From Candidatus Omnitrophota bacterium (GTDB taxonomy: Bacteria; Omnitrophota; Gorgyraeia; Gygaellales; Profunditerraquicolaceae): a DNA stretch of 64,000 bases. Under the pieces are notes generated by a model. The model was given only the letters and a program-made list of their open reading frames with translations. It had not been told where the DNA came from and did no database searches. The DNA is taken from the NCBI GenBank assembly GCA_026387405.1, contig JAPLLV010000056.1:25765-89764 (forward strand), written 5' to 3'. Both the position numbers and the translations under genes were made by a program. Positions 1 to 64,000 of this stretch are shown in pieces. Position 1 is the stretch's first letter. Each line of letters starts with the position of its first letter.

Positions 1-75
1 TGAAATCCTCTCGCCGCCATTTAATTAGTATTCTTCGAGCGAGCGAACGCAGTGAGCGAGTCGAGAAGACAAAAA
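1..75 (+). repeat. Partial, degenerate copy of the family-1 intergenic structured repeat; the core tcttcgagc...gtcgagaag is present, but the arms and termini are not conserved and the copy is cut by the window edge
   Basis: Shares the core motifs tcttcgagc and gtcgagaaga with the copies at 356, 5991, 30669, 48679 and 63131. Confidence 0.35.
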
Positions 76-92
76 TAATGAGAGAAGGCTGA

Positions 93-350
93 AAATGGTT
101 CGTTTACATCATCGAATGTAAAGATAGTACTTATTATACAGGGCTTACCTGGAAGCCAAAACTTAGGTATGAACAGCATGAGTCGGGATTAGGGGGTAAA
201 TATACTGCAGTACATGGCGTAAAGCGAATTGTCTATATCGAAGGACACACAGATCTGGAAACAGCAAGAAGCAGAGAAAGACAAATTAAAGATTGGAACC
301 AGGATAAGAAAAAGAAACTGATAAGCGGTGCTTGGAAAAAAGAGTGGTAA
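93..350 (+). CDS. GIY-YIG nuclease superfamily (UPF0213-like) small protein. The only in-frame ATG (78-80) is followed by an in-frame TGA (90-92), so this is a possible pseudogene, a sequencing error, or a non-ATG start
   Basis: Translation reads KWFVYIIECKDSTYYTGLT...GGKYTAVHGVKRIVYIEGHTDLETARSRERQIKDWNQDKKKKLI, matching the canonical GIY-YIG fold motifs (WYVYIL...YTG.T.DL..R...H..G...KYT...P..LVY.E......A..RE.QIK.W.R.KK..LI). Confidence 0.55.
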   Translation, partial: KWFVYIIECKDSTYYTGLTWKPKLRYEQHESGLGGKYTAVHGVKRIVYIEGHTDLETARSRERQIKDWNQDKKKKLISGAWKKEW

Positions 351-355
351 GCGTT

Positions 356-428
356 GTTCTCGACTCGATAAAAAATCTTCTTTGAATGAAATCGAGAAGA
401 AGATTTTTTACCTCGCTCGAACAATAAC
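356..428 (+). repeat. Family-1 structured intergenic repeat, copy A
   Basis: gttctcgactcg + arm ataaaaaatcttctt + core + complementary arm aagaagattttttac + ctcgctcgaacaataac; the termini are conserved with copies B to E. Confidence 0.8.
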
Positions 429-476
429 TACTGGCCAGAGGTTTTACCGCTAAAAAGTTTATAGGGGTACTCAACT

Positions 477-845
477 ATGAAAAAAATATTGATCGCGGAT
501 GACGAAGTAGACGCGTTAAAATTCCTAGAAAAAAGATTAAAGCTTGAAAAATACGGCGTGACGGCAGTCAATAATAGCGGGGATGTTATCAAATTGGCCA
601 AATCCGACAAGCCGGATCTGTTTATTTTGGATATTGCCATGCCTGGTATGGACGGTTACGCGCTGGCGGCAACCATGAGAAAAGATAGCGAGCTTAAAAA
701 TATCCCTGTCATCTTTATCACCGGCAAGGAATTCGTTCCTAAGGCCATGGAAGAGATAACCCGGGATGCCGGAGCCTATGATTACATTATGAAGCCTTGC
801 AGCTTTGAAGAAATATTAAGTAAAGTACAGACGGTTTTAGGCTAA
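477..845 (+). CDS. Single-domain response regulator receiver protein (CheY-like)
   Basis: 122 aa with DDE...D...K receiver signature (ILIADDE, FILDIAMPGMDG, IFITGK). Confidence 0.85.
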   Translation: MKKILIADDEVDALKFLEKRLKLEKYGVTAVNNSGDVIKLAKSDKPDLFILDIAMPGMDGYALAATMRKDSELKNIPVIFITGKEFVPKAMEEITRDAGAYDYIMKPCSFEEILSKVQTVLG

Positions 846-880
846 ACCTACCAAGCTACACCCGGATTTTCAATTTCACG

Positions 881-1837
881 ATGCTCCTGGACCAGATCAG
901 AAAAACCATAAAGAACCAGGGACTCCTCGACAAAAACGATACCGTGCTCATCGGGGTTTCCGGCGGCCCGGATTCGGTAGCGCTTCTCTATATCCTAAAT
1001 ATCCTCAAGGAAGAATACCGGCTTAAACTGCACATCGCGCATCTAGACCACGCGCTTAGACCAGCTTCTTCCCGGGACAAAGAATTTGTAATAAGCCTGG
1101 CAAAAAAATTTAATATACCGGTTACCGCTGCCCGGGTAAAACTGCCAAAAGGCGGTTCGCTGGAAGAAGTTGCCAGACAGGCACGGATCGATTTCTTTTT
1201 AAAGGTAGCGAAAAAAATCAAGGCGAAAAAATTAGCGCTGGGGCATAACCGCGACGACCAGGCGGAAACAGTCCTCATGCGCATCTTAAGAGGTACGGGG
1301 CTCTATGGGCTGGCGGGAATACTTCCCAAACGTAAGATCTTTGGGCTTACAGTAATCCGTCCGCTGATTGCAACCCCGCGCAAGAAGATAGAACTGTTCC
1401 TGAAGACGAAAAGGATCAAGACACGCCTGGATGAGACTAACTTAAGGAACATATATTTTCGCAATAAAATACGTAATACCCTGCTGCCGCTGTTAGAAAA
1501 GAACTACAACAAGAATATTAAGGAGGCCTTATGCAATATAGCGGAGAGCGCGGGTTTTGACTACGATTATCTTAATGCCGTTGCGCTTCAACGACAAGAA
1601 CAATTCGGACAAAAGCTTAAGATAAAAGAGCTTATTGCCCTGCATCCGGCTATCCGCAGGCTAATATTACGCTTACGCATTGCCAGCTTCGCGGGAGATA
1701 CCCGGCGCCTGACTTTCAAGCATATCCGCGAAATCGAGGACCTGCTTTACTGCCGGCCTGCCAATTCCATTGTTGACCTGCCTAAGGGAATTTCTGCGGC
1801 AAAAAGGAAAAATTACCTCTCTATTTACAAACGCTAG
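881..1837 (+). CDS. tilS: tRNA(Ile)-lysidine synthetase
   Basis: PP-loop SGGPDS motif near the N-terminus; 318 aa; upstream of ftsH as in many bacteria. Confidence 0.85.
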   Translation: MLLDQIRKTIKNQGLLDKNDTVLIGVSGGPDSVALLYILNILKEEYRLKLHIAHLDHALRPASSRDKEFVISLAKKFNIPVTAARVKLPKGGSLEEVARQARIDFFLKVAKKIKAKKLALGHNRDDQAETVLMRILRGTGLYGLAGILPKRKIFGLTVIRPLIATPRKKIELFLKTKRIKTRLDETNLRNIYFRNKIRNTLLPLLEKNYNKNIKEALCNIAESAGFDYDYLNAVALQRQEQFGQKLKIKELIALHPAIRRLILRLRIASFAGDTRRLTFKHIREIEDLLYCRPANSIVDLPKGISAAKRKNYLSIYKR

Positions 1838-1986
1838 GCACCACACCATAAAAGACACCTTTGCCTATTGGAAGGCAAAGTGCGCCGCTTTCTGCGGCGA
1901 TAGTTCAAAAATACTTGATTTTATAAGGGGTTAAGATATAATAAGATTCTTATTTTGGGCTCTGGAAAATAATCGAAAGGAAAAAT

Positions 1987-3840
1987 ATGGCTAAGCAGAA
2001 CGGTAAAAAAATTACAAAATCTAATTTTCTAAAGCGCTTCCCTGTCGGGTGGCTGCTATTACTTTTGCTGTTTTATTTGTTCCTGGGGTCATTATCTACA
2101 TCCGGCACGCAGCAAGAGTTAAAATACAGCGATTTCTACGGCATCCTGAAGAACAACCCCGAAAAGATAAAATCTGTCACTAAGATAGACAGTAAATTGC
2201 AGGGGGAAATGACCGACAATAGCAAGTTTTATGTGTATATCCCCGACAACGACCAACAGCTGCTTATTCTCATTCAGCAAAACCTCAAGAATTTTAACGT
2301 CAAGCCCCCGTCATTTTGGGGGAGTCTGATCTTTCAACTAAGCGGGGTCATCCTGTTTATTGTGTTCTGGTGGCTGATGATGAACCGCGGTGAGCAACTA
2401 GGCAACCGCATCATGACCTTCGGCAAAGTCAAGACCAAACTCAACAGCGAAAAGGAATCGGAAAAGGCAACCTTCAACGACGTAGCCGGGGTGGATGAAG
2501 CCAAGGAAGAACTAAAAGAGGTCATCGAGTTCCTGAAGGACCCCAAGAAATTCCAGAGGTTAGGCGGCAAGATCCCTAAAGGCGTCCTCTTGGTGGGCCC
2601 GCCCGGATGCGGAAAGACCCTTATTGCCCGGGCAGTTGCCGGAGAGGCAGATGTGCCTTTTTTCAATATCTCGGGTTCGGACTTCGTAGAGATGTTCGTA
2701 GGCGTGGGCGCAAGCCGCGTACGCGACCTTTTTGAGCAGGGCAGGCGCGCTGCAAAAACCTCCGGTAAAGGAGCCATTATATTTATAGATGAAATAGACG
2801 CGGTGGGGCGGCTGCGTTTCTCAGGCATAGGGGGCGGGCACGATGAACGGGAACAGACCTTAAACCAGCTTCTAGTGGAAATGGACGGTTTTGATGCCGC
2901 GCAGGGATTGATCCTTATAGCCGCTACTAACCGGCCGGATACCCTGGACCCGGCACTGTTGCGGCCGGGGAGATTTGACCGGCATATCGTGGTTAACCTC
3001 CCTGATATCCTGGGAAGAGAAGAGATCCTAAGGGTGCATACCCGCAAATTAAAGCTTGCCGGGAACGTAGACCTTAAATCCCTGGCCTCGCAGACTCCGG
3101 GTTTTTCCGGGGCAGACCTGGCCAATCTCTGCAACGAAGCGGCGCTTTTGGCTGCCCGGAACAATAAAGACTCGATTGAACAGATTGATTTTGAAAAATC
3201 CGTGGAGCGCGTGCTTATGGGCCCGGAAAAGAAAAGCCACATCATGTCTAAGAAGGAAAAGGAGATCACGGCGCTGCATGAATCCGGACACTCCCTATTG
3301 TCGCTCCTCTTGCCGGATGTAAACCCGCTAAAGAAGGTTTCAATTATTCCCCGCGGGCTTGCCGGGGGATACACATTTACTCCTCCGGTGGAAGACCGCC
3401 ACTACTGGACCAAAAGCCAGCTGATCTCCGAGATTACCATGATGTTGGGCGGCCGGGCTTCCGAAGAAATAAACCTCAATGAAGTTACCACCGGCGCGCA
3501 GAATGACCTGGAAATGGCCACCGGCATGGCCCGGCGCATGGTCATGCAGTTCGGCATGTCTGAAAAACTGGGCCACATCACCCTGGGAAAAAGAGAGGGG
3601 CTGCTCTTCCTGGGCCGTGATATCATGGAAGAAAAGAATTATAGCGAAGAAACCGCCAGGGTTATTGATGAAGAGGTAAAAAATATAGTTGATACCGCCT
3701 ATCAAAGCGCTAAAACAATACTATCTCAGAATCTAGATAAGCTAAAGCTGCTCTCCAACGCGCTTTTGGAAAAAGAGGTCCTTGACGGCGAAGAAGCCAA
3801 GCGCATTATTGGGATAGAGAAGAAGGATGTTGTGATTTAG
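1987..3840 (+). CDS. ftsH: ATP-dependent zinc metalloprotease FtsH
   Basis: N-terminal TM segments, Walker [12 protein letters not shown] second region of homology, HESGH zinc motif; 617 aa. Confidence 0.95.
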
Positions 3841-5055
3841 ATGATCCGGGTCCTGGAAATCTCCAATCAAGCAGAATTAAGCGGGATTTTGCGGGAGATC
3901 GGGGTCGATCCTTATGGCATAGGTATCATGCGCCTGAAAGGAATGACGCGCCTTATCCATATCAAAGCCCTATCCAATATAACCGCAAATATCCTTAAGC
4001 AAGAAATGCTCGCCCTCGGCGCAGATGCCGCAATTGCCCGCGGCTCATTGACCGGTAAAACCAAAAGAACCGGCTGTTTGCTGATGGCCAATGATGCGCA
4101 GCTGAACCGGCTAAATGCCAAACTCAAAAATCAACCCTTTGGGCTTGGGGATATCGGGAACCGGATACGAAATGCGCTTCTGAACTACGAAAAAGATAAT
4201 TTTCTAATAGATATCGGAAGGTATAAACTGGACCTGAGCAAGTCTACCCGCGTCATGGGAGTGGTAAATCTTACGCCGGACTCTTTTAGCGGTGACGGCC
4301 TTTATACGCCATATGCCATACGCCATATGCCATACGCCGATAGAATTGTGGAATTTGCGCAAAAATTGGTAGAAGATGGGGCTGATATAATTGACGTGGG
4401 AGGTGAATCTTCCCGCCCCGGAGCCAAACCTATATCAATAAAAGAAGAGTGTTCTCGGGTTATGCCGGCGATCAAGGTTATAGCTAAAAAAATAAAGATC
4501 CCTATCTCCATAGACACCTACAAACCCGAAGTTGCCGGGCGCGCGCTTCTAAATGGCGCGGGTTTAGTAAATGATATCTCGGGTTTAAGAGATCCGGCTA
4601 TGGTTAAAGTGGTTGCCCGCTATAAAGCGGCGGTGGTGATCATGCATATGAAAGGCAAACCCTCTAATATGCAGAAAAAACCTGTTTATGAATCCCTGAT
4701 TTTTGAGATCATGGAATTCCTGGAAAATGCGATAGCCAATGCCGTATCGTGCGGCATAACCAGGGATAAGATCATTGTCGATCCGGGGATCGGCTTTGGG
4801 AAAACCCTAAGAGATAACCTGGAAATATTAAAGAACCTGCAAAGCCTTAAGACCCTGGGCAGGCCCATATTGGTCGGGCCGTCCAGAAAATCCTTTATCG
4901 GTAAAATATTGCGCAGCGGGCCTCAAGATAGGATGCCGGGCACGTTATCTGCCTGCGTATTGGCGGCTAAAAACGGTGCCAGGATCCTGCGGGCGCACGA
5001 TGTAAAAGAAGTAAAGCAGGCATTAAAGATCCTGGACGCGGTATCTGGAGCCTAA
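3841..5055 (+). CDS. folP: Dihydropteroate synthase with a roughly 120-aa N-terminal extension domain
   Basis: Pterin-binding motifs (VMGVVNLTPDSFSGDG, DIIDVGGESSRPGA, SIDTYKPEVA, VNDISG, IVDPGIGFGKT); the ftsH-folP synteny matches E. coli. Confidence 0.9.
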   Translation: MIRVLEISNQAELSGILREIGVDPYGIGIMRLKGMTRLIHIKALSNITANILKQEMLALGADAAIARGSLTGKTKRTGCLLMANDAQLNRLNAKLKNQPFGLGDIGNRIRNALLNYEKDNFLIDIGRYKLDLSKSTRVMGVVNLTPDSFSGDGLYTPYAIRHMPYADRIVEFAQKLVEDGADIIDVGGESSRPGAKPISIKEECSRVMPAIKVIAKKIKIPISIDTYKPEVAGRALLNGAGLVNDISGLRDPAMVKVVARYKAAVVIMHMKGKPSNMQKKPVYESLIFEIMEFLENAIANAVSCGITRDKIIVDPGIGFGKTLRDNLEILKNLQSLKTLGRPILVGPSRKSFIGKILRSGPQDRMPGTLSACVLAAKNGARILRAHDVKEVKQALKILDAVSGA

Positions 5056-5080
5056 ATCAACCTGCTATAAAAAGGGACGA

Positions 5081-5845
5081 ATGATAGTTTTTTTATTTCT
5101 CTGGAGTCCGATTTTCGAAGTATTGTCCCTCTTGTTTGTGATCTACCATATTATGCTGTTTTTCGAAGGCAGCGGTACCATACAGCTTTTGCGCGGGATC
5201 GTATTCTTGCTATTCGCTTTTTATCTATTCCAGAAACTGGATTTTATGGTCCTGGACTGGCTGATGACAAAATTACTCGCGGTTTCTGTCCTGGCGATCC
5301 TGATCATCTTTAATCCTGAGATACGCCAGGGGCTGGCGCGATTGGGGCAGAAGCATGTATTCATCACGCCCTTAAAAGAAGAAGAGATCGATGTGATGTT
5401 CCACGAAATCATCAAATCCATGGAGAATTTATCCAAAGAAAAGTTCGGGGCGATGATCGCGGTAGAAAAGAACGATTCTCTATCAGGCTATACAAAAAGC
5501 GGAGAGGCTGTCGACGGAAGGCTCTCCTGCGACCTTTTACAGGCCATATTTACCCCCAATAACCCTTTGCATGACGGAAGCGTAATCATTCAGCAAGGCA
5601 GGATCGCGGCAGCCGCCTGCATCTTCCCGATCTCCCAGAAACAAGACCTGAGCCGCATATTCGGCATGCGCCACCGCGCCGCGTTAGGCCTGAGCGAAGA
5701 AACCGACGCCTTGATCTTTATAGTATCGGAGGAAAGACAGGATATATCGCTGGTTTACCGGGGCAGGCTGTATAAAGACCTATCCGATGAAGAGCTTTTT
5801 GCAAAGGCCAAGGATATCATGCTTAAAGAGAGGGCCCATGCTTAA
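5081..5845 (+). CDS. cdaA: Diadenylate cyclase CdaA (membrane-anchored DAC domain)
   Basis: N-terminal TM helices followed by DisA_N motifs (GAMIAVE, LHDGSVII, RHRAALGLSEETDA, FIVSEE). Confidence 0.9.
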   Translation: MIVFLFLWSPIFEVLSLLFVIYHIMLFFEGSGTIQLLRGIVFLLFAFYLFQKLDFMVLDWLMTKLLAVSVLAILIIFNPEIRQGLARLGQKHVFITPLKEEEIDVMFHEIIKSMENLSKEKFGAMIAVEKNDSLSGYTKSGEAVDGRLSCDLLQAIFTPNNPLHDGSVIIQQGRIAAAACIFPISQKQDLSRIFGMRHRAALGLSEETDALIFIVSEERQDISLVYRGRLYKDLSDEELFAKAKDIMLKERAHA

Positions 5846-5975
5846 GAAAAAGGTCAGCTTAGGATACCGGATCAACCACTGGTTCACTTATCACCCCTGG
5901 CTTAAGTTATTTGCTCTTATCCTGGCAATTTTAGTCTGGTTTTACGTCAGGGAAGAGATAAACAGGTTTAACTGA
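5838..5975 (+). CDS. 46-aa remnant resembling the N-terminus of a CdaR/YbbR-like regulator, truncated just before repeat copy B
   Basis: ATG overlaps the cdaA stop (ATGCTTAA). MLKKKVSLGYRINHWFTYHPWLKLFALILAILVWFYV resembles YbbR N-termini. The ORF stops after 46 codons, immediately before the repeat at 5991. Confidence 0.4.
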   Translation: MLKKKVSLGYRINHWFTYHPWLKLFALILAILVWFYVREEINRFN

Positions 5976-5990
5976 AAAGAAACTTAAATC

Positions 5991-6065
5991 TTATTCGAGC
6001 GAGGCAAAACTTTTATCTTCTCGACAAGCTCGAAGCATAAAAGTTTTGCCGAGTCGAGAATATTT
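5991..6065 (-). repeat. Family-1 structured intergenic repeat, copy B (reverse orientation)
   Basis: tattcgagcgag + gcaaaacttttat + core cttctcgacaagctcgaagc + ataaaagttttgcc + gagtcgagaatattt; the arms are perfectly complementary. Confidence 0.8.
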
Positions 6066-6069
6066 ACAC

Positions 6070-6780
6070 ATGGAACTGGGTATAAATATCGACCATATAG
6101 CAACCTTAAGGCAGCTGCGGCTGGGCACAGAGCCTGAACCGGCATTTGCCGCTTTAGTCGCGCAGTCAGCGGGCGCGGATTCCATTGTCGCGCACCTCAG
6201 AGAAGACCGCAGGCATATCAACGAAAGGGATATCGAGATATTAAAAGAGGTGGTGCGGGTTAAATTCAACCTTGAGATGTCCATTGCAAAAGACATAGTG
6301 GAGATCGCCTGCTGTTTAAAACCGGACCAGGCGACTTTGGTCCCGGAAAAACGAAAAGAACTCACCACCGAGGGCGGACTGGACGTTATCGGAAACTTAA
6401 ATACTCTAAAAACAGTTAAAAACAGGTTAGAAAAACAGGGTATCGCGCTTAGCCTTTTTATTGATCCTGACAAGAAACAAATTGGTGCCGCCAAGATCTT
6501 AGGCGTAAAAATGATCGAATTACATACCGGCCGTTACGCGGATGCCAAAACCGCGCAAGACCAGAAAAAATATTTTAGGGAACTAGTGTCGGCGGTAACC
6601 TGCGCCAAAAATAAGGGCCTGCGCGTTTTTGCCGGACACGGCCTGAATTATTACAATGTATCCCGAGTGGCAAAGATAAAAGGCATAGAAGAATTGAATA
6701 TAGGTTATTCCATAATCTGCCGCGCGGCATTAGTAGGATTAGAACGCGCGGTTAAAGAGATGAAGGCTTTAATCAGTTAA
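6070..6780 (+). CDS. pdxJ: Pyridoxine 5'-phosphate synthase
   Basis: MELGINIDHIATLRQ start typical of PdxJ. The ATG at 6046 in the ORF track lies inside repeat B, so the start at 6070 is preferred. pdxJ-acpS adjacency matches E. coli. Confidence 0.9.
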   Translation: MELGINIDHIATLRQLRLGTEPEPAFAALVAQSAGADSIVAHLREDRRHINERDIEILKEVVRVKFNLEMSIAKDIVEIACCLKPDQATLVPEKRKELTTEGGLDVIGNLNTLKTVKNRLEKQGIALSLFIDPDKKQIGAAKILGVKMIELHTGRYADAKTAQDQKKYFRELVSAVTCAKNKGLRVFAGHGLNYYNVSRVAKIKGIEELNIGYSIICRAALVGLERAVKEMKALIS

Positions 6781-6796
6781 ATAATGGTTATTCCAG

Positions 6797-6837
6797 CTCC
6801 AGACCCGCGGTGGAAAAACTCCACCGCGGGTCTGGAG
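6797..6837. repeat. Family-5 perfect hairpin (17-bp stem ctccagacccgcggtgg / ccaccgcgggtctggag, loop aaaaact). A second copy lies at 12506-12546
   Basis: Read directly from the sequence. No U-tract follows, so it is not a canonical intrinsic terminator. Confidence 0.7.
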
Positions 6838-6865
6838 GGAAAAAATGAAAACATTGATCGGATAA

Positions 6866-7225
6866 ATGGCTATTATTGGAACCGGAGTAGACATCACTGA
6901 AGTCAGGCGCCTGCGGCAGGCAATAGAAAAATGGGGAGACGAATTCCTGAATAAAGTATTTACTTCCGCGGAGATAAAAAACGCCAAAAACCGCAGCAGT
7001 TTTTACCAACACCTGGCCGGGAGATTCGCAGCAAAAGAAGCAATATTCAAGGCCCTGGGAGATAAATCCATTACCTGGAAGGATGTCGAGATATTAAACG
7101 ACAAGGAAGGCCGGCCTTACTGCAGGATATTAAACGGCAAATCAAACAAGGTAACGGTGTGCGTCTCTATATCCCACGTAAAAAGCTATGCGGTTGCCAA
7201 TGCGGTTATTACGGAGAAAGAATAA
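6866..7225 (+). CDS. acpS: Holo-[acyl-carrier-protein] synthase
   Basis: 119 aa, MAIIGTGVDITEVRR start, 4'-phosphopantetheinyl transferase motifs. Confidence 0.9.
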   Translation: MAIIGTGVDITEVRRLRQAIEKWGDEFLNKVFTSAEIKNAKNRSSFYQHLAGRFAAKEAIFKALGDKSITWKDVEILNDKEGRPYCRILNGKSNKVTVCVSISHVKSYAVANAVITEKE

Positions 7226-8051
7226 CTCCCACAAGGGAGATTTCGGCCATGTTTTTATAGTGGCGGGTTCGGCCCGTTACTCCGGTGCGGGGGCTCTATG
7301 CTCAGAAGCAGCCATTCGTTCGGGAGCAGGATTAGTAACCTTAGGCATTCCTAAAAGCCTGAATAACGCAATGATAAAGATCAAACCTAAGGAGGTAATG
7401 ACCTTACCGCTGCCGGAAACCAAGCAAGCAACCTTAAGCATAAGGGCGTTTAAAAAGATAAAGGATTTTAGTAACAATATAGATATTCTAGCTATCGGAC
7501 CTGGTCTTTCTCAAAATAACTCAACTCAATCTTTAGTGCGTAAAATTGTGGCGAAAATTGATAAACCGATGGTTATCGATGCCGACGGCCTAAATGCTTT
7601 AGCCGGCCATCTCGGTTTTCTACTAACGACTAACGACCAACGACCAGCGACTATATTAACCCCGCATCCTGGAGAAATGGCGCGGCTATTGGGAACAACT
7701 ATAAAAAAAGTACAGTCGTGTAGAAATGAGACTGCCGTCAGATTTGCCAGAGACTACGATTGCACAGTAGTCTTAAAAGGACACCATACTGTAGTAGCTG
7801 ATTACCGGGGAAATTCATATGTCAACAATACCGGCAACCCAGGGATGGCTACTGCCGGCAGCGGAGACGTATTAACAGGGATGATAGCGGCATTCTTGGC
7901 GCAAGGAATAGAAAGCTATAGCGCGGCAAAATATGCTGTATATCTGCACGGATTAGCTGGCGACTTAGCCGCGGAAGAAAAGACACAAATTTCCTTGATT
8001 GCTTCGGATATTATTGCTAAAATCCCTGAAGCGATAAAGAAAAGCAGTTAG
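7188..8051 (+). CDS. nnr: ADP-dependent NAD(P)H-hydrate dehydratase (YjeF C-terminal / Nnr family). The start is uncertain because it overlaps acpS. Contains an in-frame heptamer-repeat insertion at 7616-7652
   Basis: HKGDFGHVFIVAGSARYSGA, GAGLVT and GSGDVLTG motifs of the carbohydrate-kinase-like YjeF_C domain. Confidence 0.8.
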   Translation: MRLPMRLLRRKNNSHKGDFGHVFIVAGSARYSGAGALCSEAAIRSGAGLVTLGIPKSLNNAMIKIKPKEVMTLPLPETKQATLSIRAFKKIKDFSNNIDILAIGPGLSQNNSTQSLVRKIVAKIDKPMVIDADGLNALAGHLGFLLTTNDQRPATILTPHPGEMARLLGTTIKKVQSCRNETAVRFARDYDCTVVLKGHHTVVADYRGNSYVNNTGNPGMATAGSGDVLTGMIAAFLAQGIESYSAAKYAVYLHGLAGDLAAEEKTQISLIASDIIAKIPEAIKKSS

Positions 8052-8052
8052 C

Positions 8053-8128
8053 GCCGGCGTAGCTCAGTCGGTAGAGCGTCTGTTTTGTAAACAGATGGTC
8101 GGGGGTTCGATTCCTCTCGCCGGCTCCA
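8053..8128 (+). tRNA. tRNA-Thr (anticodon UGU)
   Basis: Hand-folded cloverleaf: acceptor gccggcg/cgccggc, D-arm gctc-agtcggta-gagc, anticodon stem tctgt/acaga with loop tttgtaa, T-loop ttcgatt, 3' CCA encoded. Confidence 0.85.
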
Positions 8129-8138
8129 CTAAAAAAGA

Positions 8139-8804
8139 ATGATTTCAGTAAATCAACAAACGATTAAAAATTTATATTGGGAAAAGGGCTATACTGTGCC
8201 GGATATCGCGAAACGGATTAATATTTCTTCATGGGCACTTTATAATTTTATGGATAGACATAAGATTGGACGGCGCGATCGTTCACAGACAAGCTTTCTT
8301 TTGAGCCGTAATAAACCCCGGTTTATAATAAACAACACTCTTACAGCTTCGCAGGAAAAGCTAAAGATTGCAGGAGTAATGTTATACTGGGCAGAGGGCA
8401 CTTTATTGCATAACACTGTGGATTTTACTAATTCCAATTCAAATATGGTTAGGTTGTTCTTGAAATTCTTAAGGGAAATTTGTGGAATAAGCGAAAAGAG
8501 ATTACGTGTTTATCTTTATTGTTATTCCTATCAGAAGGTAGAAGACCTATTGAACTACTGGCACAAAGTTACGGGAATTCCGTTATCTCAATTTACAAAA
8601 CCATACATAAGAGAAGGAAACATTAATTCTAGCTTAAGAAAATTACCATACGGATTAATTCATGTAAGGTATAATGATAAACAATTGCTTGAGATAATCA
8701 AACAATGGATTGATGAGTATATAGTTTGGACAGGTACCCAAGTGGCCAAAGGGGGCAGACTGTGTAAACGCAGCGTCTTGCCGAAAGGCAGGATGGAAAA
8801 GTAG
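8139..8804 (+). CDS. LAGLIDADG-like homing endonuclease candidate with an N-terminal HTH. It is free-standing and lies immediately upstream of the intron-containing tRNA-Tyr. The 3' end of the ORF reads through the tRNA-Tyr 5' exon
   Basis: IAGVMLYWAEGT resembles the LAGLIDADG/AEG dodecapeptide, followed by a block (NMVRLFLKFLREICGISEKRLRVYLY) typical of single-motif LAGLIDADG enzymes. Location between tRNA genes next to a group I intron. Confidence 0.45.
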   Translation: MISVNQQTIKNLYWEKGYTVPDIAKRINISSWALYNFMDRHKIGRRDRSQTSFLLSRNKPRFIINNTLTASQEKLKIAGVMLYWAEGTLLHNTVDFTNSNSNMVRLFLKFLREICGISEKRLRVYLYCYSYQKVEDLLNYWHKVTGIPLSQFTKPYIREGNINSSLRKLPYGLIHVRYNDKQLLEIIKQWIDEYIVWTGTQVAKGGRLCKRSVLPKGRMEK

Positions 8805-9014
8805 GTGAATTCAGGGGAGCCCCAAGAAACACTTGGGGGAATCCTGAGCCAAGCCCGCCAACTTTTTTCCGGCGGGAAGGTGCAGAGACTAAGCGCCTAC
8901 CACCTAAAACTTTAAAAAGTAACGGTGATGAGATAGTCCAAGCCTTGAGGTAACTCGAGGGCACTTGAAATCTGCTGCACTTGTGCTTCAGAGGTTCGAA
9001 TCCTCTCCTGTCCA
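8728..9014 (+). tRNA. tRNA-Tyr (anticodon GUA) interrupted in the anticodon loop by a 204-nt group I intron. Exon 1 is 8728-8763, exon 2 is 8968-9014
   Basis: Exon 1 ggacagg-ta-ccc-aagtggccaaa-ggg-g-gcaga-ctgt and exon 2 aaa-tctgc-tgcacttgtgcttc (long variable arm)-agagg-ttcgaat-cctct-cctgtcc-a. The spliced product is nearly colinear with E. coli tRNA-Tyr (CCCGAGCGGCCAAAGGGAGCAGACUGUAAAUCUGC). The spurious antisense ORF MDRRGFEPL is the classic tRNA reverse-complement signature. Confidence 0.8.
8764..8967 (+). ncRNA. Group I intron (204 nt) in tRNA-Tyr
   Basis: 5' exon ends with U (cugu|), paired to the internal guide gcag just inside the intron (P1 with a U.G wobble). The intron ends with G (cacttg|). 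The R-like element gtgcagagactaag (8881-8894) and S-like element gagatagtcc (8930-8939) form P7 (gacta/tagtc). Further hairpins at ccccaag-aaaca-cttgggg and cccgcc...ggcggg. Confidence 0.75.
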
Positions 9015-9037
9015 TTGACTTTATCTACAGAACCAAT

Positions 9038-9658
9038 ATGGAAAATATAATAAAAACAGACCGAGATGCTTCTCTTTTTATCGATTTAGCAGATAAAGAT
9101 TATTTAGCAGTCAGGTTACTTTTTGGTTGTGGTAACTGTTTTTATAATTTAGCCGCCTACCATTCTCAGCAATGCTTGGAAAAATATCTAAAAGCATTTC
9201 TTGTTCAGAAAACCAGCACTTATCTCAAAACACATAATTTGAAAGAATTAAGGGAGATGGCCGAAGCTCATAATAGCTATTTCTCTAAAGACGAGGTAAA
9301 AAAAGCTTTGGCTGAGTTTGATAAATATGACCAAGTTACCCGTTATAGCGCAGAGGCCACTTACGACCCAAATTCACAGAAAAATAAGTGCTTTGAGATT
9401 AAAGGGGTGTGGAGCTTCGGTCTTGGGTTTGGCAATATTAGAACTTTAGATAAGCTTGTTTACGAAATAAGGAGTTTAATGGACTTCGATAAATTAAAGG
9501 GAAGAAACAATCTAAAAGACATATTTAAGGAAGAGAAAAACAATTCATTTATCATGTGTTGGAAATTACCGATTCCGATAAAAAGAGTATTAACTATAGA
9601 AAATGATTATTGGGGGGGCAGGTTAGATATAAAAGTTGAGTTTGTAGAAGTCAGTTAA
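9038..9658 (+). CDS. HEPN domain protein (putative RNase / toxin-like) with an Rx5H motif
   Basis: AAYHSQQCLEKYLKAFL helix and LREMAEAHNSY (R-x5-H) characteristic of HEPN. The first 19 codons of the tracked ORF overlap the tRNA-Tyr 3' exon, so the start at 9038 is preferred. Confidence 0.55.
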   Translation: MENIIKTDRDASLFIDLADKDYLAVRLLFGCGNCFYNLAAYHSQQCLEKYLKAFLVQKTSTYLKTHNLKELREMAEAHNSYFSKDEVKKALAEFDKYDQVTRYSAEATYDPNSQKNKCFEIKGVWSFGLGFGNIRTLDKLVYEIRSLMDFDKLKGRNNLKDIFKEEKNNSFIMCWKLPIPIKRVLTIENDYWGGRLDIKVEFVEVS

Positions 9659-9726
9659 ACCTGTTAGAATAGTTACAAATTAGTGAAAAAATTGGCTACA
9701 CCAATTTTTTCCTTACAAAGGAACCC

Positions 9727-9981
9727 ATGACCTGCGGACTAGGCATAAGCTGGATAGCATTATTGATCATTCTCGCGGCAGCATTAGTAATTTCTCTTTT
9801 TATTTTCTGGCTTTCCATGCTCATTGATTGCTGCAAAAGGAATTTCAACAACGGGATAGAGCGGCTTATCTGGCTCTTGATCATAATACTGGGTAATTTA
9901 TTGGGCGTCACTATATACTATTTCCTGATCGTCAGATACCATCCTGACGGGATAGCGGATAAGGAAGGCCGATTAAAATAG
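9727..9981 (+). CDS. Small membrane protein with a PLD-nuclease N-terminal (PLDc_N) domain
   Basis: Two TM helices with LIWLLIIILGNLLGVTIYYFL, typical of PLDc_N / YxlE-like proteins. Confidence 0.6.
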   Translation: MTCGLGISWIALLIILAAALVISLFIFWLSMLIDCCKRNFNNGIERLIWLLIIILGNLLGVTIYYFLIVRYHPDGIADKEGRLK

Positions 9982-9984
9982 TTT

Positions 9985-10058
9985 GCGAGCGTAGTTCAAT
10001 GGTAGAACAATAGCCTTCCAAGCTATATATGTCGGTTCGATTCCGATCGCTCGCTCCA
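9985..10058 (+). tRNA. tRNA-Gly (anticodon UCC)
   Basis: Acceptor gcgagcg/cgctcgc, anticodon stem atagc/gctat with loop cttccaa, T-arm gtcgg-ttcgatt-ccgat, CCA encoded. Confidence 0.85.
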
Positions 10059-10066
10059 AAAAAAAT

Positions 10067-10831
10067 ATGGAACGTGAATTTTTAGAACCTGTTTTTATCG
10101 AAGCCTTTGACCTGGATGACGCGTGGTTCCAGTGCCTCTCCAGGATACTGGATAGCGGCCATATCTATACCATCACCCGCGGCAGCTATGAGGGGCAGAA
10201 ACGCCTGGAGTTCGATTTTGTTACGATCAGAGTAAAAAAACCGGCACACCAGATTATCCCGATCATCCCCGAGGGGATGAGTATCCCCGCCCCGACAGAT
10301 ATGGACTATATCCAGGGTTATCTTAGTTATCTCATGACCGGGACCAAAACAGAGACCGAAGATTATACCTACGGAGAACGGCTGGTCGAGCCGCGGGTAA
10401 GGATAAAAGAAAATAAGGACGGCAAAGAGATGGTCCGGGAGATGCCTATCGGGGGTAACCAGATAGAAGCGGTAATAGACATGTACCGGAAAAAAGGCTT
10501 TGGCACCAATCAGGCAATAATGGAGATCGGCATGCCTTCCGACATCAACCTCGATGACCCTCCGTGCCTGCGGCTTATAGATACCAGGGTGCGCTACGGT
10601 AAGCTCCACTTTATCCTTTATTTCCGTTCCTGGGACCTCTGGGGCGGTTTCCCCTCTAACCTCGGAGGGCTGGAATTAGTCAAACAATACATGGCCGAGG
10701 AGATCGGGGTCAAGGACGGAGAAATAATCGCGGTGAGCAAGGGCTTGCACCTCTATGATTATAGCTGGGAACTGGCAAAGATGAGGACCAATAAGTCCTC
10801 TCCCCGGGCATTGGTTAATTTATCCACTTAA
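10067..10831 (+). CDS. thyA: Thymidylate synthase (ThyA superfamily), divergent
   Basis: Catalytic PPC(L) motif in DPPCLRLID and the R-S-x-D motif in ILYFRSWDLWGGFPSN. Length of 254 aa and N-terminal region are colinear with ThyA. Confidence 0.6.
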   Translation: MEREFLEPVFIEAFDLDDAWFQCLSRILDSGHIYTITRGSYEGQKRLEFDFVTIRVKKPAHQIIPIIPEGMSIPAPTDMDYIQGYLSYLMTGTKTETEDYTYGERLVEPRVRIKENKDGKEMVREMPIGGNQIEAVIDMYRKKGFGTNQAIMEIGMPSDINLDDPPCLRLIDTRVRYGKLHFILYFRSWDLWGGFPSNLGGLELVKQYMAEEIGVKDGEIIAVSKGLHLYDYSWELAKMRTNKSSPRALVNLST

Positions 10832-10856
10832 AACTAAAAAACAACGCGGAGTTGAC

Positions 10857-11414
10857 ATGGGCAGAAGAAAAAAATTCACCGGTAAGGAACGCAGGAAGTT
10901 TATAAGGCTTGACTACACGGCGCCTCTTGCCCTTAAGGTCTGTAAAAAAGAAACCGTCTCTAAGATACTGGATGGCTACACATCCGATGTAAGCCAGGCA
11001 GGACTCTTATGCAACATAAAAGACAAGGTAAAGATCAATGATATTTTATGGATCTCATTTGACCGGGCCACGCTGAATATCTGCGGAGAGATCGAAAAAA
11101 ATAGTTTTATCTATCAAGGCGGTATTGTCGGCAAGGTAGTCAGGATAACCCGCGCGCCCGGCGGATTCTACAGCGTGGGCGTCCAGTTCATGACCCGGGA
11201 AGAAAAAAACATCACCAATATCTTCCCGCAAATAAAATTTTTACGCCGAAGGAAAAAAATCCCGCCTGTGATAGAAGATACGGCCGAGGAAGAGCACAGT
11301 CCCGAACCGCTTGAGGAGATTGAGATCGGCGACCGGCACCACAAAAATAAACCCGTAGAACCTGAAACAGCTGAAGACGAGACAGATAAAGACTTCAAAG
11401 ATGAAGAAACCTGA
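10857..11414 (+). CDS. PilZ domain protein (c-di-GMP binding) with an acidic C-terminal tail
   Basis: RxxxR (ERRKFIRL) and DxSxxG (DVSQAGL) motifs. Confidence 0.65.
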   Translation: MGRRKKFTGKERRKFIRLDYTAPLALKVCKKETVSKILDGYTSDVSQAGLLCNIKDKVKINDILWISFDRATLNICGEIEKNSFIYQGGIVGKVVRITRAPGGFYSVGVQFMTREEKNITNIFPQIKFLRRRKKIPPVIEDTAEEEHSPEPLEEIEIGDRHHKNKPVEPETAEDETDKDFKDEET

Positions 11415-12402
11415 TATCTCTGTATTGGGCGACGGCGGATGGGGAACTACCTTAGCTATTTTACTGTATAATAAAGGTTTACCCGTTACCTTATGGGGAG
11501 CCTTCGAAGACTATAGCCGAGAAATAAACAGGACCCGGGTTAATAAAAGGTTCCTTCCCGGCATAAGGATACCCTCGGGCATCATTATCACCTCTAACCT
11601 TAAAGTTGCGTTGTCCGGAAAAGACATTATAATCTTTGCCATACCTTCGCAGTATATGCGCGGAGTGCTGAAGAAAATTAAAAAGATAGGTCATCCGCCT
11701 AAAGCAATATACCTAAGCGTAACGAAAGGAATAGAAATAGCTTCTTTAAAACGGATGTCGGAGATCATAAAAGATGAGCTCGGCAATCTAAAATTAGCCG
11801 TGCTCTCCGGGCCGACTATCGCGCATGAGCTGGCCAAAAGGCTTCCTACTACCGCTGTTATTTCCTCCCGGGACAAACCGCTAAGGAAATACCTGCAGAA
11901 TATCTTTATGACCGACACTTTTCGCATCTACACCAATGACGATACCGTGGGGGTTGAATTAGGGGGAAGCCTGAAAAATGTGATCGCCATTGCCTGCGGG
12001 ATCTCGGATGGGCTGGGGTTCGGCACCAATACAAAGGCCGCGTTATTATCCCGCGGGCTTTGTGAGATATCACGGTTGGGCGAAGCTATGGGGGCAAAGA
12101 AAAAGACTTTTAGCGGGCTCAGCGGGTTAGGAGACCTGGTCACTACCTGTATCAGCCCTTACAGCAGAAACAAATTTTTGGGAGAGCAGATTGCAAAGGG
12201 AAAAACTTTGCACAAAATAAAGTCTCATATGCAGATGGTAGCAGAGGGTGTGCCGACCGCAAAATCCGCTTACGAGTTAAGCCGGAAATACAAAGTCGAT
12301 ATGCCCATAATCAAAGAGATATATCTCGTTCTTTATAAAAATAAAAAACCGCGCAAGGCAGTAGAATACCTGATGGCGCGGGAGAGAAAAGAAGAATATT
12401 AG
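11401..12402 (+). CDS. gpsA: Glycerol-3-phosphate dehydrogenase [NAD(P)+]
   Basis: N-terminal Rossmann GDGGWGT, 333 aa, GpsA family motifs throughout. Confidence 0.9.
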   Translation: MKKPDISVLGDGGWGTTLAILLYNKGLPVTLWGAFEDYSREINRTRVNKRFLPGIRIPSGIIITSNLKVALSGKDIIIFAIPSQYMRGVLKKIKKIGHPPKAIYLSVTKGIEIASLKRMSEIIKDELGNLKLAVLSGPTIAHELAKRLPTTAVISSRDKPLRKYLQNIFMTDTFRIYTNDDTVGVELGGSLKNVIAIACGISDGLGFGTNTKAALLSRGLCEISRLGEAMGAKKKTFSGLSGLGDLVTTCISPYSRNKFLGEQIAKGKTLHKIKSHMQMVAEGVPTAKSAYELSRKYKVDMPIIKEIYLVLYKNKKPRKAVEYLMARERKEEY

Positions 12403-12421
12403 AAGATATACGATTGAAAAA

Positions 12422-12496
12422 CGGGGGATGGCGCAGTTTGGCTAGCGCGCTTGAATGGGGTTCAAGAGGCCGAGAGTTCAAGTCTCTCTCCCCCGA
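12422..12496 (+). tRNA. tRNA-Pro (anticodon GGG)
   Basis: Acceptor cggggga/tcccccg, anticodon stem cttga/tcaag with loop atggggt (G37), T-arm gagag-ttcaagt-ctctc. Confidence 0.75.
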
Positions 12497-12505
12497 TTAA
12501 ATCTT

Positions 12506-12546
12506 TCCAGACCCGCGGTGGAAAAAATTCCACCGCTGGTCTGGAA
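12506..12546. repeat. Family-5 hairpin, second copy (ttccagacccgcggtgg-aaaaaatt-ccaccgctggtctggaa)
   Basis: Near-identical to the hairpin at 6797-6837. Confidence 0.7.
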
Positions 12547-12559
12547 AAGGACAATCCGT

Positions 12560-12946
12560 ATGGATGAGGAAAGAAGGAGGTCACCGCGGATAAAAAAGAC
12601 GCTCGCAGTCCTCTATAGCCGCTGTGGAGAGACAGGACAAAATAACCAGACCTGGAACATGACTTCAGTCCAGAATATAAGCGGAAGAGGCATGCGGATA
12701 GTCACCAACGAAGAATTTCCTATCGGTGAAACTTTGATCTTCCGCCTTAAAATCCCTTCGCGTCCATTTGAATGGCAGGAGATAAAAGGTAAAATTGCAG
12801 GTGTCGAACAATTAAAAACGTCTAACGATGAACCTGTGGCTGGACAGTATATCGCAAGGATAGAATTTATAGAAACGCGAGATGACCAAAAATGGCATAT
12901 CGAAGAATACATACGCTGGTTCTTAGAACAATCCGGAGGTGAATAA
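12560..12946 (+). CDS. PilZ domain protein
   Basis: ERRRSPRIKK (RxxxR) and NISGRG (xSxxG) motifs. Upstream codons of the tracked ORF overlap tRNA-Pro, so the internal start is preferred. Confidence 0.6.
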   Translation: MDEERRRSPRIKKTLAVLYSRCGETGQNNQTWNMTSVQNISGRGMRIVTNEEFPIGETLIFRLKIPSRPFEWQEIKGKIAGVEQLKTSNDEPVAGQYIARIEFIETRDDQKWHIEEYIRWFLEQSGGE

Positions 12947-13302
12947 TGGGATATATTGGCCCGGAGAGGAGATCGAATCCCCGCGTAAACGGAAGATTTA
13001 TCGTTTCCTACCGGGTGCTGGACGAAAATGAATCTATCGATATCACCCAAACCAAAAACTTAAGCCTGGGCGGTATGCTCTTAACTACAAACCGGTACTT
13101 TGAAGCAGGAACTAACCTTGCCCTGGAAATCCGTCTCCCATTTGACCCTAACCCTATTATGCTTATCGCAAGAGTAGTAGATTCCCAGGAAATAACCAAA
13201 AACTTGATCTATGACACAAGGCTCACATTCCTGGCCATTGACGAAAGACATAGGAAGGTAATGTCGCAGACGGTAAACTATTATTTAAAAAGATCCGAGT
13301 AA
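12946..13302 (+). CDS. PilZ domain protein
   Basis: PERRSNPRV and NLSLGG motifs; 118 aa. Confidence 0.6.
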   Translation: MGYIGPERRSNPRVNGRFIVSYRVLDENESIDITQTKNLSLGGMLLTTNRYFEAGTNLALEIRLPFDPNPIMLIARVVDSQEITKNLIYDTRLTFLAIDERHRKVMSQTVNYYLKRSE

Positions 13303-13413
13303 TCCCGCAGAAAGCGGAACACCGATTTATCGCCGCAGTGGCGGCGCACCGGCCAATCAGGTATGGCCGGGTGCATGATAAAATCGGGTTTTAACTGTTG
13401 TGAAGGGACAAAC

Positions 13414-14709
13414 ATGGAAAAAATAAATATTGGCATTATCGGCTTTGGAAATGTTGGGGCGGGAGTGGTCAAGATCATACGCGAACGCGGCGCTAACTTG
13501 TCTTCAAAGATCGGCCTGCATCTTGAGATTAAGAAGATCTGCGATAAGGATACCGTGTCCAAAAGGAATGTCTCGGTAGATAAAAGCTTGATTACCAAGG
13601 ACGCGCACGAGATCATTGACGACCCGAAAATCGACATCGTGGTAGAACTCATCGGAGGCATCCACCCGGCGAGAGAGTTCATCACCCAGGCGCTTAATAA
13701 AGGCAAGAATATCGTCACTGCCAATAAGGCGCTTCTGGCCGTCTATGGCAGAGAACTCTTTGCCTTGGCAAGCGACCGCGGCAAAAATATTTATTTTGAA
13801 GCCTCGGTGGGCGCAGGGATACCCATAATCAAATCCCTGCGGGAAGGGCTAGTGGCGAACAAATTCAATAGTATCTATGGGATCGTGAACGGCACCTCGA
13901 ATTTCGTATTATCCCAGATGTCACAGCAAAACTACAGTTTTGACGAGGCATTGAGGGAGGCCAAAGAAAAGGGGTTCGCCGAAAAAGACCCGTCGCTCGA
14001 TATAGAAGGCATGGATTCCGCGCATAAATTATCCATCCTAAGCTATCTGGCCTTTGGCAGGCTTGTGGACCTCAGCGATATTTTTGTAGAGGGCATCTCC
14101 TGCGTAACCAACGCCGATATTAATTATGCCAGGGAACTCGGGTTCGCCATAAAACTATTGGCCATTGCCAAGAAAGAAAAAGATGAACTGGAACTAAGGG
14201 TGCATCCCACCCTTATACCCGAAGACCATCTTCTTTCCTCGGTGGGAGGGGTCTTCAACGCCATCTATGTTTCCAGCGACCTGGCGGGAAACCTCCTCTT
14301 CTACGGGCCCGGGGCCGGACAACTCTCTGCCGCCTCGGCTGTGGTGTCTGACCTGGTGGACTTAAGCCATGATATCAAGGCAGGGCTTTTCCGTCCCACA
14401 TTAAAGATCTCTCCGGATACCTCGATCAAGAAACTGCGTAAGATAGACGACATTGAAAGCCGCTATTATCTCCGCACCATGACCTTAGATAAACCCGGCG
14501 TCTTGGCAAAGATCGCCGGCATCCTGGCTAAATCCGGAATAAGTATCGCCTCGGTATCCCAGAAAGAGAAAGGGAGGCAGGAGGCCGTGCCTATAGTAAT
14601 GATAATCCACAGCGCAAAAGAAAAAGACATGCGCACTGCTTTAGGGACAATTAATAAATTGGATATAATCAAACAGAAGGCTGTGGCAATCAGGATCGAG
14701 GAGTTATGA
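13414..14709 (+). CDS. hom: Homoserine dehydrogenase
   Basis: GFGNVGAGV NAD-binding motif, homoserine dehydrogenase catalytic domain, C-terminal ACT domain. Internal Met at MEKINIGIIG preferred as the start. Confidence 0.9.
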   Translation: MEKINIGIIGFGNVGAGVVKIIRERGANLSSKIGLHLEIKKICDKDTVSKRNVSVDKSLITKDAHEIIDDPKIDIVVELIGGIHPAREFITQALNKGKNIVTANKALLAVYGRELFALASDRGKNIYFEASVGAGIPIIKSLREGLVANKFNSIYGIVNGTSNFVLSQMSQQNYSFDEALREAKEKGFAEKDPSLDIEGMDSAHKLSILSYLAFGRLVDLSDIFVEGISCVTNADINYARELGFAIKLLAIAKKEKDELELRVHPTLIPEDHLLSSVGGVFNAIYVSSDLAGNLLFYGPGAGQLSAASAVVSDLVDLSHDIKAGLFRPTLKISPDTSIKKLRKIDDIESRYYLRTMTLDKPGVLAKIAGILAKSGISIASVSQKEKGRQEAVPIVMIIHSAKEKDMRTALGTINKLDIIKQKAVAIRIEEL

Positions 14710-15884
14710 AAAATCACAAGTATAACGGGATTATAGAAAAATACCGCGGGTATCTTCCTGTTTCCGGTAAGACGCCGGTAATCACTCTGCAAGAAGGAAA
14801 TACTCCTCTAATATACGCCCCTTTCCTGAGTAGATTAGTCAGTGAAAGTTGCGGGGTTTACCCCCACACCAATTGGAAAAAAAAGGATATCTTTCAACCA
14901 ATTGGTGTGGGGGTATATCTAAAATATGAAGGTCTTAATCCTACCGGTTCTTTCAAAGACAGGGGCATGACTATGGCTGTTTCCAAGGCCTGCGAGCAAG
15001 GCTCAAGGGCAGTGATCTGCGCCTCAACCGGAAATACATCGGCCTCGGCTGCCGCTTATTCTGCCCGCGCCGGAATTAGATGCATTGTGCTCATTCCTAA
15101 GGGAGCGATCGCCCTGGGAAAGTTGAGCCAGGCAATAATCCACGGAGCAACGGTCCTGGCTGTTAAAGGAAATTTTGATGAAGCACTGGAACTGGTAAAA
15201 GAGGTCGCGGCAAAATATCCCATAACCCTGGTCAACTCGCTTAACCCTTTCCGCATTGAAGGACAGAAAACCGCTAGTTTCGAGATCTGCGATTATTTGG
15301 GCAGGGCTCCGGATTTCCAGGTCATGCCTGTGGGCAATGCCGGAAATATCACCGCTTATTGGAAAGGATATAAAGAATACAAAGTTCATAAGAAAATAAG
15401 GCATTTGCCTGTGATGCTCGGTTTTCAGGCCGAAGGCGCAGCGCCTATAGTGAAGGGACATCCCATAAAAAATCCGCAAACTTTAGCCACGGCCATACGT
15501 ATCGGCAATCCGGCAAGCTGGACTCAGGCAGAAGCAGCTCGAGACGAATCCAGCGGGCTTATCGATGCGGTCTCGGATAAAGAAATAATCGCTGCCTACA
15601 AACTATTAGCCCAAAAGGAAGGCGTCTTTGTGGAACCTGCTTCCGCGGCTTCTATCGCCGGCCTCTTAAAATTAGCCAGAAATAAATATTTTAAACCAAG
15701 TACCAACGACCAACCCCGCCTGCCACTTGGTACGCGGGGCGGGCAGGGACCAACGACCAAAATCGTCTGCATCCTGACCGGACATGGCTTGAAAGACCCG
15801 GACAGGGCCATAAAATCAGTTAAAGAACCAAAGATAGTAAAGCCGGAATTGAGAGCTATATTAAGGGGAATAGGCTATTTTTAG
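14706..15884 (+). CDS. thrC: Threonine synthase, with a roughly 22-aa repeat-derived insertion near the C-terminus
   Basis: PLP-lysine motif FKDRGMT and GNTSASAAAY. The insertion KPSTNDQPRLPLGTRGGQGPTTK is encoded by caacgac-type repeats at 15696-15762. Confidence 0.9.
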   Translation: MKNHKYNGIIEKYRGYLPVSGKTPVITLQEGNTPLIYAPFLSRLVSESCGVYPHTNWKKKDIFQPIGVGVYLKYEGLNPTGSFKDRGMTMAVSKACEQGSRAVICASTGNTSASAAAYSARAGIRCIVLIPKGAIALGKLSQAIIHGATVLAVKGNFDEALELVKEVAAKYPITLVNSLNPFRIEGQKTASFEICDYLGRAPDFQVMPVGNAGNITAYWKGYKEYKVHKKIRHLPVMLGFQAEGAAPIVKGHPIKNPQTLATAIRIGNPASWTQAEAARDESSGLIDAVSDKEIIAAYKLLAQKEGVFVEPASAASIAGLLKLARNKYFKPSTNDQPRLPLGTRGGQGPTTKIVCILTGHGLKDPDRAIKSVKEPKIVKPELRAILRGIGYF

Positions 15885-15954
15885 CGTATAGCGGATAGCG
15901 TTTAGTGAGCAGAAAAATTCTCGCTCTACGCTCTACGCTCTACGCTCTACGCTA
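15885..15954. repeat. Family-2 simple repeat: agcgtatagcggatagcg followed by four tandem copies of the heptamer GCTCTAC (15923-15950)
   Basis: Direct reading. Shares agcgtatagcggatag with the repeat at 60286-60360. Confidence 0.8.
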
Positions 15955-16584
15955 ATGTTAAAAAATAAGCGAATTCTAATTACCGCGGGCCCCACCTGGG
16001 TTCCCATAGACAGCGTAAGGGTAATCAGTAATATCGCGACAGGGGAAACCGGGAGGCTTTTAGCCGAAAGATTACAAAAGGCAGGCGCAAAGGTCACTCT
16101 GATTATAGGACATACGGGCTGTTCTTCTTCAAACCGCAATATCCGCATAATTAATTTTAAATTTTTTGATGACCTGCGGAAAATCCTGAAAAAAGAACTG
16201 CGCTTAACTAAATACGATTTTATTATCCATTCGGCAGCCGTTTCAGATTTTAAACCGCGAAGGACCATTAAAAACAAGATTGATTCGGCAAGACCTCGCA
16301 CTTTGAAGCTTATAGGCTTACCGAAAATCATAAAGGATATACGCTCTTTAAATCCCGAGGGGAAACTAGTGATGTTCAAGTTGGAATCGGGGGTAAATGA
16401 CACGACTCTGATTAAACGCGCCAGAAAATCCCTGCTGGCTTACCAGGCGGATTTTGTTGTAGCAAACCGCGTCTTTAGAGCGTACAAGGCATTTGTCCTG
16501 AATCATTCAAAGGTTTACTCAAAAGCCGGATCAAAAAAAGAATTGGTTAGAAAACTCGTTGAGGTATTAAAGCGGGCGAGGTGA
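15955..16584 (+). CDS. coaB: Phosphopantothenoylcysteine synthetase domain protein (CoaB-like, DFP C-terminal half)
   Basis: ILITAGPTWVPIDSVRVISNIATGETG matches the CoaB signature. Confidence 0.75.
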   Translation: MLKNKRILITAGPTWVPIDSVRVISNIATGETGRLLAERLQKAGAKVTLIIGHTGCSSSNRNIRIINFKFFDDLRKILKKELRLTKYDFIIHSAAVSDFKPRRTIKNKIDSARPRTLKLIGLPKIIKDIRSLNPEGKLVMFKLESGVNDTTLIKRARKSLLAYQADFVVANRVFRAYKAFVLNHSKVYSKAGSKKELVRKLVEVLKRAR

Positions 16585-17312
16585 AAATGGAATTAAATGA
16601 AATCGATATCCGGGTAAAAAACGCGTTCGATAATTTCGTTTTACAGGCGAGCGAGCGGCTTAAAAATAGCCTGAAATCAGTTATATTACACGGCAGCATT
16701 GTTTCAGGGGAACATATCCCGAGGCATTCCGATATTAATATTTTACTGGTGGTCGATAAAGTGGACATCGATATCCTTGATGCTATCGCCGGAATAAAAA
16801 CTAAGACTTCCGCCGGCCGCATCGTGCCATTGGTTTTAAGCGATAATTATATACAAAACTCCACTGATACCTTCCCCATAGAATTTTTAGAGATGCAAAA
16901 ACACCATACGGTGCTATGGGGAAACGATCCTTTAGCGGGACTTAAGATCGACCCTAAGAATCTCAGGCATCAATGCGAATGGGAACTAAAATCGAAAATC
17001 ATAACCATGCAGCAACTATATATAAATACCCGCGGCAATGCCAGGGCAGCAGGAGATTTCTTAATTAGAAACCTGACCTCTTTTATCGTAGTCTTTAAAC
17101 ATATCCTGGGCTTAAAAAATGTCCTTGTGGATGGCCAGCCGGAGGTATTGGAAAAAATATGCGATGAATTTGGGCTGGAAAAAGATATTTTTTTGGAAAT
17201 TTTGCATGCGCGGCAGGGAAAATTAAAAATAAAGGATGCGGCGAGTTCATTCGCGCGATTTTTATCTGCGCTAAACAAACTTTCTGAACAAATCGATAAA
17301 CTATCCTTGTAA
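16581..17312 (+). CDS. Nucleotidyltransferase (Pol-beta superfamily) domain protein with a C-terminal helical domain
   Basis: hGS-x10-DID motif (LHGSIVSGEHIPRHSDINILLVV). Confidence 0.6.
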   Translation: MKMELNEIDIRVKNAFDNFVLQASERLKNSLKSVILHGSIVSGEHIPRHSDINILLVVDKVDIDILDAIAGIKTKTSAGRIVPLVLSDNYIQNSTDTFPIEFLEMQKHHTVLWGNDPLAGLKIDPKNLRHQCEWELKSKIITMQQLYINTRGNARAAGDFLIRNLTSFIVVFKHILGLKNVLVDGQPEVLEKICDEFGLEKDIFLEILHARQGKLKIKDAASSFARFLSALNKLSEQIDKLSL

Positions 17313-17315
17313 TAT

Positions 17316-18065
17316 ATGCGCAAAAGATGGTTGATCGCCGCTTTAATCATATTAACCGCTTGGCGTTGGGGCTTTGCCGGGGAAAAAGTTCCTGCCCCTT
17401 CGGGATGGGTAAATGATTTTGCCGGAGTAATCAATCCGGCGTATAAAGAAAAAATCAGCTCTTTAATTGAAGAGCTGGAGCAAAAGACAAGCTCAGAGAT
17501 AGCGGTAGTTACCATAAGCTCCATCTCGCCATATGATGAAAATTCATACGCGAGGATGCTCTTTGACAGCTGGAAACCGGGGAAAAAGGGTAAGGATAAC
17601 GGCGTCTTGATCCTTGTGGCGGTCAAAGAAAGACGCTGGAGGATCGAGACCGGATATGGAGTAGAAGGCATATTGCCCGACGGGCTCTGCGGAGAGATCG
17701 GCCGTAACCAGATGGTCCCCTATTTTAAACAAGGTGATTACGGAACAGGCCTTTACTATGGGGCCGCGGCAATAGCGCAAATTATTGCTAAAGATGCACA
17801 CGTTGTCTTAGACGTAGAAGGAAACCTCCCCGGTACACCTATAACCCAGACTCCAGGGTCGTCTATGGAAGGCATAATATTCTTTATAGTAATAATAGTG
17901 ATAATTGTTCTTACGTTGATTTCCAACCTCTTTCACGGTTACGGTCTTTTTGGCGGTGGATATTACGGCGGTGGATATGACGGAGGCGGTGGTTTTGGCG
18001 GAGGTGGATTCGGAGGATTCGGAGGAGGCGGAGGAGGCGGTGGCGGAGGTGGAGGAGGATTTTAA
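17316..18065 (+). CDS. TPM domain (YgcG/TLP18.3-like) protein with a glycine-rich C-terminal tail
   Basis: Signal/TM, TPM motifs (AVVTISS...ILVAVKERRWRIETGYG), C-terminal GGGYYGGGYDGGGGFGGGG low-complexity tail; paired with LemA. Confidence 0.75.
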   Translation: MRKRWLIAALIILTAWRWGFAGEKVPAPSGWVNDFAGVINPAYKEKISSLIEELEQKTSSEIAVVTISSISPYDENSYARMLFDSWKPGKKGKDNGVLILVAVKERRWRIETGYGVEGILPDGLCGEIGRNQMVPYFKQGDYGTGLYYGAAAIAQIIAKDAHVVLDVEGNLPGTPITQTPGSSMEGIIFFIVIIVIIVLTLISNLFHGYGLFGGGYYGGGYDGGGGFGGGGFGGFGGGGGGGGGGGGGF

Positions 18066-18111
18066 ATGAGGGCGCAATTTGATAAGTCGGAATTAATAAT
18101 GGGAGGTAATT

Positions 18112-18669
18112 ATGAATAAAATGGTCATCGGAATAATAGCGGCGATAGTGCTCATCGGCATCATATTTATTTCAGGGTACAACGCAATAGTTTCAAAACA
18201 TGAGACTATTACTGCCAAATGGGCGCAGGTAGAGAATCAGCTGCAGAGGAGAAACGACCTTATACCAAATCTCGTCAACACGGTGAAGGGATATGCAGCG
18301 CACGAAAAGACCTTATTTGAAGATATCACTAACGCGCGTTCGCAATGGGGCAAGGCAAACACGGTGGACGAAAAGGTCAAGGCTGCAAGCGCCATTGACA
18401 GCGCCATCTCGCGTTTATTGATGGTGGTAGAGAATTATCCGAATTTAAAAGCAGACCAGACCTTCCTGAAATTACAGGATGAATTAGCGGGAACAGAAAA
18501 TCGTATTGCCACCGAACGCATGCGTTATAACGAAGCGGTAAGGGAGTATAATATAACGGTAAGGATGTTCCCGGGGAACATGATCGCCGGAATTTACGGC
18601 TTCAAACCGGCTACTGAATATTTTAAGGCCGAAGAAAGAGCAAAGGCAGTACCGGAAGTAAAATTTTAA
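18112..18669 (+). CDS. lemA: LemA family protein
   Basis: N-terminal TM plus the LemA conserved region (NDLIPNLVNTVKGYAAHEK...). Confidence 0.8.
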   Translation: MNKMVIGIIAAIVLIGIIFISGYNAIVSKHETITAKWAQVENQLQRRNDLIPNLVNTVKGYAAHEKTLFEDITNARSQWGKANTVDEKVKAASAIDSAISRLLMVVENYPNLKADQTFLKLQDELAGTENRIATERMRYNEAVREYNITVRMFPGNMIAGIYGFKPATEYFKAEERAKAVPEVKF

Positions 18670-18670
18670 A

Positions 18671-18850
18671 GTAGCAATGGAATTGTCTGTGAGCGCACAA
18701 TTAGAATTTTTTCGGCAAAAGCGCGCAAAGCTTTACGGTGAGCAAAGTGAGCTACCGTAAGTTAGTCACAGACGTTGGCGAACGAAGCGAACCGTAAACT
18801 GTAGCGCGCGGCGAAAAAATTCGTGCGCGAACAGACATTTACATTGCTAA
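18671..18850. repeat. About 180-bp imperfect long palindrome / structured spacer upstream of the ApgM-like/lysC pair
   Basis: Outer arms tagcaatggaattgtctgtgagcgcac and gtgcgcgaacagacatttacattgcta; inner arms gcgcgcaaagctttacgg and ccgtaaactgtagcgcgc. Confidence 0.6.
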
Positions 18851-18857
18851 TATACAT

Positions 18858-20060
18858 ATGAAATACATAGTACTGGTAGGAGATGGGATGGCGGATTACC
18901 CGATCCAAGAACTGGGTAATCGTACGCCCTTAGAGGCGGCCAAGACCCCGAATATGGATTTTATCGCCCAAAACGGCATGCTCGGGCAGATAAAAACTAT
19001 CCCCCTGAATATGACCCCGGCCTCGGACGTGGCCAATATCTCTATCCTGGGGTATGACCCGGAGCAATATTACACCGGGCGCGGACCGCTTGAAGCGGCC
19101 AACCTGGGAGTAGAATTAGGGGATGACGACATAGCTTTCAGGTGCAACCTGATCACCGCTTCCGGTGATACGCTCATAGATTACAGCGCCGGCCATATCT
19201 CAACCAAAGAAGCAGAACAAATCATTAGATTTCTCGATCGTGCTCTCGGCAATGACCAGATCAAATTTTACCCGGGGGTGAGTTACCGGCACGTAATGCT
19301 GGTCAAGGACGGCGCCCGTGAAAACCTGGATAAAATAAAGGCTAAACCGCCGCATGATATAAGCGGACAAGGTATTTCCAAGAATCTACCCGTTGGCCCG
19401 GGGAGTGAGATACTGATAAAATTAATGCGGGATTCTTTGCCGCTCCTTGAGAACCACGAAATAAATCACGTCCGGGTTGACTTAAAAGAAAACCCGGCAA
19501 ACATGATCTGGCTCTGGGGACAGGGCAAAAAACCCGTCATGCCTAAGTTCTCTGATAAATACGGGCTCACCGGCAGCGTTATTTCCGCGGTAGATCTATT
19601 GAAAGGCCTGGGAAGGATCCTGGGCCTTAATGTGATTGATGTCCCGGGCGCAACAGGATATTATGATACGGATTATGCCGGCAAGGCCAATGCGGCTATC
19701 AAATCATTAAAAGAACTCGACTTCGTCTTTGTTCACGTAGAGGCCCCGGACGAGGCAGGGCACAACGGAGACCTAAGGGAAAAAATCGCGGCCATTGAAC
19801 GCTTTGACCAGCTGGTGGTCGGCAACATTTTAGATGCCTTTAAACGCAGGAAGAATTTCCGCGTATTAGTACTTCCCGACCATGCTACTCCTATCAGCCT
19901 GAAAACGCACGTGGCGGATAAGATCTGTTTCGGTATCTTCGGTAAAGATATTACGGCGGGTAATTTTACGGCTTACAGCGAAAAAGAAGCTCAAAAATCC
20001 AGCCTTAATTTTGAAAAAGGACATGAGCTGATGGAATATTTCATACGGAGCAAAATATGA
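18858..20060 (+). CDS. Cofactor-independent phosphoglycerate mutase, archaeal-type (ApgM family). In this context it may be a non-canonical homoserine kinase
   Basis: MKYIVLVGDGMAD start and metal-binding motifs of the ApgM family. No thrB is present in the window, and the gene sits between hom-thrC and lysC. Confidence 0.7.
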   Translation: MKYIVLVGDGMADYPIQELGNRTPLEAAKTPNMDFIAQNGMLGQIKTIPLNMTPASDVANISILGYDPEQYYTGRGPLEAANLGVELGDDDIAFRCNLITASGDTLIDYSAGHISTKEAEQIIRFLDRALGNDQIKFYPGVSYRHVMLVKDGARENLDKIKAKPPHDISGQGISKNLPVGPGSEILIKLMRDSLPLLENHEINHVRVDLKENPANMIWLWGQGKKPVMPKFSDKYGLTGSVISAVDLLKGLGRILGLNVIDVPGATGYYDTDYAGKANAAIKSLKELDFVFVHVEAPDEAGHNGDLREKIAAIERFDQLVVGNILDAFKRRKNFRVLVLPDHATPISLKTHVADKICFGIFGKDITAGNFTAYSEKEAQKSSLNFEKGHELMEYFIRSKI

Positions 20061-21277
20061 GCCATAAGTTGATCGTACAGAAATTCGGCGGTTCATCACT
20101 CGCCAACGTTGAACGTATCCAGAATGTGGCGAAAAGGGTCGCCGGCTATAAGAAAAACGGGCACGATCTGGTAGTGGTAGTTTCGGCGTTGGGCGACACC
20201 ACCGATGAACTGATCGAACTAGCCAATAAAATCAATACCGAGCCTTCAGAGCGAGAAATGGACATGCTGCTTTCTACGGGAGAACAGATATCGGTCGCGC
20301 TCCTGGCCATGGCCCTGCATAAACTCAAGGTAGAAGCCATATCTTTCACGGGCCTGCAGATCGGCATTATTACCGACACCAGCCACACCCGGGCGCGTAT
20401 TTTAAAGGTCAATACCGAGAAAATAAAAGAGGAACTTCAAAAGGGAAAGATAGTCATTGTCGCCGGCTTTCAGGGCGTCACCCCTAATCAAGACATTACC
20501 ACCCTCGGCCGCGGCGGCTCAGACCTGACCGCAGTAGCCCTGGCCAAAGAATTAAAGGCCGACGAATGCGAGATATACACTGATGTGGAAGGCATTTTTA
20601 CTACCGATCCGCGCATCGAACCAAAGGCCAGAAAAATAAACGCCATAACTTACGACGAGATGCTTGAAATGGCCTCATTAGGCGCGCAGGTAATGCAGGC
20701 GCGCTCCATAGAGGTAGCGAAAAAATTTGACGTACCCATACACGTGCGCTCTTCATTTTCGCAAAAACCCGGCACAATGATCATTAGGGAGGTTAAAAGA
20801 ATGGAAGAGGTCGTAGTCAGCGGGGTAACCTTGAATAAAAACGAAGCCAAGATCACCGTATGCGATGTCCCGGACAAACCCGGAGTGGCAGCCAGGATCT
20901 TTAATGAATTATCCGGCGCGGGCATAAATGTGGATATGATAGTCCAGAACGTATCTCATACCCGCAAGACCGACATCTCCTTTACCATAAGCAAGGCGGA
21001 GAGCGTTAAAACCCTCAAGACCGTCAAGAAGGTTGCCGCAAAGATCGGGACAGGGGAAGTCTTAATGGATGACGATATTGCCCGTTTGTCGATAGTGGGC
21101 GTGGGGATGAAATCGCATCCCGGGGTCGCAGGCACGATGTTTAAAGTCCTGGCGGAAAATAAAGCCAACATCGAGATGATCTCTACCTCGGACATAAGTA
21201 TATCCTGCATCATCAAAAAGAAATTTGCCGAGACCGCGTTAAGAGCGCTGCACGGAAAATTTGGTTTAGCAAAATGA
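20057..21277 (+). CDS. lysC: Aspartate kinase
   Basis: KFGGSSL N-terminus, amino-acid kinase fold and two C-terminal ACT domains. Its start overlaps the upstream TGA (ATGA). Confidence 0.9.
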   Translation: MSHKLIVQKFGGSSLANVERIQNVAKRVAGYKKNGHDLVVVVSALGDTTDELIELANKINTEPSEREMDMLLSTGEQISVALLAMALHKLKVEAISFTGLQIGIITDTSHTRARILKVNTEKIKEELQKGKIVIVAGFQGVTPNQDITTLGRGGSDLTAVALAKELKADECEIYTDVEGIFTTDPRIEPKARKINAITYDEMLEMASLGAQVMQARSIEVAKKFDVPIHVRSSFSQKPGTMIIREVKRMEEVVVSGVTLNKNEAKITVCDVPDKPGVAARIFNELSGAGINVDMIVQNVSHTRKTDISFTISKAESVKTLKTVKKVAAKIGTGEVLMDDDIARLSIVGVGMKSHPGVAGTMFKVLAENKANIEMISTSDISISCIIKKKFAETALRALHGKFGLAK

Positions 21278-21283
21278 CTTAGT

Positions 21284-21360
21284 TGTCATTGCGAGGAGCG
21301 AAAGCGACGAAGCAATCTAAAGGCATGATTGCTTCGCCCCTTCGGGGCTCGCAATGACAG
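21284..21360 (+). repeat. Family-4 structured repeat with GAAA and UUCG tetraloop hairpins, copy 1
   Basis: Outer stem tgtcattgcgag/ctcgcaatgaca; inner hairpins gaagcaatc...gattgcttc and gcccc-ttcg-gggc; gc-gaaa-gc. Confidence 0.75.
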
Positions 21361-21378
21361 TATTGAAAAGAGGACTTT

Positions 21379-22971
21379 ATGCATAAAGTAAAATTATACG
21401 ATACCACGCTGCGCGACGGCTCACAGGGAGAAGGTATTTCTTATTCCGTAATGGATAAAGTCCATATCGCCGGAGAGCTGGATTTATTAGGCATCCATTA
21501 CATTGAAGGCGGTTGGCCCGGGTCCAACCCTAAGGACATGGAGTTCTTCCTGAAAATGTCGCAACTGCGTTTGAAAAACAGCGAACTGGTGGCCTTTGGC
21601 TCAACGCGCAAAGCCCATACGCCGGCAGAAAAAGACCCAAACCTGCTTGCGCTGTTAAAATCCAAGGTCAAGATCGTTACGCTCTTCGGGAAAACCTGGG
21701 ATTTGCATATTACAGAAGTGCTCAAAACTACCTTAGAGGAAAATCTGGCAATGATCAAGGATTCCGTAGGGTTCCTTACTGCCGGAGACATAGAAGTATT
21801 CTACGATGCGGAGCATTTTTTTGACGCCTATCAGGCAAATAAAGAATACAGCTTGCGCTGCCTGGCCGTTGCGCAGGAAGCAGGGGCACAGGCGATCTGC
21901 CTTTGCGATACAAACGGCGGGACCTTAACCTCCAGAATTTCAGCTGTAATTAAAGAGATCCGGCCAGAGATCAAAGTAAGCCTGGGTATCCATTGCCATA
22001 ATGACGCGGGGCTGGCTGTGGCTAACTCCATTGCCGCGGTTGAGGCAGGGACAGATATGGTCCAGGGAACCATTAACGGTTACGGAGAACGCTGCGGAAA
22101 TGCCGACCTGATCCCGATCATAGCTAACCTCAAATTAAAATTAGGTATTGACTGCGTAACTGACGACAAATTAAAGGAACTGACCAAAGTTTCGCATTTC
22201 GTCAGCGAGATCAGCAATATGAAACAGCGGGATGAGCAGCCCTACACCGGGGCTTCGGCTTTCGCGCACAAAGCCGGGGTGCATATCAACGCGGTGATGA
22301 AAAATCCCAAGACCTACGAACATATCGAACCGGCCCTGGTAGGAAACAAAAACAGGATCCTGGTTTCGGAACTCGCCGGGAAAACCGGAGTATTTGTCCG
22401 GGCTCAAGGATTGGACTTAAACCTGGACAAGAATGACCCGCGGACTAAGAAGATCCTGGAGCTTATCCAGAGGCTTGAGCACGAAGGGTATCATTTTGAG
22501 GCAGCCGACGCGTCTTTCGAACTCCTGATGAAGAGGGCGCTTAAAAAATATAATAAATTCTTCGACCTCACCGGATTCCGCGTGGTTATCGAAAAGGAAT
22601 CAAACCGTAAGGTTACTACTGAAGCGATAATCAGACTGAAAGTAAAAAACGCTAAGGTCCACACTGCCGCGGACGGAGACGGCCCGGTCAATGCCCTGGA
22701 TAATGCCCTGCGCAAGGCCTTGGCAGATTTTTATCCAGCATTGTCGAAGATGCATCTTTCTGATTTCAAGGTGCGCGTCTTGGATGAAAAAGCCGGCACT
22801 GCCGCAAAGGTGCGCGTACTCATTGAATCGCAGGACGAAGACGATACCTGGAGCACCATCGGGGTTTCGGAAAATATCATCGAGGCCAGCTGGCAAGCGC
22901 TCGTTGACAGCGTAGAATACAAGCTTTTGAAAGATGGAAAACAACTCTACGGGCATACCCGTGAAACCTAG
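21379..22971 (+). CDS. 2-isopropylmalate synthase / (R)-citramalate synthase family
   Basis: MHKVKLYDTTLRDGSQ start and HMGL-like TIM barrel plus LeuA dimerisation domain; 530 aa. Confidence 0.85.
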   Translation: MHKVKLYDTTLRDGSQGEGISYSVMDKVHIAGELDLLGIHYIEGGWPGSNPKDMEFFLKMSQLRLKNSELVAFGSTRKAHTPAEKDPNLLALLKSKVKIVTLFGKTWDLHITEVLKTTLEENLAMIKDSVGFLTAGDIEVFYDAEHFFDAYQANKEYSLRCLAVAQEAGAQAICLCDTNGGTLTSRISAVIKEIRPEIKVSLGIHCHNDAGLAVANSIAAVEAGTDMVQGTINGYGERCGNADLIPIIANLKLKLGIDCVTDDKLKELTKVSHFVSEISNMKQRDEQPYTGASAFAHKAGVHINAVMKNPKTYEHIEPALVGNKNRILVSELAGKTGVFVRAQGLDLNLDKNDPRTKKILELIQRLEHEGYHFEAADASFELLMKRALKKYNKFFDLTGFRVVIEKESNRKVTTEAIIRLKVKNAKVHTAADGDGPVNALDNALRKALADFYPALSKMHLSDFKVRVLDEKAGTAAKVRVLIESQDEDDTWSTIGVSENIIEASWQALVDSVEYKLLKDGKQLYGHTRET

Positions 22972-22976
22972 ATTAG

Positions 22977-23006
22977 ATCCTTGACATTGTAATTCATGTC
23001 AAGGAT
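22977..23006. promoter_or_regulatory. Perfect palindrome atccttgacat-tgtaattc-atgtcaaggat containing TTGACA. Either a terminator hairpin for the upstream gene or an operator over the valS -35
   Basis: Direct reading. Followed by a roughly 100-nt leader closed by tatcccgcc (23007-23015) / ggcgggata (23105-23113). Confidence 0.4.
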
Positions 23007-23119
23007 TATCCCGCCGACAGGAATAATTTGTTAATTTAGCGACATCTCGCCGAGCGGGTATTTCTTCTTATTCATGCACGGCTATGGCCGTGGTATTCTG
23101 CGAAGGCGGGATAAATCTA

Positions 23120-25933
23120 ATGAGCAATGAAATCCCCAAACAATATAACCCGCGAGAATGTGAAGATAAGTGGTATAAGTTCTGGGAAGAGAATAATTAT
23201 TTCTCCGCCAGGGCCAATCCCGCAAAGAAACCTTTCTCTATAGTCATTCCGCCGCCTAATGTGACAGGGATCCTGCACATGGGCCATGCCTTAAATAACA
23301 CTATCCAAGACATCCTCATCCGCTACCATCGCATGCAAGGTGAAGAGTCTCTCTGGATGCCGGGGACTGACCATGCCGGGATCGCCACCCAAAACGTGGT
23401 AGAAAAAGCCCTTGCCAAGGAAAACATCAAGCGCCAGGATTTAGGGAGGGAAAAATTCATCGAGAAAGTCTGGCTATGGAAGGAACAATACGGCTCCGCC
23501 ATCATCAGGCAGCTAAAGAAATTAGGCGCATCCTGCGATTGGTCAAGGATACGCTTTACCATGGATGAGGAATATTCCAAGGCGATAGTTGAAGTCTTTG
23601 TGCGCCTATATGAGAAGGGCCTGATCTATCAGGGAAACTACATTATCAACTGGTGCCCGCGCTGCCAGACCGCGCTTTCCGATGAAGAAGCGCCGCATAA
23701 AGAGCTGCAGGGAAATTTATACTATTTAAGATATCCTATTGTCGTTAGTCGTAAGTCGTTAGTCGTTAGTAAGGCTGGAGCAAAAGGAAGCGGAAAAAAG
23801 ACGGATGACGAATACATTGTTGTCGCAACTACCCGGCCGGAGACGATGCTCGGCGACACGGCGGTGGCGGTTAACCCCAAAGATAAACGCTATAAGCATC
23901 TTATCGGTGAGAGCATCATCCTGCCTTTAGTCAATCGCGAAATAAAAATTATCTCTGACAACAGCGTGGATGTGAAATTCGGCACAGGCGCGGTCAAAGT
24001 CACGCCCGCGCATGACCCTAACGATTATGCCTTAGGCAAAAAGCACAAGCTGGAATTTATAAACGTGATGCGTGCCGACGGACGCATGAATGAAAATTCG
24101 GGCGATTACAAAGATATGGATCGTTTCGAGGCCAGGGAGGTCATCCTGGAAGACTTGAAGGAAAAGGGATTCCTGGAGAAGGTCGAACCTCACCAGTTGT
24201 CCGCTGGACACTGCTACCGTTGCCACACCATCATCGAACCCTACCTATCCAAACAGTGGTTTGTAAAAATGAAGCCGCTGGCAAAAGAAGCGATACGGGT
24301 AGTCAAAAAGGGTAAGATCAAATTTCATCCGGAGCGCTGGACCAAGGTATACCTTAACTGGATGGAGAATATCCAGGATTGGTGCATCTCCAGACAGATC
24401 TGGTGGGGACATCGCTTGCCTGTTTACTACTGTAAAAATTGCCTGACTAACGACCAACGACTAACGACTAACGACAAGGGAGGCGTTATTGTCTCTCGCA
24501 CTAAGCCGGAAAAATGCCCGGAATGCGGTTCAACCGATATCTATCAAGACGACGATGTGCTGGACACCTGGTTTTCCAGCTGGCTCTGGCCCTTTGCTAC
24601 CTTTGGCTGGCCATTTGGCTTATCGCATATGGCAAATGGCATATCGCAAGAAAGCCATAAGCGATTAGCGATAAGCGATAAGCAAAAGGATTTAGATTAT
24701 TTCTACCCCACCTCTGTCCTCGTTACTGCCCCGGAAATCATCTTTTTCTGGGTAGCGCGCATGATCATGGCCGGCCTGGAGTTCATGCAAGACATTCCTT
24801 TTAGAGATGTTTATATCCACGGGACAGTGCGCGACACCGAAGGCAAAAAGATGTCTAAATCCCTGGGTAATATTATAGACCCGCTGGATATCATAAAAGA
24901 GTTCGGAACCGATGCCTTACGCTTCAGCCTGATATCCATTACCGCCCAGGGCCAAGACGTATTCTTGTCCAAAGAAAGATTTGAACAGGGAAGGAATTTC
25001 GCCAACAAGATCTGGAACGCCTCAAGGTTCATCCTGATGAACCTCCAACCGGAGCAAACCAAAGCCGATCTCTGTGTATTCTTCAAAAAAGAAAATTTAA
25101 GCCTGGAAAACCGTTGGATCTTAAGCCGGTTCTATTCGGTATTAAAAGAGTTAAACTCTCACCTTGACTCCTTAAAATTCAATGAAGCCGCGAATCTTTT
25201 GTATGGCTTCTTCTGGCACGAGTTCTGCGATTGGTATCTGGAAATAATCAAGGCTGATATAAAGAACCCGCAGAACCAGATAGTCATGTATAAGGTGTTA
25301 GAAAAATTTTTAAGGATACTGCACCCGTTAATGCCTTTTTTGACCGAGGAGATCTGGCAGAAATTTAACAACCAACCAACGACCAAGGACCAACGACTAA
25401 CGACCAGTATTATGATCCAGCCCTGGCCGCATGTGCAAGAGCAGATGATCGACAAGAAATATGAAGAATTGATGCAGTCGGTCTTTGATGTCATTGTAAC
25501 CATCCGGAATATGCGCTCGGAATTGGAAATACCCCTCCAGGACACCATATCCTCGACGATTTGTTCTCCCCAGAAGAAGGAACGAGAACTTTTAGCATCC
25601 TGCGCTCCGATCATAAAGAACCTGACCAAAACAGGAGAAGTGGATATCAAAGAGACATGCACGCGCGGCCCGGGACAATTCGTAATGGTCTTAAAAGACA
25701 TGCATATCGTCATCCCGCTCTCAGGGCTAATAGACATTGCTGCCCACCGCAAAAAGACCGAAGAGAAGATAGCCAAAGCTGAGGCAGAGATCAAGCGCAA
25801 AAAGGAACTGTTGGAGAATGCGAATTTCAGCAAAAATGCACCGGAAGAAATAGTAGAGAAGGAAAAGGCGAGGTTAAGCGAATTAAACGAGCTGGTAAAA
25901 AAACTAAAGGCGGTGAAAGATGCACTCCAATAA
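23120..25933 (+). CDS. valS: Valine--tRNA ligase, with four in-frame repeat-derived insertions
   Basis: HMGHAL (HIGH) and KMSKS motifs, C-terminal coiled coil. Insertions at 23741-23774, 24444-24474, 24611-24682 and 25371-25408 fall in loops that are variable in E. coli ValRS. Confidence 0.95.
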   Translation: MSNEIPKQYNPRECEDKWYKFWEENNYFSARANPAKKPFSIVIPPPNVTGILHMGHALNNTIQDILIRYHRMQGEESLWMPGTDHAGIATQNVVEKALAKENIKRQDLGREKFIEKVWLWKEQYGSAIIRQLKKLGASCDWSRIRFTMDEEYSKAIVEVFVRLYEKGLIYQGNYIINWCPRCQTALSDEEAPHKELQGNLYYLRYPIVVSRKSLVVSKAGAKGSGKKTDDEYIVVATTRPETMLGDTAVAVNPKDKRYKHLIGESIILPLVNREIKIISDNSVDVKFGTGAVKVTPAHDPNDYALGKKHKLEFINVMRADGRMNENSGDYKDMDRFEAREVILEDLKEKGFLEKVEPHQLSAGHCYRCHTIIEPYLSKQWFVKMKPLAKEAIRVVKKGKIKFHPERWTKVYLNWMENIQDWCISRQIWWGHRLPVYYCKNCLTNDQRLTTNDKGGVIVSRTKPEKCPECGSTDIYQDDDVLDTWFSSWLWPFATFGWPFGLSHMANGISQESHKRLAISDKQKDLDYFYPTSVLVTAPEIIFFWVARMIMAGLEFMQDIPFRDVYIHGTVRDTEGKKMSKSLGNIIDPLDIIKEFGTDALRFSLISITAQGQDVFLSKERFEQGRNFANKIWNASRFILMNLQPEQTKADLCVFFKKENLSLENRWILSRFYSVLKELNSHLDSLKFNEAANLLYGFFWHEFCDWYLEIIKADIKNPQNQIVMYKVLEKFLRILHPLMPFLTEEIWQKFNNQPTTKDQRLTTSIMIQPWPHVQEQMIDKKYEELMQSVFDVIVTIRNMRSELEIPLQDTISSTICSPQKKERELLASCAPIIKNLTKTGEVDIKETCTRGPGQFVMVLKDMHIVIPLSGLIDIAAHRKKTEEKIAKAEAEIKRKKELLENANFSKNAPEEIVEKEKARLSELNELVKKLKAVKDALQ

Positions 25934-26801
25934 CCATTTTCTTTCGGAAAGAGAACCTGCGTTAAGCGAACAGAGGATAGACGAAATAGTCCGGCACGCG
26001 CTGATCGAGGATATTGGAAAAGGGGACATCACTACTGAGCTGACCATACCTAAAGGCAAAGATATCGAAGCTAAACTGGTTGTAAAAGAAGATTGTATCA
26101 TCTGCGGGATGATGCTCGCGGAAAGGGCATTTACCCTCTCTGATAAAGGCGTCAAATTCAGCGCGCTGGTAAAAGACGGCCAAGCCGCTAAATCCGGAAA
26201 GGCCATCGCGGAGATCTCCGGAGACGCCGGCCATATTTTGACCTCGGAGAGAGTGGCGCTTAACCTCTTGAGCATGCTCTCAGGGATCGCCACTACCACG
26301 CGAAAATACGTCAAGGCAGCCAGCCCGCACAAGGTAAAGATCACCGATACCCGCAAGACCATGCCCGGACTAAGGGAGCTGCAAAAATACGCCGTGAGGA
26401 TAGGAGGAGGTTATAGCCACCGTATGGGTCTTGACGAGATGATCCTGATCAAGGACAACCACATCAAGGTCACCGAAGGCTATGACAAACTACCCAGCGT
26501 GCCTAAAGGTTTTAAGATCGAGATCGAGGTACAGAATATAGATGAATTTAAACATGCCCTGCGCTTTAAGCCGGACGTGATCATGCTGGATAACATGAAA
26601 ATAGAAGATATAAAAGAAGCGGTTAAGATCCGCAATAACACTGAATTTAAAAGCCATCACCTTCCCACTAAACTTGAGGCATCAGGAGGCATCGTCCTGG
26701 AAAACATCCAGGAGGTAGCCTCAACCGGCGTCGATATTATCTCTATCGGAGCCCTAACCCATTCCGTGGACTCCATTGATATAAGCCTTGATATTGAATA
26801 G
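25920..26801 (+). CDS. nadC: Nicotinate-nucleotide pyrophosphorylase (quinolinate phosphoribosyltransferase)
   Basis: QPRTase fold motifs (TRKT.PG.R, MLDN); 293 aa. Confidence 0.85.
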   Translation: MHSNNHFLSEREPALSEQRIDEIVRHALIEDIGKGDITTELTIPKGKDIEAKLVVKEDCIICGMMLAERAFTLSDKGVKFSALVKDGQAAKSGKAIAEISGDAGHILTSERVALNLLSMLSGIATTTRKYVKAASPHKVKITDTRKTMPGLRELQKYAVRIGGGYSHRMGLDEMILIKDNHIKVTEGYDKLPSVPKGFKIEIEVQNIDEFKHALRFKPDVIMLDNMKIEDIKEAVKIRNNTEFKSHHLPTKLEASGGIVLENIQEVASTGVDIISIGALTHSVDSIDISLDIE

Positions 26802-26804
26802 CGG

Positions 26805-28793
26805 ATGGAAAAATTTAAACTAAAAAGCCCTTATAAGCCTTGCGGCGACCAGCCCAGGGCGATCAAGGAATTAACCGACTCTATCCTTTCCGGAAAAAAC
26901 CACCAGACCCTCATGGGAGTCACCGGCTCGGGCAAGACCTTTACCCTGGCAAACGCAATAGCTCAAGTAAATCTTCCCACGCTGGTAATCTCGCACAATA
27001 AGACCCTTGCCGCACAGCTCTATTCCGAATTCAAAGAATTCTTCCCGCATAACGCCGTAGAATATTTTGTCAGTTATTACGACTATTACCAACCGGAGGC
27101 ATATGTGCCTTCAACCGATACCTATATCGAAAAAGACTCCGCGATCAACGACAGGCTTGACCGGCTGCGCTTATCCTCAACCACAGCGCTTATGTCCCGC
27201 AGCGATGTTTTAATCGTGGCCTCGGTATCCTGTATTTACAACCTGGGCAGCCCGGAAGAATACCGGGATATGCTCCTAATTCTTGAGCGGGGAAAAGATT
27301 TTCCGCGCGATGAAATTATCAAACGCCTCATCCAGATCCAATACGAGCGCAATGACTACGAATTCATCCGCGGCAGGATCCGCGTGCGCGGAGATACGCT
27401 GGAGATTTTTCCCTCTTACGAAGAAAAAGCCCTGCGCATTGAGCTATTCTCTGACAGGATCGATAAAATATCCGAGATTGACCCGGTCTCCGGTAAAATC
27501 CTTTGTCCTTTGGAAAAAATTTCCATTTATCCGGCAAAACATTTTTTGGTAGGCCCTGAAAGAATTGAGGGAGCGGTTAAGGAAATCGAAGGGGAATTGC
27601 AGGAACAGCTCGCTCTCCTAAGGAGCAAGAATAAGCTCTTAGAAGCCCAGCGCCTGGAATCGCGCACGCGCTACGATATGGAGATGCTCAAAGAGATAGG
27701 CTATTGCCACGGAATAGAGAATTATTCCCGGATACTCTCCGGCAGGCCTGCCGGCTCGCGGCCGCATTGCCTCATCGATTACTTCCCGGATAAATTCCTC
27801 ACCATTATTGACGAATCCCATGCCACCGTCCCCCAGCTTAACGGCATGTACGCCGGAGATAAAGCCAGAAAAGAGATCCTGGTGGAATACGGTTTCAGGC
27901 TTCCGTCATGCCTGGATAACCGCCCATTAAGATTCAATGAATTCGAGGAACTGACACAGCAAGTGGTCTATGTCTCAGCCACCCCGGCAGATTATGAACT
28001 CAAGAAAAGCACTAATAAAATATTCGAACAGATCATCCGGCCCACAGGACTGGTAGACCCGGAGATCATCATCCGGCCCGTTGAAGGCCAAATAGACGAC
28101 CTCATCCGTGAGATCAAAGCGCGCGCCGCAAAGAACGAACGCATTTTAGTTACCACCCTCACCAAAAGAATGTCCGAAGACCTGACTACCTATTTACAAG
28201 AACAGGGTTTAAGGGTAAAATACATGCATTCGGAGATCCAGACTATCGAACGCTCAAAAATACTGCGGGACCTGCGCAAACAGGTCTTTGATTGCCTGGT
28301 GGGGATAAATCTGCTCCGGGAAGGCCTGGATCTGCCCGAGGTATCGCTGGTAGCTATCCTGGACGCGGATAAGGAAGGATTCCTGCGCTCCGCAACCTCC
28401 CTGATCCAGGTTGCCGGGCGCGCCGCGCGCAATATAAACGGCACGGTGATCATGTACGCGGATGTCCTCACCGGCTCCATAAAAAAGGCGGTCAGCGAAA
28501 GCAACCGGCGAAGAGATATCCAGATCGAATTTAACAAAAAGAATAAGATCACTCCGCGTTCCATACAAAAAGCGATTAGGGAAGGGATTGAAGGCCTGGA
28601 GGAAGCGGAAGAATTCGTCGCCAATTTAACCGGAGAACAAAGAGACGAGTACGAACTGCGTAAGTATATAGCAGAGAGGGAATACGAGATGGAACTGGCA
28701 GCCCGGAATTTACAGTTTGAGAAAGCCGCCGAGATACGGGATGAGATAAAAAAATTCAAGGGGACTGTCCCCGCAGATCGCCAACATAAGTAG
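26805..28793 (+). CDS. uvrB: Excinuclease ABC subunit B
   Basis: GVTGSGKT Walker A, helicase motifs, C-terminal UVR domain; 662 aa. Confidence 0.95.
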
Positions 28794-28795
28794 TC

Positions 28796-29575
28796 TTGGA
28801 GGGGACTGTCCCCATGAAAACTATGCTTGCTATTGATATAGGCAATACCAATACCCATCTGGCACATTTCCGAAAGAACAGAATAATAAAAACGCTTACC
28901 TGCGCCACTAAAAGCAAGTTAAGCCAAGCCACTTTAAGAAAATTCTCTTCCCGATCAGAAAATGAAAACGCCATAGTTGTCAGCGTGGTTCCCGCAGCCA
29001 CAAGGGCTTTAGAGAAAGAATTACTGCGCCTCACAGGCAGGCGTCCATATATTATAGGTAAGAATATCAAAATCCCTATGCGCAGTCTATACCGCGATCC
29101 TCGTTCCCTGGGACAGGACCGGCTGGTAAATGCCTTTGCCGCAGCCGCGCTATATGGCGCTCCAGCGATTATAATCGGATTGGGAACAGCCGTTACTTTT
29201 GACGTGGTTTCAAAAGATAAACGCCACCTGGGAGGCATGATCCTGCCGGGATTAGAGCTTTCTTTAGGCGCACTCTCTAAACATACCGCGCTTTTACCCA
29301 GGGTAATACTGGAGGATCCAAAAGAACTTTTGGGCCGGGACACAAAAAACAGTATCTTGAGCGGCATAGTTCATGGTTATGCCGGGCTTTGCGACGCACT
29401 GACGCGTAAAATAAAAGCTAAGATTGGCACAAACGCCGTGGTCATCGCAACAGGCGGAAACGCAAGACTAATAAGCAAATATTCTAAAGAGATCAAGATA
29501 GTTGACCCAAAACTTACCTTAAAAGGGATAAATATTATCTACAACTCCCGTAAAAGGGGGACAGTTCTATCATAA
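28796..29575 (+). CDS. coaX: Type III pantothenate kinase
   Basis: MLAIDIGNTNTHLA N-terminal motif and the ASKHA fold. Confidence 0.85.
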   Translation: MEGTVPMKTMLAIDIGNTNTHLAHFRKNRIIKTLTCATKSKLSQATLRKFSSRSENENAIVVSVVPAATRALEKELLRLTGRRPYIIGKNIKIPMRSLYRDPRSLGQDRLVNAFAAAALYGAPAIIIGLGTAVTFDVVSKDKRHLGGMILPGLELSLGALSKHTALLPRVILEDPKELLGRDTKNSILSGIVHGYAGLCDALTRKIKAKIGTNAVVIATGGNARLISKYSKEIKIVDPKLTLKGINIIYNSRKRGTVLS

Positions 29576-29733
29576 CCCCTTTATTATCAAAGAGCTATCT
29601 AGAAACGGTCTGCCGGAAAGCGGTTTCTCTAAACCCCAGAAATACCCTTGAAAATCACCGATTATTAATCCATACTTTTAATGTAAAATTATAATTTTGA
29701 CAATCTGTAAATTTGAACACTACCTAGTGTCAA

Positions 29734-30153
29734 ATGGAGAGCCTAGACGACCATAAAGACAGAAGAACATTCCTGCGCATCGGAACAAATATCCCCCTGA
29801 CATTCCTTAAACAAAGATCCGATAAACCATTTTCCGCCCAAATAAGCGACATCAGCGCAAACGGGATCGGCCTGACCTCAAACCAAAAGATGTCCTGCCA
29901 AACCCCGCTTAAGCTGATCGTAAATATCCCCAACGACGGCCCGTTCTGCGCCGAAGGAGAAGTGGCCTGGATAAAGAAAATAAGGTTTCATAAATACCGC
30001 ATCGGCATAACCTTAACAAAGATCAATCTGCTGGGGATAGCACGCGTATTAAATTTTGCTAAGACCATACCTGAACCTTTACCCGAAGAAATATACGACT
30101 ACCGTCCGTCCTTGCTGCGCTGGTTTAAGAAACCCGGCTTAGCCATACCTTAG
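29734..30153 (+). CDS. PilZ domain protein
   Basis: DRRTFLRI and DISANG motifs; 139 aa. Confidence 0.6.
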   Translation: MESLDDHKDRRTFLRIGTNIPLTFLKQRSDKPFSAQISDISANGIGLTSNQKMSCQTPLKLIVNIPNDGPFCAEGEVAWIKKIRFHKYRIGITLTKINLLGIARVLNFAKTIPEPLPEEIYDYRPSLLRWFKKPGLAIP

Positions 30154-30180
30154 CTTCCTACCAGATAATCAAAAAAAATC

Positions 30181-30208
30181 TTGACAAAAACCTATTTTAA
30201 TTTATAAT
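30181..30208 (+). promoter_or_regulatory. Sigma-70-type promoter of groESL (TTGACA-16 nt-TATAAT)
   Basis: ttgaca at 30181-30186 and tataat at 30203-30208. Confidence 0.6.
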
Positions 30209-30234
30209 TGGCACTCCGAGTACAAGAGTGCCAA
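30208..30234 (+). promoter_or_regulatory. CIRCE-like HrcA operator variant TTGGCACTC-N9-GAGTGCCAA
   Basis: Perfect 9-bp inverted repeat with a 9-nt spacer immediately downstream of the -10 box. It differs from the canonical TTAGCACTC at position 3. Confidence 0.75.
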
Positions 30235-30252
30235 TTTATTAATATTATTAGA

Positions 30253-30340
30253 CACCCCGCGCTAAGAAGTCATCTGGCCCTAGGCACCCGGCGCTTATTT
30301 GAATTGCGCCGGTGTTCCCTCGTGGGGAATTTGCGCGGGT
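30253..30340 (+). promoter_or_regulatory. groES leader hairpin module: outer stem caccccgcgc/gcgcgggtg enclosing inner hairpin cacccggcgc-ttatttgaatt-gcgccggtg. Same motif family as 34243-34274 and 42153-42183
   Basis: Direct reading. 32 nt (gcacccggcgcttatttgaattgcgccggtgt) are identical to the guaB-like leader. Confidence 0.6.
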
Positions 30341-30371
30341 GTTGTCCTGGTGGACAAGGAGGTGTAAAAAA

Positions 30372-30662
30372 ATGGACATCAAACCATTAGGAGACAGGGT
30401 GGTCATTCAGCCCTTAGAGGCAGAGAATAAGACCAAGGGAGGCATTGTCTTACCTGATACGGCTAAGGAAAAACCTCAAGAGGGAAAGGTCGTGGCAATA
30501 GGCAAAGGCAAGATACTGGACAGCGGAGCCGTTCAGGCATTGGAAGTCAAGGTAGGAGACAAGGTGCTTTACGGAAAGTATTCCGGAAACGAGATTACCA
30601 CCAAAGAAGGCCAGGAACTTTTGATCATGCGCGAAGAAGACATCTTGGCAATCATTAAGTAG
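30372..30662 (+). CDS. groES: Co-chaperonin GroES
   Basis: [13 protein letters not shown]... 96 aa. The internal ATG at 30372 is preferred over the upstream ORF start. Confidence 0.95.
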
Positions 30663-30668
30663 CAACCA

Positions 30669-30742
30669 GTTCTCGACTCGCAGCAAATTTATTCTTCGAG
30701 CTTGTCGAGAAGATAAATTTGCTGGCTCGCTCGAACAATATT
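30669..30742 (+). repeat. Family-1 structured intergenic repeat, copy C (inside the groES-groEL spacer)
   Basis: gttctcgactcg + cagcaaatttat + tcttcgagcttgtcgagaag + ataaatttgctg + gctcgctcgaacaatatt. Confidence 0.8.
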
Positions 30743-30770
30743 CTTTAAAAGATTCGAGTCTGAAAGTTAA

Positions 30771-32429
<1,659 letters not shown>

Positions 32430-32460
32430 TCGTTAGTCGTTGGTCGTTGGTTGATAGTCA
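32430..32460. repeat. Heptamer tandem repeat (TAGTCGT/TGGTCGT x4), i.e. the reverse complement of the ACGACTA/CAACGAC family
   Basis: tagtcgttagtcgttggtcgttggttgatagtc directly after the groEL stop. Confidence 0.75.
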
Positions 32461-32497
32461 AAAAAAGGGGGGCACAGGAAAGTGCTCCCCTTTTTTT
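32461..32497 (+). terminator. Rho-independent (bidirectional-type) terminator after groEL
   Basis: A-run, stem ggggggcac/gtgctcccc, loop aggaaa, then ttttttt. Confidence 0.8.
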
Positions 32498-32543
32498 AAA
32501 AATAATACTTGACAAAAAGCAAAAAAAATATAAAATCAAATCA

Positions 32544-33500
32544 ATGAAAAGGTTAATCCTAATAGGAGTTACTCTTAGTATTCTTTTTTGGACAACACTT
32601 TTTGCTGCCTCGCGCAGCGAAGCCATAGAAAATACACTTCTGGCTGCAAATCTTCAGAATTCTCCTCCTCTACAAAAAGGATCCCCCGAAGAAACATCAA
32701 CGAATATACCTGACTGGATCAAGCGCACCAACTTCAATATCCAGGCGGGTACTGATCAAAGACCCAGATATTTCCTGGAGACCGTCCAACCGCTTCTAGG
32801 GACCCAAGAAAAAGATATCGTAATCTTTAATCAATTAAGGATATCCAGCAGCAGCGAGCGCCCTACCTATAATATCGGCCTGGGCTTACGCAAGATTTTT
32901 GCCGAAAAATACCTTTTAGGAATAAACAGCTTTTATGATTATCAAGACCTGCATCAACACAGCCGCGGGGGCGTGGGCTTCGAGGTAATCACGGATAAGG
33001 GCTTTGAGTCGCGCTTAAATACCTATATCAGGATATCCGGTAGGCGGCAAATAGCGGAAGACTCTGCCAATATTTATTACGAAAAGGTGGCCAATGGCTT
33101 TGATTGGGAAGAAGGTATTCCCTTGCCGTATCTACCGCAATTAAAGGTGTACGGCGGAGGTTATTGGTATAATTTTGAGCATTTCAAGAATAAATACGGT
33201 TGGAAGAGCAGATTAGAATACACCCCCTTTAAATATTCTAAGATAAATTTTGAGGTTTTTGACGATACTAAGAGGACCAGAATGGGATACCGCATTGAAG
33301 GAGCGATCTCTCTGGCATTTACCTCCTTTAGCCTCAAAGACCTAAAAGAGGACTTCATCTCCAAACAAGAAGCCTATCCTAAAGTAAATCTACGAGATAA
33401 GGTATTGGACGGGGTAGTCAGGGATTTTAATATCACGGTAATAACATCTACCAAGGCAAAAGGGACAGGGCTGACAGTTGAGGGAGGAAAGAGTGGATAG
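32544..33500 (+). CDS. Secreted outer-membrane beta-barrel protein resembling the inverse-autotransporter (intimin/invasin) beta-domain, without an attached passenger
   Basis: Signal peptide. NIGLGLRKIF..YLLGINSFYDYQ...HSRGGVGFEV...YLPQLKVYGGGYWYNFEHF matches the IAT beta-domain pattern. Confidence 0.5.
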   Translation: MKRLILIGVTLSILFWTTLFAASRSEAIENTLLAANLQNSPPLQKGSPEETSTNIPDWIKRTNFNIQAGTDQRPRYFLETVQPLLGTQEKDIVIFNQLRISSSSERPTYNIGLGLRKIFAEKYLLGINSFYDYQDLHQHSRGGVGFEVITDKGFESRLNTYIRISGRRQIAEDSANIYYEKVANGFDWEEGIPLPYLPQLKVYGGGYWYNFEHFKNKYGWKSRLEYTPFKYSKINFEVFDDTKRTRMGYRIEGAISLAFTSFSLKDLKEDFISKQEAYPKVNLRDKVLDGVVRDFNITVITSTKAKGTGLTVEGGKSG

Positions 33501-34080
33501 CAGGGCGCGCTTTTCTCTTATATTTATAGTACTTTCGCTTCTAGCAATATCTGCTTTTAGCCCCGTGGCTTTTGCCGCCAATCCCACCGGACCCGCATCT
33601 TACTATTTAGTACGTATTACCAAATTCGAGCTTTGGAACGGAACGGAATGGATAACTGCATTTAGCGGCACATCAGACGGCCTGAATATTGCTGCGGCAA
33701 GCGATACGAGTTCTTCGGTAGGAAATTTCTTATCGGGAATAGCTGTTCCGGACGGAACTTATACCAGCTCCAGGGTAACTCCTTCCGGGACATTTGTCTT
33801 TAGCGGGAATGACGGCGCCGGCAATTATACTACCGCTAACATAGGAGCCGGGGCGGGAGTGCACGGCAGTACCCCTACCACTAATGCAGCCCTGGAAGCA
33901 CAGTGCACTATCACTGTTACGGCTGGTGCACAAGAGAAGGCCCTTTCACCTTCTATTGTGGTGAAAGACGGAACCCCTAATCATAGAGTTCGGGTAAAAT
34001 TCAACCTCTCTAACGCCATTGAGAATATTAGCGGCGAACTCTTTCCTGCCGCGCCCGCGGTATCGGTTTCAGTAATATAG
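33478..34080 (+). CDS. Secreted hypothetical protein (signal peptide ending AFA-AN), Thr/Ser/Gly-rich
   Basis: Clear Sec signal peptide. Overlaps the preceding barrel gene by 23 nt in another frame. Confidence 0.45.
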   Translation: MREERVDSRARFSLIFIVLSLLAISAFSPVAFAANPTGPASYYLVRITKFELWNGTEWITAFSGTSDGLNIAAASDTSSSVGNFLSGIAVPDGTYTSSRVTPSGTFVFSGNDGAGNYTTANIGAGAGVHGSTPTTNAALEAQCTITVTAGAQEKALSPSIVVKDGTPNHRVRVKFNLSNAIENISGELFPAAPAVSVSVI

Positions 34081-34242
34081 TCAAACCTTCCTATTTTTAA
34101 GCCTTCCCGCTCTAAAATAAGCATTGACAAAAAAGCATTATTAGTGTAAAATTCAATATCTATTTTGTCGATATCAGACCTACCGGAAAATTCTGTATTT
34201 ATTTGATAAATAAGAGGTTGCGGACACTTGGGCCAGATAGGG

Positions 34243-34274
34243 CACCCGGCGCTTATTTGAATTGCGCCGGTGTC
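34243..34274 (+). promoter_or_regulatory. guaB-like leader hairpin cacccggcgc-ttatttgaatt-gcgccggtg (shared leader motif)
   Basis: Identical to the inner hairpin of the groES leader. Lies downstream of a TTGACA promoter at 34125 and is followed by a hairpin partly covering the SD. Confidence 0.6.
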
Positions 34275-34326
34275 CCCCCCGTGGGGAATTGAGCCAGTGT
34301 TAACTTACTGTTAAGGAGTAGATCAC

Positions 34327-35487
34327 ATGGCAGAGTGGATAGGTATAGGAAAACGCGGCAGAAGGTGCTACGGGTTTGACGAAGTAGCGCTGGTGCCGGG
34401 AGCGCAGACGGTTAACCCGGCTGAGGTTGATACCAGCTTTAAGATCAATGGGAAGAGATTCGAGATCCCTATTCTGGCAGCAGCCATGGACGGGGTTGTA
34501 GATGTAAAATTTGCCGTGGAGATGTCCAAGCTAGGGGGAATCGCGGTCTTAAACCTCGACGGCGTGCAGACCCGCTATGAAAATCCCGATGCCGTGCTGG
34601 AAAAAATCTCCAAGGCCAACCCTCAAGAAGCCACTACGCTGATACAGTCAATTTACACCACTCCCATAAAGGAAAAACTGGTGGGAAAGAGGGTAAAAGA
34701 GATAAAAGCCAAAAAAGGCACTGCCGTAGTCAGTTGTATCCCGGCCAACGCGGAAAAATTCGCTAAGCTCGCGGTAAACGCGGGAGCTGACATATTTGTT
34801 ATCCAATCCACGGTCACCACTACCAAACACATATCCCATCAATATAAAAGCCTGGATTTATTTAAGTTCTGTAAAAAAACACCTATTCCTGTCATTCTCG
34901 GCAACTGCGTAACATATGAAACTACCCTTGAATTGATGGATACAGGTTGCGCCGGACTACTCATTGGTATCGGACCGGGGGCTGCCTGCACTACCCGCGG
35001 AGTCTTAGGAATAGGCGTGCCGCAGGTCACTGCAACTGTAGACGCGGCCGCAGCCCGAGATTTTCATTTTAAACGCAGTGGAAAATACGTGCCTATTATT
35101 ACTGACGGCGGAATGAACCGAGGCGGAGACATCTGCAAGGCCTTTGCTTCAGGAAGTGACGCGGTAATGATCGGCTCCAGCTTTGCCCGGGCAAAAGAGG
35201 CTCCGGGAAGAGGATATCACTGGGGCATGGCTACCTCCCACATGAACCTTCCCCGCGGCACCCGTATTTACGTAGGCTCAACCGGCTCCTTAAAAGAGAT
35301 CTTATTCGGGCCGGCAAAAGTAGATGACGGTTCGCAAAACCTTATGGGCGCTTTAAAGACATCCATGGGGTCCTTAGGGGCGCAAAATATCAAAGAGATG
35401 CAAAACGTCGAGATCATCATCGCGCCTTCAATCCAGACCGAAGGAAAAATCTTCCAGGTAGGACAAAGGGTAGGAATGGGAAAATAG
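34327..35487 (+). CDS. guaB: IMP dehydrogenase / GMP reductase family protein lacking the CBS subdomain
   Basis: GIGPGAACTTRGVLGIGVPQVTA catalytic-loop signature; 386 aa; immediately upstream of guaA. Confidence 0.75.
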   Translation: MAEWIGIGKRGRRCYGFDEVALVPGAQTVNPAEVDTSFKINGKRFEIPILAAAMDGVVDVKFAVEMSKLGGIAVLNLDGVQTRYENPDAVLEKISKANPQEATTLIQSIYTTPIKEKLVGKRVKEIKAKKGTAVVSCIPANAEKFAKLAVNAGADIFVIQSTVTTTKHISHQYKSLDLFKFCKKTPIPVILGNCVTYETTLELMDTGCAGLLIGIGPGAACTTRGVLGIGVPQVTATVDAAAARDFHFKRSGKYVPIITDGGMNRGGDICKAFASGSDAVMIGSSFARAKEAPGRGYHWGMATSHMNLPRGTRIYVGSTGSLKEILFGPAKVDDGSQNLMGALKTSMGSLGAQNIKEMQNVEIIIAPSIQTEGKIFQVGQRVGMGK

Positions 35488-35528
35488 CACGTAGCAAATG
35501 GCTAATGGCAAATAGAAGGAAGGTATAA

Positions 35529-37070
35529 ATGACGAGGCATACGATTTTAATCTTAGATTTCGGTTCGCAATACACGCAGTTGATCGCCAGGCGCGTGCGG
35601 GAGAACAAAGTTTTCTCGCGCATTATCCCGTACAACACCCCGGCAAAAGAGATCGCCGCCATGGGTCCCAAAGGCCTGATCTTATCCGGAGGCCCGGCGT
35701 CTGCCATCACTAAAAAGAGCCCTTACCCGGATAAGGGAATATTCAAACTTGGGATCCCCATCCTGGGTATATGCTATGGCATGCAGGTGATCAGCGAAAT
35801 GTGCGGCGGTAAAGTCAGGCATACCAAGGAGCGCGAATTCGGCAAGACCGAATTATTCATAGATGATAACCGCGACCTCTTCAGCCATATGCCGGGAAAC
35901 CTGACCTGCTGGGCCAGCCACGGGGACTACGTAAATAAACTTCCTCCGGGATTCCATATTTCGGCGCACACCTTGAACGCTCCTATCGCCGCGATGTCTA
36001 ACCGCAATAAAAAGCTCTACGGCGTGCAATTCCATCCCGAGGTTACCCATACGGACAAAGGGAACCAGGTACTGGCAAACTTTTTATTTAAGATCTGCGG
36101 CGCATTAAGCCGCTGGACCATGCAATCATTCATCAAGGAAAGCATAGAAAATATCAAAAAAACCCTGGGTAAAAACAAGGTAGTGCTGGGCCTAAGCGGC
36201 GGGGTAGACTCCTCGGTAGCCGCGCTCTTAATCCACAAGGCCATAGGGAAGAATCTGCGCTGCATCTTTATAGATAACGGGGTGATGAGAAAAGACGAGC
36301 CCCAACAGGTAAAAAGCGTCTTTCGCGGGATGTATCACTTGAACCTGGACTATGTGGACCGCAGTAAACGCTTCCTGGAACGCCTAAGAGGCATTACTGA
36401 CCCCGAGCAAAAACGGAAGATCATCGGGTACGAGTTTGTCAAGGTATTCGAAGAAGAAGCGCACAAACTAAGAGGGGTAAAATACCTCGGCCAGGGGACG
36501 CTTTATCCGGACGTAATCGAATCCTCTTCGCCAACCGGCGCGCCTTCCTGCCGCATTAAAAGCCATCACAACGTCGGCGGCCTGCCGGAACATATGAAAT
36601 TGAAGCTGATCGAGCCGCTGCGCGACCTATTTAAAGATGAGGTGCGGCAGATCGGCAAAGAACTCGGCCTCCCCAGCGAGATAATCCTGCGCCAGCCTTT
36701 TCCGGGTCCGGGCCTGGCGATCAGGATCATCGGAGAGGTAACCAGAGAACGGCTGGAACTTCTGCGCGAAGTCGACCGCAGGGTCATCGAAGAGATCAGG
36801 GTTGCCGGACTCTATGAGCAGATCTGGCAATCCTTTGCCGTCTTGTTACCCATAAAAAGTGTGGGGGTTATGGGAGATGAACGCACTTACGAGAATACGA
36901 TAGCATTGCGCTGCGTCACCAGCCTTGACGGGATGACTGCGGACTGGGCAAAGATACCTTACGAGATCCTGGAAAAAATATCCAATCGTATTATCAACGA
37001 AGTAAAAGGAGTAAACCGCGTAGTCTACGATATCAGCTCCAAGCCTCCCGCGACTATTGAGTGGGAATAA
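35529..37070 (+). CDS. guaA: GMP synthase (glutamine-hydrolysing)
   Basis: Class-I GATase domain, then the ATP-PPase SGGVDSS motif; 513 aa. Confidence 0.95.
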
Positions 37071-37231
37071 ATTAGCAAATAGCACGTGGCGAATAGCAAA
37101 TAGCCATAACACAATCTTTCTGATAAATTTATAAATTTTTTATTTTTGCTTTCCGTGCTAGCGTCCTAAGCTTTACGCTATTAGCCATTTGCCATACGCT
37201 ATTAGCCATTTGCTATTAGCCATAAGCCATC
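37071..37231. repeat. Spacer built from inverted arrays of agcaaatagc / gctattagccatttgc motifs flanking an AT-rich centre. A related motif sits at 35488-35525
   Basis: attagcaaatagcacgtggcgaatagcaaatagccat on the left and gctattagccatttgccatacgctattagccatttgctattagccataagccat on the right. Confidence 0.7.
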
Positions 37232-40200
37232 ATGCCTCGTTCAGAATTCGTCCACCTACACCTGCATACCCAATACAGCCTCCTTGACGGCGCCTGCCGC
37301 ATCCCGGAATTATTAAGCCTAGCCAACCAATATAAAATGGATTCACTGGCTATTACCGACCATGGAGCAATGTTCGGGGCCATCGAATTCTACCTGGAAG
37401 CCCAAAAAGCGGGGATAAAACCGATTATCGGCTGCGAGGCCTATGTCGCGCCGAAAAGCCGCTTTGATAAAACCGGATCAGGCATTGACGAGGCATCCTA
37501 TCACTTTATACTCCTTGCCAAAGACGAGGCCGGTTACCACAACCTGATGAAGCTGGTATCCATCGCGTACCTGGAAGGTTTTTATTACCGTCCGCGCATT
37601 GACAAAGAGTGCCTGGCGCAGCATTCCAAGGGACTTATCGGCCTGACTGCCTGCCTGAAGGGTGAGATCCCGTCCCTGATCAGGGAAAAACGTTTTAACG
37701 ATGCCTTAAAAGAAGCGGACAATTATTTAAACATCTTTGGCAAGGGCAATTTCTACCTGGAGGTGCAAGGCAACTCCATCCCTGAGCAAAGAATAGTTAA
37801 CGAAGGACTGATACGCATTTCTAAAGAATTACACATCCCGCTTGTGGCCACCAATGACGTGCATTACCTAAAAAAGGAGCACGCCTCAAGCCACGAGGCG
37901 CTTTTGTGTATCCAGACCCAGACCACGCTTGACGACCCTAACCGCATGCGCCTGCAAACAGACGAATTCTATTTTCAATCACCGGAGGAGATGAAAGCAC
38001 TCTTCAAAGACCTGCCGGAAGCGATCGCCAATACCCTGGAGATCGCCCAGCGCTGTAACCTGGAGTTGGATTTTTCCCAGATACATTTGCCTAAATATAC
38101 GCCTCCCAACGGCCAGGACAAAGAAGACTACCTCAAGGACCTCTGCGCGGGAGGGCTGAAAAACCGTTTCCCGGAAGCCGCACCGGAAATTAAGGAACGC
38201 CTGGAATACGAATTAAAGATGATCAAGAATATGGGTTTTATCAGCTATTTCCTGATCGTCTGGGATTTTATTCATTACGCTAAAAGCAAAAATATACCTG
38301 TGGGACCGGGGCGCGGTTCAGCCGCGGGAAGCCTGGTGAGTTATCTTTTAGGTATTACCGATATCAATCCTTTAAGTTATGGCCTACTCTTTGAGAGATT
38401 CCTTAATCCTGAACGCTTAGGCCTGCCGGATATCGATATAGATTTCTGTTACGAAAGAAGGCAGGAGGTCATTGATTATGTGACCCAGAAATACGGCCGC
38501 CAGAACGTCGCCCAGATCATCACCTTCGGGACCATGCAGGCCCGCGCCGTGTTGCGCGATGTCGGCCGGGTCATGGGCATAGCCTACGCGGATGTTGACC
38601 GTATTGCCAAGATGATACCCCCGGACCCTAATATCACCCTAAAGGACGCGCTTGAATCAGAAGCGGAAATCAATAACCTCTACAAGAACGACCCCCAGAT
38701 AACAAAACTTATCGATACCGCGCTCTCCCTGGAAGGATTGAACCGTCATGCCTCAGTGCACGCCGCAGGGGTAGTCATCGCGGACAAACCGCTGGATAAT
38801 TACATGCCCCTGTTTAAGACCGGAGACGACCAGATCACCACCGGCTACAGCATGGGGATGCTCGAAAAGATCGGCTTATTGAAAGTGGACTTTCTGGGAT
38901 TAAGGACACTCACTGTCATTGACGAAACCCTAAAATTAGTCAGGCGCACCCGCGGCATAGAAATAGACCTGAAAAATCTTTCTCTCGAAGACTCTAAGAC
39001 CTACAAGCTTCTTGCGAATTCGCAAACAATCGGGGTATTCCAGGTAGAAAGTTCCGGGATGCGCGACCTCTTAAGAAAACTGGAACCCAGCCATTTTGAA
39101 GATATCATCGCGCTGCTGGCACTTTACCGCCCGGGGCCTATAGGTTCGGGGATGCTCGATGACTTCATGAAACGTAAACACAACCAGATTCCCATCAAAT
39201 ATGAACATCCGAAGTTAGAGCCCATTCTCAAGGAAACCTACGGTATAATGGTATACCAGGAGCAGATCATGCAGATCGCATCAAGCCTGGCAGGCTTCAG
39301 CCTGGCCCAGGCAGATATCCTGCGTAAGGCCATGGGCAAAAAGATACCCGAGGTAATGGAGAAACAGCGTAATATTTTTATCTCCGGCTGCGTGAATAAC
39401 GGTATAAAAGAAATCACTGCCTCCAAGATATTCGATCTCATCGAATATTTCTCGGGGTACGGCTTCAATAAATGCGTTGTTGGCTCTACAAAAATAATTT
39501 CTGGAGAAAATGGAGAGCGTATCACAGTAAAAGACTTATTTAGCAACAGGCAGCTGGCCAAAACTACATTCAGCTGCCAGGAAAATTTGAAAATCGTCAA
39601 AACCAACATAAAAGATGTGGTTTATAATGGGGCGAAACCGGTATACCGGCTTCAAACATGCCTCGGCAGAGAAATAGTAGCCACCTCTAATCATCCTTTA
39701 TTTACTTTTAAAGGCTGGAAAAACCTCGGTGATTTACGCATCGGGGAACGAATCGCATTGCCGCGGATCATACCTCTAGAGACCGACAAACAGTGGGAAC
39801 CGCATAAAATAATTGTTTTAGCGGGAATAATCTCTGAAGGAAATACTTGCCATCCTTCCGGGTTTTATTTTTATAATAATAGCGAGACGCTGGTAAAAGA
39901 CTATGTTGAGAACTTGCGTAAGTTTAACAATACAATCCCAAAAATCTATAAAAGAAGGGGGCGTTTTGAGGTATACGCGGGCACAGGCAAAGTCACCAGA
40001 TTTTCCAAAAACCAAATCCCCTGGAATAAACAAGGTTCCTTGACCACTACTACTTTTTATAAATGCGGGGCAAGGCTATGGATAGAAGAATTGGGCCTAG
40101 ACTATAAAAAGGCGAGTGATAAATTTATCCCTCCGGAGCTATTTTCCTTGGAGAATAAACAAATAGCCTTATTCCTGGGTAGGCTTTGGTCAGGAGACGG

Positions 40201-42022
40201 ATTTGTTTTTGGCAAAAACAACTCTATACCTTTTTACGCAAGCTCCTCCAGTAAATTATGCCAACAGATACAGGACTTATTGCTTAGGCTTAATATAGCA
40301 AGCCGTTTAAGCACAAAAAACTTTAAATATAAGTATAAAGGAATCAAGAAAGACGTGCCCGGTTTTACCCTACACCTTTTTGGGAGGGATAGCATAACCA
40401 GATTCATCCAGCTTATCTGTCCTTTTATTATCGATAAAGACGAACAGATCTCACATCTACGTAATTACTACGATAAAGCTTCTGATAATAGTGAATCAAA
40501 AGATACCCTGCCTCCCGAAATAAAGGAGATCGTGAAGGAAGAAAAAGATAAATTCGGCTTGACTTGGAAAGAATTAGAAACAAGGTCCGGAGTTTCAATG
40601 AAGGAATTTTACGGCGCGGACCATCCTAAGAAAAAAGGATTCCGCCGTTATACCATCTTGCGCTTGGCGCGCTTCCTTGAGTCCGAGAGACTATTAAGGT
40701 TTGTAAACTCGGATATACTATGGGATAGAGTTAGTTCGGTTGATTATGTTGGCAGGGAAGATACCTATGACATAGAAATCGAGGGGATCCATAACTTCAT
40801 TGCCAATGGCATAATAGTACACAACTCACATTCGGCCGCCTATGCCATGATCTCTTACCGCACCGCGTATCTAAAGGCGAATTTTCCCGTGGAATTCATG
40901 ACCGCGCTCTTGACCTCAGAACGCGACAATACCGATAAGATCGTAGAATACGTCAATGAGGCCCGGCACATGAACCTTGAGGTACTTCCTCCGGATATAA
41001 ATGAAAGCGAATCCCTGTTTAAGGTTGTAGACCAAAAGACCATCCGCTTCGGGCTGCTGGCAGTAAAAAACGTGGGGCAGGGTGCGGCAGAATCCATTGT
41101 CCAGGCCCGGCAAAACGACGGCAAATTTCTTTCCTTGCAGGACCTCTGCAAACGGATAGACCTACGACTGGCAAACCGCAAGGTCTTGGAAAGCCTGATC
41201 AAGTGCGGGGCCATGGATTATTTTAAGATGCCGCGGGCACAGATGGTCGCCGGATTAGACGGCATATTAGAACAATCCTCAAAGATACAGCGTGACCGCG
41301 CCAAAGGCCAACTGTCATTCTTCGACCAGGCGTTCAAAGAGAATGGTTTCCGCCAGAGCATAAACGACCTGCCCAAGGTACACGAATGGCCGGAGCCGCA
41401 GGTCCTGGCCTTTGAGAAAGAGATACTCGGGTTCTACGTTTCCGGCCACCCGTTAGCCCGTTATGCCGGCCAGCTTAAACGTTTTAGCTCCACATCTATA
41501 CCGGAATTATCGCGGCATAAAGACGATGAAGAGATAAAATTAGTAGGACTTATCTCTAAGATCAAACAGACCCTTACCCGCGCCAAGCAGGAAAAAATGG
41601 CCATCCTGAAACTGGAAGACCTGGAGGGCTCCGTAGAAGCCCTGGTCTTTCCCCAGGCATACCAAAAAGTTTCCCGCTATCTTTTGGCAAGCACGGTAGT
41701 CCTGGTCAGGGGAAGGCTCAACCTGAAAGAAGATACGCCTAAGATCATCATAAATGACCTGTTCCCGGTGGATGAAATTTATAAAATGATCTCCAGCATA
41801 AATATCAACCTGTCCGGCATAAGGGAAAATCTCTTTACCAGCCTAAAGGAGGTCCTTTGCGAAAATAGGGGGAAAATCCCTATATATATGCACCTGGATA
41901 CGTCCACGCGTTCGCGCATCCATCTCGTGGTGGGCGATGGGCTTTTTGTCGAGCCGAGCGAAAAACTGATCCAGGATATAGAAACTCTTTTAGGCGAAGA
42001 CCGCCTATCTTTAATACTCTAG
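37232..42022 (+). CDS. dnaE: DNA polymerase III alpha subunit, interrupted by an in-frame intein
   Basis: PHP domain HLHLHTQYS, polymerase core and OB domain. The ORF is 1596 aa, and is 1145 aa without the intein. Confidence 0.95.
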   Translation: MPRSEFVHLHLHTQYSLLDGACRIPELLSLANQYKMDSLAITDHGAMFGAIEFYLEAQKAGIKPIIGCEAYVAPKSRFDKTGSGIDEASYHFILLAKDEAGYHNLMKLVSIAYLEGFYYRPRIDKECLAQHSKGLIGLTACLKGEIPSLIREKRFNDALKEADNYLNIFGKGNFYLEVQGNSIPEQRIVNEGLIRISKELHIPLVATNDVHYLKKEHASSHEALLCIQTQTTLDDPNRMRLQTDEFYFQSPEEMKALFKDLPEAIANTLEIAQRCNLELDFSQIHLPKYTPPNGQDKEDYLKDLCAGGLKNRFPEAAPEIKERLEYELKMIKNMGFISYFLIVWDFIHYAKSKNIPVGPGRGSAAGSLVSYLLGITDINPLSYGLLFERFLNPERLGLPDIDIDFCYERRQEVIDYVTQKYGRQNVAQIITFGTMQARAVLRDVGRVMGIAYADVDRIAKMIPPDPNITLKDALESEAEINNLYKNDPQITKLIDTALSLEGLNRHASVHAAGVVIADKPLDNYMPLFKTGDDQITTGYSMGMLEKIGLLKVDFLGLRTLTVIDETLKLVRRTRGIEIDLKNLSLEDSKTYKLLANSQTIGVFQVESSGMRDLLRKLEPSHFEDIIALLALYRPGPIGSGMLDDFMKRKHNQIPIKYEHPKLEPILKETYGIMVYQEQIMQIASSLAGFSLAQADILRKAMGKKIPEVMEKQRNIFISGCVNNGIKEITASKIFDLIEYFSGYGFNKCVVGSTKIISGENGERITVKDLFSNRQLAKTTFSCQENLKIVKTNIKDVVYNGAKPVYRLQTCLGREIVATSNHPLFTFKGWKNLGDLRIGERIALPRIIPLETDKQWEPHKIIVLAGIISEGNTCHPSGFYFYNNSETLVKDYVENLRKFNNTIPKIYKRRGRFEVYAGTGKVTRFSKNQIPWNKQGSLTTTTFYKCGARLWIEELGLDYKKASDKFIPPELFSLENKQIALFLGRLWSGDGFVFGKNNSIPFYASSSSKLCQQIQDLLLRLNIASRLSTKNFKYKYKGIKKDVPGFTLHLFGRDSITRFIQLICPFIIDKDEQISHLRNYYDKASDNSESKDTLPPEIKEIVKEEKDKFGLTWKELETRSGVSMKEFYGADHPKKKGFRRYTILRLARFLESERLLRFVNSDILWDRVSSVDYVGREDTYDIEIEGIHNFIANGIIVHNSHSAAYAMISYRTAYLKANFPVEFMTALLTSERDNTDKIVEYVNEARHMNLEVLPPDINESESLFKVVDQKTIRFGLLAVKNVGQGAAESIVQARQNDGKFLSLQDLCKRIDLRLANRKVLESLIKCGAMDYFKMPRAQMVAGLDGILEQSSKIQRDRAKGQLSFFDQAFKENGFRQSINDLPKVHEWPEPQVLAFEKEILGFYVSGHPLARYAGQLKRFSSTSIPELSRHKDDEEIKLVGLISKIKQTLTRAKQEKMAILKLEDLEGSVEALVFPQAYQKVSRYLLASTVVLVRGRLNLKEDTPKIIINDLFPVDEIYKMISSININLSGIRENLFTSLKEVLCENRGKIPIYMHLDTSTRSRIHLVVGDGLFVEPSEKLIQDIETLLGEDRLSLIL
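39473..40825 (+). mobile_element. Intein (451 aa) with a LAGLIDADG homing-endonuclease domain, inserted at the FNK|SHSAAYA site of DnaE
   Basis: N-terminal Cys block CVVGSTKI, two LAGLIDADG-type blocks (KIIVLAGIISEGNT and IALFLGRLWSGDGFV), C-terminal IVHN followed by Ser +1. The flanks GYGFNK / SHSAAYAMISY are contiguous in uninterrupted DnaE proteins. Confidence 0.9.
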
Positions 42023-42152
42023 TCACAAAAGGTGAACATTTCCAGAATCCATAAAATCCTTGACATCGTAACTTTTTGGTGATATTGTAGTTACAATTAT
42101 GGTGTTCATAACACCCGGCCTTACCGGATAGGCCAATGTGCACTTCTGTTAA

Positions 42153-42183
42153 CACCCCGCGCTAATAGGAATTGCGCGGGTGC
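42153..42183 (+). promoter_or_regulatory. hup leader hairpin caccccgcgc-taataggaatt-gcgcgggtg (shared leader motif, variant stem)
   Basis: Same architecture as 30253 and 34243, with compensatory C/G swaps in the stem. Confidence 0.55.
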
Positions 42184-42209
42184 GCCCTTTCTGGGCAGGG
42201 AGGTTCAAG

Positions 42210-42482
42210 ATGACCAAGAAAGATATTATCCTTAAGGTTTCGGACGAAACAAACCTGAAGCAGATTGACGTCAAAAAGGTCGTGCAGAAAACCTTTGACT
42301 GTATCGTGCAGGCGCTGGGAAGAGGAGAGAAGATCGAGTTGCGCAATTTCGGCGTCTTCAAGGTAAAGCAGAGAAAAAGCCGCACCGGCAGGAATCCGCG
42401 TACCGGAGAAGTAGTCCCTGTCCCGCCCAGAAAAGTCGTTGTCTTCAAGCCGGGCCTGGAGATGAAACACGATATAAGATAA
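42210..42482 (+). CDS. hup: DNA-binding protein HU
   Basis: 90 aa, GFGxF and RNPxTG beta-arm motifs (NFGVFKVKQRKSRTGRNPRTGE). Confidence 0.9.
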   Translation: MTKKDIILKVSDETNLKQIDVKKVVQKTFDCIVQALGRGEKIELRNFGVFKVKQRKSRTGRNPRTGEVVPVPPRKVVVFKPGLEMKHDIR

Positions 42483-42509
42483 ACCTTTCACCCTCCCCAA
42501 TACTAAAAC

Positions 42510-43790
42510 ATGTTTAAAAGGATATCAGGCACAAAAGACATTCTGCCTGACGAAACACCGTCCTGGCAAGAAGTGGAAGATTTAGGCCGTAAGGTATTTT
42601 CTCTCTATAATTACCGCGAGGTGCGGCCCCCCTTATTGGAAGAGGCAAAGCTATTTTCCCGGTCGCTCGGCGAATTCGCGGAGGTGGTGCAGAAACAGAT
42701 GTTCCTGGTGAAAAACCAGGATGAGCTTTACGCCTTAAGGCCGGAGGCAACCGCTTCGGTAGCGCGCGCCTACATAGAAAATAACCTCGATAAGACCTAC
42801 GGCTTCTTGAAATTGTATTATACCGGGGCAATGTTCCGCCTGGAGCGCCCGCAAAAGGGCCGTCTAAGACAATTCCACCATATCGGCTGTGAGGCCATCG
42901 GTTCAAGCCTGCCTGAAGTGGATATTGAAGTGATATCCCTAGCAAACAGATTATTGGAGGCCTGGCAGGTCAATAATTATACGATAAAATTGAACAGCCT
43001 CGGCTGCAGTGAGGACAAATCGAAACTTTCCCTGAACCTACGCAAGGCCCTTAAAAGTAATAAAGGCTCACTCTGCGAAGATTGCAAAGTCCGCTATGAA
43101 AAAAATACCTTACGCATACTGGACTGCAAAAACGAGGCCTGCCAGGAAATAGTAAGCAAAATTTCCCTGGAAGAAAAACACCTGTGCCCGGAATGCAAGG
43201 CTCATTTTGAAACCGTAAAGAACGGGCTCCAAAATTTGGGTATCAGATACGAGATCCTGCCGCAACTGGTGCGGGGACTGGACTATTACACCCGGACTAT
43301 TTTCGAGATAAAACACGACGCCTTAGGAACCCAGGATGCCATCGGCGCGGGCGGAAGATACGATAATTTGCTCAAAGAACTGGGCGGGCCGGATGTCGGG
43401 GCAATGGGCTTTGCCTTCGGAGTAGAAAGAATACTATTGGCGTCTTGCGGGAGGCTCAAGAAGCCGGAAGAAAATCTGGTATACATAATAACTATGGGAG
43501 AAAAACCCAAAGCGCAAGGTTTGAGATTATTGCAAGACTTGCGCCGGGAGGGTATTGCCGCAGATACGGATTATGAAGGAAAATCCCTTAAAGGCGCATT
43601 GCGCAGGGCTAATGACCTAAGGGCAAAGAGAGTTTTAATCATAGGAGAAGACGAACTCAAGAAACAGATAGTAACCCTTAAAGATATGGGGTCAGGGGAA
43701 CAGAAAGAAATTAAGCAAGAGGATCTTATTCAGTCATTGCGAGGAGCCAATGGCGGTTGCGAGGCGAAGCCGAAGCAAACCAGCAGCTAG
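42510..43790 (+). CDS. hisS: Histidine--tRNA ligase. The C-terminal roughly 19 codons are encoded by the family-4 repeat
   Basis: Class II motifs and the HisRS anticodon-binding domain; 426 aa. Confidence 0.9.
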   Translation: MFKRISGTKDILPDETPSWQEVEDLGRKVFSLYNYREVRPPLLEEAKLFSRSLGEFAEVVQKQMFLVKNQDELYALRPEATASVARAYIENNLDKTYGFLKLYYTGAMFRLERPQKGRLRQFHHIGCEAIGSSLPEVDIEVISLANRLLEAWQVNNYTIKLNSLGCSEDKSKLSLNLRKALKSNKGSLCEDCKVRYEKNTLRILDCKNEACQEIVSKISLEEKHLCPECKAHFETVKNGLQNLGIRYEILPQLVRGLDYYTRTIFEIKHDALGTQDAIGAGGRYDNLLKELGGPDVGAMGFAFGVERILLASCGRLKKPEENLVYIITMGEKPKAQGLRLLQDLRREGIAADTDYEGKSLKGALRRANDLRAKRVLIIGEDELKKQIVTLKDMGSGEQKEIKQEDLIQSLRGANGGCEAKPKQTSS

Positions 43791-43877
43791 CGAAAAATGG
43801 GATTCCTCGCTGCGCTCGGAACAGGCTGCGCAATCTAAAATTAAGATTGCTTCGCCCCTTCGGAGCTCGCAATGACG
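43733..43877 (+). repeat. Family-4 structured repeat, copy 2, carrying a roughly 75-nt internal insertion. It spans the hisS 3' end and the hisS-aspS spacer
   Basis: gtcattgcgaggagc ... gcgcaatctaaaattaagattgcttcgccccttcggagctcgcaatgac. Shares the outer stem, inner stem and UUCG hairpin with copy 1 at 21284. Confidence 0.75.
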
Positions 43878-43885
43878 ACTTTACT

Positions 43886-45280
43886 ATGCTGCGCACACAC
43901 ACCTGCGGTGAACTAAAGACCTGCGATATCAATAAAGAAGTAACCCTCTGCGGATGGGTTGCCAGCCGCAGAGACCACGGTAAACTTATCTTTATCGATA
44001 TCCGCGATAGGACCGGCGTGACGCAGATAGTTTTCCTGCCTAAGGAGTGCCCGGAGGCGTATAAAAAAGCTCAAGACCTAAGAAGCGAGTTCGTGGTCAA
44101 GATAACGGGGAAAGTAAATAAACGGCCGGAAAACACGATCAACCCCAAGCTGCCTACCGGAGAAATTGAAATACTGGTTGAGGAACTCCAGATACTTAAC
44201 CCCAGCCTGACCCCGCCTTTTGAGATACAGGACGAGTTCGAGCGGGATGTAACCGAAGAGATACGGCTCAAATACCGGTATCTGGACCTGCGCCGTAAAA
44301 AAGTATTTGATAATTTTGTGTTAAGGAGCCGGCTATACAGGGTGATCCGCTCTTATCTTGACGCAAACGGATTTATAGAATGCGAAACGCCGATCCTGAC
44401 TAAATCCACCCCCGAAGGGGCGCGGGATTACCTGGTCCCTTCCAGGCTCAACCAGGGATATTTTTATGCCCTGCCGCAGTCTCCGCAATTATTCAAACAG
44501 ATCCTTATGGTATCGGGTATTGAAAAATACTACCAGATAGCCAAATGTTTCCGCGACGAAGACCTGCGCGCGGACCGCCAGCCGGAATTTACGCAACTGG
44601 ACCTGGAGATGTCTTTCGTGGAAGAAGAGGATATTTTCGCGCTCTTTGAAGAGATGATGCGGTTTATATTTAAAGATTTAAGGGGCGTGGATTTGATCAC
44701 GCCTTTCCCCCGGTTGACCTATGCCGAGTCGCAAAAAAAATACGCCTCGGATAAACCCGACTTGCGCAAAGAGCTGAATAATCCTTTTGCCTTTACCTGG
44801 GTCACGGATTTCCCTCTCTTTAAATACAATGAAGAAGAGAAACGCTGGGAGAGCGAACACCACCCTTTTACCTCGCCGCGCAAAGTTGACCTAGATGCCC
44901 TGGAAACCCATCCGGATAAAGTCCTCTCGCGGTCTTATGATCTGGTCTTAAACGGCATGGAAATAGGCTCGGGCTCTATCAGGATCCATGAGCAAGAATT
45001 GCAGGAAAAGATATTCAAGATCATCGGGCTTGAAGCCGAAGATGCCCGGAAGCGCTTCGGGTTCCTTCTGGAAGCCTTTCAATACGGCGCGCCGCCCCAC
45101 GGCGGATTTGCCTTTGGCATAGACCGGCTGCTTACAGTCCTGGCGGGCGAATCAAGCATACGCGAGGTGATCGGTTTTCCCAAAACCAGCGCCGGGGTAT
45201 GCCTGTTGACCGGAGCTCCTTCGGAGGTAGAGGAAAAACAATTAAAGGAATTGGGATTAGCGGTTAAAAAGACAAAATAG
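43886..45280 (+). CDS. aspS: Aspartate--tRNA ligase
   Basis: N-terminal OB fold and class II motifs (FRDEDLRADRQPEFTQLD, GGFAFGIDRL). The start at the Met preceding LRTHTCGEL is preferred. Confidence 0.9.
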   Translation: MLRTHTCGELKTCDINKEVTLCGWVASRRDHGKLIFIDIRDRTGVTQIVFLPKECPEAYKKAQDLRSEFVVKITGKVNKRPENTINPKLPTGEIEILVEELQILNPSLTPPFEIQDEFERDVTEEIRLKYRYLDLRRKKVFDNFVLRSRLYRVIRSYLDANGFIECETPILTKSTPEGARDYLVPSRLNQGYFYALPQSPQLFKQILMVSGIEKYYQIAKCFRDEDLRADRQPEFTQLDLEMSFVEEEDIFALFEEMMRFIFKDLRGVDLITPFPRLTYAESQKKYASDKPDLRKELNNPFAFTWVTDFPLFKYNEEEKRWESEHHPFTSPRKVDLDALETHPDKVLSRSYDLVLNGMEIGSGSIRIHEQELQEKIFKIIGLEAEDARKRFGFLLEAFQYGAPPHGGFAFGIDRLLTVLAGESSIREVIGFPKTSAGVCLLTGAPSEVEEKQLKELGLAVKKTK

Positions 45281-45289
45281 GAGGGGATA

Positions 45290-45874
45290 ATGAAAAGAGG
45301 GAATGTGTGGTATCTTTTAACAGCGGCTGCGGCGTTTCTATTATCCGGCTGCGTGGTCAGGACATATCAACTCACCAAGGCGCGCGTGGACCAGGATCTG
45401 ACGGGAAACCGCGGATACATCACAGGACAGGCGCCTGAAACACAGGAACAGCTCCCACGGGAAACAACCCGTACCACTCAAGTAGTAGAAATGGAGATAC
45501 ATTCTCCGCTCAAATTCGTAAAAGGCCATAACAAAGCAGTTGAAGGCAAAACTGAAGCGGGAACAGGGATGCTGGAAGAAGGACAGGGAGAAGGCGAAGG
45601 AAACAAAGGATATATTTTTAAAAAAGATTCCGCCGAAACCACCGCTGAAGAAACCGGCCTTAACTCCGCCAAATACACCGTTAAGAAAAACGACACCCTG
45701 CAGAAGATCTCAAAAGAATTCTACGGCACCACAAAAAAATGGAATAAGATATTCGAGGCGAATAAAGATACCTTAAAAGGGCCAAATAAGGTTTATCCCG
45801 GCCAGGTGCTCAATATACCCGGAGATACCACAGGCGCCGCCAAATTAAAAGAACCCAAAGAGAACCTTAAATAG
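45290..45874 (+). CDS. Lipoprotein with a C-terminal LysM domain
   Basis: Lipobox [37 protein letters not shown]...PGQVLNIP is a LysM motif. Confidence 0.7.
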
Positions 45875-46833
45875 TGGATAAAATAATCAAGCTGGAAGGA
45901 CGGCAAGAGGCGCAATCGCTTTTCGGCAATGCCGACGAGAACGCCAAGGCCATCGAAAAGGAATTCGGCGTACGGCTGGTGCTGCGCGGAGGCCACCTTA
46001 AGCTAAGCGGCACTGCCGCTAAAGTAAAAAAGGCCGAAGGCGCAATAGACTATCTGCTTGAAGCCTTACGCGCAGGGCAGGGAGAGATCGGCAATGCCGA
46101 CCTTTACTCTCTCCTGAAGAACTTTGGCCGCGCGCCCAAGAAAACTCCTTCCCCGGAAATGTCCGCGGTTACCAACTCTCTGGCAGGAAAGACGATCGGC
46201 CCTAAGACTCCAGGACAAAGAGATTATGTCGAGGCGATCAGGAAACATGATATCGTTTTTGGCATAGGCCCGGCGGGGACCGGCAAGACCTATCTGGCCA
46301 TGGCCTGCGCTGTAGAATCTTTAAAGAAACAGGAGGTACGCCGTTTGATCCTTACCCGTCCTGCGCTTGAGGCGGGGGAATCACTGGGATTTTTACCCGG
46401 AGATATGTACGAAAAGATCTCACCCTACCTAAGGCCTCTGTATGACGCGCTGTATGATATGATGGATGCCGAACGCATAGAAAAATACCTGGAAACCGGC
46501 ACCATTGAAGTCGCGCCGCTCGCCTATATGCGCGGCAGGACATTGAATGACGCCTTTATCATCCTTGATGAAGCCCAGAACTGCACTGCCGAACAGATGA
46601 AGATGTTTTTAACCCGGCTTGGCTTTGACTCCAGGGCAGTTATAACCGGAGATATTACCCAGAGTGACCTTCCAGACGGCAAACCCATCGGCCTGCTGCA
46701 GGCCCAGGATATACTAAAAGATATTGAAGGGATCAAATTCAATTATTTTACCGGGCAGGACGTAGTCCGCCACGCACTGGTCCAGAGGATCATTGAAGCA
46801 TATGATAAAGCAATTCGCGCTAAATCCGCTTAA
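45874..46833 (+). CDS. phoH: PhoH-like ATPase
   Basis: GPAGTGKTYLAMA Walker A and ILDEAQN Walker B. Confidence 0.9.
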   Translation: MDKIIKLEGRQEAQSLFGNADENAKAIEKEFGVRLVLRGGHLKLSGTAAKVKKAEGAIDYLLEALRAGQGEIGNADLYSLLKNFGRAPKKTPSPEMSAVTNSLAGKTIGPKTPGQRDYVEAIRKHDIVFGIGPAGTGKTYLAMACAVESLKKQEVRRLILTRPALEAGESLGFLPGDMYEKISPYLRPLYDALYDMMDAERIEKYLETGTIEVAPLAYMRGRTLNDAFIILDEAQNCTAEQMKMFLTRLGFDSRAVITGDITQSDLPDGKPIGLLQAQDILKDIEGIKFNYFTGQDVVRHALVQRIIEAYDKAIRAKSA

Positions 46834-48241
46834 GAAGCTCCGCAACAGGCGAAGCACCGATTCCGTGCCCCGGAAGGGGACACACCAATTACTCCAATAC
46901 AATTGGGTGCATGACAGGCTCGGGTTGCTGAGGCAGTTAAAGCCGATACTTTTAATAGCGCTGCTGTGCGCATTAAGCCTTATCCTGCATCTAAGCCTGC
47001 TTATCGTTTTTCTTCTGATCATTTTAACCCTGTACCTCGTAACAACCCAAAAAACCACCCATGCATTTAAAAACATTCTTTTGCATCTAAGCCTGCTTTT
47101 CGTAATAATCCTCGTCTTAAGCTATATCATCATCCAGAACGGCGGGACTTCTTATTACATACCATTTGCGGTTGTGCCCATCCTGGTTCAAATGCTCTTC
47201 TGCGACCTCGGGCTTTCGTTATTCACTACCCTGGCTGCTTCTCTCGCAGTCAGCGCGGTATGCGGAAACAATTACAACCTCTTCCTCCTGTTTACCACCA
47301 GCGGCCTGGTGTCCATACTATTGGTAAAAGAAGCCCCCCGGCGTATGCATGTGATGCGCGCCGGCGCAGTAGTAGGATTAGTACAGGCGGCCTCCTTATT
47401 TATCCTCAACCAGGCGGCGATCAGCTCCTGGGGAAGCTACCTGCTTCTCTTCTTAAACGGAATTGCCTGCAGTTTTATCGTCCTGGGGATCCTGCCCATC
47501 TTCGAATACCTGTTCAAGACGGTAACCGATATCAGTTTACTGGAGCTGGCGGACTTTAACCAGCCGCTGCTGCAACAATTGATAAAGGACGCGCCTGGCA
47601 CATTCCACCACAGCCTCGTAGTGGGAAATCTCTCGGACGCGGCCTCCAAGGCAGTAGGGGCGCACGCGCTCTTAGCCAGGGTAGGGGCATATTATCACGA
47701 TGTGGGAAAGCTTTCTAAGCCGGATTATTTCAGCGAAAACCAGGGCAATAACGAAAACATCCACGATGACCTGACGCCTACCATGAGCAAACTGGTGATC
47801 ATGAACCATGTCAAAGAAGGGCTGGACCTGGCAAAAAAATATAAATTGAGCCCGCGCCTCATGGATTTTATCCAGCAGCACCATGGCGACAGCCTGGTTT
47901 ATTACTTCTATCTCCGCGCCCTTCAGGGGATGGAGGATAAAGATGACGTGAACGAAGAAGGGTTCCGTTATCCCGGCCCAAAACCATCAACTAAAGAAAC
48001 TGCCATAGTGCTGCTCGCGGATTCTGCCGAGGCTGCCACGCGCACCTTAAAAGAACCAACCCCCTCCAATATAGAAGAACTGGTGCACAAGGTAATCAAT
48101 AATAAGTTTATCGACGGACAGCTGGATGCCTGCGACCTGACTTTAAAAGACCTGGAGCAGATCTCTGCCGTGTTCATCCATATTTTAGGGGCCATCTATC
48201 ACAGTCGCATAATATATCCCGAACAAGGCAAACCCCGTTAG
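46793..48241 (+). CDS. 7TM receptor with intracellular HD hydrolase domain (PgpH/YqfF-like, putative c-di-AMP phosphodiesterase)
   Basis: Multiple TM helices followed by an HD domain (HHSLVVGNL, YYHDVGK, QQHHG). The phoH-yqfF-ybeY gene order is conserved. Confidence 0.8.
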   Translation: MKHMIKQFALNPLKKLRNRRSTDSVPRKGTHQLLQYNWVHDRLGLLRQLKPILLIALLCALSLILHLSLLIVFLLIILTLYLVTTQKTTHAFKNILLHLSLLFVIILVLSYIIIQNGGTSYYIPFAVVPILVQMLFCDLGLSLFTTLAASLAVSAVCGNNYNLFLLFTTSGLVSILLVKEAPRRMHVMRAGAVVGLVQAASLFILNQAAISSWGSYLLLFLNGIACSFIVLGILPIFEYLFKTVTDISLLELADFNQPLLQQLIKDAPGTFHHSLVVGNLSDAASKAVGAHALLARVGAYYHDVGKLSKPDYFSENQGNNENIHDDLTPTMSKLVIMNHVKEGLDLAKKYKLSPRLMDFIQQHHGDSLVYYFYLRALQGMEDKDDVNEEGFRYPGPKPSTKETAIVLLADSAEAATRTLKEPTPSNIEELVHKVINNKFIDGQLDACDLTLKDLEQISAVFIHILGAIYHSRIIYPEQGKPR

Positions 48242-48269
48242 AAAACTCCGTTCTCTAACGGGGCAAAAA

Positions 48270-48773
48270 ATGGAAATAGCCATAAAAAACCTGCAGTCCA
48301 AAATTCCTATCAATCCGAAGAGGATAAAAAGAATAATCCTTGATACGCTTTCATCCGAAGGCGTCAAAAAACCAGCGAGCATCAGTGTCTGTTTTGTAAA
48401 CGACAAGAAAATAAAGGAATTGAATCTGCGTTTCCTTAAAAGATCGGGACCAACCGACGTAATATCCTTCGACCTATCCGCCGGTACAAAAGAGATTGTC
48501 GCGGAGATCGCCGTCTCTACGGACACGGCTATACGCCAGTCAAAGATCTATCACACCACTTATACCTATGAAACTCTCCTTTACGTAATACACGGGTTGC
48601 TGCATATACTTGGCTATGACGACAGAAGCGCCCGTCAAAGAAAACTCATGCAGGAAAAAACAGAATCTATACTTGATAGTTCCCGACTCGGAAAAACTTT
48701 TATTCTTCGAGCAAGGTCCCTGCCTGCCGGCAGGCAGGGAGAAGATAAAAGTTTTGCCTCGCTCGAACAATAA
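48270..48773 (+). CDS. ybeY: Endoribonuclease YbeY, C-terminally extended by read-through into repeat copy D
   Basis: HGLLHILGYDD zinc-binding motif. The last roughly 20 codons lie inside the family-1 repeat. Confidence 0.85.
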   Translation: MEIAIKNLQSKIPINPKRIKRIILDTLSSEGVKKPASISVCFVNDKKIKELNLRFLKRSGPTDVISFDLSAGTKEIVAEIAVSTDTAIRQSKIYHTTYTYETLLYVIHGLLHILGYDDRSARQRKLMQEKTESILDSSRLGKTFILRARSLPAGRQGEDKSFASLEQ

Positions 48774-48774
48774 C
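48679..48774 (+). repeat. Family-1 structured intergenic repeat, copy D, whose central loop carries the palindrome ccctgcctgccggcaggcaggga
   Basis: gttcccgactcg + gaaaaacttttat + tcttcgagc-aaggtccctgcctgccggcaggcagggagaag + ataaaagttttgcc + tcgctcgaacaataac. Confidence 0.8.
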
Positions 48775-48783
48775 ACGATCTAC

Positions 48784-49554
48784 ATGTCCATTCCTAAAAC
48801 CGAAGCCATAGTCCTTAATAAGCGCGATTTCCGGGAGACCTCTTTAATCGTTGATTTTTATACCCGCGATTTCGGTAAGATAAGCGGGCTGTTAAAAGGG
48901 ATAAGGGCCGATCCCCGTAAATTCGCAAGCACCCTGGAGCCTTATTCGTTCAACGAGATCATTTTCTATAAAAAAAGGAATTCGGCGCTGCATCTGGTAA
49001 GTCAGTGCGACTTACGCCATAACTATAACGTCGTGCGCAAAGATATAATGAAAAGCGCCAATGCCATTCTCATATGTGAGCTTATCCATAGCGTAATGGG
49101 ACAGGAAGACAAGAACGAGGACATATTTAACCTGGCAAAGGAAACCCTGGAGGCACTGGAATCCAATAGCAGCCACACCGAAAAAATCACCTTGATATTC
49201 AAGATAAAACTCCTGACACTCTCAGGATTCCAGCCACACTTTGAATCCTGCGTGTCTTGCGGGACAAAGATAACCCAAGAGGCGAAATTCAGCCTCTCCC
49301 AGGGAGGACTTTTGTGTTCGGGGTGTTTCCCGAAAGACACGCACGCGAGGACGATCTTCCGGGGTACCATTGCCTCGATACTGCATATACAGAAAAACGA
49401 CATGAGGACAAACCTGAATCTCGGCCTGAACCCGGAGATCAAGAAAGAATTAAGCCAGATCCTGCACGCCTTCTTCAGCTTCCACCTGGAAAAAGATTTC
49501 AGGGCAGAAAGGGTATTAAAACAGTTGCGTAGTTTAGAACCTGCGATACAATAA
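48784..49554 (+). CDS. recO: DNA repair protein RecO
   Basis: N-terminal OB fold (AIVLNKRDFRETSLIVDFYT) and C-terminal C4 zinc finger (CVSCG...CSGC). Confidence 0.85.
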   Translation: MSIPKTEAIVLNKRDFRETSLIVDFYTRDFGKISGLLKGIRADPRKFASTLEPYSFNEIIFYKKRNSALHLVSQCDLRHNYNVVRKDIMKSANAILICELIHSVMGQEDKNEDIFNLAKETLEALESNSSHTEKITLIFKIKLLTLSGFQPHFESCVSCGTKITQEAKFSLSQGGLLCSGCFPKDTHARTIFRGTIASILHIQKNDMRTNLNLGLNPEIKKELSQILHAFFSFHLEKDFRAERVLKQLRSLEPAIQ

Positions 49555-49558
49555 TAAT

Positions 49559-50491
49559 ATGAGAATCGTTATTGTCGGACCCGGGGCGATCGGCTGCCTG
49601 CTGGCGGCATTTTTATCAAAATCCAAGGAAGAGGTAGTGCTTTTGGATAAAGATAAGGCGCGCGCGCAAAGCCTGAACCAGCACGGCATAAGCGTAGAAG
49701 GCATATCCGGGAACTGGCAGGCAAAAGTACATGCCTGCTCAGAGGCAAAAGATCTAAAAGACATAGACCTGGTGATCATCGCCGTAAAATCCTACGACAC
49801 AAAAGATGCCATAACCCTGGCTAAGCCGCTTGTGGGAGAAAACACAAGGATCGTTACGCTGCAGAACGGCATCGGGAATATCGAGGTTATCGCGGAGGTT
49901 GTGGGTAATGATAAGGTGATCGGCGGCGTAACCAACATGGGCGCGACCCTCCTGGATACGGGCAAGGTGCGCCACGCAGGGCGCGGGGAAACGACCATCG
50001 GCAGGCTCGACGGAAAAATACCGGTTGAGATGCGCTATATCCGTGAAATATTCAATAAGGTGGGCCTGCAAACGCGCATTTCCCGTGACATAAAAGGCCT
50101 TTTGTGGTCAAAGCTGATCATCAATGTGGGCATAAACGCCCTCACCGCGATCACCCGCCTTAAAAACGGGAAATTATTGGAATTCGAGGCCACGCGCAGG
50201 ATATTGCGGGAGGCGGTGAGCGAGGCAACCAGGATAGTCAAACGAAAACGCATAAAGCTTATTTATGATGACCCCCTGACCAAGGTCGAAGCGGTCTGTG
50301 AGGCAACCTCCGGTAACGTATCCTCGATGCTGCAGGATGTCTTACGGAAAAAACGCACGGAGATAGATTATATAAACGGCGTCATTGTCCGCCAGGCCCA
50401 GGAACTAGGTATCCCCGCCCCGGTTAATTCCGTATTGGTAGACTTGGTCAAGACCCTCGAATCCACCTACAACGTTTCCAACACCGCTTAA
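49559..50491 (+). CDS. panE: 2-dehydropantoate 2-reductase
   Basis: MRIVIVGPGAIGCLLA Rossmann N-terminus and the ApbA/PanE family C-terminal domain. Confidence 0.8.
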   Translation: MRIVIVGPGAIGCLLAAFLSKSKEEVVLLDKDKARAQSLNQHGISVEGISGNWQAKVHACSEAKDLKDIDLVIIAVKSYDTKDAITLAKPLVGENTRIVTLQNGIGNIEVIAEVVGNDKVIGGVTNMGATLLDTGKVRHAGRGETTIGRLDGKIPVEMRYIREIFNKVGLQTRISRDIKGLLWSKLIINVGINALTAITRLKNGKLLEFEATRRILREAVSEATRIVKRKRIKLIYDDPLTKVEAVCEATSGNVSSMLQDVLRKKRTEIDYINGVIVRQAQELGIPAPVNSVLVDLVKTLESTYNVSNTA

Positions 50492-50516
50492 AAAAACGCA
50501 GGAACAGTTTTAAAAA

Positions 50517-51365
50517 ATGAAGAAAAAAGCCATCTTGCTTATTTTAGGAATCCTCTTATCTCTCTGCCTGATCAGCGCCCTGAATATGAGCGGTTACCTT
50601 TTTATATCCGGATGGGGTAACGGCCGATTCCTGGGTGCGCGGATAAGGGCATACCCCAAAAACGCGTTTATTACCGATACGCTCCGGCTCTTAAAATTAA
50701 GAAAAGACAACGCGGCTTACCTGAACAGCGAACAGATCCTCAACCTTGAGCCGTATAATATCGATGCCCTATGGATCAAGGCGGAAGTCTTACGCAGGAA
50801 AAACAATTATAAAAATTCGGAAGAATTGCTGCGAAACATCCTCAACGACGACCCTGAACACAACCCTTCGTTGATCAGCCTCGCGTATATAGAATATAAC
50901 GCAAATAAATTTGACGAAGCCCAGAGGCTTATCCAGCGCGTCCTGAAAAGTAAAGACCTGGAGCGCGAAGAGCAGGCTTTGGCTTTTATGATGCTGGGCG
51001 CGATCAATAGCGGCCGTGCCCAAAGCGGCGGCTGGATCTTTAACAAGTTTCGTTACGGCACCAAGATCAAAGGCTATTTTTTAAAGGCCAGGGAAATTGC
51101 GCCGGACCTGCCCGAGGTCCATCTTGCCCTGGGGACATTCTATCTCTATGCCCCGGCGTTGGTAGGAGGAAATCTGAATAAGGCAATTTCCGAGTTGGAG
51201 CGCGCTGTCTCCATCGCCCCCGAGTTTGCTACGGCCTACGCCCGCCTGGCCCAGGCCTATAAAGCCAAGAACGATATGGCCAAATATAATTTATTCCTCA
51301 ACAAAGCCAAAAAGCTTGACCCTCAAGATGAAACAGTAAAGAAAGCAGAGGATGATAAACACTGA
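50517..51365 (+). CDS. TPR-repeat protein with an N-terminal signal/TM
   Basis: Several tetratricopeptide-like helical repeats (AYIEYNANKFDEAQRL..., AYARLAQAYKAKND...). Confidence 0.6.
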   Translation: MKKKAILLILGILLSLCLISALNMSGYLFISGWGNGRFLGARIRAYPKNAFITDTLRLLKLRKDNAAYLNSEQILNLEPYNIDALWIKAEVLRRKNNYKNSEELLRNILNDDPEHNPSLISLAYIEYNANKFDEAQRLIQRVLKSKDLEREEQALAFMMLGAINSGRAQSGGWIFNKFRYGTKIKGYFLKAREIAPDLPEVHLALGTFYLYAPALVGGNLNKAISELERAVSIAPEFATAYARLAQAYKAKNDMAKYNLFLNKAKKLDPQDETVKKAEDDKH

Positions 51366-53061
51366 AATAGCGGAGATATTCCGCCAGATCGCCCAGATTT
51401 TAGAGATAAAGGGGGAGAATGTCTTTAAAATACGCGCCTATGAACGCGCAGCGCAGAATATCGAAGGCCTGACCGAAGGCCTGAAAAATATAGCTAAAGA
51501 AGGCCGGCTCACCGAGATCTCCGGCATAGGCAAAGACCTCTCCAATAAAATAAACGAATTCATAAAAACAGGCCGCATCCAGGCCTACGAAGACTTAAAG
51601 AAATCAATACCCGGTGGCCTGCTGGAATTATTGAATATCCCCTCCGTCGGGCCAAAAACCGTCAAGCTCTTATATGAACAACTAAAGATAAAAAACATCT
51701 TGGACCTGGAAAAAGCAATAGCCGGGGGAAAGCTCAAAGGCATATTCGGGATAAAAGAGAAAACTATTGAAAATATTTCTAAGGGCATAGAGCTGCTGAA
51801 TAGATCCTCCGAACGCATGACGCTGGCGCAGGCCACTTTACTAACGGAGGAATTCCTGAAAAGCCTCAAAGATATTCCGGGTGTCAAAGAGGTATCCTGC
51901 GCGGGGTCATTACGCCGGCAAAAAGATACGGTGCGCGACATTGATATACTGGTGACCTCGGATAAGCCGCAAGATTTAATGGACGCCTTTGTGCGCCTGC
52001 CTCCGGTAAAAGATATCATAGCACATGGAGAAACAAAATCTGCCGTGCGCACCAAAGACGATGTGCAGGTTGACTGCAGGGTGGTTGAAGACAGGTCATT
52101 CGGCGCGGCGCTCGTATATTTTACCGGTGCGAAAAATTTCAATATCAAACTCCGGCACCTGGCGATAAAAAAAGGCCTCAAGGTCAATGAATACGGCGTA
52201 TTCCGGAAAGAAAGGTTCGTAAGCGGCAGGAGCGAAGAAGAATTATTAAAGACCTTGGGGATGCAGTATATCCCTCCGGAATTAAGGGAAGACGGCGGAG
52301 AAATAGAGCTGGCGCTGAAAAATAAATTACCGCATCTGATCGAGCTATCGGATATCAAGGGTGACTTGCACGTGCATTCCAACTGGTCAGACGGCTCAAA
52401 TTCCATCGCAGAAATGGTTGAAGGCTGCGTAAAGAGGGGCTACAGGTACGCGGCTATCACCGACCACTCCCAGAGCCTCAAGGTCGCGCACGGCCTAAGC
52501 ATCGCGGATTTAAATAAGAAGAGGTTGGAGATCGAGCGTTTAAATAAGAAACTGCGCAATTTTACCGTCCTTTTCGGCACCGAGGTAGAGATAGATTCAG
52601 AAGGCAATATTGATTATAAGGACGGGGTATTAAAAGATTTTGACGTGGTGGTAGCGGCGATCCATTCCGGATTCAAACAATCAAAAGAACAGCTTACTAG
52701 GAGGATGATCAAGGCCTGCAAGAATAAATACGTGCGCATAATAGCCCATCCCTTTGGCCGGCTCTGGGGCGCACGCGAACCCTATGAGCTGGATCTCGAT
52801 GAGATCTTAAAAGTTGCCCGGGAAACCAATACCCACCTGGAGATAAATTCCTTTCCCGACCGCCTTGACCTGAACGACATACATGCCCACAGGGCAAAAG
52901 AGATGGGCGTGAAGCTGGCCATCAATACGGATGCGCACGCCTTAGAGCAGTTAGGGACAATTAAGTACGGGCTGGCCATGGCCCGCCGGGGCTGGCTTTC
53001 TGCCGAAGACGTGATCAACACCCTCCCGCTGGACATACTATTGAAGGAATTAAAGAAATGA
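51352..53061 (+). CDS. polX: DNA polymerase/3'-5' exonuclease PolX (Pol-beta-like core plus PHP domain)
   Basis: HhH motifs, GSLRR...DIDIL nucleotidyltransferase motif, C-terminal PHP histidine cluster (HVHSNWSDG). Confidence 0.85.
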   Translation: MINTEIAEIFRQIAQILEIKGENVFKIRAYERAAQNIEGLTEGLKNIAKEGRLTEISGIGKDLSNKINEFIKTGRIQAYEDLKKSIPGGLLELLNIPSVGPKTVKLLYEQLKIKNILDLEKAIAGGKLKGIFGIKEKTIENISKGIELLNRSSERMTLAQATLLTEEFLKSLKDIPGVKEVSCAGSLRRQKDTVRDIDILVTSDKPQDLMDAFVRLPPVKDIIAHGETKSAVRTKDDVQVDCRVVEDRSFGAALVYFTGAKNFNIKLRHLAIKKGLKVNEYGVFRKERFVSGRSEEELLKTLGMQYIPPELREDGGEIELALKNKLPHLIELSDIKGDLHVHSNWSDGSNSIAEMVEGCVKRGYRYAAITDHSQSLKVAHGLSIADLNKKRLEIERLNKKLRNFTVLFGTEVEIDSEGNIDYKDGVLKDFDVVVAAIHSGFKQSKEQLTRRMIKACKNKYVRIIAHPFGRLWGAREPYELDLDEILKVARETNTHLEINSFPDRLDLNDIHAHRAKEMGVKLAINTDAHALEQLGTIKYGLAMARRGWLSAEDVINTLPLDILLKELKK

Positions 53062-53068
53062 ATCTATT

Positions 53069-53245
53069 GCTTTTCGTTTGCTCGGGATATTGCCCCTGCT
53101 TGCTTACACTCGCAGGGATTTCGCTAGACAAAAAGTTAAGGTGCTCAATTCGCGCAGCCCCCGAAACTTTTACCTTAAAGATTATTATTCAGGTATATGT
53201 TTCGGGATAATTGTGCGCTCACAATATCCCGAGCAAACGAAAAGC
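53069..53245. mobile_element. MITE-like element: perfect 24-bp terminal inverted repeats (gcttttcgtttgctcgggatattg / caatatcccgagcaaacgaaaagc) flanking a roughly 130-bp core
   Basis: Direct reading. Internal hairpins; the 61-aa ORF at 53078 inside it is probably spurious. Confidence 0.55.
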
Positions 53246-53259
53246 CTAAATAAAACAAT

Positions 53260-54192
53260 ATGAATACACTCATAAACGTATTTTCGATAATTATAGCTGT
53301 GCTTTTAAGCGGGTGCCAGCAACAACGCCTCTACAAAGACACGCGGGTGTTGATGGGGACTTTTGTGGAGGTGATCTCACCGGAAAAAAGGGCAAGCAAA
53401 ATAGCCTTTGATGAGATGCAAAGATTAGAGAACCTCTTAAGCAAGTATAAACCGGACAGCGAGGTTTCGCGATTAAATGCGAAAGGCGAATTAAAGTTGA
53501 GCCCGGAGGCATTCTTTATCATCAAGAGATCCAAGGATATCTCTCAAGCCTCCGGGGGCGCCTTTGATATCACGGTAGCGCCGCTGGTTGACCTCTGGGG
53601 GTTCACTGATAGGAAATTCAAGATCCCCCAAGATACAGAGATCAAAGAAACCCTTAAACTGGTAGGTTCAGAAAAAATTGTATTGAACGATAGCAATAAT
53701 GTGGTAAAATTTAGCTTTCCCGGAATGAAAATTGATTTGGGCGGCATCGCTAAAGGGTATGCCCTTGACTGCGCGGCAAAGAAACTTAAGGACGCCGGAA
53801 TAAAAAGCTGCCTGATAAATGCCGGAGGACAGGTATATGCCCTGGGTGACAAATTCGGAACCCCCTGGATGATAGGCATTAAAGACCCCCGCCGGGTAGA
53901 GCCTACGGAATTTATCACTCTGGAAAATCAATCAACTTCTACCAGCGGCAATTACCAACAGTTTTTTATTAAAGATGGCGTGCGCTACGCGCATATAATT
54001 GATCCCAAAACAGGCTTCCCGGCAAAGGCCGGATTAATTTCCGTAACGGTAACTGCCCCGGAGGGTCTGACCGCAGACGCGCTCTCCACCGCCATATTCG
54101 TGCTGGGGAAAGAAAAAGGAGAGGCCCTGGCAAAAAATTTTCCGCAAATAAAGCTAATGGAAGTCGAAGAGAAAACGGCTAAAACGCAATGA
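53260..54192 (+). CDS. apbE: FAD:protein FMN transferase (ApbE family lipoprotein)
   Basis: Lipobox LLSGC. ApbE motifs (GGIAKGYALD, SGNYQQF). 310 aa. Confidence 0.85.
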   Translation: MNTLINVFSIIIAVLLSGCQQQRLYKDTRVLMGTFVEVISPEKRASKIAFDEMQRLENLLSKYKPDSEVSRLNAKGELKLSPEAFFIIKRSKDISQASGGAFDITVAPLVDLWGFTDRKFKIPQDTEIKETLKLVGSEKIVLNDSNNVVKFSFPGMKIDLGGIAKGYALDCAAKKLKDAGIKSCLINAGGQVYALGDKFGTPWMIGIKDPRRVEPTEFITLENQSTSTSGNYQQFFIKDGVRYAHIIDPKTGFPAKAGLISVTVTAPEGLTADALSTAIFVLGKEKGEALAKNFPQIKLMEVEEKTAKTQ

Positions 54193-55526
54193 ACAACGTA
54201 AATCCCGTTAACCCCGCCCAAAAACAGATGTTCGTGTTCTTTTCCCACCTCTTGGATAGGACGGTAGTTGATAACAACGGCCAATTAGTCGGCAAGGTAC
54301 ACGATATAATCGTAAGGACTACGGAGGTCTATCCGCAGTCTGTGGCGCTTATCATACGCAAAGGTTTTCTCCGGCGTCAATACGCGCTAGTTGCCTGGGG
54401 CGATATCAAAGAGCTAGAAGAAAATGAAGTAGCCTTAAAGATTGCCCTTGAAAAGATCAATTTTACCGATAAGCACAACAACAAGGAAGAACTTACCCTG
54501 CGGCGCGATATCCTTGACCAACAGGTCGTTGATACCCACAATCATAAAGTCATCCGCGTAAACGATATACACTTATTGCTCGTTGACCATTCCCTGATGG
54601 TGGCGCATGTGGATATAAGCGTAAAAGGCCTTGCCCGCCGATTAGGGGTAGAGCCGTTCATCGCATTCTTATGCAAGGCCCTCAATAAAAATTCCGACTA
54701 TTTATCAAAACTCAACCTCATTGGGTGGAAATACATCCAGCCGCTCTCCATCAATCCCGTAAGCATGACCATCAAAGTAGACATGCCGCAGAAACAGTTA
54801 AGCGCCATACCGGCCGCGGATTTAGGAGATATATTCCTGGACCTCAACCAGAAACAACAGGCGATTCTTTTCAAATCCCTGGACATCTCAACCAAGGCCA
54901 GGATCTTTATCAATATTGATTTTAAGACCCAAAAATCCTTGATCGAGGAACTGCAAAACAAAGATATAGTAGAAATATTAAACAGTATCCCTTCGGATGA
55001 AGCCACGGATTTCCTGGAAAAGCTTCCCCAGGTAAAAGTGGACCAGCTCTTAAAGCTCCTGGAAAGCAAGATCTCCAATAAATTATCCCAGCTTCTGGGG
55101 TATTCCAGCGATTCAGCCGGAGGCCTGATGACCGCTGAATACCTGGCCTTTACAAAAGAAACCCCAGTAGAAGAGACCCTCAGGCAGATAAAAGAGCGCT
55201 CCTTCAAGGTAGAACCCTTGCAATTCGTTTATGTGATCGATGAAGGCCATCATTTGATGGGCTCAACGAACTTCCGCCGGCTCATTATGGCTGACCCTAA
55301 AGAACCCATCCAAAAAGCCATGTTCCCCAAGACCTATCCTGTGCACCTGGATTCCAGCGTTAAAGAAGTGGCGTACTTAATGGATAAATATAAATATTAC
55401 GTCATACCCGTAGTGAATAAAGACAACATCCTGCAGGGGATTATCACCGTTGATGATATCCTAAGCCAGGTGATCAGTATCGCCTGGAGAAAACTAAGAA
55501 AGATAACCCCAGCGACAAAAATATGA
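54189..55526 (+). CDS. MgtE-intracellular-domain / CBS-pair protein lacking the MgtE transmembrane domain
   Basis: PRC-barrel-like N-terminus, MgtE_N helical region, two CBS motifs, and no C-terminal TM segment. Confidence 0.65.
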   Translation: MNNVNPVNPAQKQMFVFFSHLLDRTVVDNNGQLVGKVHDIIVRTTEVYPQSVALIIRKGFLRRQYALVAWGDIKELEENEVALKIALEKINFTDKHNNKEELTLRRDILDQQVVDTHNHKVIRVNDIHLLLVDHSLMVAHVDISVKGLARRLGVEPFIAFLCKALNKNSDYLSKLNLIGWKYIQPLSINPVSMTIKVDMPQKQLSAIPAADLGDIFLDLNQKQQAILFKSLDISTKARIFINIDFKTQKSLIEELQNKDIVEILNSIPSDEATDFLEKLPQVKVDQLLKLLESKISNKLSQLLGYSSDSAGGLMTAEYLAFTKETPVEETLRQIKERSFKVEPLQFVYVIDEGHHLMGSTNFRRLIMADPKEPIQKAMFPKTYPVHLDSSVKEVAYLMDKYKYYVIPVVNKDNILQGIITVDDILSQVISIAWRKLRKITPATKI

Positions 55527-56782
55527 GACTAAAAAGGTTCTGGCAGAGCCTGCTTATATTTCTCGCGGTAATGGGTCCCGGGATTATTACCGGAAGCGTG
55601 GACAATGACGCCGGAGGAATTACAACCTATTCGGTTGCCGGAGCGCTCTATGGCTATAAGCTTTTGTGGGTGCTTATCCCGTCATTCATTATTTTGGCCG
55701 TGGTCCAGGAGATGAACGCGAGGATGGGGGTGGTAACCGGGATGGGCCTGGCAGACCTGATCCGGGAAAATTTCGGGGTCAGGATCACCTTTTTCATCTT
55801 CCTGGGGCTGGTCATTGCCGATATCGGCAATACCGCTACCGAGTTTGCCGGAGTAGCCGGAAGCATGATGATATTCGGAGTGAGTAAATATGTCTCTGTC
55901 CCGATATCCGCCCTCGCAGTCTGGATACTCGTGGTAAAAGGCAACTATAAGATAGCGGAGAGGATATTCCTGTTGTTCAGCTTTTGCCTTCTCTCATATA
56001 TAGTCTCCGCGCTCCTGGCAAAGCCGGACTGGCACCAGGTGGTATCGGGATTCATGATACCGAATGTAACCTTTGACGCAAACTGCCTGGGATTGATCCT
56101 CGGCATCGTCGGCACTACCGTAGCTCCCTGGATGCAATTCTACATGCAATCGTCCGTTATCGAGAAAGGCATTAAAATAAAAGATTATAAACTTTCGGTG
56201 CTCGATGTTCTGGTAGGCTGCACCGCCACCATAGTGGTTGCCTTTTTTATCATGGTTGCCTGCGCCGCAACGCTGAATAAAAACCATATCATCATACAAG
56301 AAGCAAAAGACGCGGCTATGTCGCTTAAGCCCTTTGCCGGTGCCTTTGCCGCGCAGCTATTCGCCTTTGGGCTTTTCGTGGCGTCTATATTCTCTGCGGC
56401 AATACTGCCTCTGGCCACCGCTTTTTATGTCTGCGAGGCCTTTGGTTTCGAGGCCGGTATAAACAAGAACCTCCGGGAAGCGCCTCAATTTTATTCACTG
56501 TTCACCGCGATCATATTGATCGCCCTGATCATCATACTGTTCCCTAACGCCCCCCTGATCGGCATCACCATCTGGACGCAGGTAATCAATGCCATGCTTT
56601 TACCGGTAGTACTTTTATCCATGATACTTATGGTCAATAATAAATCGATCATGGGAGATTACACAAATAATAAATTCCAGAATATCGTGGGATGGGCAAC
56701 CGTAATAATCCTCATAATACTTACCATAATGCTCTTAGCAACGCCTATCGCATCATATTTAAAAAATTTAATCCGAGGTTAA
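55523..56782 (+). CDS. mntH: NRAMP-family divalent metal transporter
   Basis: GPG...DND.GG signature (AVMGPGIITGSVDNDAGGITTYS), 11-12 TM helices, MNARMGVVTG. Confidence 0.85.
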   Translation: MRLKRFWQSLLIFLAVMGPGIITGSVDNDAGGITTYSVAGALYGYKLLWVLIPSFIILAVVQEMNARMGVVTGMGLADLIRENFGVRITFFIFLGLVIADIGNTATEFAGVAGSMMIFGVSKYVSVPISALAVWILVVKGNYKIAERIFLLFSFCLLSYIVSALLAKPDWHQVVSGFMIPNVTFDANCLGLILGIVGTTVAPWMQFYMQSSVIEKGIKIKDYKLSVLDVLVGCTATIVVAFFIMVACAATLNKNHIIIQEAKDAAMSLKPFAGAFAAQLFAFGLFVASIFSAAILPLATAFYVCEAFGFEAGINKNLREAPQFYSLFTAIILIALIIILFPNAPLIGITIWTQVINAMLLPVVLLSMILMVNNKSIMGDYTNNKFQNIVGWATVIILIILTIMLLATPIASYLKNLIRG

Positions 56783-56783
56783 A

Positions 56784-57617
56784 ATGAAAAGCGCCAAAAT
56801 AACGCTAAAAGATATCCTGGACCTTAAAAACAAACGCAAGATCACCATGCTTACCGCCTATGATTTCCCGACGGCTTCGCTGGTGGATAAGGCGGGAATT
56901 GACATGATCCTTGTCGGGGATTCACTTGCAAATGTGGTCTTAGGCCTGGACTCTACCACCAAGGTGGGGATGACCGAAATGCTGCATCACGCCAAGGCAG
57001 TCACCCGCGCCGTGGAACATGCCCTGGTAGTCGGAGATATGCCCTATGATTCCTATCAAGTAAATCCCGAAGAATGCGTAAAGAACGCCGGGCGTTTTAT
57101 CGCGGAGGCGAATTGCGATGCCGTAAAATTAGAGTGGTTTGACCGTTGCCTGGAGGTAACCGAAAAGATCATCTCTGCCGGAATACCGGTAATGGGACAT
57201 ATAGGGCTCACCCCCCAAACCGCGGATAAAATAGGCGGTTTTAAGGTGCAGGGCAAGGATGCCGAGACTGCCCAGAAACTCATAGACCAGGCGGTCAACC
57301 TCCAGAAACTGGGTTGTTTCTCGATAGTGCTGGAATGCGTGCCGGACAAGATCGCGGCAGTCATAACCAGGAAACTAAAGATCCCCACTATCGGCATCGG
57401 CGCCGGGCTCGATTGTGACGGACAGGTTTTAGTCATCCATGACCTCTTGGGGTTATTCGAGCGTTTTAAGCCGAAATTCGTCAAGCAATACATAAACCTG
57501 TCGCCCCTGATATTTAAGGCGATCGAAGAATACAAAAATGAGGTAACCGCGCTTAAGTTCCCCGCGCCGGAACATACCTTCGGCATAAAAGAAGAAGAAT
57601 TGAAAAAACTTAAGTGA
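56784..57617 (+). CDS. panB: 3-methyl-2-oxobutanoate hydroxymethyltransferase
   Basis: LTAYDFPTA...VGDSL...GDMP motifs of PanB. Confidence 0.9.
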   Translation: MKSAKITLKDILDLKNKRKITMLTAYDFPTASLVDKAGIDMILVGDSLANVVLGLDSTTKVGMTEMLHHAKAVTRAVEHALVVGDMPYDSYQVNPEECVKNAGRFIAEANCDAVKLEWFDRCLEVTEKIISAGIPVMGHIGLTPQTADKIGGFKVQGKDAETAQKLIDQAVNLQKLGCFSIVLECVPDKIAAVITRKLKIPTIGIGAGLDCDGQVLVIHDLLGLFERFKPKFVKQYINLSPLIFKAIEEYKNEVTALKFPAPEHTFGIKEEELKKLK

Positions 57618-58333
57618 AAAGAAAATTACTGCGAAACACCCTGATTATCATCTCGCTTGTGCCGGTAGTGCTCTTTGTGGCCAAGTTCGGAGGGCCGTCC
57701 ATATTAAAGATGTACGTCCGGGCGGGTATAACGCAATCGCATAATCAAGCCATCTTTTCTCTTGCGCCTGAGCAGGCGATAAATAAACCGGAGATAGAAA
57801 ACGCGTACCTGTCCGGATTAAAACATTACCGCCTGCCTGAAATAGAGATATCCCTTCCCAAAGACATAAGGGCGGTGCAGGGAGAAACCACTAGAACTTA
57901 CTATAAGAAAAGACCATGGCGGACAGGAGAGGCAGTAGCTTATATCTTATATGAAAAGCCGAGATTTTTCATGAACCTGTTCCCACGCTTAAAAAAACAG
58001 GGTATCACCAGCGACCAGGATTTCTTAAGCCATACCATGTCGGCAAAGCTCGATGATATAAAGACCATTACCGACGCCTTTTTTGTAATCATGAAAGGTA
58101 TCTTTACCCCTGACCTGGGAGACCAGAAAAACCTGCAGATGTTAAGTTTTTCTACCTCCGATAAAAACGGTTTCATCTCTTACAATTTGAACAAATCCGC
58201 GAATTATTTTGACTGCAATTTCTTTGACCATAAAGGCAATTTTTTCAAGGTATACGTAAAGGACATAACCGGCTCGTTAGACATAAATAAGATATTCGCC
58301 ATAATTTCAACGGTAAAGCAAAAGAATGGATAG
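57614..58333 (+). CDS. Hypothetical membrane-anchored protein
   Basis: N-terminal TM helix; no recognisable domain. Confidence 0.4.
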   Translation: MKRKLLRNTLIIISLVPVVLFVAKFGGPSILKMYVRAGITQSHNQAIFSLAPEQAINKPEIENAYLSGLKHYRLPEIEISLPKDIRAVQGETTRTYYKKRPWRTGEAVAYILYEKPRFFMNLFPRLKKQGITSDQDFLSHTMSAKLDDIKTITDAFFVIMKGIFTPDLGDQKNLQMLSFSTSDKNGFISYNLNKSANYFDCNFFDHKGNFFKVYVKDITGSLDINKIFAIISTVKQKNG

Positions 58334-58342
58334 GTAATACCA

Positions 58343-58813
58343 ATGCGAAAACGGCTGATTCTGATAGCGTTAACTGCATTTATCGTGCATCCTTCGTATC
58401 GCGCGGCTTGCGCCGATTATCCCAGCCAATCCCGGCAGGAAGGAAGATACGAGATGCTCATTCCGGAAGTCCCCAACGGTTATGGCGCGCGTACCACTTA
58501 CAGAAAAGTCCCGGCAATAGTCTTGGACACCTGGCAGGGGATCGCCTGGAGATGCACGAACCTGGAAGATGAAAAGCCTGTTTGGGTCAAAGATGAATTA
58601 GACAAAGATGCCCCTGCCTCATCGACAAAGAAATATTCGGGGAGGATCTCCAATATGAGCGGTCCGGAATTAAGGATCTCCGCGCTAATAATAAACACAG
58701 AGGAAGGCAGGGCCTGGAATTGCCCTGACATCACCCAACAAGATGCAAAATGGACGCTTACAGACCTGACCAAGGCTGCGCCAAAGAAAAAAGACATGTA
58801 CTCTGAAGAGTAA
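58343..58813 (+). CDS. Hypothetical secreted protein
   Basis: Signal peptide (LTAFIVHPSYRAACA); no recognisable domain. Confidence 0.4.
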   Translation: MRKRLILIALTAFIVHPSYRAACADYPSQSRQEGRYEMLIPEVPNGYGARTTYRKVPAIVLDTWQGIAWRCTNLEDEKPVWVKDELDKDAPASSTKKYSGRISNMSGPELRISALIINTEEGRAWNCPDITQQDAKWTLTDLTKAAPKKKDMYSEE

Positions 58814-58920
58814 CGTTAAGGATTGATTGACTTTGCTATTAAATTGCGATAGAATGGAACACAATTCTTCGGACATACCTATCTAGTGACATCCGCCGGA
58901 TTTGTGGCGGGTTAAAACCC

Positions 58921-60285
58921 ATGGCTGAAAATTTGATGGATAAGATAGTTTCACTTTCTAAGCGCCGGGGCTTTATCTTCCAGTCTTCGGAGGTATACGG
59001 AGGCCTTAGCAATACCTGGGACTACGGCCCTTTTGGCGTGGAGCTCAAGAACAACCTAAAAACAGCCTGGTGGAAGGCCAATGTCTACCAGCGCGACGAT
59101 ATCCTGGGCATGGACGCGGCCATACTCATGCACCCTGATGTCTGGCGGGCATCCGGTCACGTGGATAACTTTTTTGATCTAAAAAGCGACTGCAAAACCT
59201 GCAAAAAACGCTTTAAGACCGCGGACTTAAAAAACGCCGATAAATGTCCCGAATGCGGCGGAGAACTCACTGAAAGCCGCCCTTTTAACCTGATGTTCAA
59301 AACCTACCAGGGGCCGGTGGAAGACGCAGGGAATATCGTTTATTTAAGGCCGGAGACTGCCCAGGGGATGTTCGTGAACTTCATCAATATCCTGGACGCG
59401 CGCCACCCCAAACTTCCCTTTGGCCTGGCGCAGATCGGCAAGGCCTTCAGGAACGAGATCACACCGGGTAATTTCACCTTCCGCACCCGTGAGTTCGAGC
59501 AGATGGAGATCGAATATTTTGTCCGGCCGCAAGAGGGCGACAAAAAATTAGAGGAGTGGATAGAAACCCACTTTAATTGGTATGTCAATTTGGGTATAAA
59601 GAAGGAGAACTTAAGGAAACGCCCGCACGGGAAAGAGGAACTGGCGCATTACGCCAAGGCCTGCACGGATATCGAATACAACTTTCCCTTCGGGTGGAGC
59701 GAATTAGAAGGTATTGCCAACCGGACTGATTTTGATCTAAAGCAGCACGCCAGGCAAAGCGGCAAGGACTTTCAGTATTTCGACGACGCGGCAAAACAAA
59801 GGTTTTATCCGTACATTATTGAACCATCAGGGGGGGTAGACAGGAGCGTTCTGGCATTTCTGGTAGATGCCTACCACGAGGAAAAAGTTCCCCCCCGCAC
59901 CAATTTTGAAAAAAACGAAGCTATTCTACCAATTGGTGCGGGGGTAAAGAATGACACGCGCGTGGTCTTAAAGCTGCACAGGGACCTGGCGCCTACAAAA
60001 GTGGCGGTGCTGCCGCTTTTAAGGAACCGGCCGGAGATCGTGGAGCTGGCGCAAAAAATAGCCCGGGAGCTTAAGAAAAATATGGTGGCCGTTTATGACG
60101 ACACCGGCTCAATAGGAAAACTCTACCGCAGACAGGATGAGGTAGGCACGCTCTACTGCGTCACGGTAGATGTACAGTCAATGGAGGACAAGCAGGTCAC
60201 GGTGCGCGAGCGTGACAGCATGCAACAAGAACGCATCAGCGTCGATAAACTAAAAGAATATCTTTTGCAAAAATTAAACAACTAG
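58921..60285 (+). CDS. glyQS: Glycine--tRNA ligase, alpha2 (archaeal/eukaryotic-like) type
   Basis: Class II motifs, zinc-ribbon-like CxxC...CPEC insertion, C-terminal anticodon-binding domain; 454 aa. Confidence 0.9.
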   Translation: MAENLMDKIVSLSKRRGFIFQSSEVYGGLSNTWDYGPFGVELKNNLKTAWWKANVYQRDDILGMDAAILMHPDVWRASGHVDNFFDLKSDCKTCKKRFKTADLKNADKCPECGGELTESRPFNLMFKTYQGPVEDAGNIVYLRPETAQGMFVNFINILDARHPKLPFGLAQIGKAFRNEITPGNFTFRTREFEQMEIEYFVRPQEGDKKLEEWIETHFNWYVNLGIKKENLRKRPHGKEELAHYAKACTDIEYNFPFGWSELEGIANRTDFDLKQHARQSGKDFQYFDDAAKQRFYPYIIEPSGGVDRSVLAFLVDAYHEEKVPPRTNFEKNEAILPIGAGVKNDTRVVLKLHRDLAPTKVAVLPLLRNRPEIVELAQKIARELKKNMVAVYDDTGSIGKLYRRQDEVGTLYCVTVDVQSMEDKQVTVRERDSMQQERISVDKLKEYLLQKLNN

Positions 60286-60360
60286 TCTTAGCGTATAGCG
60301 TAGAGCGTATAGCGGATAGACCTATACGCTAAACGCTATCCGCTAAACGCTAAAAGAAAG
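60286..60360. repeat. Family-2 simple repeat / imperfect palindrome built from TAGCGTATAGCG and CGCTAAACGCTA units
   Basis: ttagcgtatagcgtagagcgtatagcggatag-acc-tatacgctaaacgctatccgctaaacgctaa. Shares agcgtatagcggatag with 15885. Confidence 0.75.
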
Positions 60361-60377
60361 GGAAAAGGTCGGAAGAA

Positions 60378-63125
60378 ATGGCAACAAAAAAGTACGTTTA
60401 CAGCTTTGGCGGAGGTAAGGCAGACGGTAACGAGGGCATGAAGAACCTTTTAGGAGGAAAAGGCGCGAACCTCGCGGAGATGGCCGGCAACAAAAATTTA
60501 AAACTTCCGGTCCCCCCGGGATTCACTATTACTACGGAGGTTTGCACCTATTATTATAAGAATAGGAAAACTTATCCTAAAGAACTAAAGGACCTGGTAA
60601 ATAAAGCCCTGGCCCAGGTGGAGAAACTCATGGGTCGTAATTTCGGTGACCCGGTAAATCCGCTTTTGGTTTCCGTGCGCTCCGGGGCAAGAAAATCCAT
60701 GCCCGGAATGATGGAAACGATCTTAAACGTGGGGCTGACCGAAAAAACCATACCCGGCCTGGTCAAACAAAGCGGTGGAAATACCCGTTTTGTCTATGAC
60801 GCCTACCGCAGGCTGATCACGATGTATTCCGACGTGGTCATGGAGAAGGCTGCCGGCATTGAACCAAAAGAAGACAAAGGTATCCGTAAGCAGCTGGAAG
60901 AGATCATGGCCCATATGAAAAGTGAGAAAGGTGCCAAGAGCGATACCGATCTCTCCGCAGAAGACCTGAAAAAACTCTGCGCGCTTTATAAGGCCAAAAT
61001 AAAAGAAATATTAGGTAAGGAGTTCCCTGATGAGCCCAAAGAGCAGCTCTGGGGAAGTATTGGAGCGGTATTTGCCTCCTGGAACGGCAAGCGCGCCATC
61101 AGCTACCGCCGCATCGAAAACATCCCCGATGAATGGGGGACCGCGGTAAACGTCCAGACCATGGTCTTCGGGAATATGGGGAACGATTCGGCAACCGGCG
61201 TTGCCTTTACCCGTAATCCCGGTAACGGTGAAAACAATTTTTACGGTGAATATTTGATCAATGCGCAAGGAGAAGACGTGGTAGCCGGAATACGCACCCC
61301 TGCGCCGATCAACGAATACTCTAAATCTGAACACAACAAAGAGCTGGTGACCCTGGAAAAGGCCATGCCCGCGATCTATAAGGAGCTCTATGATATCCAG
61401 GGGCGCCTTGAGAGACACTATCGAGATATGCAGGATATAGAATTTACAATTGAAAAAGACAGGCTCTTTATGCTGCAGTGCAGGATAGGAAAACGTAACG
61501 GCCCTGCCGCAGTACGCATGGCTGTGGATATGCTCAAGGAAAAATTCATTAAAAAAGAAGAGGCGGTGATGCGCGTTACCCCTGCGCAGCTGGATGAATT
61601 ACTGCACCCGATCATTGACCCCAAGGCTGAACTGACCACAAAACCCTTAGCCAAAGGCCTTCCGGCCGGGCCGGGCGGGGCAAACGGCCAGATAGTCTTT
61701 AATGCCAAAGATGCGGTGGAATGGGCCAAAACAGGCAAAAAAGTGATCCTTGTGCGCGAAGAGACGAATCCGGAAGATGTGGAGGGGATGAGAGCTGCGC
61801 AGGCTATTTTGACTGCCCGCGGTGGGATGACCTCGCATGCCGCCCTGGTTGCCCGTGGTTGGGGCAAGTGCTGTATTGTGGGTTGCGCCGCCTTAGAGGT
61901 TGAGGCTGCGAAAAAAGAACTGGTAATAGGAGAGAAGGTCCTTAAAGAAGGTGATTGGATCACCTTAAACGGCACCAAGGGCAATGTCTATGCCGGCAAG
62001 CTTACCATGATGGACGCTACCGAAGAAAACCAGTTGTTAAGCGATTTCCTTACCCTTTGCAGCTCGATCCGGAAGCTGGGCATCCGCACTAACGCCGATA
62101 CCCCGGACGACGCCAAAAAGGCCCGCCAGTTCGGAGCAGAAGGCATCGGCCTTTTCCGCACTGAGCATATGTTTTATGGTAAGGGCTCTGACGCGCCGCT
62201 TTTTATCCTGCGCAAGATGATCATCTCAAATACCAAAGAAGAAAGACGTAAGGCCCTGGATGAACTCTATCCTTATGTTAAAAAAGATATCAAAGGAACC
62301 ATAGAGGCAATGGACGGCTATCCGGTGGTTATCCGCCTGCTTGACCCGCCTCTGCACGAATTTGTCCCGCGCGAACAAAGTAAATTAGAGCAATTAGCCA
62401 AGGACCTCAATATCACCATGGAAGAGCTTTCGGATAGAGCCGAGGCATTGCATGAATCAAATCCTATGATGGGGCACCGCGGGGTACGCTTAGGCGTAAC
62501 CTACCCTGAAGTAAGCGCCATGCAGATCCGCGCTATCTTAGAATCTGCCGCTGAACTGCTCAAGGAAGGCAAAAAGCCGTACCCGGAGATCATGATCCCG
62601 GTGGTCTGCGACGTCAAAGAATTATACGACCAACTCGCCATAGCTAAAGACATCTACGCCCAAGTGCTCAAGAATTACGGCCTGAAAAAGATCAAGCACA
62701 TGTTCGGCACGATGATCGAGATCCCGCGGGCTTCGCTGGTAGCCGGAAAATTAGCGGAGGTGGCGGAATTCTTCTCCTACGGCACCAATGACATGACCCA
62801 GATGGGGTTCGGCTTTTCCCGCGACGATATCGGTGGATTCCTGCCGGATTATCTGCAAAAGGGTATCCTCGCCGATGACCCGTTCCAAACCATTGATCAG
62901 GAAGGGGTAGGCGAATTGATAAAGATAGGCATTGAGCGGGGACGCAAGACCCGCAAAAACCTGGAAGTAGGCATATGCGGCGAACACGGAGGAGACCCGC
63001 GTTCTGTAGAATTCTGCCATCGCGTGGGCATGGATTACGTAAGCTGCTCGCCGTTCCGCGTGCCTATCGCGAACCTGGCAGCCGCGCAGGCAGTGCTGCG
63101 AGAAAATAACCGGAAAAAAAGATAA
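60378..63125 (+). CDS. ppdK: Pyruvate, phosphate dikinase
   Basis: ATP-grasp N-terminus, central phospho-His domain (GGMTSHAALVARGWG), C-terminal PEP-utilising TIM barrel (GICGE); 915 aa. Confidence 0.95.
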   Translation: MATKKYVYSFGGGKADGNEGMKNLLGGKGANLAEMAGNKNLKLPVPPGFTITTEVCTYYYKNRKTYPKELKDLVNKALAQVEKLMGRNFGDPVNPLLVSVRSGARKSMPGMMETILNVGLTEKTIPGLVKQSGGNTRFVYDAYRRLITMYSDVVMEKAAGIEPKEDKGIRKQLEEIMAHMKSEKGAKSDTDLSAEDLKKLCALYKAKIKEILGKEFPDEPKEQLWGSIGAVFASWNGKRAISYRRIENIPDEWGTAVNVQTMVFGNMGNDSATGVAFTRNPGNGENNFYGEYLINAQGEDVVAGIRTPAPINEYSKSEHNKELVTLEKAMPAIYKELYDIQGRLERHYRDMQDIEFTIEKDRLFMLQCRIGKRNGPAAVRMAVDMLKEKFIKKEEAVMRVTPAQLDELLHPIIDPKAELTTKPLAKGLPAGPGGANGQIVFNAKDAVEWAKTGKKVILVREETNPEDVEGMRAAQAILTARGGMTSHAALVARGWGKCCIVGCAALEVEAAKKELVIGEKVLKEGDWITLNGTKGNVYAGKLTMMDATEENQLLSDFLTLCSSIRKLGIRTNADTPDDAKKARQFGAEGIGLFRTEHMFYGKGSDAPLFILRKMIISNTKEERRKALDELYPYVKKDIKGTIEAMDGYPVVIRLLDPPLHEFVPREQSKLEQLAKDLNITMEELSDRAEALHESNPMMGHRGVRLGVTYPEVSAMQIRAILESAAELLKEGKKPYPEIMIPVVCDVKELYDQLAIAKDIYAQVLKNYGLKKIKHMFGTMIEIPRASLVAGKLAEVAEFFSYGTNDMTQMGFGFSRDDIGGFLPDYLQKGILADDPFQTIDQEGVGELIKIGIERGRKTRKNLEVGICGEHGGDPRSVEFCHRVGMDYVSCSPFRVPIANLAAAQAVLRENNRKKR

Positions 63126-63130
63126 ACTTA

Positions 63131-63224
63131 TATTGTGCGAGCGAGGCGGCAATTTTATCTTCTCCCTGCCTGCCGGCAGGCAGGGACGCTGCTCGAAGAG
63201 TAAATTTGCCGCCGAGTCGAGAAC
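63131..63224 (-). repeat. Family-1 structured intergenic repeat, copy E (reverse orientation, with the central palindrome ccctgcctgccggcaggcaggg)
   Basis: tattgtgcgagcgag + gcggcaattttat + cttctccctgcctgccggcaggcagggacgctgctcgaaga + gtaaatttgccgcc + gagtcgagaac. Confidence 0.8.
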
Positions 63225-63236
63225 ATTAACTCCAAT

Positions 63237-64000
63237 ATGGAAGCCCTAAAAACATATCTCAATGAAATAAGAAATATCTCTCTCTTAAAAGCGGAGGAAG
63301 AGGTATCCCTCTCAAAGAAGATCAAGAGAGGGGATGAGCAGGCGCGCAAGGCCATGATCCGGGGCAACCTGCGCCTGGTGATCAACATCGCCAAGCGTTT
63401 TATGTATTTAGGCATCCCGCTTCTGGATCTGATAGAGGAAGGTAACCTTGGCCTGATGAAGGCGGTGGATAAATTTGACCACAGGAAAGGTTTCCGTTTC
63501 TCCACGTATGCCGCCTGGTGGATCAGACAGAGCATCACGCGCTCCATATCCGAACAGGGCAAGATGATCCGCGTGCCGGTATATATGAACGAGATGATCT
63601 CGCGCTGGCAGAAGACCAAAGAACAACTCTCACATAAGTTAAACCGCGTACCCAGCGACGAAGATATAGCCAAAAAGATGCATATCTCCGACGCCAATAC
63701 CAAGCAGATAAAATTCTGGCTCGCTACCAAAACATCTTCCCTTGATGCCCCTATTGACGACGGAGGAGAAAGCCAGGTCAGTGACCTCATCCAGGATAAT
63801 TCATCCACCTCTCCGGACGCGGCAATCGAACATATGATGAATACGGAGAGGGTAAATAATCTCCTGGATATGATGACTGACAGGGAACGGGATATTTTGG
63901 ATATGCGTTTTGGTTTGGATAAACAGAGATCGCACACCCTGGCCGAGGTGGCCAAAAAGCTGGGGGTTTCGCGCGAGCGCGTGCGCCAGATAGAAGAAGC
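63237..64000 (+). CDS. rpoD: RNA polymerase sigma-70 family factor (RpoD-like, short form), truncated by the window end
   Basis: Region 2 (DLIEEGNLGLMKAVDKFD, YAAWWIRQSITR), region 3 and region 4 (LAEVAKKLGVSRERVRQIE). Confidence 0.85.
   Translation, partial: MEALKTYLNEIRNISLLKAEEEVSLSKKIKRGDEQARKAMIRGNLRLVINIAKRFMYLGIPLLDLIEEGNLGLMKAVDKFDHRKGFRFSTYAAWWIRQSITRSISEQGKMIRVPVYMNEMISRWQKTKEQLSHKLNRVPSDEDIAKKMHISDANTKQIKFWLATKTSSLDAPIDDGGESQVSDLIQDNSSTSPDAAIEHMMNTERVNNLLDMMTDRERDILDMRFGLDKQRSHTLAEVAKKLGVSRERVRQIEE

Follow-up and report, generated by a model that had tools for sequence, protein, structure and literature searches.

The leaders of groES, a guaB-like gene and hup in a 64,000-nt stretch of Candidatus Omnitrophota DNA (hereafter, the window) contain similar hairpins, and the question is whether these belong to a control element of the three genes, as a sequence-only reading had suggested, or to something more general. 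The bacteria of this phylum, which are ultra-small and often predators or dependent on a host, are uncultured, and to our knowledge nothing is known about the control of gene expression in them.

The hairpins turned out to be real and shared, and all three sites were found as described. Each site consists of two abutting hairpins, HP1 and HP2, which make up a unit of about 46 nt. The genes were identified by Pfam (Cpn10, Cpn60, IMPDH, GMP synthase, Bac_DNA_binding). A covariance model, R1, was built from 48 gap-free copies of the module and recovered 129 matches in 790 kb. With this model and a looser descriptor, about seven copies are seen in the window. The sites are as follows.

30208–30234: CIRCE variant upstream of groES, TTGGCACTC-N9-GAGTGCCAA
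30253–30341, plus strand: compound (nested) module of the groES leader, with the inner module inside the outer HP1 loop
30253–30262 and 30333–30341, plus strand: arms of the groES outer HP1, CACCCCGCGC and GCGCGGGTG
30285–30314, plus strand: groES inner HP1 with a bulged C, CACCCGGCGC-ttatttgaatt-GCGCCGGTG (as RNA, CACCCGGCGC-uuauuugaauu-GCGCCGGUG)
30315–30329, plus strand: groES inner second hairpin, UUCCC-ucgu-GGGGAA, C-rich as is typical of nested copies
30342–30357, plus strand: groES HP2, UUGUCC-uggu-GGACAA, immediately 3' of the outer HP1 (R1 hit at 30331–30357)
34225–34299, plus strand: decayed outer stem of the guaB-like leader, CACUUGGGCC (34225–34234) and GAGCCAGUG (34291–34299)
34243–34272, plus strand: HP1 in the leader of the IMPDH-family (guaB-like) gene and guaA (R1 62.3 bits, E=1.5e-11)
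34273–34287, plus strand: C-rich second hairpin of the guaB-like leader, UCCCC..GGGGA
34300–34314, plus strand: guaB-like HP2, UUAAC-uuacu-GUUAA, adjoining the Shine-Dalgarno (SD) sequence AAGGAG (34313–34318), with the ATG at 34327
42112–42139, plus strand: decayed GGCC-type variant of HP1 in the hup leader, CACCCGGCC-uuaccggaua-GGCCAAUGUG, upstream of and in tandem with the module at 42153–42196
42153–42182, plus strand: hup HP1, CACCCCGCGC-uaauaggaauu-GCGCGGGUG (R1 49.1 bits, E=1.1e-8)
42184–42196, plus strand: hup HP2, GCCC-uuucu-GGGC, followed by the SD AGGGAGG (42197–42203) and the ATG at 42210
1856–1899, plus strand: divergent module in a non-leader position, CACCUUUGCC-uauuggaa-GGCAAAGUG, then CGCCGC-uuucu-GCGGCG (R1 E=0.056)
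13303–13388, minus strand: nested divergent module that fills the spacer between two plus-strand genes, antisense to transcription (R1 E=2.7e-4)
46838–46925, minus strand: second nested divergent module, between plus-strand genes, with the layout of 13303–13388 (weak, R1 E=0.87)

In the groES leader the inner module, flanked by UAAGAAG...AGG and UUU, lies in the loop of the outer HP1. Its own HP1 scores 60.9 bits with R1 (E=3e-11). The final two A's of HP2 start the SD sequence AAGGAGG (30356–30362), and the ATG follows at 30372. The nested layout of the guaB-like copy matches that of groES, the segment 34286–34299 being GAATTGCGCSGGTG with two mismatches. The long identical stretch reported earlier for these two copies comprises 33 bases (30283–30315 = 34241–34273), and the identity over 61 nt is 84%; judging by this similarity, the groES and guaB-like copies look like recent paralogues. 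A 1395-nt Logan contig (L001), which matches the guaB-like protein exactly and corresponds to window positions 34248–35642, has an end inside the repeat shared with groES. We read this end as an assembly break, not an RNA end, since it falls inside the repeat, which probably breaks short-read assemblies. The GGCC-type variant of HP1, decayed in the hup leader, is intact in loci L007, L019, L025, L053, L101 and L127. The module at 1856–1899 starts 19 nt past the stop codon of the gene 881–1837 and lies upstream of the promoter-like site of the next gene.

The 3' half-site GAATTGCGCSGGTG, with at most two mismatches allowed, occurs five times in the window against 0.81 expected, and none of 100 shuffles reaches five. 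Matches to the sigma-70-like promoter consensus were seen at 30181–30208 (12/12), 34124–34152 (11/12) and 42060–42088 (10/12, with TG); these are the three best such sites in the scanned 13 kb (29600–42600), and each is situated just upstream of a module. The groES hairpin does lie downstream of a CIRCE variant, as had been noted. A function related to CIRCE was considered and rejected, as the latter appears from its sequence to be a separate upstream element.

Outside the window, one genome per prokaryotic species was scanned with the strict pattern CACCCSGCGC-N(2–20)-GAATTGCGCSGGTG. The module was found in at least 118 stretches from at least about 71 species-level genomes, nearly all of them Candidatus Omnitrophota/Omnitrophica; the complete genome of Ca. 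Velamenicoccus archaeovorus has two sites among the matches listed. A few matches are labelled Planctomycetales, Deltaproteobacteria, Nitrospirota, Margulisiibacteriota or Babeliales. These come from auto-named or very short contigs, and one of them (L104) is orthologous to a Velamenicoccus site. Altogether about 140 copies, essentially all intergenic, are present in 909 kb of loci plus the window, which itself is syntenic with the Omnitrophota MAG contig L019 at 72–89% nucleotide identity. No copy matched in the viral contigs of IMG/VR. Rfam 15 yields no family at the gathering threshold for the whole window and nothing relevant at E up to 10 for the groES leader, and we found no description of the module in the searchable literature. 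In 18 loci of other context, Rfam produced only tRNAs and one TPP riboswitch antisense to a module: in L076 (2025–2220) the plus-strand aptamer (2025–2137) is immediately followed by a module on the opposite strand (2171–2220). On reading the sequences we also rejected a CRISPR repeat, as there is no array, a tRNA-like element or T-loop mimic, and a K-turn.

The alignment of 122 copies defines HP1 as a purine at position −1, CAC, one bulged C, a 6-bp stem CSGCGC/GCGCSG, a loop and GUG. The earlier description of the stem needs correction in that a conserved bulged C makes the arms unequal, 10 nt and 9 nt. The loop is 11, sometimes 12 nt long and reads U(U/A)AUnGGAAUU. HP2 has 5–6 bp and a loop of 4–5 nt, and while its sequence is nearly unconserved, the pairing is kept. 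In 108 of 118 copies no nucleotide separates the two hairpins. On the 5' side the flanking sequence is preferentially AAGA/AAGG (purine at −1 in 108/116). As for an extension of HP1, the −2:+2 pairs show only a weak excess (77 against 62.7 ± 4.5), and the −1:+1 pairs none. The predicted stability of HP1, which is G+C-rich, is −14.7 kcal/mol. The loop contains GGA in about 82% of HP1 copies (UGA in the groES and guaB-like copies of the window), which invites comparison with a two-site target of the CsrA type, but CsrA binding leaves the conserved stem and bulge unexplained.

The compensatory C/G swap in the stem, proposed earlier from three sites, extends to the whole collection: 121 of 122 copies are complementary, against about 62 if the two positions were independent, the search pattern having admitted all four S/S combinations. 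The pairing is also conserved in relatives. In the R1 alignment 99.0% of 1827 cells are standard pairs (80.1% in shuffles), and 12 of the 15 pairs change on both sides, which amounts to 354 cells. The covariation score is reached by none of 500 shuffles, and when the partner columns are slid by 1–3 positions, pairing falls to 22–67%. Each HP2 pair is represented by three to six pair types. The looser descriptor yields HP1 variants with different yet complementary stems (UGGCGC/GCGCCA, UUGCGC/GCGCAA, CAACGC/GCGUUG, CGGCC/GGCCG, UUGCCA/UGGCAA and UUUGCC/GGCAAA), always in the frame CAC-bulge...GUG. Most copies were gathered by the strict HP1 pattern, hence the constancy of the HP1 sequence is partly an effect of the search, and the pairing alignment was fitted to R1. 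However, neither the covariation in HP2 nor the HP1 variants with other stems depend on the strict pattern, and the pairing of both hairpins is strongly supported. The counts of G.U and A.C combinations, 17 and 11, are too close to tell which strand folds.

The position of the module is tied to the downstream gene. An SD sequence and a start codon are found within 45 nt of 87 out of 140 copies (62%), compared to 14 out of 140 (10%) in the reverse orientation. The distance from the end of HP1 to the start codon is 22–34 nt in about 70 of 122 copies, and that from the end of HP2 to the SD start is −4 to +1 nt in 67 of 122. The 3' end of HP2 touches the SD AAGGAGG, with the last one or two A's shared. 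In spacers between co-directional genes 84 copies (91%) are sense and eight are antisense, a bias that could partly reflect co-orientation of genes and replication. Many copies start 0–10 nt past the upstream stop codon and thus are located inside operons. The sequence-only reading would have been undermined by a motif dispersed outside leaders, and this is partly the case: the window copies at 1856–1899, 13303–13388 and 46838–46925 are not in SD leaders.

The genes behind the modules have no common function: 76 downstream proteins contain 97 Pfam families, none of them in more than two proteins. Prominent among the products are Hsp70, DnaN, L20, L31, EF-Tu, ACP, type III glutamine synthetase and a phosphate-binding protein. 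Some modules precede tRNA genes. In five of 39 scanned tRNAs HP1 ends 12–14 nt ahead of the tRNA 5' end, and HP2 overlaps the first tRNA bases. More leaders of tRNA-Arg, -Pro and -Gly contain nested or interrupted copies, about ten tRNA leaders in all, and the orthologous tRNA-Pro leaders of four species have the module. The form of HP2 differs with the context: it has an nnGU tetraloop in 56 of 87 leader copies, and among 36 non-leader copies 5-nt loops are seen in 21 and a CU end in 18. Since at least about 70 Omnitrophota genomes have copies just ahead of ribosome-binding sites and of some tRNAs, the module is not an element that controls groES, the guaB-like gene and hup specifically. The earlier idea of a cis-regulatory RNA retains its leader position, and action at the RNA level is plausible; what does not hold is a regulator of three units, as the same module stands before at least 76 unrelated genes and several tRNAs.

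The small hairpin that had been described as overlapping the SD does abut it and shares its leading A's, but the SD is not covered. In the predicted minimum-free-energy folds of the three window leaders it is unpaired, and the mean predicted probability of an unpaired SD is 0.53 in module leaders and 0.51 in controls (p=0.40), that is, not higher. Since the SD is not occluded, an SD-masking attenuator or thermosensor is unlikely. The same equality with control leaders led us to reject the idea of an SD-presenting insulator. Nor does the module resemble an intrinsic terminator: there is no U tract, HP1 is followed by HP2 and then by the SD, modules are not among the terminator-like sites, and in non-leader copies the sequence 3' of the module is not U-rich.

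At the same time, the module has features of a dispersed repeat. In nested copies an inner HP1 and a C-rich hairpin are situated within the outer HP1 loop, always between UAAnnAGR and (G)AAUU. Besides the groES and guaB-like leaders of the window, this architecture is seen in at least 12 other loci (L010, L023, L025, L033, L035, L063, L073, L083, L098, L100, L101, L105). L022, L118 and L017 contain tandem units that are perfect or nearly so. Some copies are antisense, lie between convergent genes or fall in the 3' end of an ORF. Thus, in L047 (3716–3790), L080 (about 850–900) and L096 (about 2190–2240) the antisense strand of the module encodes the C-terminal tail of a minus-strand membrane protein, ...LLPQ(I/L)AEHPRNSD(Q/K)RGV*, including the stop codon. 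The tail is conserved in three species, among them Ca. Velamenicoccus archaeovorus, and the membrane proteins are 73–90% identical.

Presence of the module also varies at orthologous sites. Relatives of the groES locus were chosen by the GroES protein, not by the motif; in about 21 of them GroES is at least 73% identical and the TTGACA/TATAAT promoter and CIRCE are kept. Of these, L127, L140 and perhaps L128 are the only ones with the module in the groES leader. In the closest relative (GroES identity 92%) CIRCE runs directly into uuuAAGGAGGugu-AUG and the module is absent. It follows from these module-less relatives that the compound module of the window, about 110 nt, is an insertion just 5' of the SD. 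Relatives devoid of the CACC module often have inserts with unrelated hairpins in the stretch from CIRCE to the SD (L121, L122, L129, L133, L135); the groES leader is apparently a hot spot of structured insertions in this lineage. The ppdK-like leader has two modules in L019 and, in the same place in the window, an unrelated heptad-repeat hairpin with 32-bp arms. Given this replacement and the absence from most groES leaders, the module is dispensable at a given gene. Elsewhere it is retained: the dnaN leaders of L088 and L114 (DnaN 81% identical) both have it, with one G-C to A-U double change in HP2, and so do the dnaK leaders of two species (DnaK 87% identical). Copies within a genome vary in the loop and HP2 as much as those from different genomes, with HP1 and HP2 pairing kept. 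Among the copies collected, no clear target-site duplication is seen, the flanks being biased to AAGR (5') and AAGG-AGG (3'); there is no GTAG-like head, the unit starting with R-CACC; and no inverted pairs of the REPIN type were observed, clusters being direct or nested.

Several other elements share this genomic landscape. Heptad-style repeats, (TAGCGTA)n versus (TACGCTA)n and GTCGTTA/ACTAACG, are present in the window at 60288–60353, 37070–37220, 32415–32458 and 35468–35509, and further ones at 7622–7654, 23741–23770, 24446–24478 and 25375–25407. They form long hairpins in several spacers (the arms in the ppdK-like leader are 32 nt). They occupy the same intergenic niche as the CACC modules and replace those found at the orthologous L019 site, and the three repeats between 23741 and 25407 are situated not in spacers but inside a long ORF, 23084–25933. 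A perfect 24-nt palindrome, TCCCTGCCTGCCGGCAGGCAGGGA, occurs at 48717–48740 and 63163–63186. Its core CCTGCCTGCCGGCAGGCAGG is seen beside or inside modules in L078, L095, L096, L085 and L017, and in L096 it splits the 3' arm of an HP1; apparently this is a second mini-palindromic insertion element, independent of the module. Yet another intergenic repeat family is a 60-nt palindrome, GTTTACCCCCACACCAATTGG...CCAATTGGTGTGGGGGTA, with two copies at 14856–14915 and 59887–59946 (77% identical). A 47-nt repeat with a hairpin, GCCCCTTCGGGGC, is found at 21312–21358 and 43830–43876 (89% identical), each time just past the end of a plus-strand gene. The window also contains a group I intron at 8694–8960 (Rfam RF00028, 82 bits, full length), outside any tRNA predicted by ARAGORN or Rfam, and the DNA polymerase III alpha gene (37232–42022) contains an intein with a LAGLIDADG homing-endonuclease domain (Pfam Intein_splicing, LAGLIDADG_3).

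How can these observations be reconciled? The anatomy, pairing, distribution, orientation and position of the module are matters of observation, and from the sense bias and the adjacency to the SD we infer that it most plausibly matters as RNA. The explanation that we favour, giving it about an even chance, is a generic RNA-level leader or intercistronic cassette with a factor-recognised HP1, which defines or protects 5' ends and has a REP/MITE-like mode of spread and loss. The module would be transcribed within a 5' leader or an intercistronic spacer and would act generically, not per gene. HP1, with its fixed sequence, bulged C and loop UWAUnGGAAUU, is most likely the recognition site of a putative conserved trans-acting factor, and HP2 may be a sequence-free clamp that sets the module flush against the SD or the tRNA 5' end. 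Its most likely role would be post-transcriptional, the 5' end of the following cistron being defined or protected and perhaps also the 3' end of the preceding one, by analogy with a portable 5' stabiliser or a processing site. Copies may be gained and lost by duplicative or mobile-like events, which would explain the nested, tandem, antisense and presence/absence patterns. A more specific version seems unlikely to us, namely a genome-wide system of RNA punctuation built from a domesticated mobile hairpin, in which an RNA-binding protein or endoribonuclease peculiar to the Omnitrophota recognises HP1 and punctuates polycistronic transcripts and tRNA precursors. Each downstream cistron would then be left with a hairpin-protected 5' end beside an exposed SD. 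RNase E is reported to prefer RN/WUU, and the GA-AUU of the HP1 loop would fit this preference.

The main alternative is a purely selfish or neutral palindromic repeat of the REP/MITE kind, with no host function, copied on single-stranded DNA hairpins by a transposase acting in trans, e.g. of the RAYT or IS200/IS605 type. Its leader position would then reflect a target preference for AAGR or SD-like sequences, or survival where insertion is harmless. We consider this possible, although we incline against it. The nested insertions, always at one point of the HP1 loop, and the perfect tandems of L022, L118 and L017 are what such an element would produce, as are the differing presence at the orthologous groES and ppdK-like leaders, the antisense copies, the copy that forms a C-terminal tail and stop in L047, L080 and L096, and the apparently recent groES and guaB-like paralogues. 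The insertion of the second mini-palindrome CCTGCCTGCCGGCAGGCAGG into modules, the AAGA/AAGG bias of the 5' flank with its purine at −1 (108/116) and the predicted SD accessibility, no higher than in controls, point the same way. On the other hand, copies within one genome are as diverged in the loop and HP2 as copies from different genomes and yet retain the pairing of both hairpins, and a compensatory change is seen at an orthologous site, the dnaN leaders. The 91% sense orientation, the nucleotide-exact fit to the SD and an HP2 subtype that tracks the context also speak against it, and so does the fact that among the copies collected no clear target-site duplications, GTAG heads, inverted REPIN pairs or viral (IMG/VR) matches were seen.

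The remaining candidates fare worse. A signal in nascent RNA, either a terminator or pause site devoid of a U tract or a nut/boxB-like loading site for an antitermination factor, would agree with the high stability of HP1 (−14.7 kcal/mol), with copies that follow a stop codon, precede the next promoter or separate convergent genes, and with copies ahead of untranslated tRNAs. It is nevertheless very unlikely, as no T/U run follows the module and no module is terminator-like, the position is anchored to the downstream start rather than to the upstream stop, and many copies lie within ribosomal-protein and other operons, where termination would be harmful, while an antitermination site is needed once per operon. 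The palindromic operator of the sequence-only reading, that is, HP1 as DNA bound by a dimeric global transcription factor or nucleoid protein, could be suggested by a conserved inverted repeat downstream of strong window promoters; we regard it as highly improbable, since complementarity is kept through many different stem sequences, the bulged C and the directional loop make the element asymmetric, the sequence of HP2 is not conserved, the orientation closely follows transcription, and the intercistronic spacers that harbour most copies are too short for a promoter. Finally, a gene-specific attenuator or RNA thermometer common to groES, the guaB-like gene and hup has in its favour a structured leader beside the SD and, in groES, the location downstream of CIRCE. 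It is largely refuted and has only a negligible chance, given an SD that is unpaired in the folds and not less accessible than in controls, functionally unrelated downstream genes, tRNA leaders with the module, the lack of the module in most close groES relatives and of any Rfam family match.

Structured intergenic repeats are a known kind of element (REP/BIME, Correia, ERIC, BOX), but of the features that define them the module shows no GTAG head, no inverted pairs and no clear target-site duplication. Like REP/BIME, it is a short, G+C-rich, imperfect bulged palindrome, dispersed between genes, presumably co-transcribed, clustered and conserved in sequence across related species; REP/BIME may affect mRNA stability. 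Unlike them, it has no GTAG head, occurs singly, in direct tandem or nested rather than in inverted pairs, includes a second covarying hairpin, and is 91% sense and mostly flush with the downstream SD rather than 3' of the upstream gene. The Correia/NEMIS, ERIC, BOX and RUP MITEs are likewise small non-autonomous repeats of leaders with hairpin transcripts and presence/absence differences between relatives, and they can alter the stability or processing of neighbouring mRNA. However, they are 100–400 bp long against about 46 nt, no terminal inverted repeats with target-site duplication were found for the module, and the latter keeps one core hairpin in at least about 71 species-level genomes together with the nucleotide-exact relation to the SD.

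The E. coli ompA leader hairpins and the Bacillus 5' stem-loop with STAB-SD are stable stem-loops upstream of an exposed SD in abundant mRNAs. The mechanism proposed for the module would be that of such portable 5' UTR stabilisers, by analogy; those, however, serve single genes, whereas here one sequence stands before scores of genes and tRNAs. An intercistronic hairpin or site could also define and protect ends in the way that Cas6/Csy4 repeat hairpins and chloroplast PPR10-type sites do, again as an analogy of working and not a claim of membership, the module having no CRISPR array context. What distinguishes the module from the known repeats is the two-hairpin unit with one core in at least about 71 genomes, 91% sense orientation and a nucleotide-exact fit to the SD or the tRNA 5' end.

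In practical terms, Omnitrophota contigs can readily be diagnosed by the module, which is also carried by several loci assigned by label to other phyla. It is also a source of assembly breaks and can mislead the calling of start codons. As for biology, it adjoins the ribosome-binding sites of housekeeping genes (dnaK, dnaN, those for EF-Tu, ACP and ribosomal proteins, groES, hup) and the 5' ends of tRNAs. A functional module would point to a factor specific to the lineage and to a way of processing or stabilising mRNA that is general in the Omnitrophota; a selfish one would be a mobile element of an unusual kind, with translation-initiation regions as its targets.

Follow-up and report, generated by a model that had tools for sequence, protein, structure and literature searches.

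The dnaE Gene and Its Insert

The window, a stretch of 64,000 nucleotides from a Candidatus Omnitrophota bacterium, carries a dnaE gene for the alpha subunit of DNA polymerase III (Pol III alpha) that is interrupted by a single in-frame insert. The gene and its parts are as follows.

37232..42022, plus strand: dnaE precursor (Pol III alpha plus one intein), one open reading frame of 1596 codons plus stop
37232..39472, plus strand: N-extein, 747 codons, ending ...EYFSGYGFNK with Lys as the -1 residue; its alignment with Thermus aquaticus (Taq) Pol III alpha runs as far as 'ygfnk'
39473..40825, plus strand: intein, 451 codons (dnaE codons 748-1198), in frame and free of stops
40826..42022, plus strand: C-extein, 398 codons plus stop, beginning SHSAAYAMISYRTAYLKANFP...; its first residue is the +1 nucleophile Ser (40826-40828)

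A Pfam search finds the PHP, DNA_pol3_alpha, DNA_pol3_finger, HHH_6 and OB-fold domains distributed on both sides of the insert, and the dnaE product scores above the cut-off of the NCBIfam DnaE equivalogs PRK06826 and PRK05673. The insert translates as CVVGSTKI...NGIIVHN (451 aa) and is followed by a Ser codon; the opposite strand of 39473-40825 contains many stops. Removing the insert leaves a protein of 1145 aa with the junction ...EYFSGYGFNK|SHSAAYAMISY..., colinear through 'ygfnksh' with the T. aquaticus Pol III alpha structures (3e0d/2hpi, E 1e-296), and in one intein-less relative (P0064) the sequence after the junction is identical to the C-extein stretch. An earlier note, made from the letters and an open reading frame list, had given dnaE 1596 codons, placed the 451-aa intein at 39473-40825 and described a Cys start (CVVGSTKI), an HN end, a Ser +1 and a GYGFNK-SHSAAYA junction restored by excision. 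These boundaries are exact to the base, the termini are those of the translation, and the alignment with the Taq enzyme bears out the restored junction. The base composition of the insert is foreign, as seen in both its G+C content (0.40, vs 0.49-0.50 in the exteins) and its GC3 (0.43 vs 0.61).

The Splicing Domain

The two ends of the insert form a HINT splicing domain, which was located with curated models and by similarity to the Ssp DnaB mini-intein.

39473..39784, plus strand: N-terminal part of the HINT domain (aa 1-104), from TIGR01445 and Ssp DnaB mini-intein similarity
39473-39475, plus strand: block A Cys1, the N-terminal nucleophile and first residue of the insert
39677-39703, plus strand: block B, VATSNHPLF, in which T71-S-N-H74 supplies the Thr-x-x-His pattern
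40709..40825, plus strand: C-terminal splicing part, from TIGR01443; matched to residues 112-155 of the Ssp DnaB mini-intein

The Pfam model Intein_splicing (PF14890) matches the insert with 90.7 bits (cut-off 35.8, E 1e-25), TIGR01445 (intein_Nterm) spans aa 1-78 with a score of 41.6 (cut-off 24.5), and TIGR01443 (intein_Cterm) scores 29.7 (cut-off 15.6). Amino acids 4-101 are 35-37% identical to the Ssp DnaB mini-intein structures. Blocks F and G read TYDIEIEGIHNFIA and NGIIVHN, the latter closing with the terminal His-Asn that precedes Ser +1. Seven of these residues (C1, T71, H74, D433, N441, H450 and N451) are invariant in all 79 inteins found at the same site. Foldseek matches the HINT fold of the predicted structure to the hedgehog autoprocessing domain and to inteins of known structure from DnaB, RecA and VMA. 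Cys1, block B, blocks F and G, the profile matches, the restored junction and the fold together are those of a class 1 HINT intein.

The Endonuclease and Accessory Domains

Between the two splicing parts lie two further modules.

39785..40432, plus strand: double-motif LAGLIDADG homing-endonuclease domain (aa ~105-320), from Pfam, the structural model, Foldseek and conservation
39809-39856, plus strand: LAGLIDADG motif 1, IIVLAGIISEGNTCHP, with acidic residue E122 (LAGIISE122-G)
40166-40207, plus strand: LAGLIDADG motif 2, ALFLGRLWSGDGFV, with acidic residue D242 (LGRLWSGD242-G)
40433..40708, plus strand: accessory domain, helical (aa ~321-412), preceded by the endonuclease and followed by the C-terminal splicing part; from family conservation
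40631-40648, plus strand: conserved K-G-F-R-R motif of the accessory domain

The two LAGLIDADG-type blocks reported earlier were recovered at aa 113-125, where block 1 reads IIVLAGIISEGNT, and at aa 232-245. Pfam LAGLIDADG_3 (PF14528) covers the second half-domain (aa 230-315; 53.5 against a cut-off of 22.5, E 3e-14), and the first half-domain gives a sub-threshold WhiA-type match in Pfam. The profile searches proposed in the earlier note, with intein splicing and LAGLIDADG models, returned scores above the curated cut-offs for both kinds of model, with blocks A, B, F and G all present. An AlphaFold model of the intein (pLDDT 87.9, pTM 0.88) resolves the endonuclease into two alpha-beta-beta-alpha-beta-beta-alpha half-domains by its alternation of helices and strand pairs, and Foldseek matches this domain to PI-PfuI, I-DmoI and I-Tsp061I. 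The best matches to the whole model are full-length intein endonucleases (7qss, 1dq3, 2cw7 and 1vde), led by the TliVMA intein (7qss; E 4e-21, TM 0.69/0.72) and followed by PI-PfuI, PI-TkoII and PI-SceI.

The description of the element as a mini-intein plus a homing endonuclease holds for both of those modules and falls one short in their number, since the accessory domain is a third. This domain matches no Pfam family even at E<=10. Its sub-model (pLDDT 76) finds weak structural matches, nearly all of them Cro/cI-type helix-turn-helix (HTH) domains; these fold matches are non-significant (E 0.3-2), and the domain can tentatively be described as HTH-like. It is presumed to be a DNA-contact module. 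It is conserved across the family with the exception of a Rhodothermales homologue (P0006), from which it is absent.

The anatomy, the reading frame, all catalytic residues checked and, in the model, the fold are those of an intein endonuclease. The dnaE gene is therefore very probably interrupted, at the finger-domain site GYGFNK|SHS, by a contiguous full-length class 1 intein in which a LAGLIDADG endonuclease and an accessory domain are nested within the HINT domain.

A second mobile element had been proposed upstream, namely a group I intron with a LAGLIDADG ORF. The intron is present, in a tRNA-Tyr-like gene, and is too small to hold an ORF; the neighbouring ORF at 8139-8804 was searched for a LAGLIDADG match and has none.

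Predicted Splicing and Homing

Translation would yield a precursor of 1596 aa. Cys1 would attack at Lys-1 in an N-S acyl shift, the resulting thioester would be transferred to the hydroxyl of Ser+1, and cyclization of Asn451, assisted by His450, would release the intein. An O-N shift would then ligate ...GFNK to SHS... to give the active 1145-aa Pol III alpha. Protein splicing of the DnaE precursor by this intein is highly likely; it must work if the cell has no replicative polymerase gene other than this dnaE.

Homing into uninterrupted dnaE by the excised intein can be proposed with less assurance, although the balance tilts in its favor. The excised 451-aa protein would bind an uninterrupted dnaE across the junction, probably aided by the accessory domain, E122 and D242 would cut the site, and repair templated on the intein-bearing allele would copy the intein into the empty one. 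The predicted target is obtained by joining the sequences on either side of the insert.

39452..39472, plus strand: left half of the predicted homing site, TCGGGGTACGGCTTCAATAAA; joined to the right half it forms the predicted empty-allele target
40826-40846, plus strand: right half of the predicted homing site, TCACATTCGGCCGCCTATGCC, with putative cleavage

Two empty alleles (L081 and L082) match the reconstituted site at 34/42 and 33/42 positions, respectively, and codon positions 1-2 of the site are more than 90% conserved across 82 alleles.

A Same-site Family with Empty Alleles

A large family of inteins occupies exactly this site in DnaE. Relatives of the intein are encoded in 235 species genomes, and 466 cluster representatives match it at E<=1e-30, many of them DnaE proteins of ~1600 aa that match at ~750-1200. 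The insertion site reads GFN(K/R)|C...HN|SH(S/T/A) in every one of the 78 loci in which both junctions are readable, most often as GFNK|SHS (66 loci), with GFNK|SHT (6), GFNR|SHS (3) and GFNK|SHA (3) as variants. Hosts include Omnitrophota, Planctomycetota, Actinomycetota (Ca. Aquicultor), Pseudomonadota, Bacteroidota, Myxococcota, Elusimicrobia and others. Members share with the window copy the order HINT, LAGLIDADG, accessory domain, HINT, as well as Cys1, His-Asn and Ser+1; they are 438-466 aa long and 41-66% identical to it over residues 1-451, with no same-site relative above 66%. The window intein truly belongs to this widespread family, in which it is unremarkable, and is unlikely to surprise intein specialists.

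Close relatives have empty alleles. Several orthologues at 75-82% identity (P0057-P0061 and P0064) carry an uninterrupted GYGFNKSHS and no domain at the junction, and one intein-less Omnitrophota relative has the same gene order, dnaE-HU-hisS-aspS. Gene order and the similarity of the exteins point to an Omnitrophota-like host for the window intein. Taken by itself, a bare in-frame insertion could also be a native, lineage-specific domain of DnaE or an artefact of assembly or frameshifting. The likelihood of either is negligible: intein and LAGLIDADG models match the 451 aa above their cut-offs, the predicted fold is that of an intein, 78 independent assemblies carry the insert at the identical residue, and the empty orthologues lack it precisely at the junction. 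The earlier note had named a native domain of ~450 aa in intein-less DnaE as the finding that would overturn its reading; these orthologues show the opposite.

In many cross-phylum pairs the inteins are more alike (0.60-0.66) than the flanking exteins (0.38-0.45), indicating horizontal spread of the intein. In Omnitrophota pairs, on the other hand, the inteins are less conserved than the exteins (0.61-0.66 vs 0.63-0.80), a pattern that fits long vertical residence as well as it does recent homing. Three predicted viral contigs carry the same-site intein in DnaE. The same-site allele was found in no cultured phage, where just distant inteins occur, in terminase, RecA and DnaB.

These data bear on whether the endonuclease still functions. 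A splicing-competent intein with a dead endonuclease could persist as a fixed, vertically inherited passenger, retained only because any inexact deletion would wreck an essential polymerase. The Omnitrophota identities, in which the intein tracks the exteins at a lower level, are as expected for such old vertical inheritance. Decay is apparent within the family, as in P0006, which has no accessory domain, and in P0005 and P0011, which appear to be frameshifted, and inactive stages are predicted by the homing-cycle model (general knowledge; PMC8966425). Several observations nevertheless make a dead endonuclease somewhat unlikely. E122 and D242 are invariant in 79 of 79 same-site inteins, which come from at least 8 phyla, and the extended endonuclease motifs SEGNTCHP and GRLWSGDG are likewise conserved in them, as is the accessory-domain motif KGFRR. 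Many inteins retain their motifs after losing activity, and conserved acidic residues are not proof of an active endonuclease. Unless DNA cleavage has been under selection in at least part of the family, however, it is difficult to account for the conservation of both the endonuclease and the accessory motifs. The intein is also distributed patchily among close relatives, and the cross-phylum similarity of the inteins exceeds that of the exteins.

Another proposal is that the cell has come to use the intein as a post-translational switch, with splicing that depends on redox state, temperature or stress, so that active replicase would be made under permissive conditions only. Inteins cluster in replisome proteins, and one hot spot lies in the fingers of Pol III alpha; Novikova et al. 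(PMC4760082) argue from this that function may account for the retention of some inteins. The window intein has seven cysteines including Cys1, among them Cys126 within an invariant motif. But that motif belongs to the endonuclease and lies away from the splice junctions, no specific sensor is apparent in the sequence, and close relatives thrive without the intein. The patchy cross-phylum distribution is the pattern of a selfish element, and a regulatory role is improbable.

Relationship to Known Inteins

The closest relatives outside the DnaE site are DnaB inteins (...RESG|SIEQD... site). Identity of the splicing domain to the Ssp and Npu DnaB mini-inteins (1mi8, 4o1r and 6frg) is 30-37%. With full-length DnaB inteins the similarity extends over all 451 aa, endonuclease and accessory regions included, at 27-32% identity. 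The intein part of PRK07773, an NCBIfam model of intein-containing DnaB, aligns end to end (1-451, E 2e-72). DnaB inteins share Cys1, His-Asn and Ser+1 but differ in host gene and target sequence, and those with solved structures are engineered or natural mini-inteins that lack the endonuclease.

Inteins in DnaE were known from cyanobacteria and Thermus, as the earlier note pointed out; the window intein is not the cyanobacterial allele. The split intein of cyanobacteria (Ssp/Npu; site 'a' of Novikova et al. 2016) resides in the same host protein and in the same motif, within the Pol III alpha finger domain that is an intein hot spot (PMC4760082). Its site (...EY|CFN...; FAEY|CLAYETEI in P0269) is four residues upstream, it is encoded by two genes, lacks an endonuclease and has Cys at +1, whereas the window intein is a single ORF with an endonuclease and Ser at +1. 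Similarity between the two is marginal (phmmer E 0.1-0.6). Because site, gene organization, +1 residue and similarity all differ, the sequences identify the cyanobacterial intein as a different allele and lineage. Cyanobacterial and halophilic DnaE inteins were considered as closest relatives and rejected (phmmer E 0.03-0.6, vs 1e-22 for DnaB inteins).

Architecture and fold are shared with TliVMA (7qss), PI-PfuI (1dq3), PI-TkoII (2cw7) and PI-SceI (1vde/1lws) at E 4e-21 to 5e-11 and TM <=0.72, although these reside in archaeal or yeast hosts and other host genes and are only 10-18% identical to the window intein. In the archaeal TliVMA, PI-PfuI and PI-TkoII an accessory domain follows the endonuclease and precedes the C-terminal HINT part, as here; those of TliVMA and PI-TkoII are HTH-like (PMC8966425). 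PI-SceI differs in having its DNA-recognition region inserted in the HINT domain.

Implications for Intein Spread and Annotation

A broader and rather doubtful proposal is that the GFNK|SHS allele represents a still-active, cross-phylum intein lineage, derived from DnaB inteins, that competes with the cyanobacterial split intein and travels by viral shuttles. If so, the overlapping homing site would be contested with an unrelated split intein four codons away, and the DnaE genes of viral contigs would act as shuttles. The endonuclease and its HTH-like accessory domain would then constitute an uncharacterised meganuclease whose target is among the most conserved DNA stretches of bacteria, and the window copy would offer a Cys1/Ser+1 intein that is contiguous by nature and could serve as a tool. 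Independent of that proposal, the family provides a data set for intein homing in a replicase, with at least 235 species in many phyla at one DnaE residue and empty alleles in close relatives. A search of the literature on Omnitrophota inteins returned no paper that covers all the subjects searched.

For annotation, the locus should be entered as one dnaE with an intein and a mature polymerase of 1145 aa, not 1596 aa. Separate calls of a 'LAGLIDADG endonuclease' and a 'partial DnaE', names that several database entries give to similar fragments, should be avoided.

The DnaE-1 and DnaE-2 inteins of Thermus thermophilus resemble the window intein in being contiguous inteins in a bacterial DnaE, and DnaE-1 has been used in engineering (PMC3359363). 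As a separate observation, a metagenomic DnaE (P0185) whose exteins look Thermus/Deinococcus-like by eye carries the same-site GFNK|SHS allele.

The dnaE gene and its insertion

The dnaE gene of the window is one open reading frame of 1596 codons (37232..42022, + strand, in the ORF listing of the window), and Pfam identifies PHP, Pol III alpha NTPase, fingers, HhH and OB-fold domains in its translation. The NCBIfam DnaE equivalogs exceed their cut-offs, each in two stretches, ending near residue 748 and restarting after about residue 1198. Flanking genes are:

35529-37070, + strand: guaA, upstream of dnaE
42180-45280, + strand: HU, hisS and aspS, downstream of dnaE

Positions 39473-40825 are in frame with dnaE, stop-free, and encode 451 residues that start with CVVGSTKI, end with NGIIVHN and are followed by Ser; the opposite strand of this segment has many stops and no open frame. 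Deleting the insert in silico places SHSAAYAMISY... directly after ...EYFSGYGFNK and shortens the protein to 1145 residues, colinear with the Pol III alpha structures of Thermus aquaticus, Mycobacterium and E. coli (E 1e-296 to 1e-243), with an alignment unbroken across 'ygfnksh'. The insert coordinates proposed in an earlier note are exact.

Intein motifs and fold

The element in dnaE is a canonical full-length intein. The same note had read it as a full-length LAGLIDADG intein and suggested HMM searches and a look at homologues; that reading is borne out by the junction, HMMs, motifs, fold and same-site family. All intein and LAGLIDADG models score above cut-off: Pfam Intein_splicing matches intein residues 12-451 (90.7 bits; cut-off 35.8), LAGLIDADG_3 matches residues 230-315 (53.5 bits; cut-off 22.5), and both NCBIfam models, intein_Nterm and intein_Cterm, are satisfied. 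The splicing motifs are complete, comprising Cys1, block B T71-x-x-H74, block F TYDIEIEGIHNF with D433, the block G end His450-Asn451, and Ser+1. E122-Gly and D242-Gly close the two LAGLIDADG helices.

An AlphaFold2 model of the intein, built with six family members as input, is confident (pLDDT 87.9, pTM 0.88). Its top PDB match is TliVMA (7qss; E 4e-21, TM 0.69/0.72), and the other best matches are likewise solved full-length intein endonucleases (PI-PfuI, PhoVMA, PI-TkoII and PI-SceI). Ranked below these are mini-inteins and free LAGLIDADG enzymes, each fitting its own part of the model.

Residues ~321-412 are helical and contain a conserved KGFRR motif; this module separates the second LAGLIDADG half-domain from the C-terminal splicing strands. 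A Pfam search of this segment returned no family. Modeled alone (pLDDT 76), it gives weak fold matches (E 0.3-2), nearly all to Cro/cI-type helix-turn-helix DNA-binding domains. In TliVMA, PI-PfuI and PI-TkoII, Beyer et al. describe 'accessory domains' that follow the endonuclease and precede the C-terminal HINT part; two of them, both HTH-like, modulate cleavage of DNA (PMC8966425). Because the segment resembles these domains in position and character, the module order of the intein is read as HINT-N, LAGLIDADG endonuclease, putative accessory domain, HINT-C.

Proposed splicing and homing

By established class 1 intein chemistry, Cys1 would carry out an N-S shift in step 1, the acyl group would pass to Ser+1 by transesterification in step 2, Asn451 would cyclize in step 3, and an O-N shift would complete the peptide bond of a 1145-aa polymerase in step 4. 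Cys1 and His-Asn are arranged in the same way in the closest HINT relative, the solved Ssp DnaB mini-intein, and full-length DnaB inteins among the matches end in HN|S. The intein very likely splices from DnaE, because dnaE is essential and every checked residue is intact. In homing, the excised intein protein would cut an uninterrupted dnaE allele, into which the intein would be copied by recombinational repair. The endonuclease of this copy is somewhat likely to be active at present.

Evidence for present or past mobility

The DnaE sequences closest to the exteins (75-82% identity over 302 junction-spanning residues) have an uninterrupted GYGFNKSHS at the insertion point, and several bear an Omnitrophota label. 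One of them is on an intein-free Omnitrophota contig (GCA_030691725.1) whose dnaE-HU-hisS-aspS order is that of the window. The intein is compositionally foreign to its exteins, with a G+C of 0.40 versus 0.49-0.50 and a GC3 of 0.43 versus 0.61.

Intein and flanking-extein identity correlate only moderately (Spearman 0.38, 71 loci). Many cross-phylum pairs, such as a Tepidisphaeraceae and a Polyangiales genome, have intein identities of 0.60-0.66 versus 0.38-0.45 for 500 flanking DnaE residues, the signature of a conserved site being colonized by horizontal transfer. For pairs within Omnitrophota, intein identity is 0.61-0.66 versus 0.63-0.80 for exteins, which is compatible with vertical descent. 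In the reconstituted predicted target, TCGGGGTACGGCTTCAATAAA|TCACATTCGGCCGCCTATGCC, codon positions 1-2 are conserved in >90% of 82 alleles, and 33-34 of 42 positions are identical in real empty sites.

A widespread same-site family

The window's intein belongs to a widespread same-site family and is new to it, sharing no more than 66% identity with any other member. A word-indexed metagenomic search turned up DnaE fragments with 41-53% identity to the intein and the same junctions, GYGFN(K/R)|C...VHN|SH(S/A), from Ca. Aquicultor, Omnitrophota, Proteobacteria and Rhodothermales; DnaB inteins came next (27-32%, full length). An exhaustive HMMER search of 1.84 billion cluster representatives yielded 466 matches at E<=1e-30, many of them ~1600-aa proteins matched at ~750-1200. 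With an alignment of six family members as query, a scan of one genome per species found a relative encoded in 235 species genomes, with hosts in Omnitrophota (60-66% identity to the window's copy), Planctomycetota, Actinomycetota, Pseudomonadota, Bacteroidota, Myxococcota, Elusimicrobia and Eisenbacteria. Of the 80 best loci, 78 can be read across both junctions, and every one of these has the intein at the same residue. C1, T71, H74, E122, D242, D433, N441, H450 and N451 are invariant in a 79-sequence alignment.

Some same-site inteins look decayed, which may reflect either genuine decay or faulty assembly: the Rhodothermales copy (P0006) lacks ~55 accessory-domain residues, P0011 runs into a frameshift within the endonuclease, and P0005 does so beyond the intein, in the C-extein.

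No cultured phage was found with an intein at the DnaE GFNK|SHS site. Three predicted viral contigs (IMG/VR) encode DnaE with an intein at (A/G/S)FNK|C...N|SHS, 33-42% identical to the window's:

L083, 4001-5344: DnaE intein, predicted viral contig
L084, 4001-5392: DnaE intein, predicted viral contig
L085, 4001-5170: DnaE intein, predicted viral contig

If truly viral, these contigs are possible vehicles for cross-phylum transfer. The L084 intein terminates in Ser-Asn rather than His-Asn.

Comparison with known inteins

The cyanobacterial split DnaE intein lies between ...EY and CFN... (PMC6868429), four residues upstream of the window's site, and is ruled out as the same allele. It lacks an endonuclease and has Cys at +1, whereas the window's intein has an endonuclease and Ser at +1; sequence similarity is marginal. 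The split site is visible in P0269, a cyanobacterial-type DnaE N-half of 1871 aa with a split intein N-part at FAEY|C (FAEY|CLAYETEI). Two more inteins, both contiguous, interrupt this protein elsewhere in the finger domain, after ETYGV and after LLRR; one of them contains a long array of near-identical ~60-residue repeats (SFSLATPSENSISQTDTSS...).

Novikova et al. catalogued 116 inteins in PolIII-alpha and describe a finger-domain hot spot where five insertion points fall within 75 residues; Planctomycetes, Proteobacteria, Actinobacteria and Bacteroidetes are among the hosts (PMC4760082). Since GFNK|SHS is located in that region and in those host clades, it has very probably been catalogued already. 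A metagenomic DnaE that is Thermus-like by eye (P0185) also has an intein at this site. Outside it, the nearest lineage is the DnaB intein at RESG|SIEQD. A same-lineage intein (27% identity, full length) interrupts a dCTP-deaminase-like protein, P0025, at ...GK|C...HN|ST; the lineage therefore occupies at least three host genes, namely dnaE, dnaB and the gene for P0025.

A group I intron in a tRNA gene

The earlier note also placed a group I intron and a LAGLIDADG ORF upstream. The intron stands, with an Rfam match at 8694-8960 (82 bits) within a tRNA gene missed by ARAGORN; the LAGLIDADG assignment is not supported. The local features are:

8139-8804, + strand: 221-aa ORF between tRNA-Thr (8053-8128) and the split tRNA-Tyr
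8728-9016, + strand: split tRNA-Tyr-like gene (5' exon 8728-8763, intron ~8764-8967, 3' exon 8968-~9016)
8981-9658, + strand: 225-aa ORF with a HEPN domain (Pfam E 3e-14), starting within the 3' exon

Joined in silico, the exons form an 85-nt tRNA-Tyr(GTA) whose variable arm is long. On visual inspection, CUGU in the exon could base-pair with GCAG in the intron, which would place a U.G pair at the splice site. tRNA-Tyr is not known as a usual bacterial group I intron host. At about 204 nt, the intron is too short for an ORF and has none. The 221-aa ORF overlaps the 5' exon and the intron start; it has no LAGLIDADG match, only weak N-terminal HTH-type matches in Pfam (best E 0.0046), and no match among PDB sequences. 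Its sole LAGLIDADG-like feature is an 'LYWAEGT' motif.
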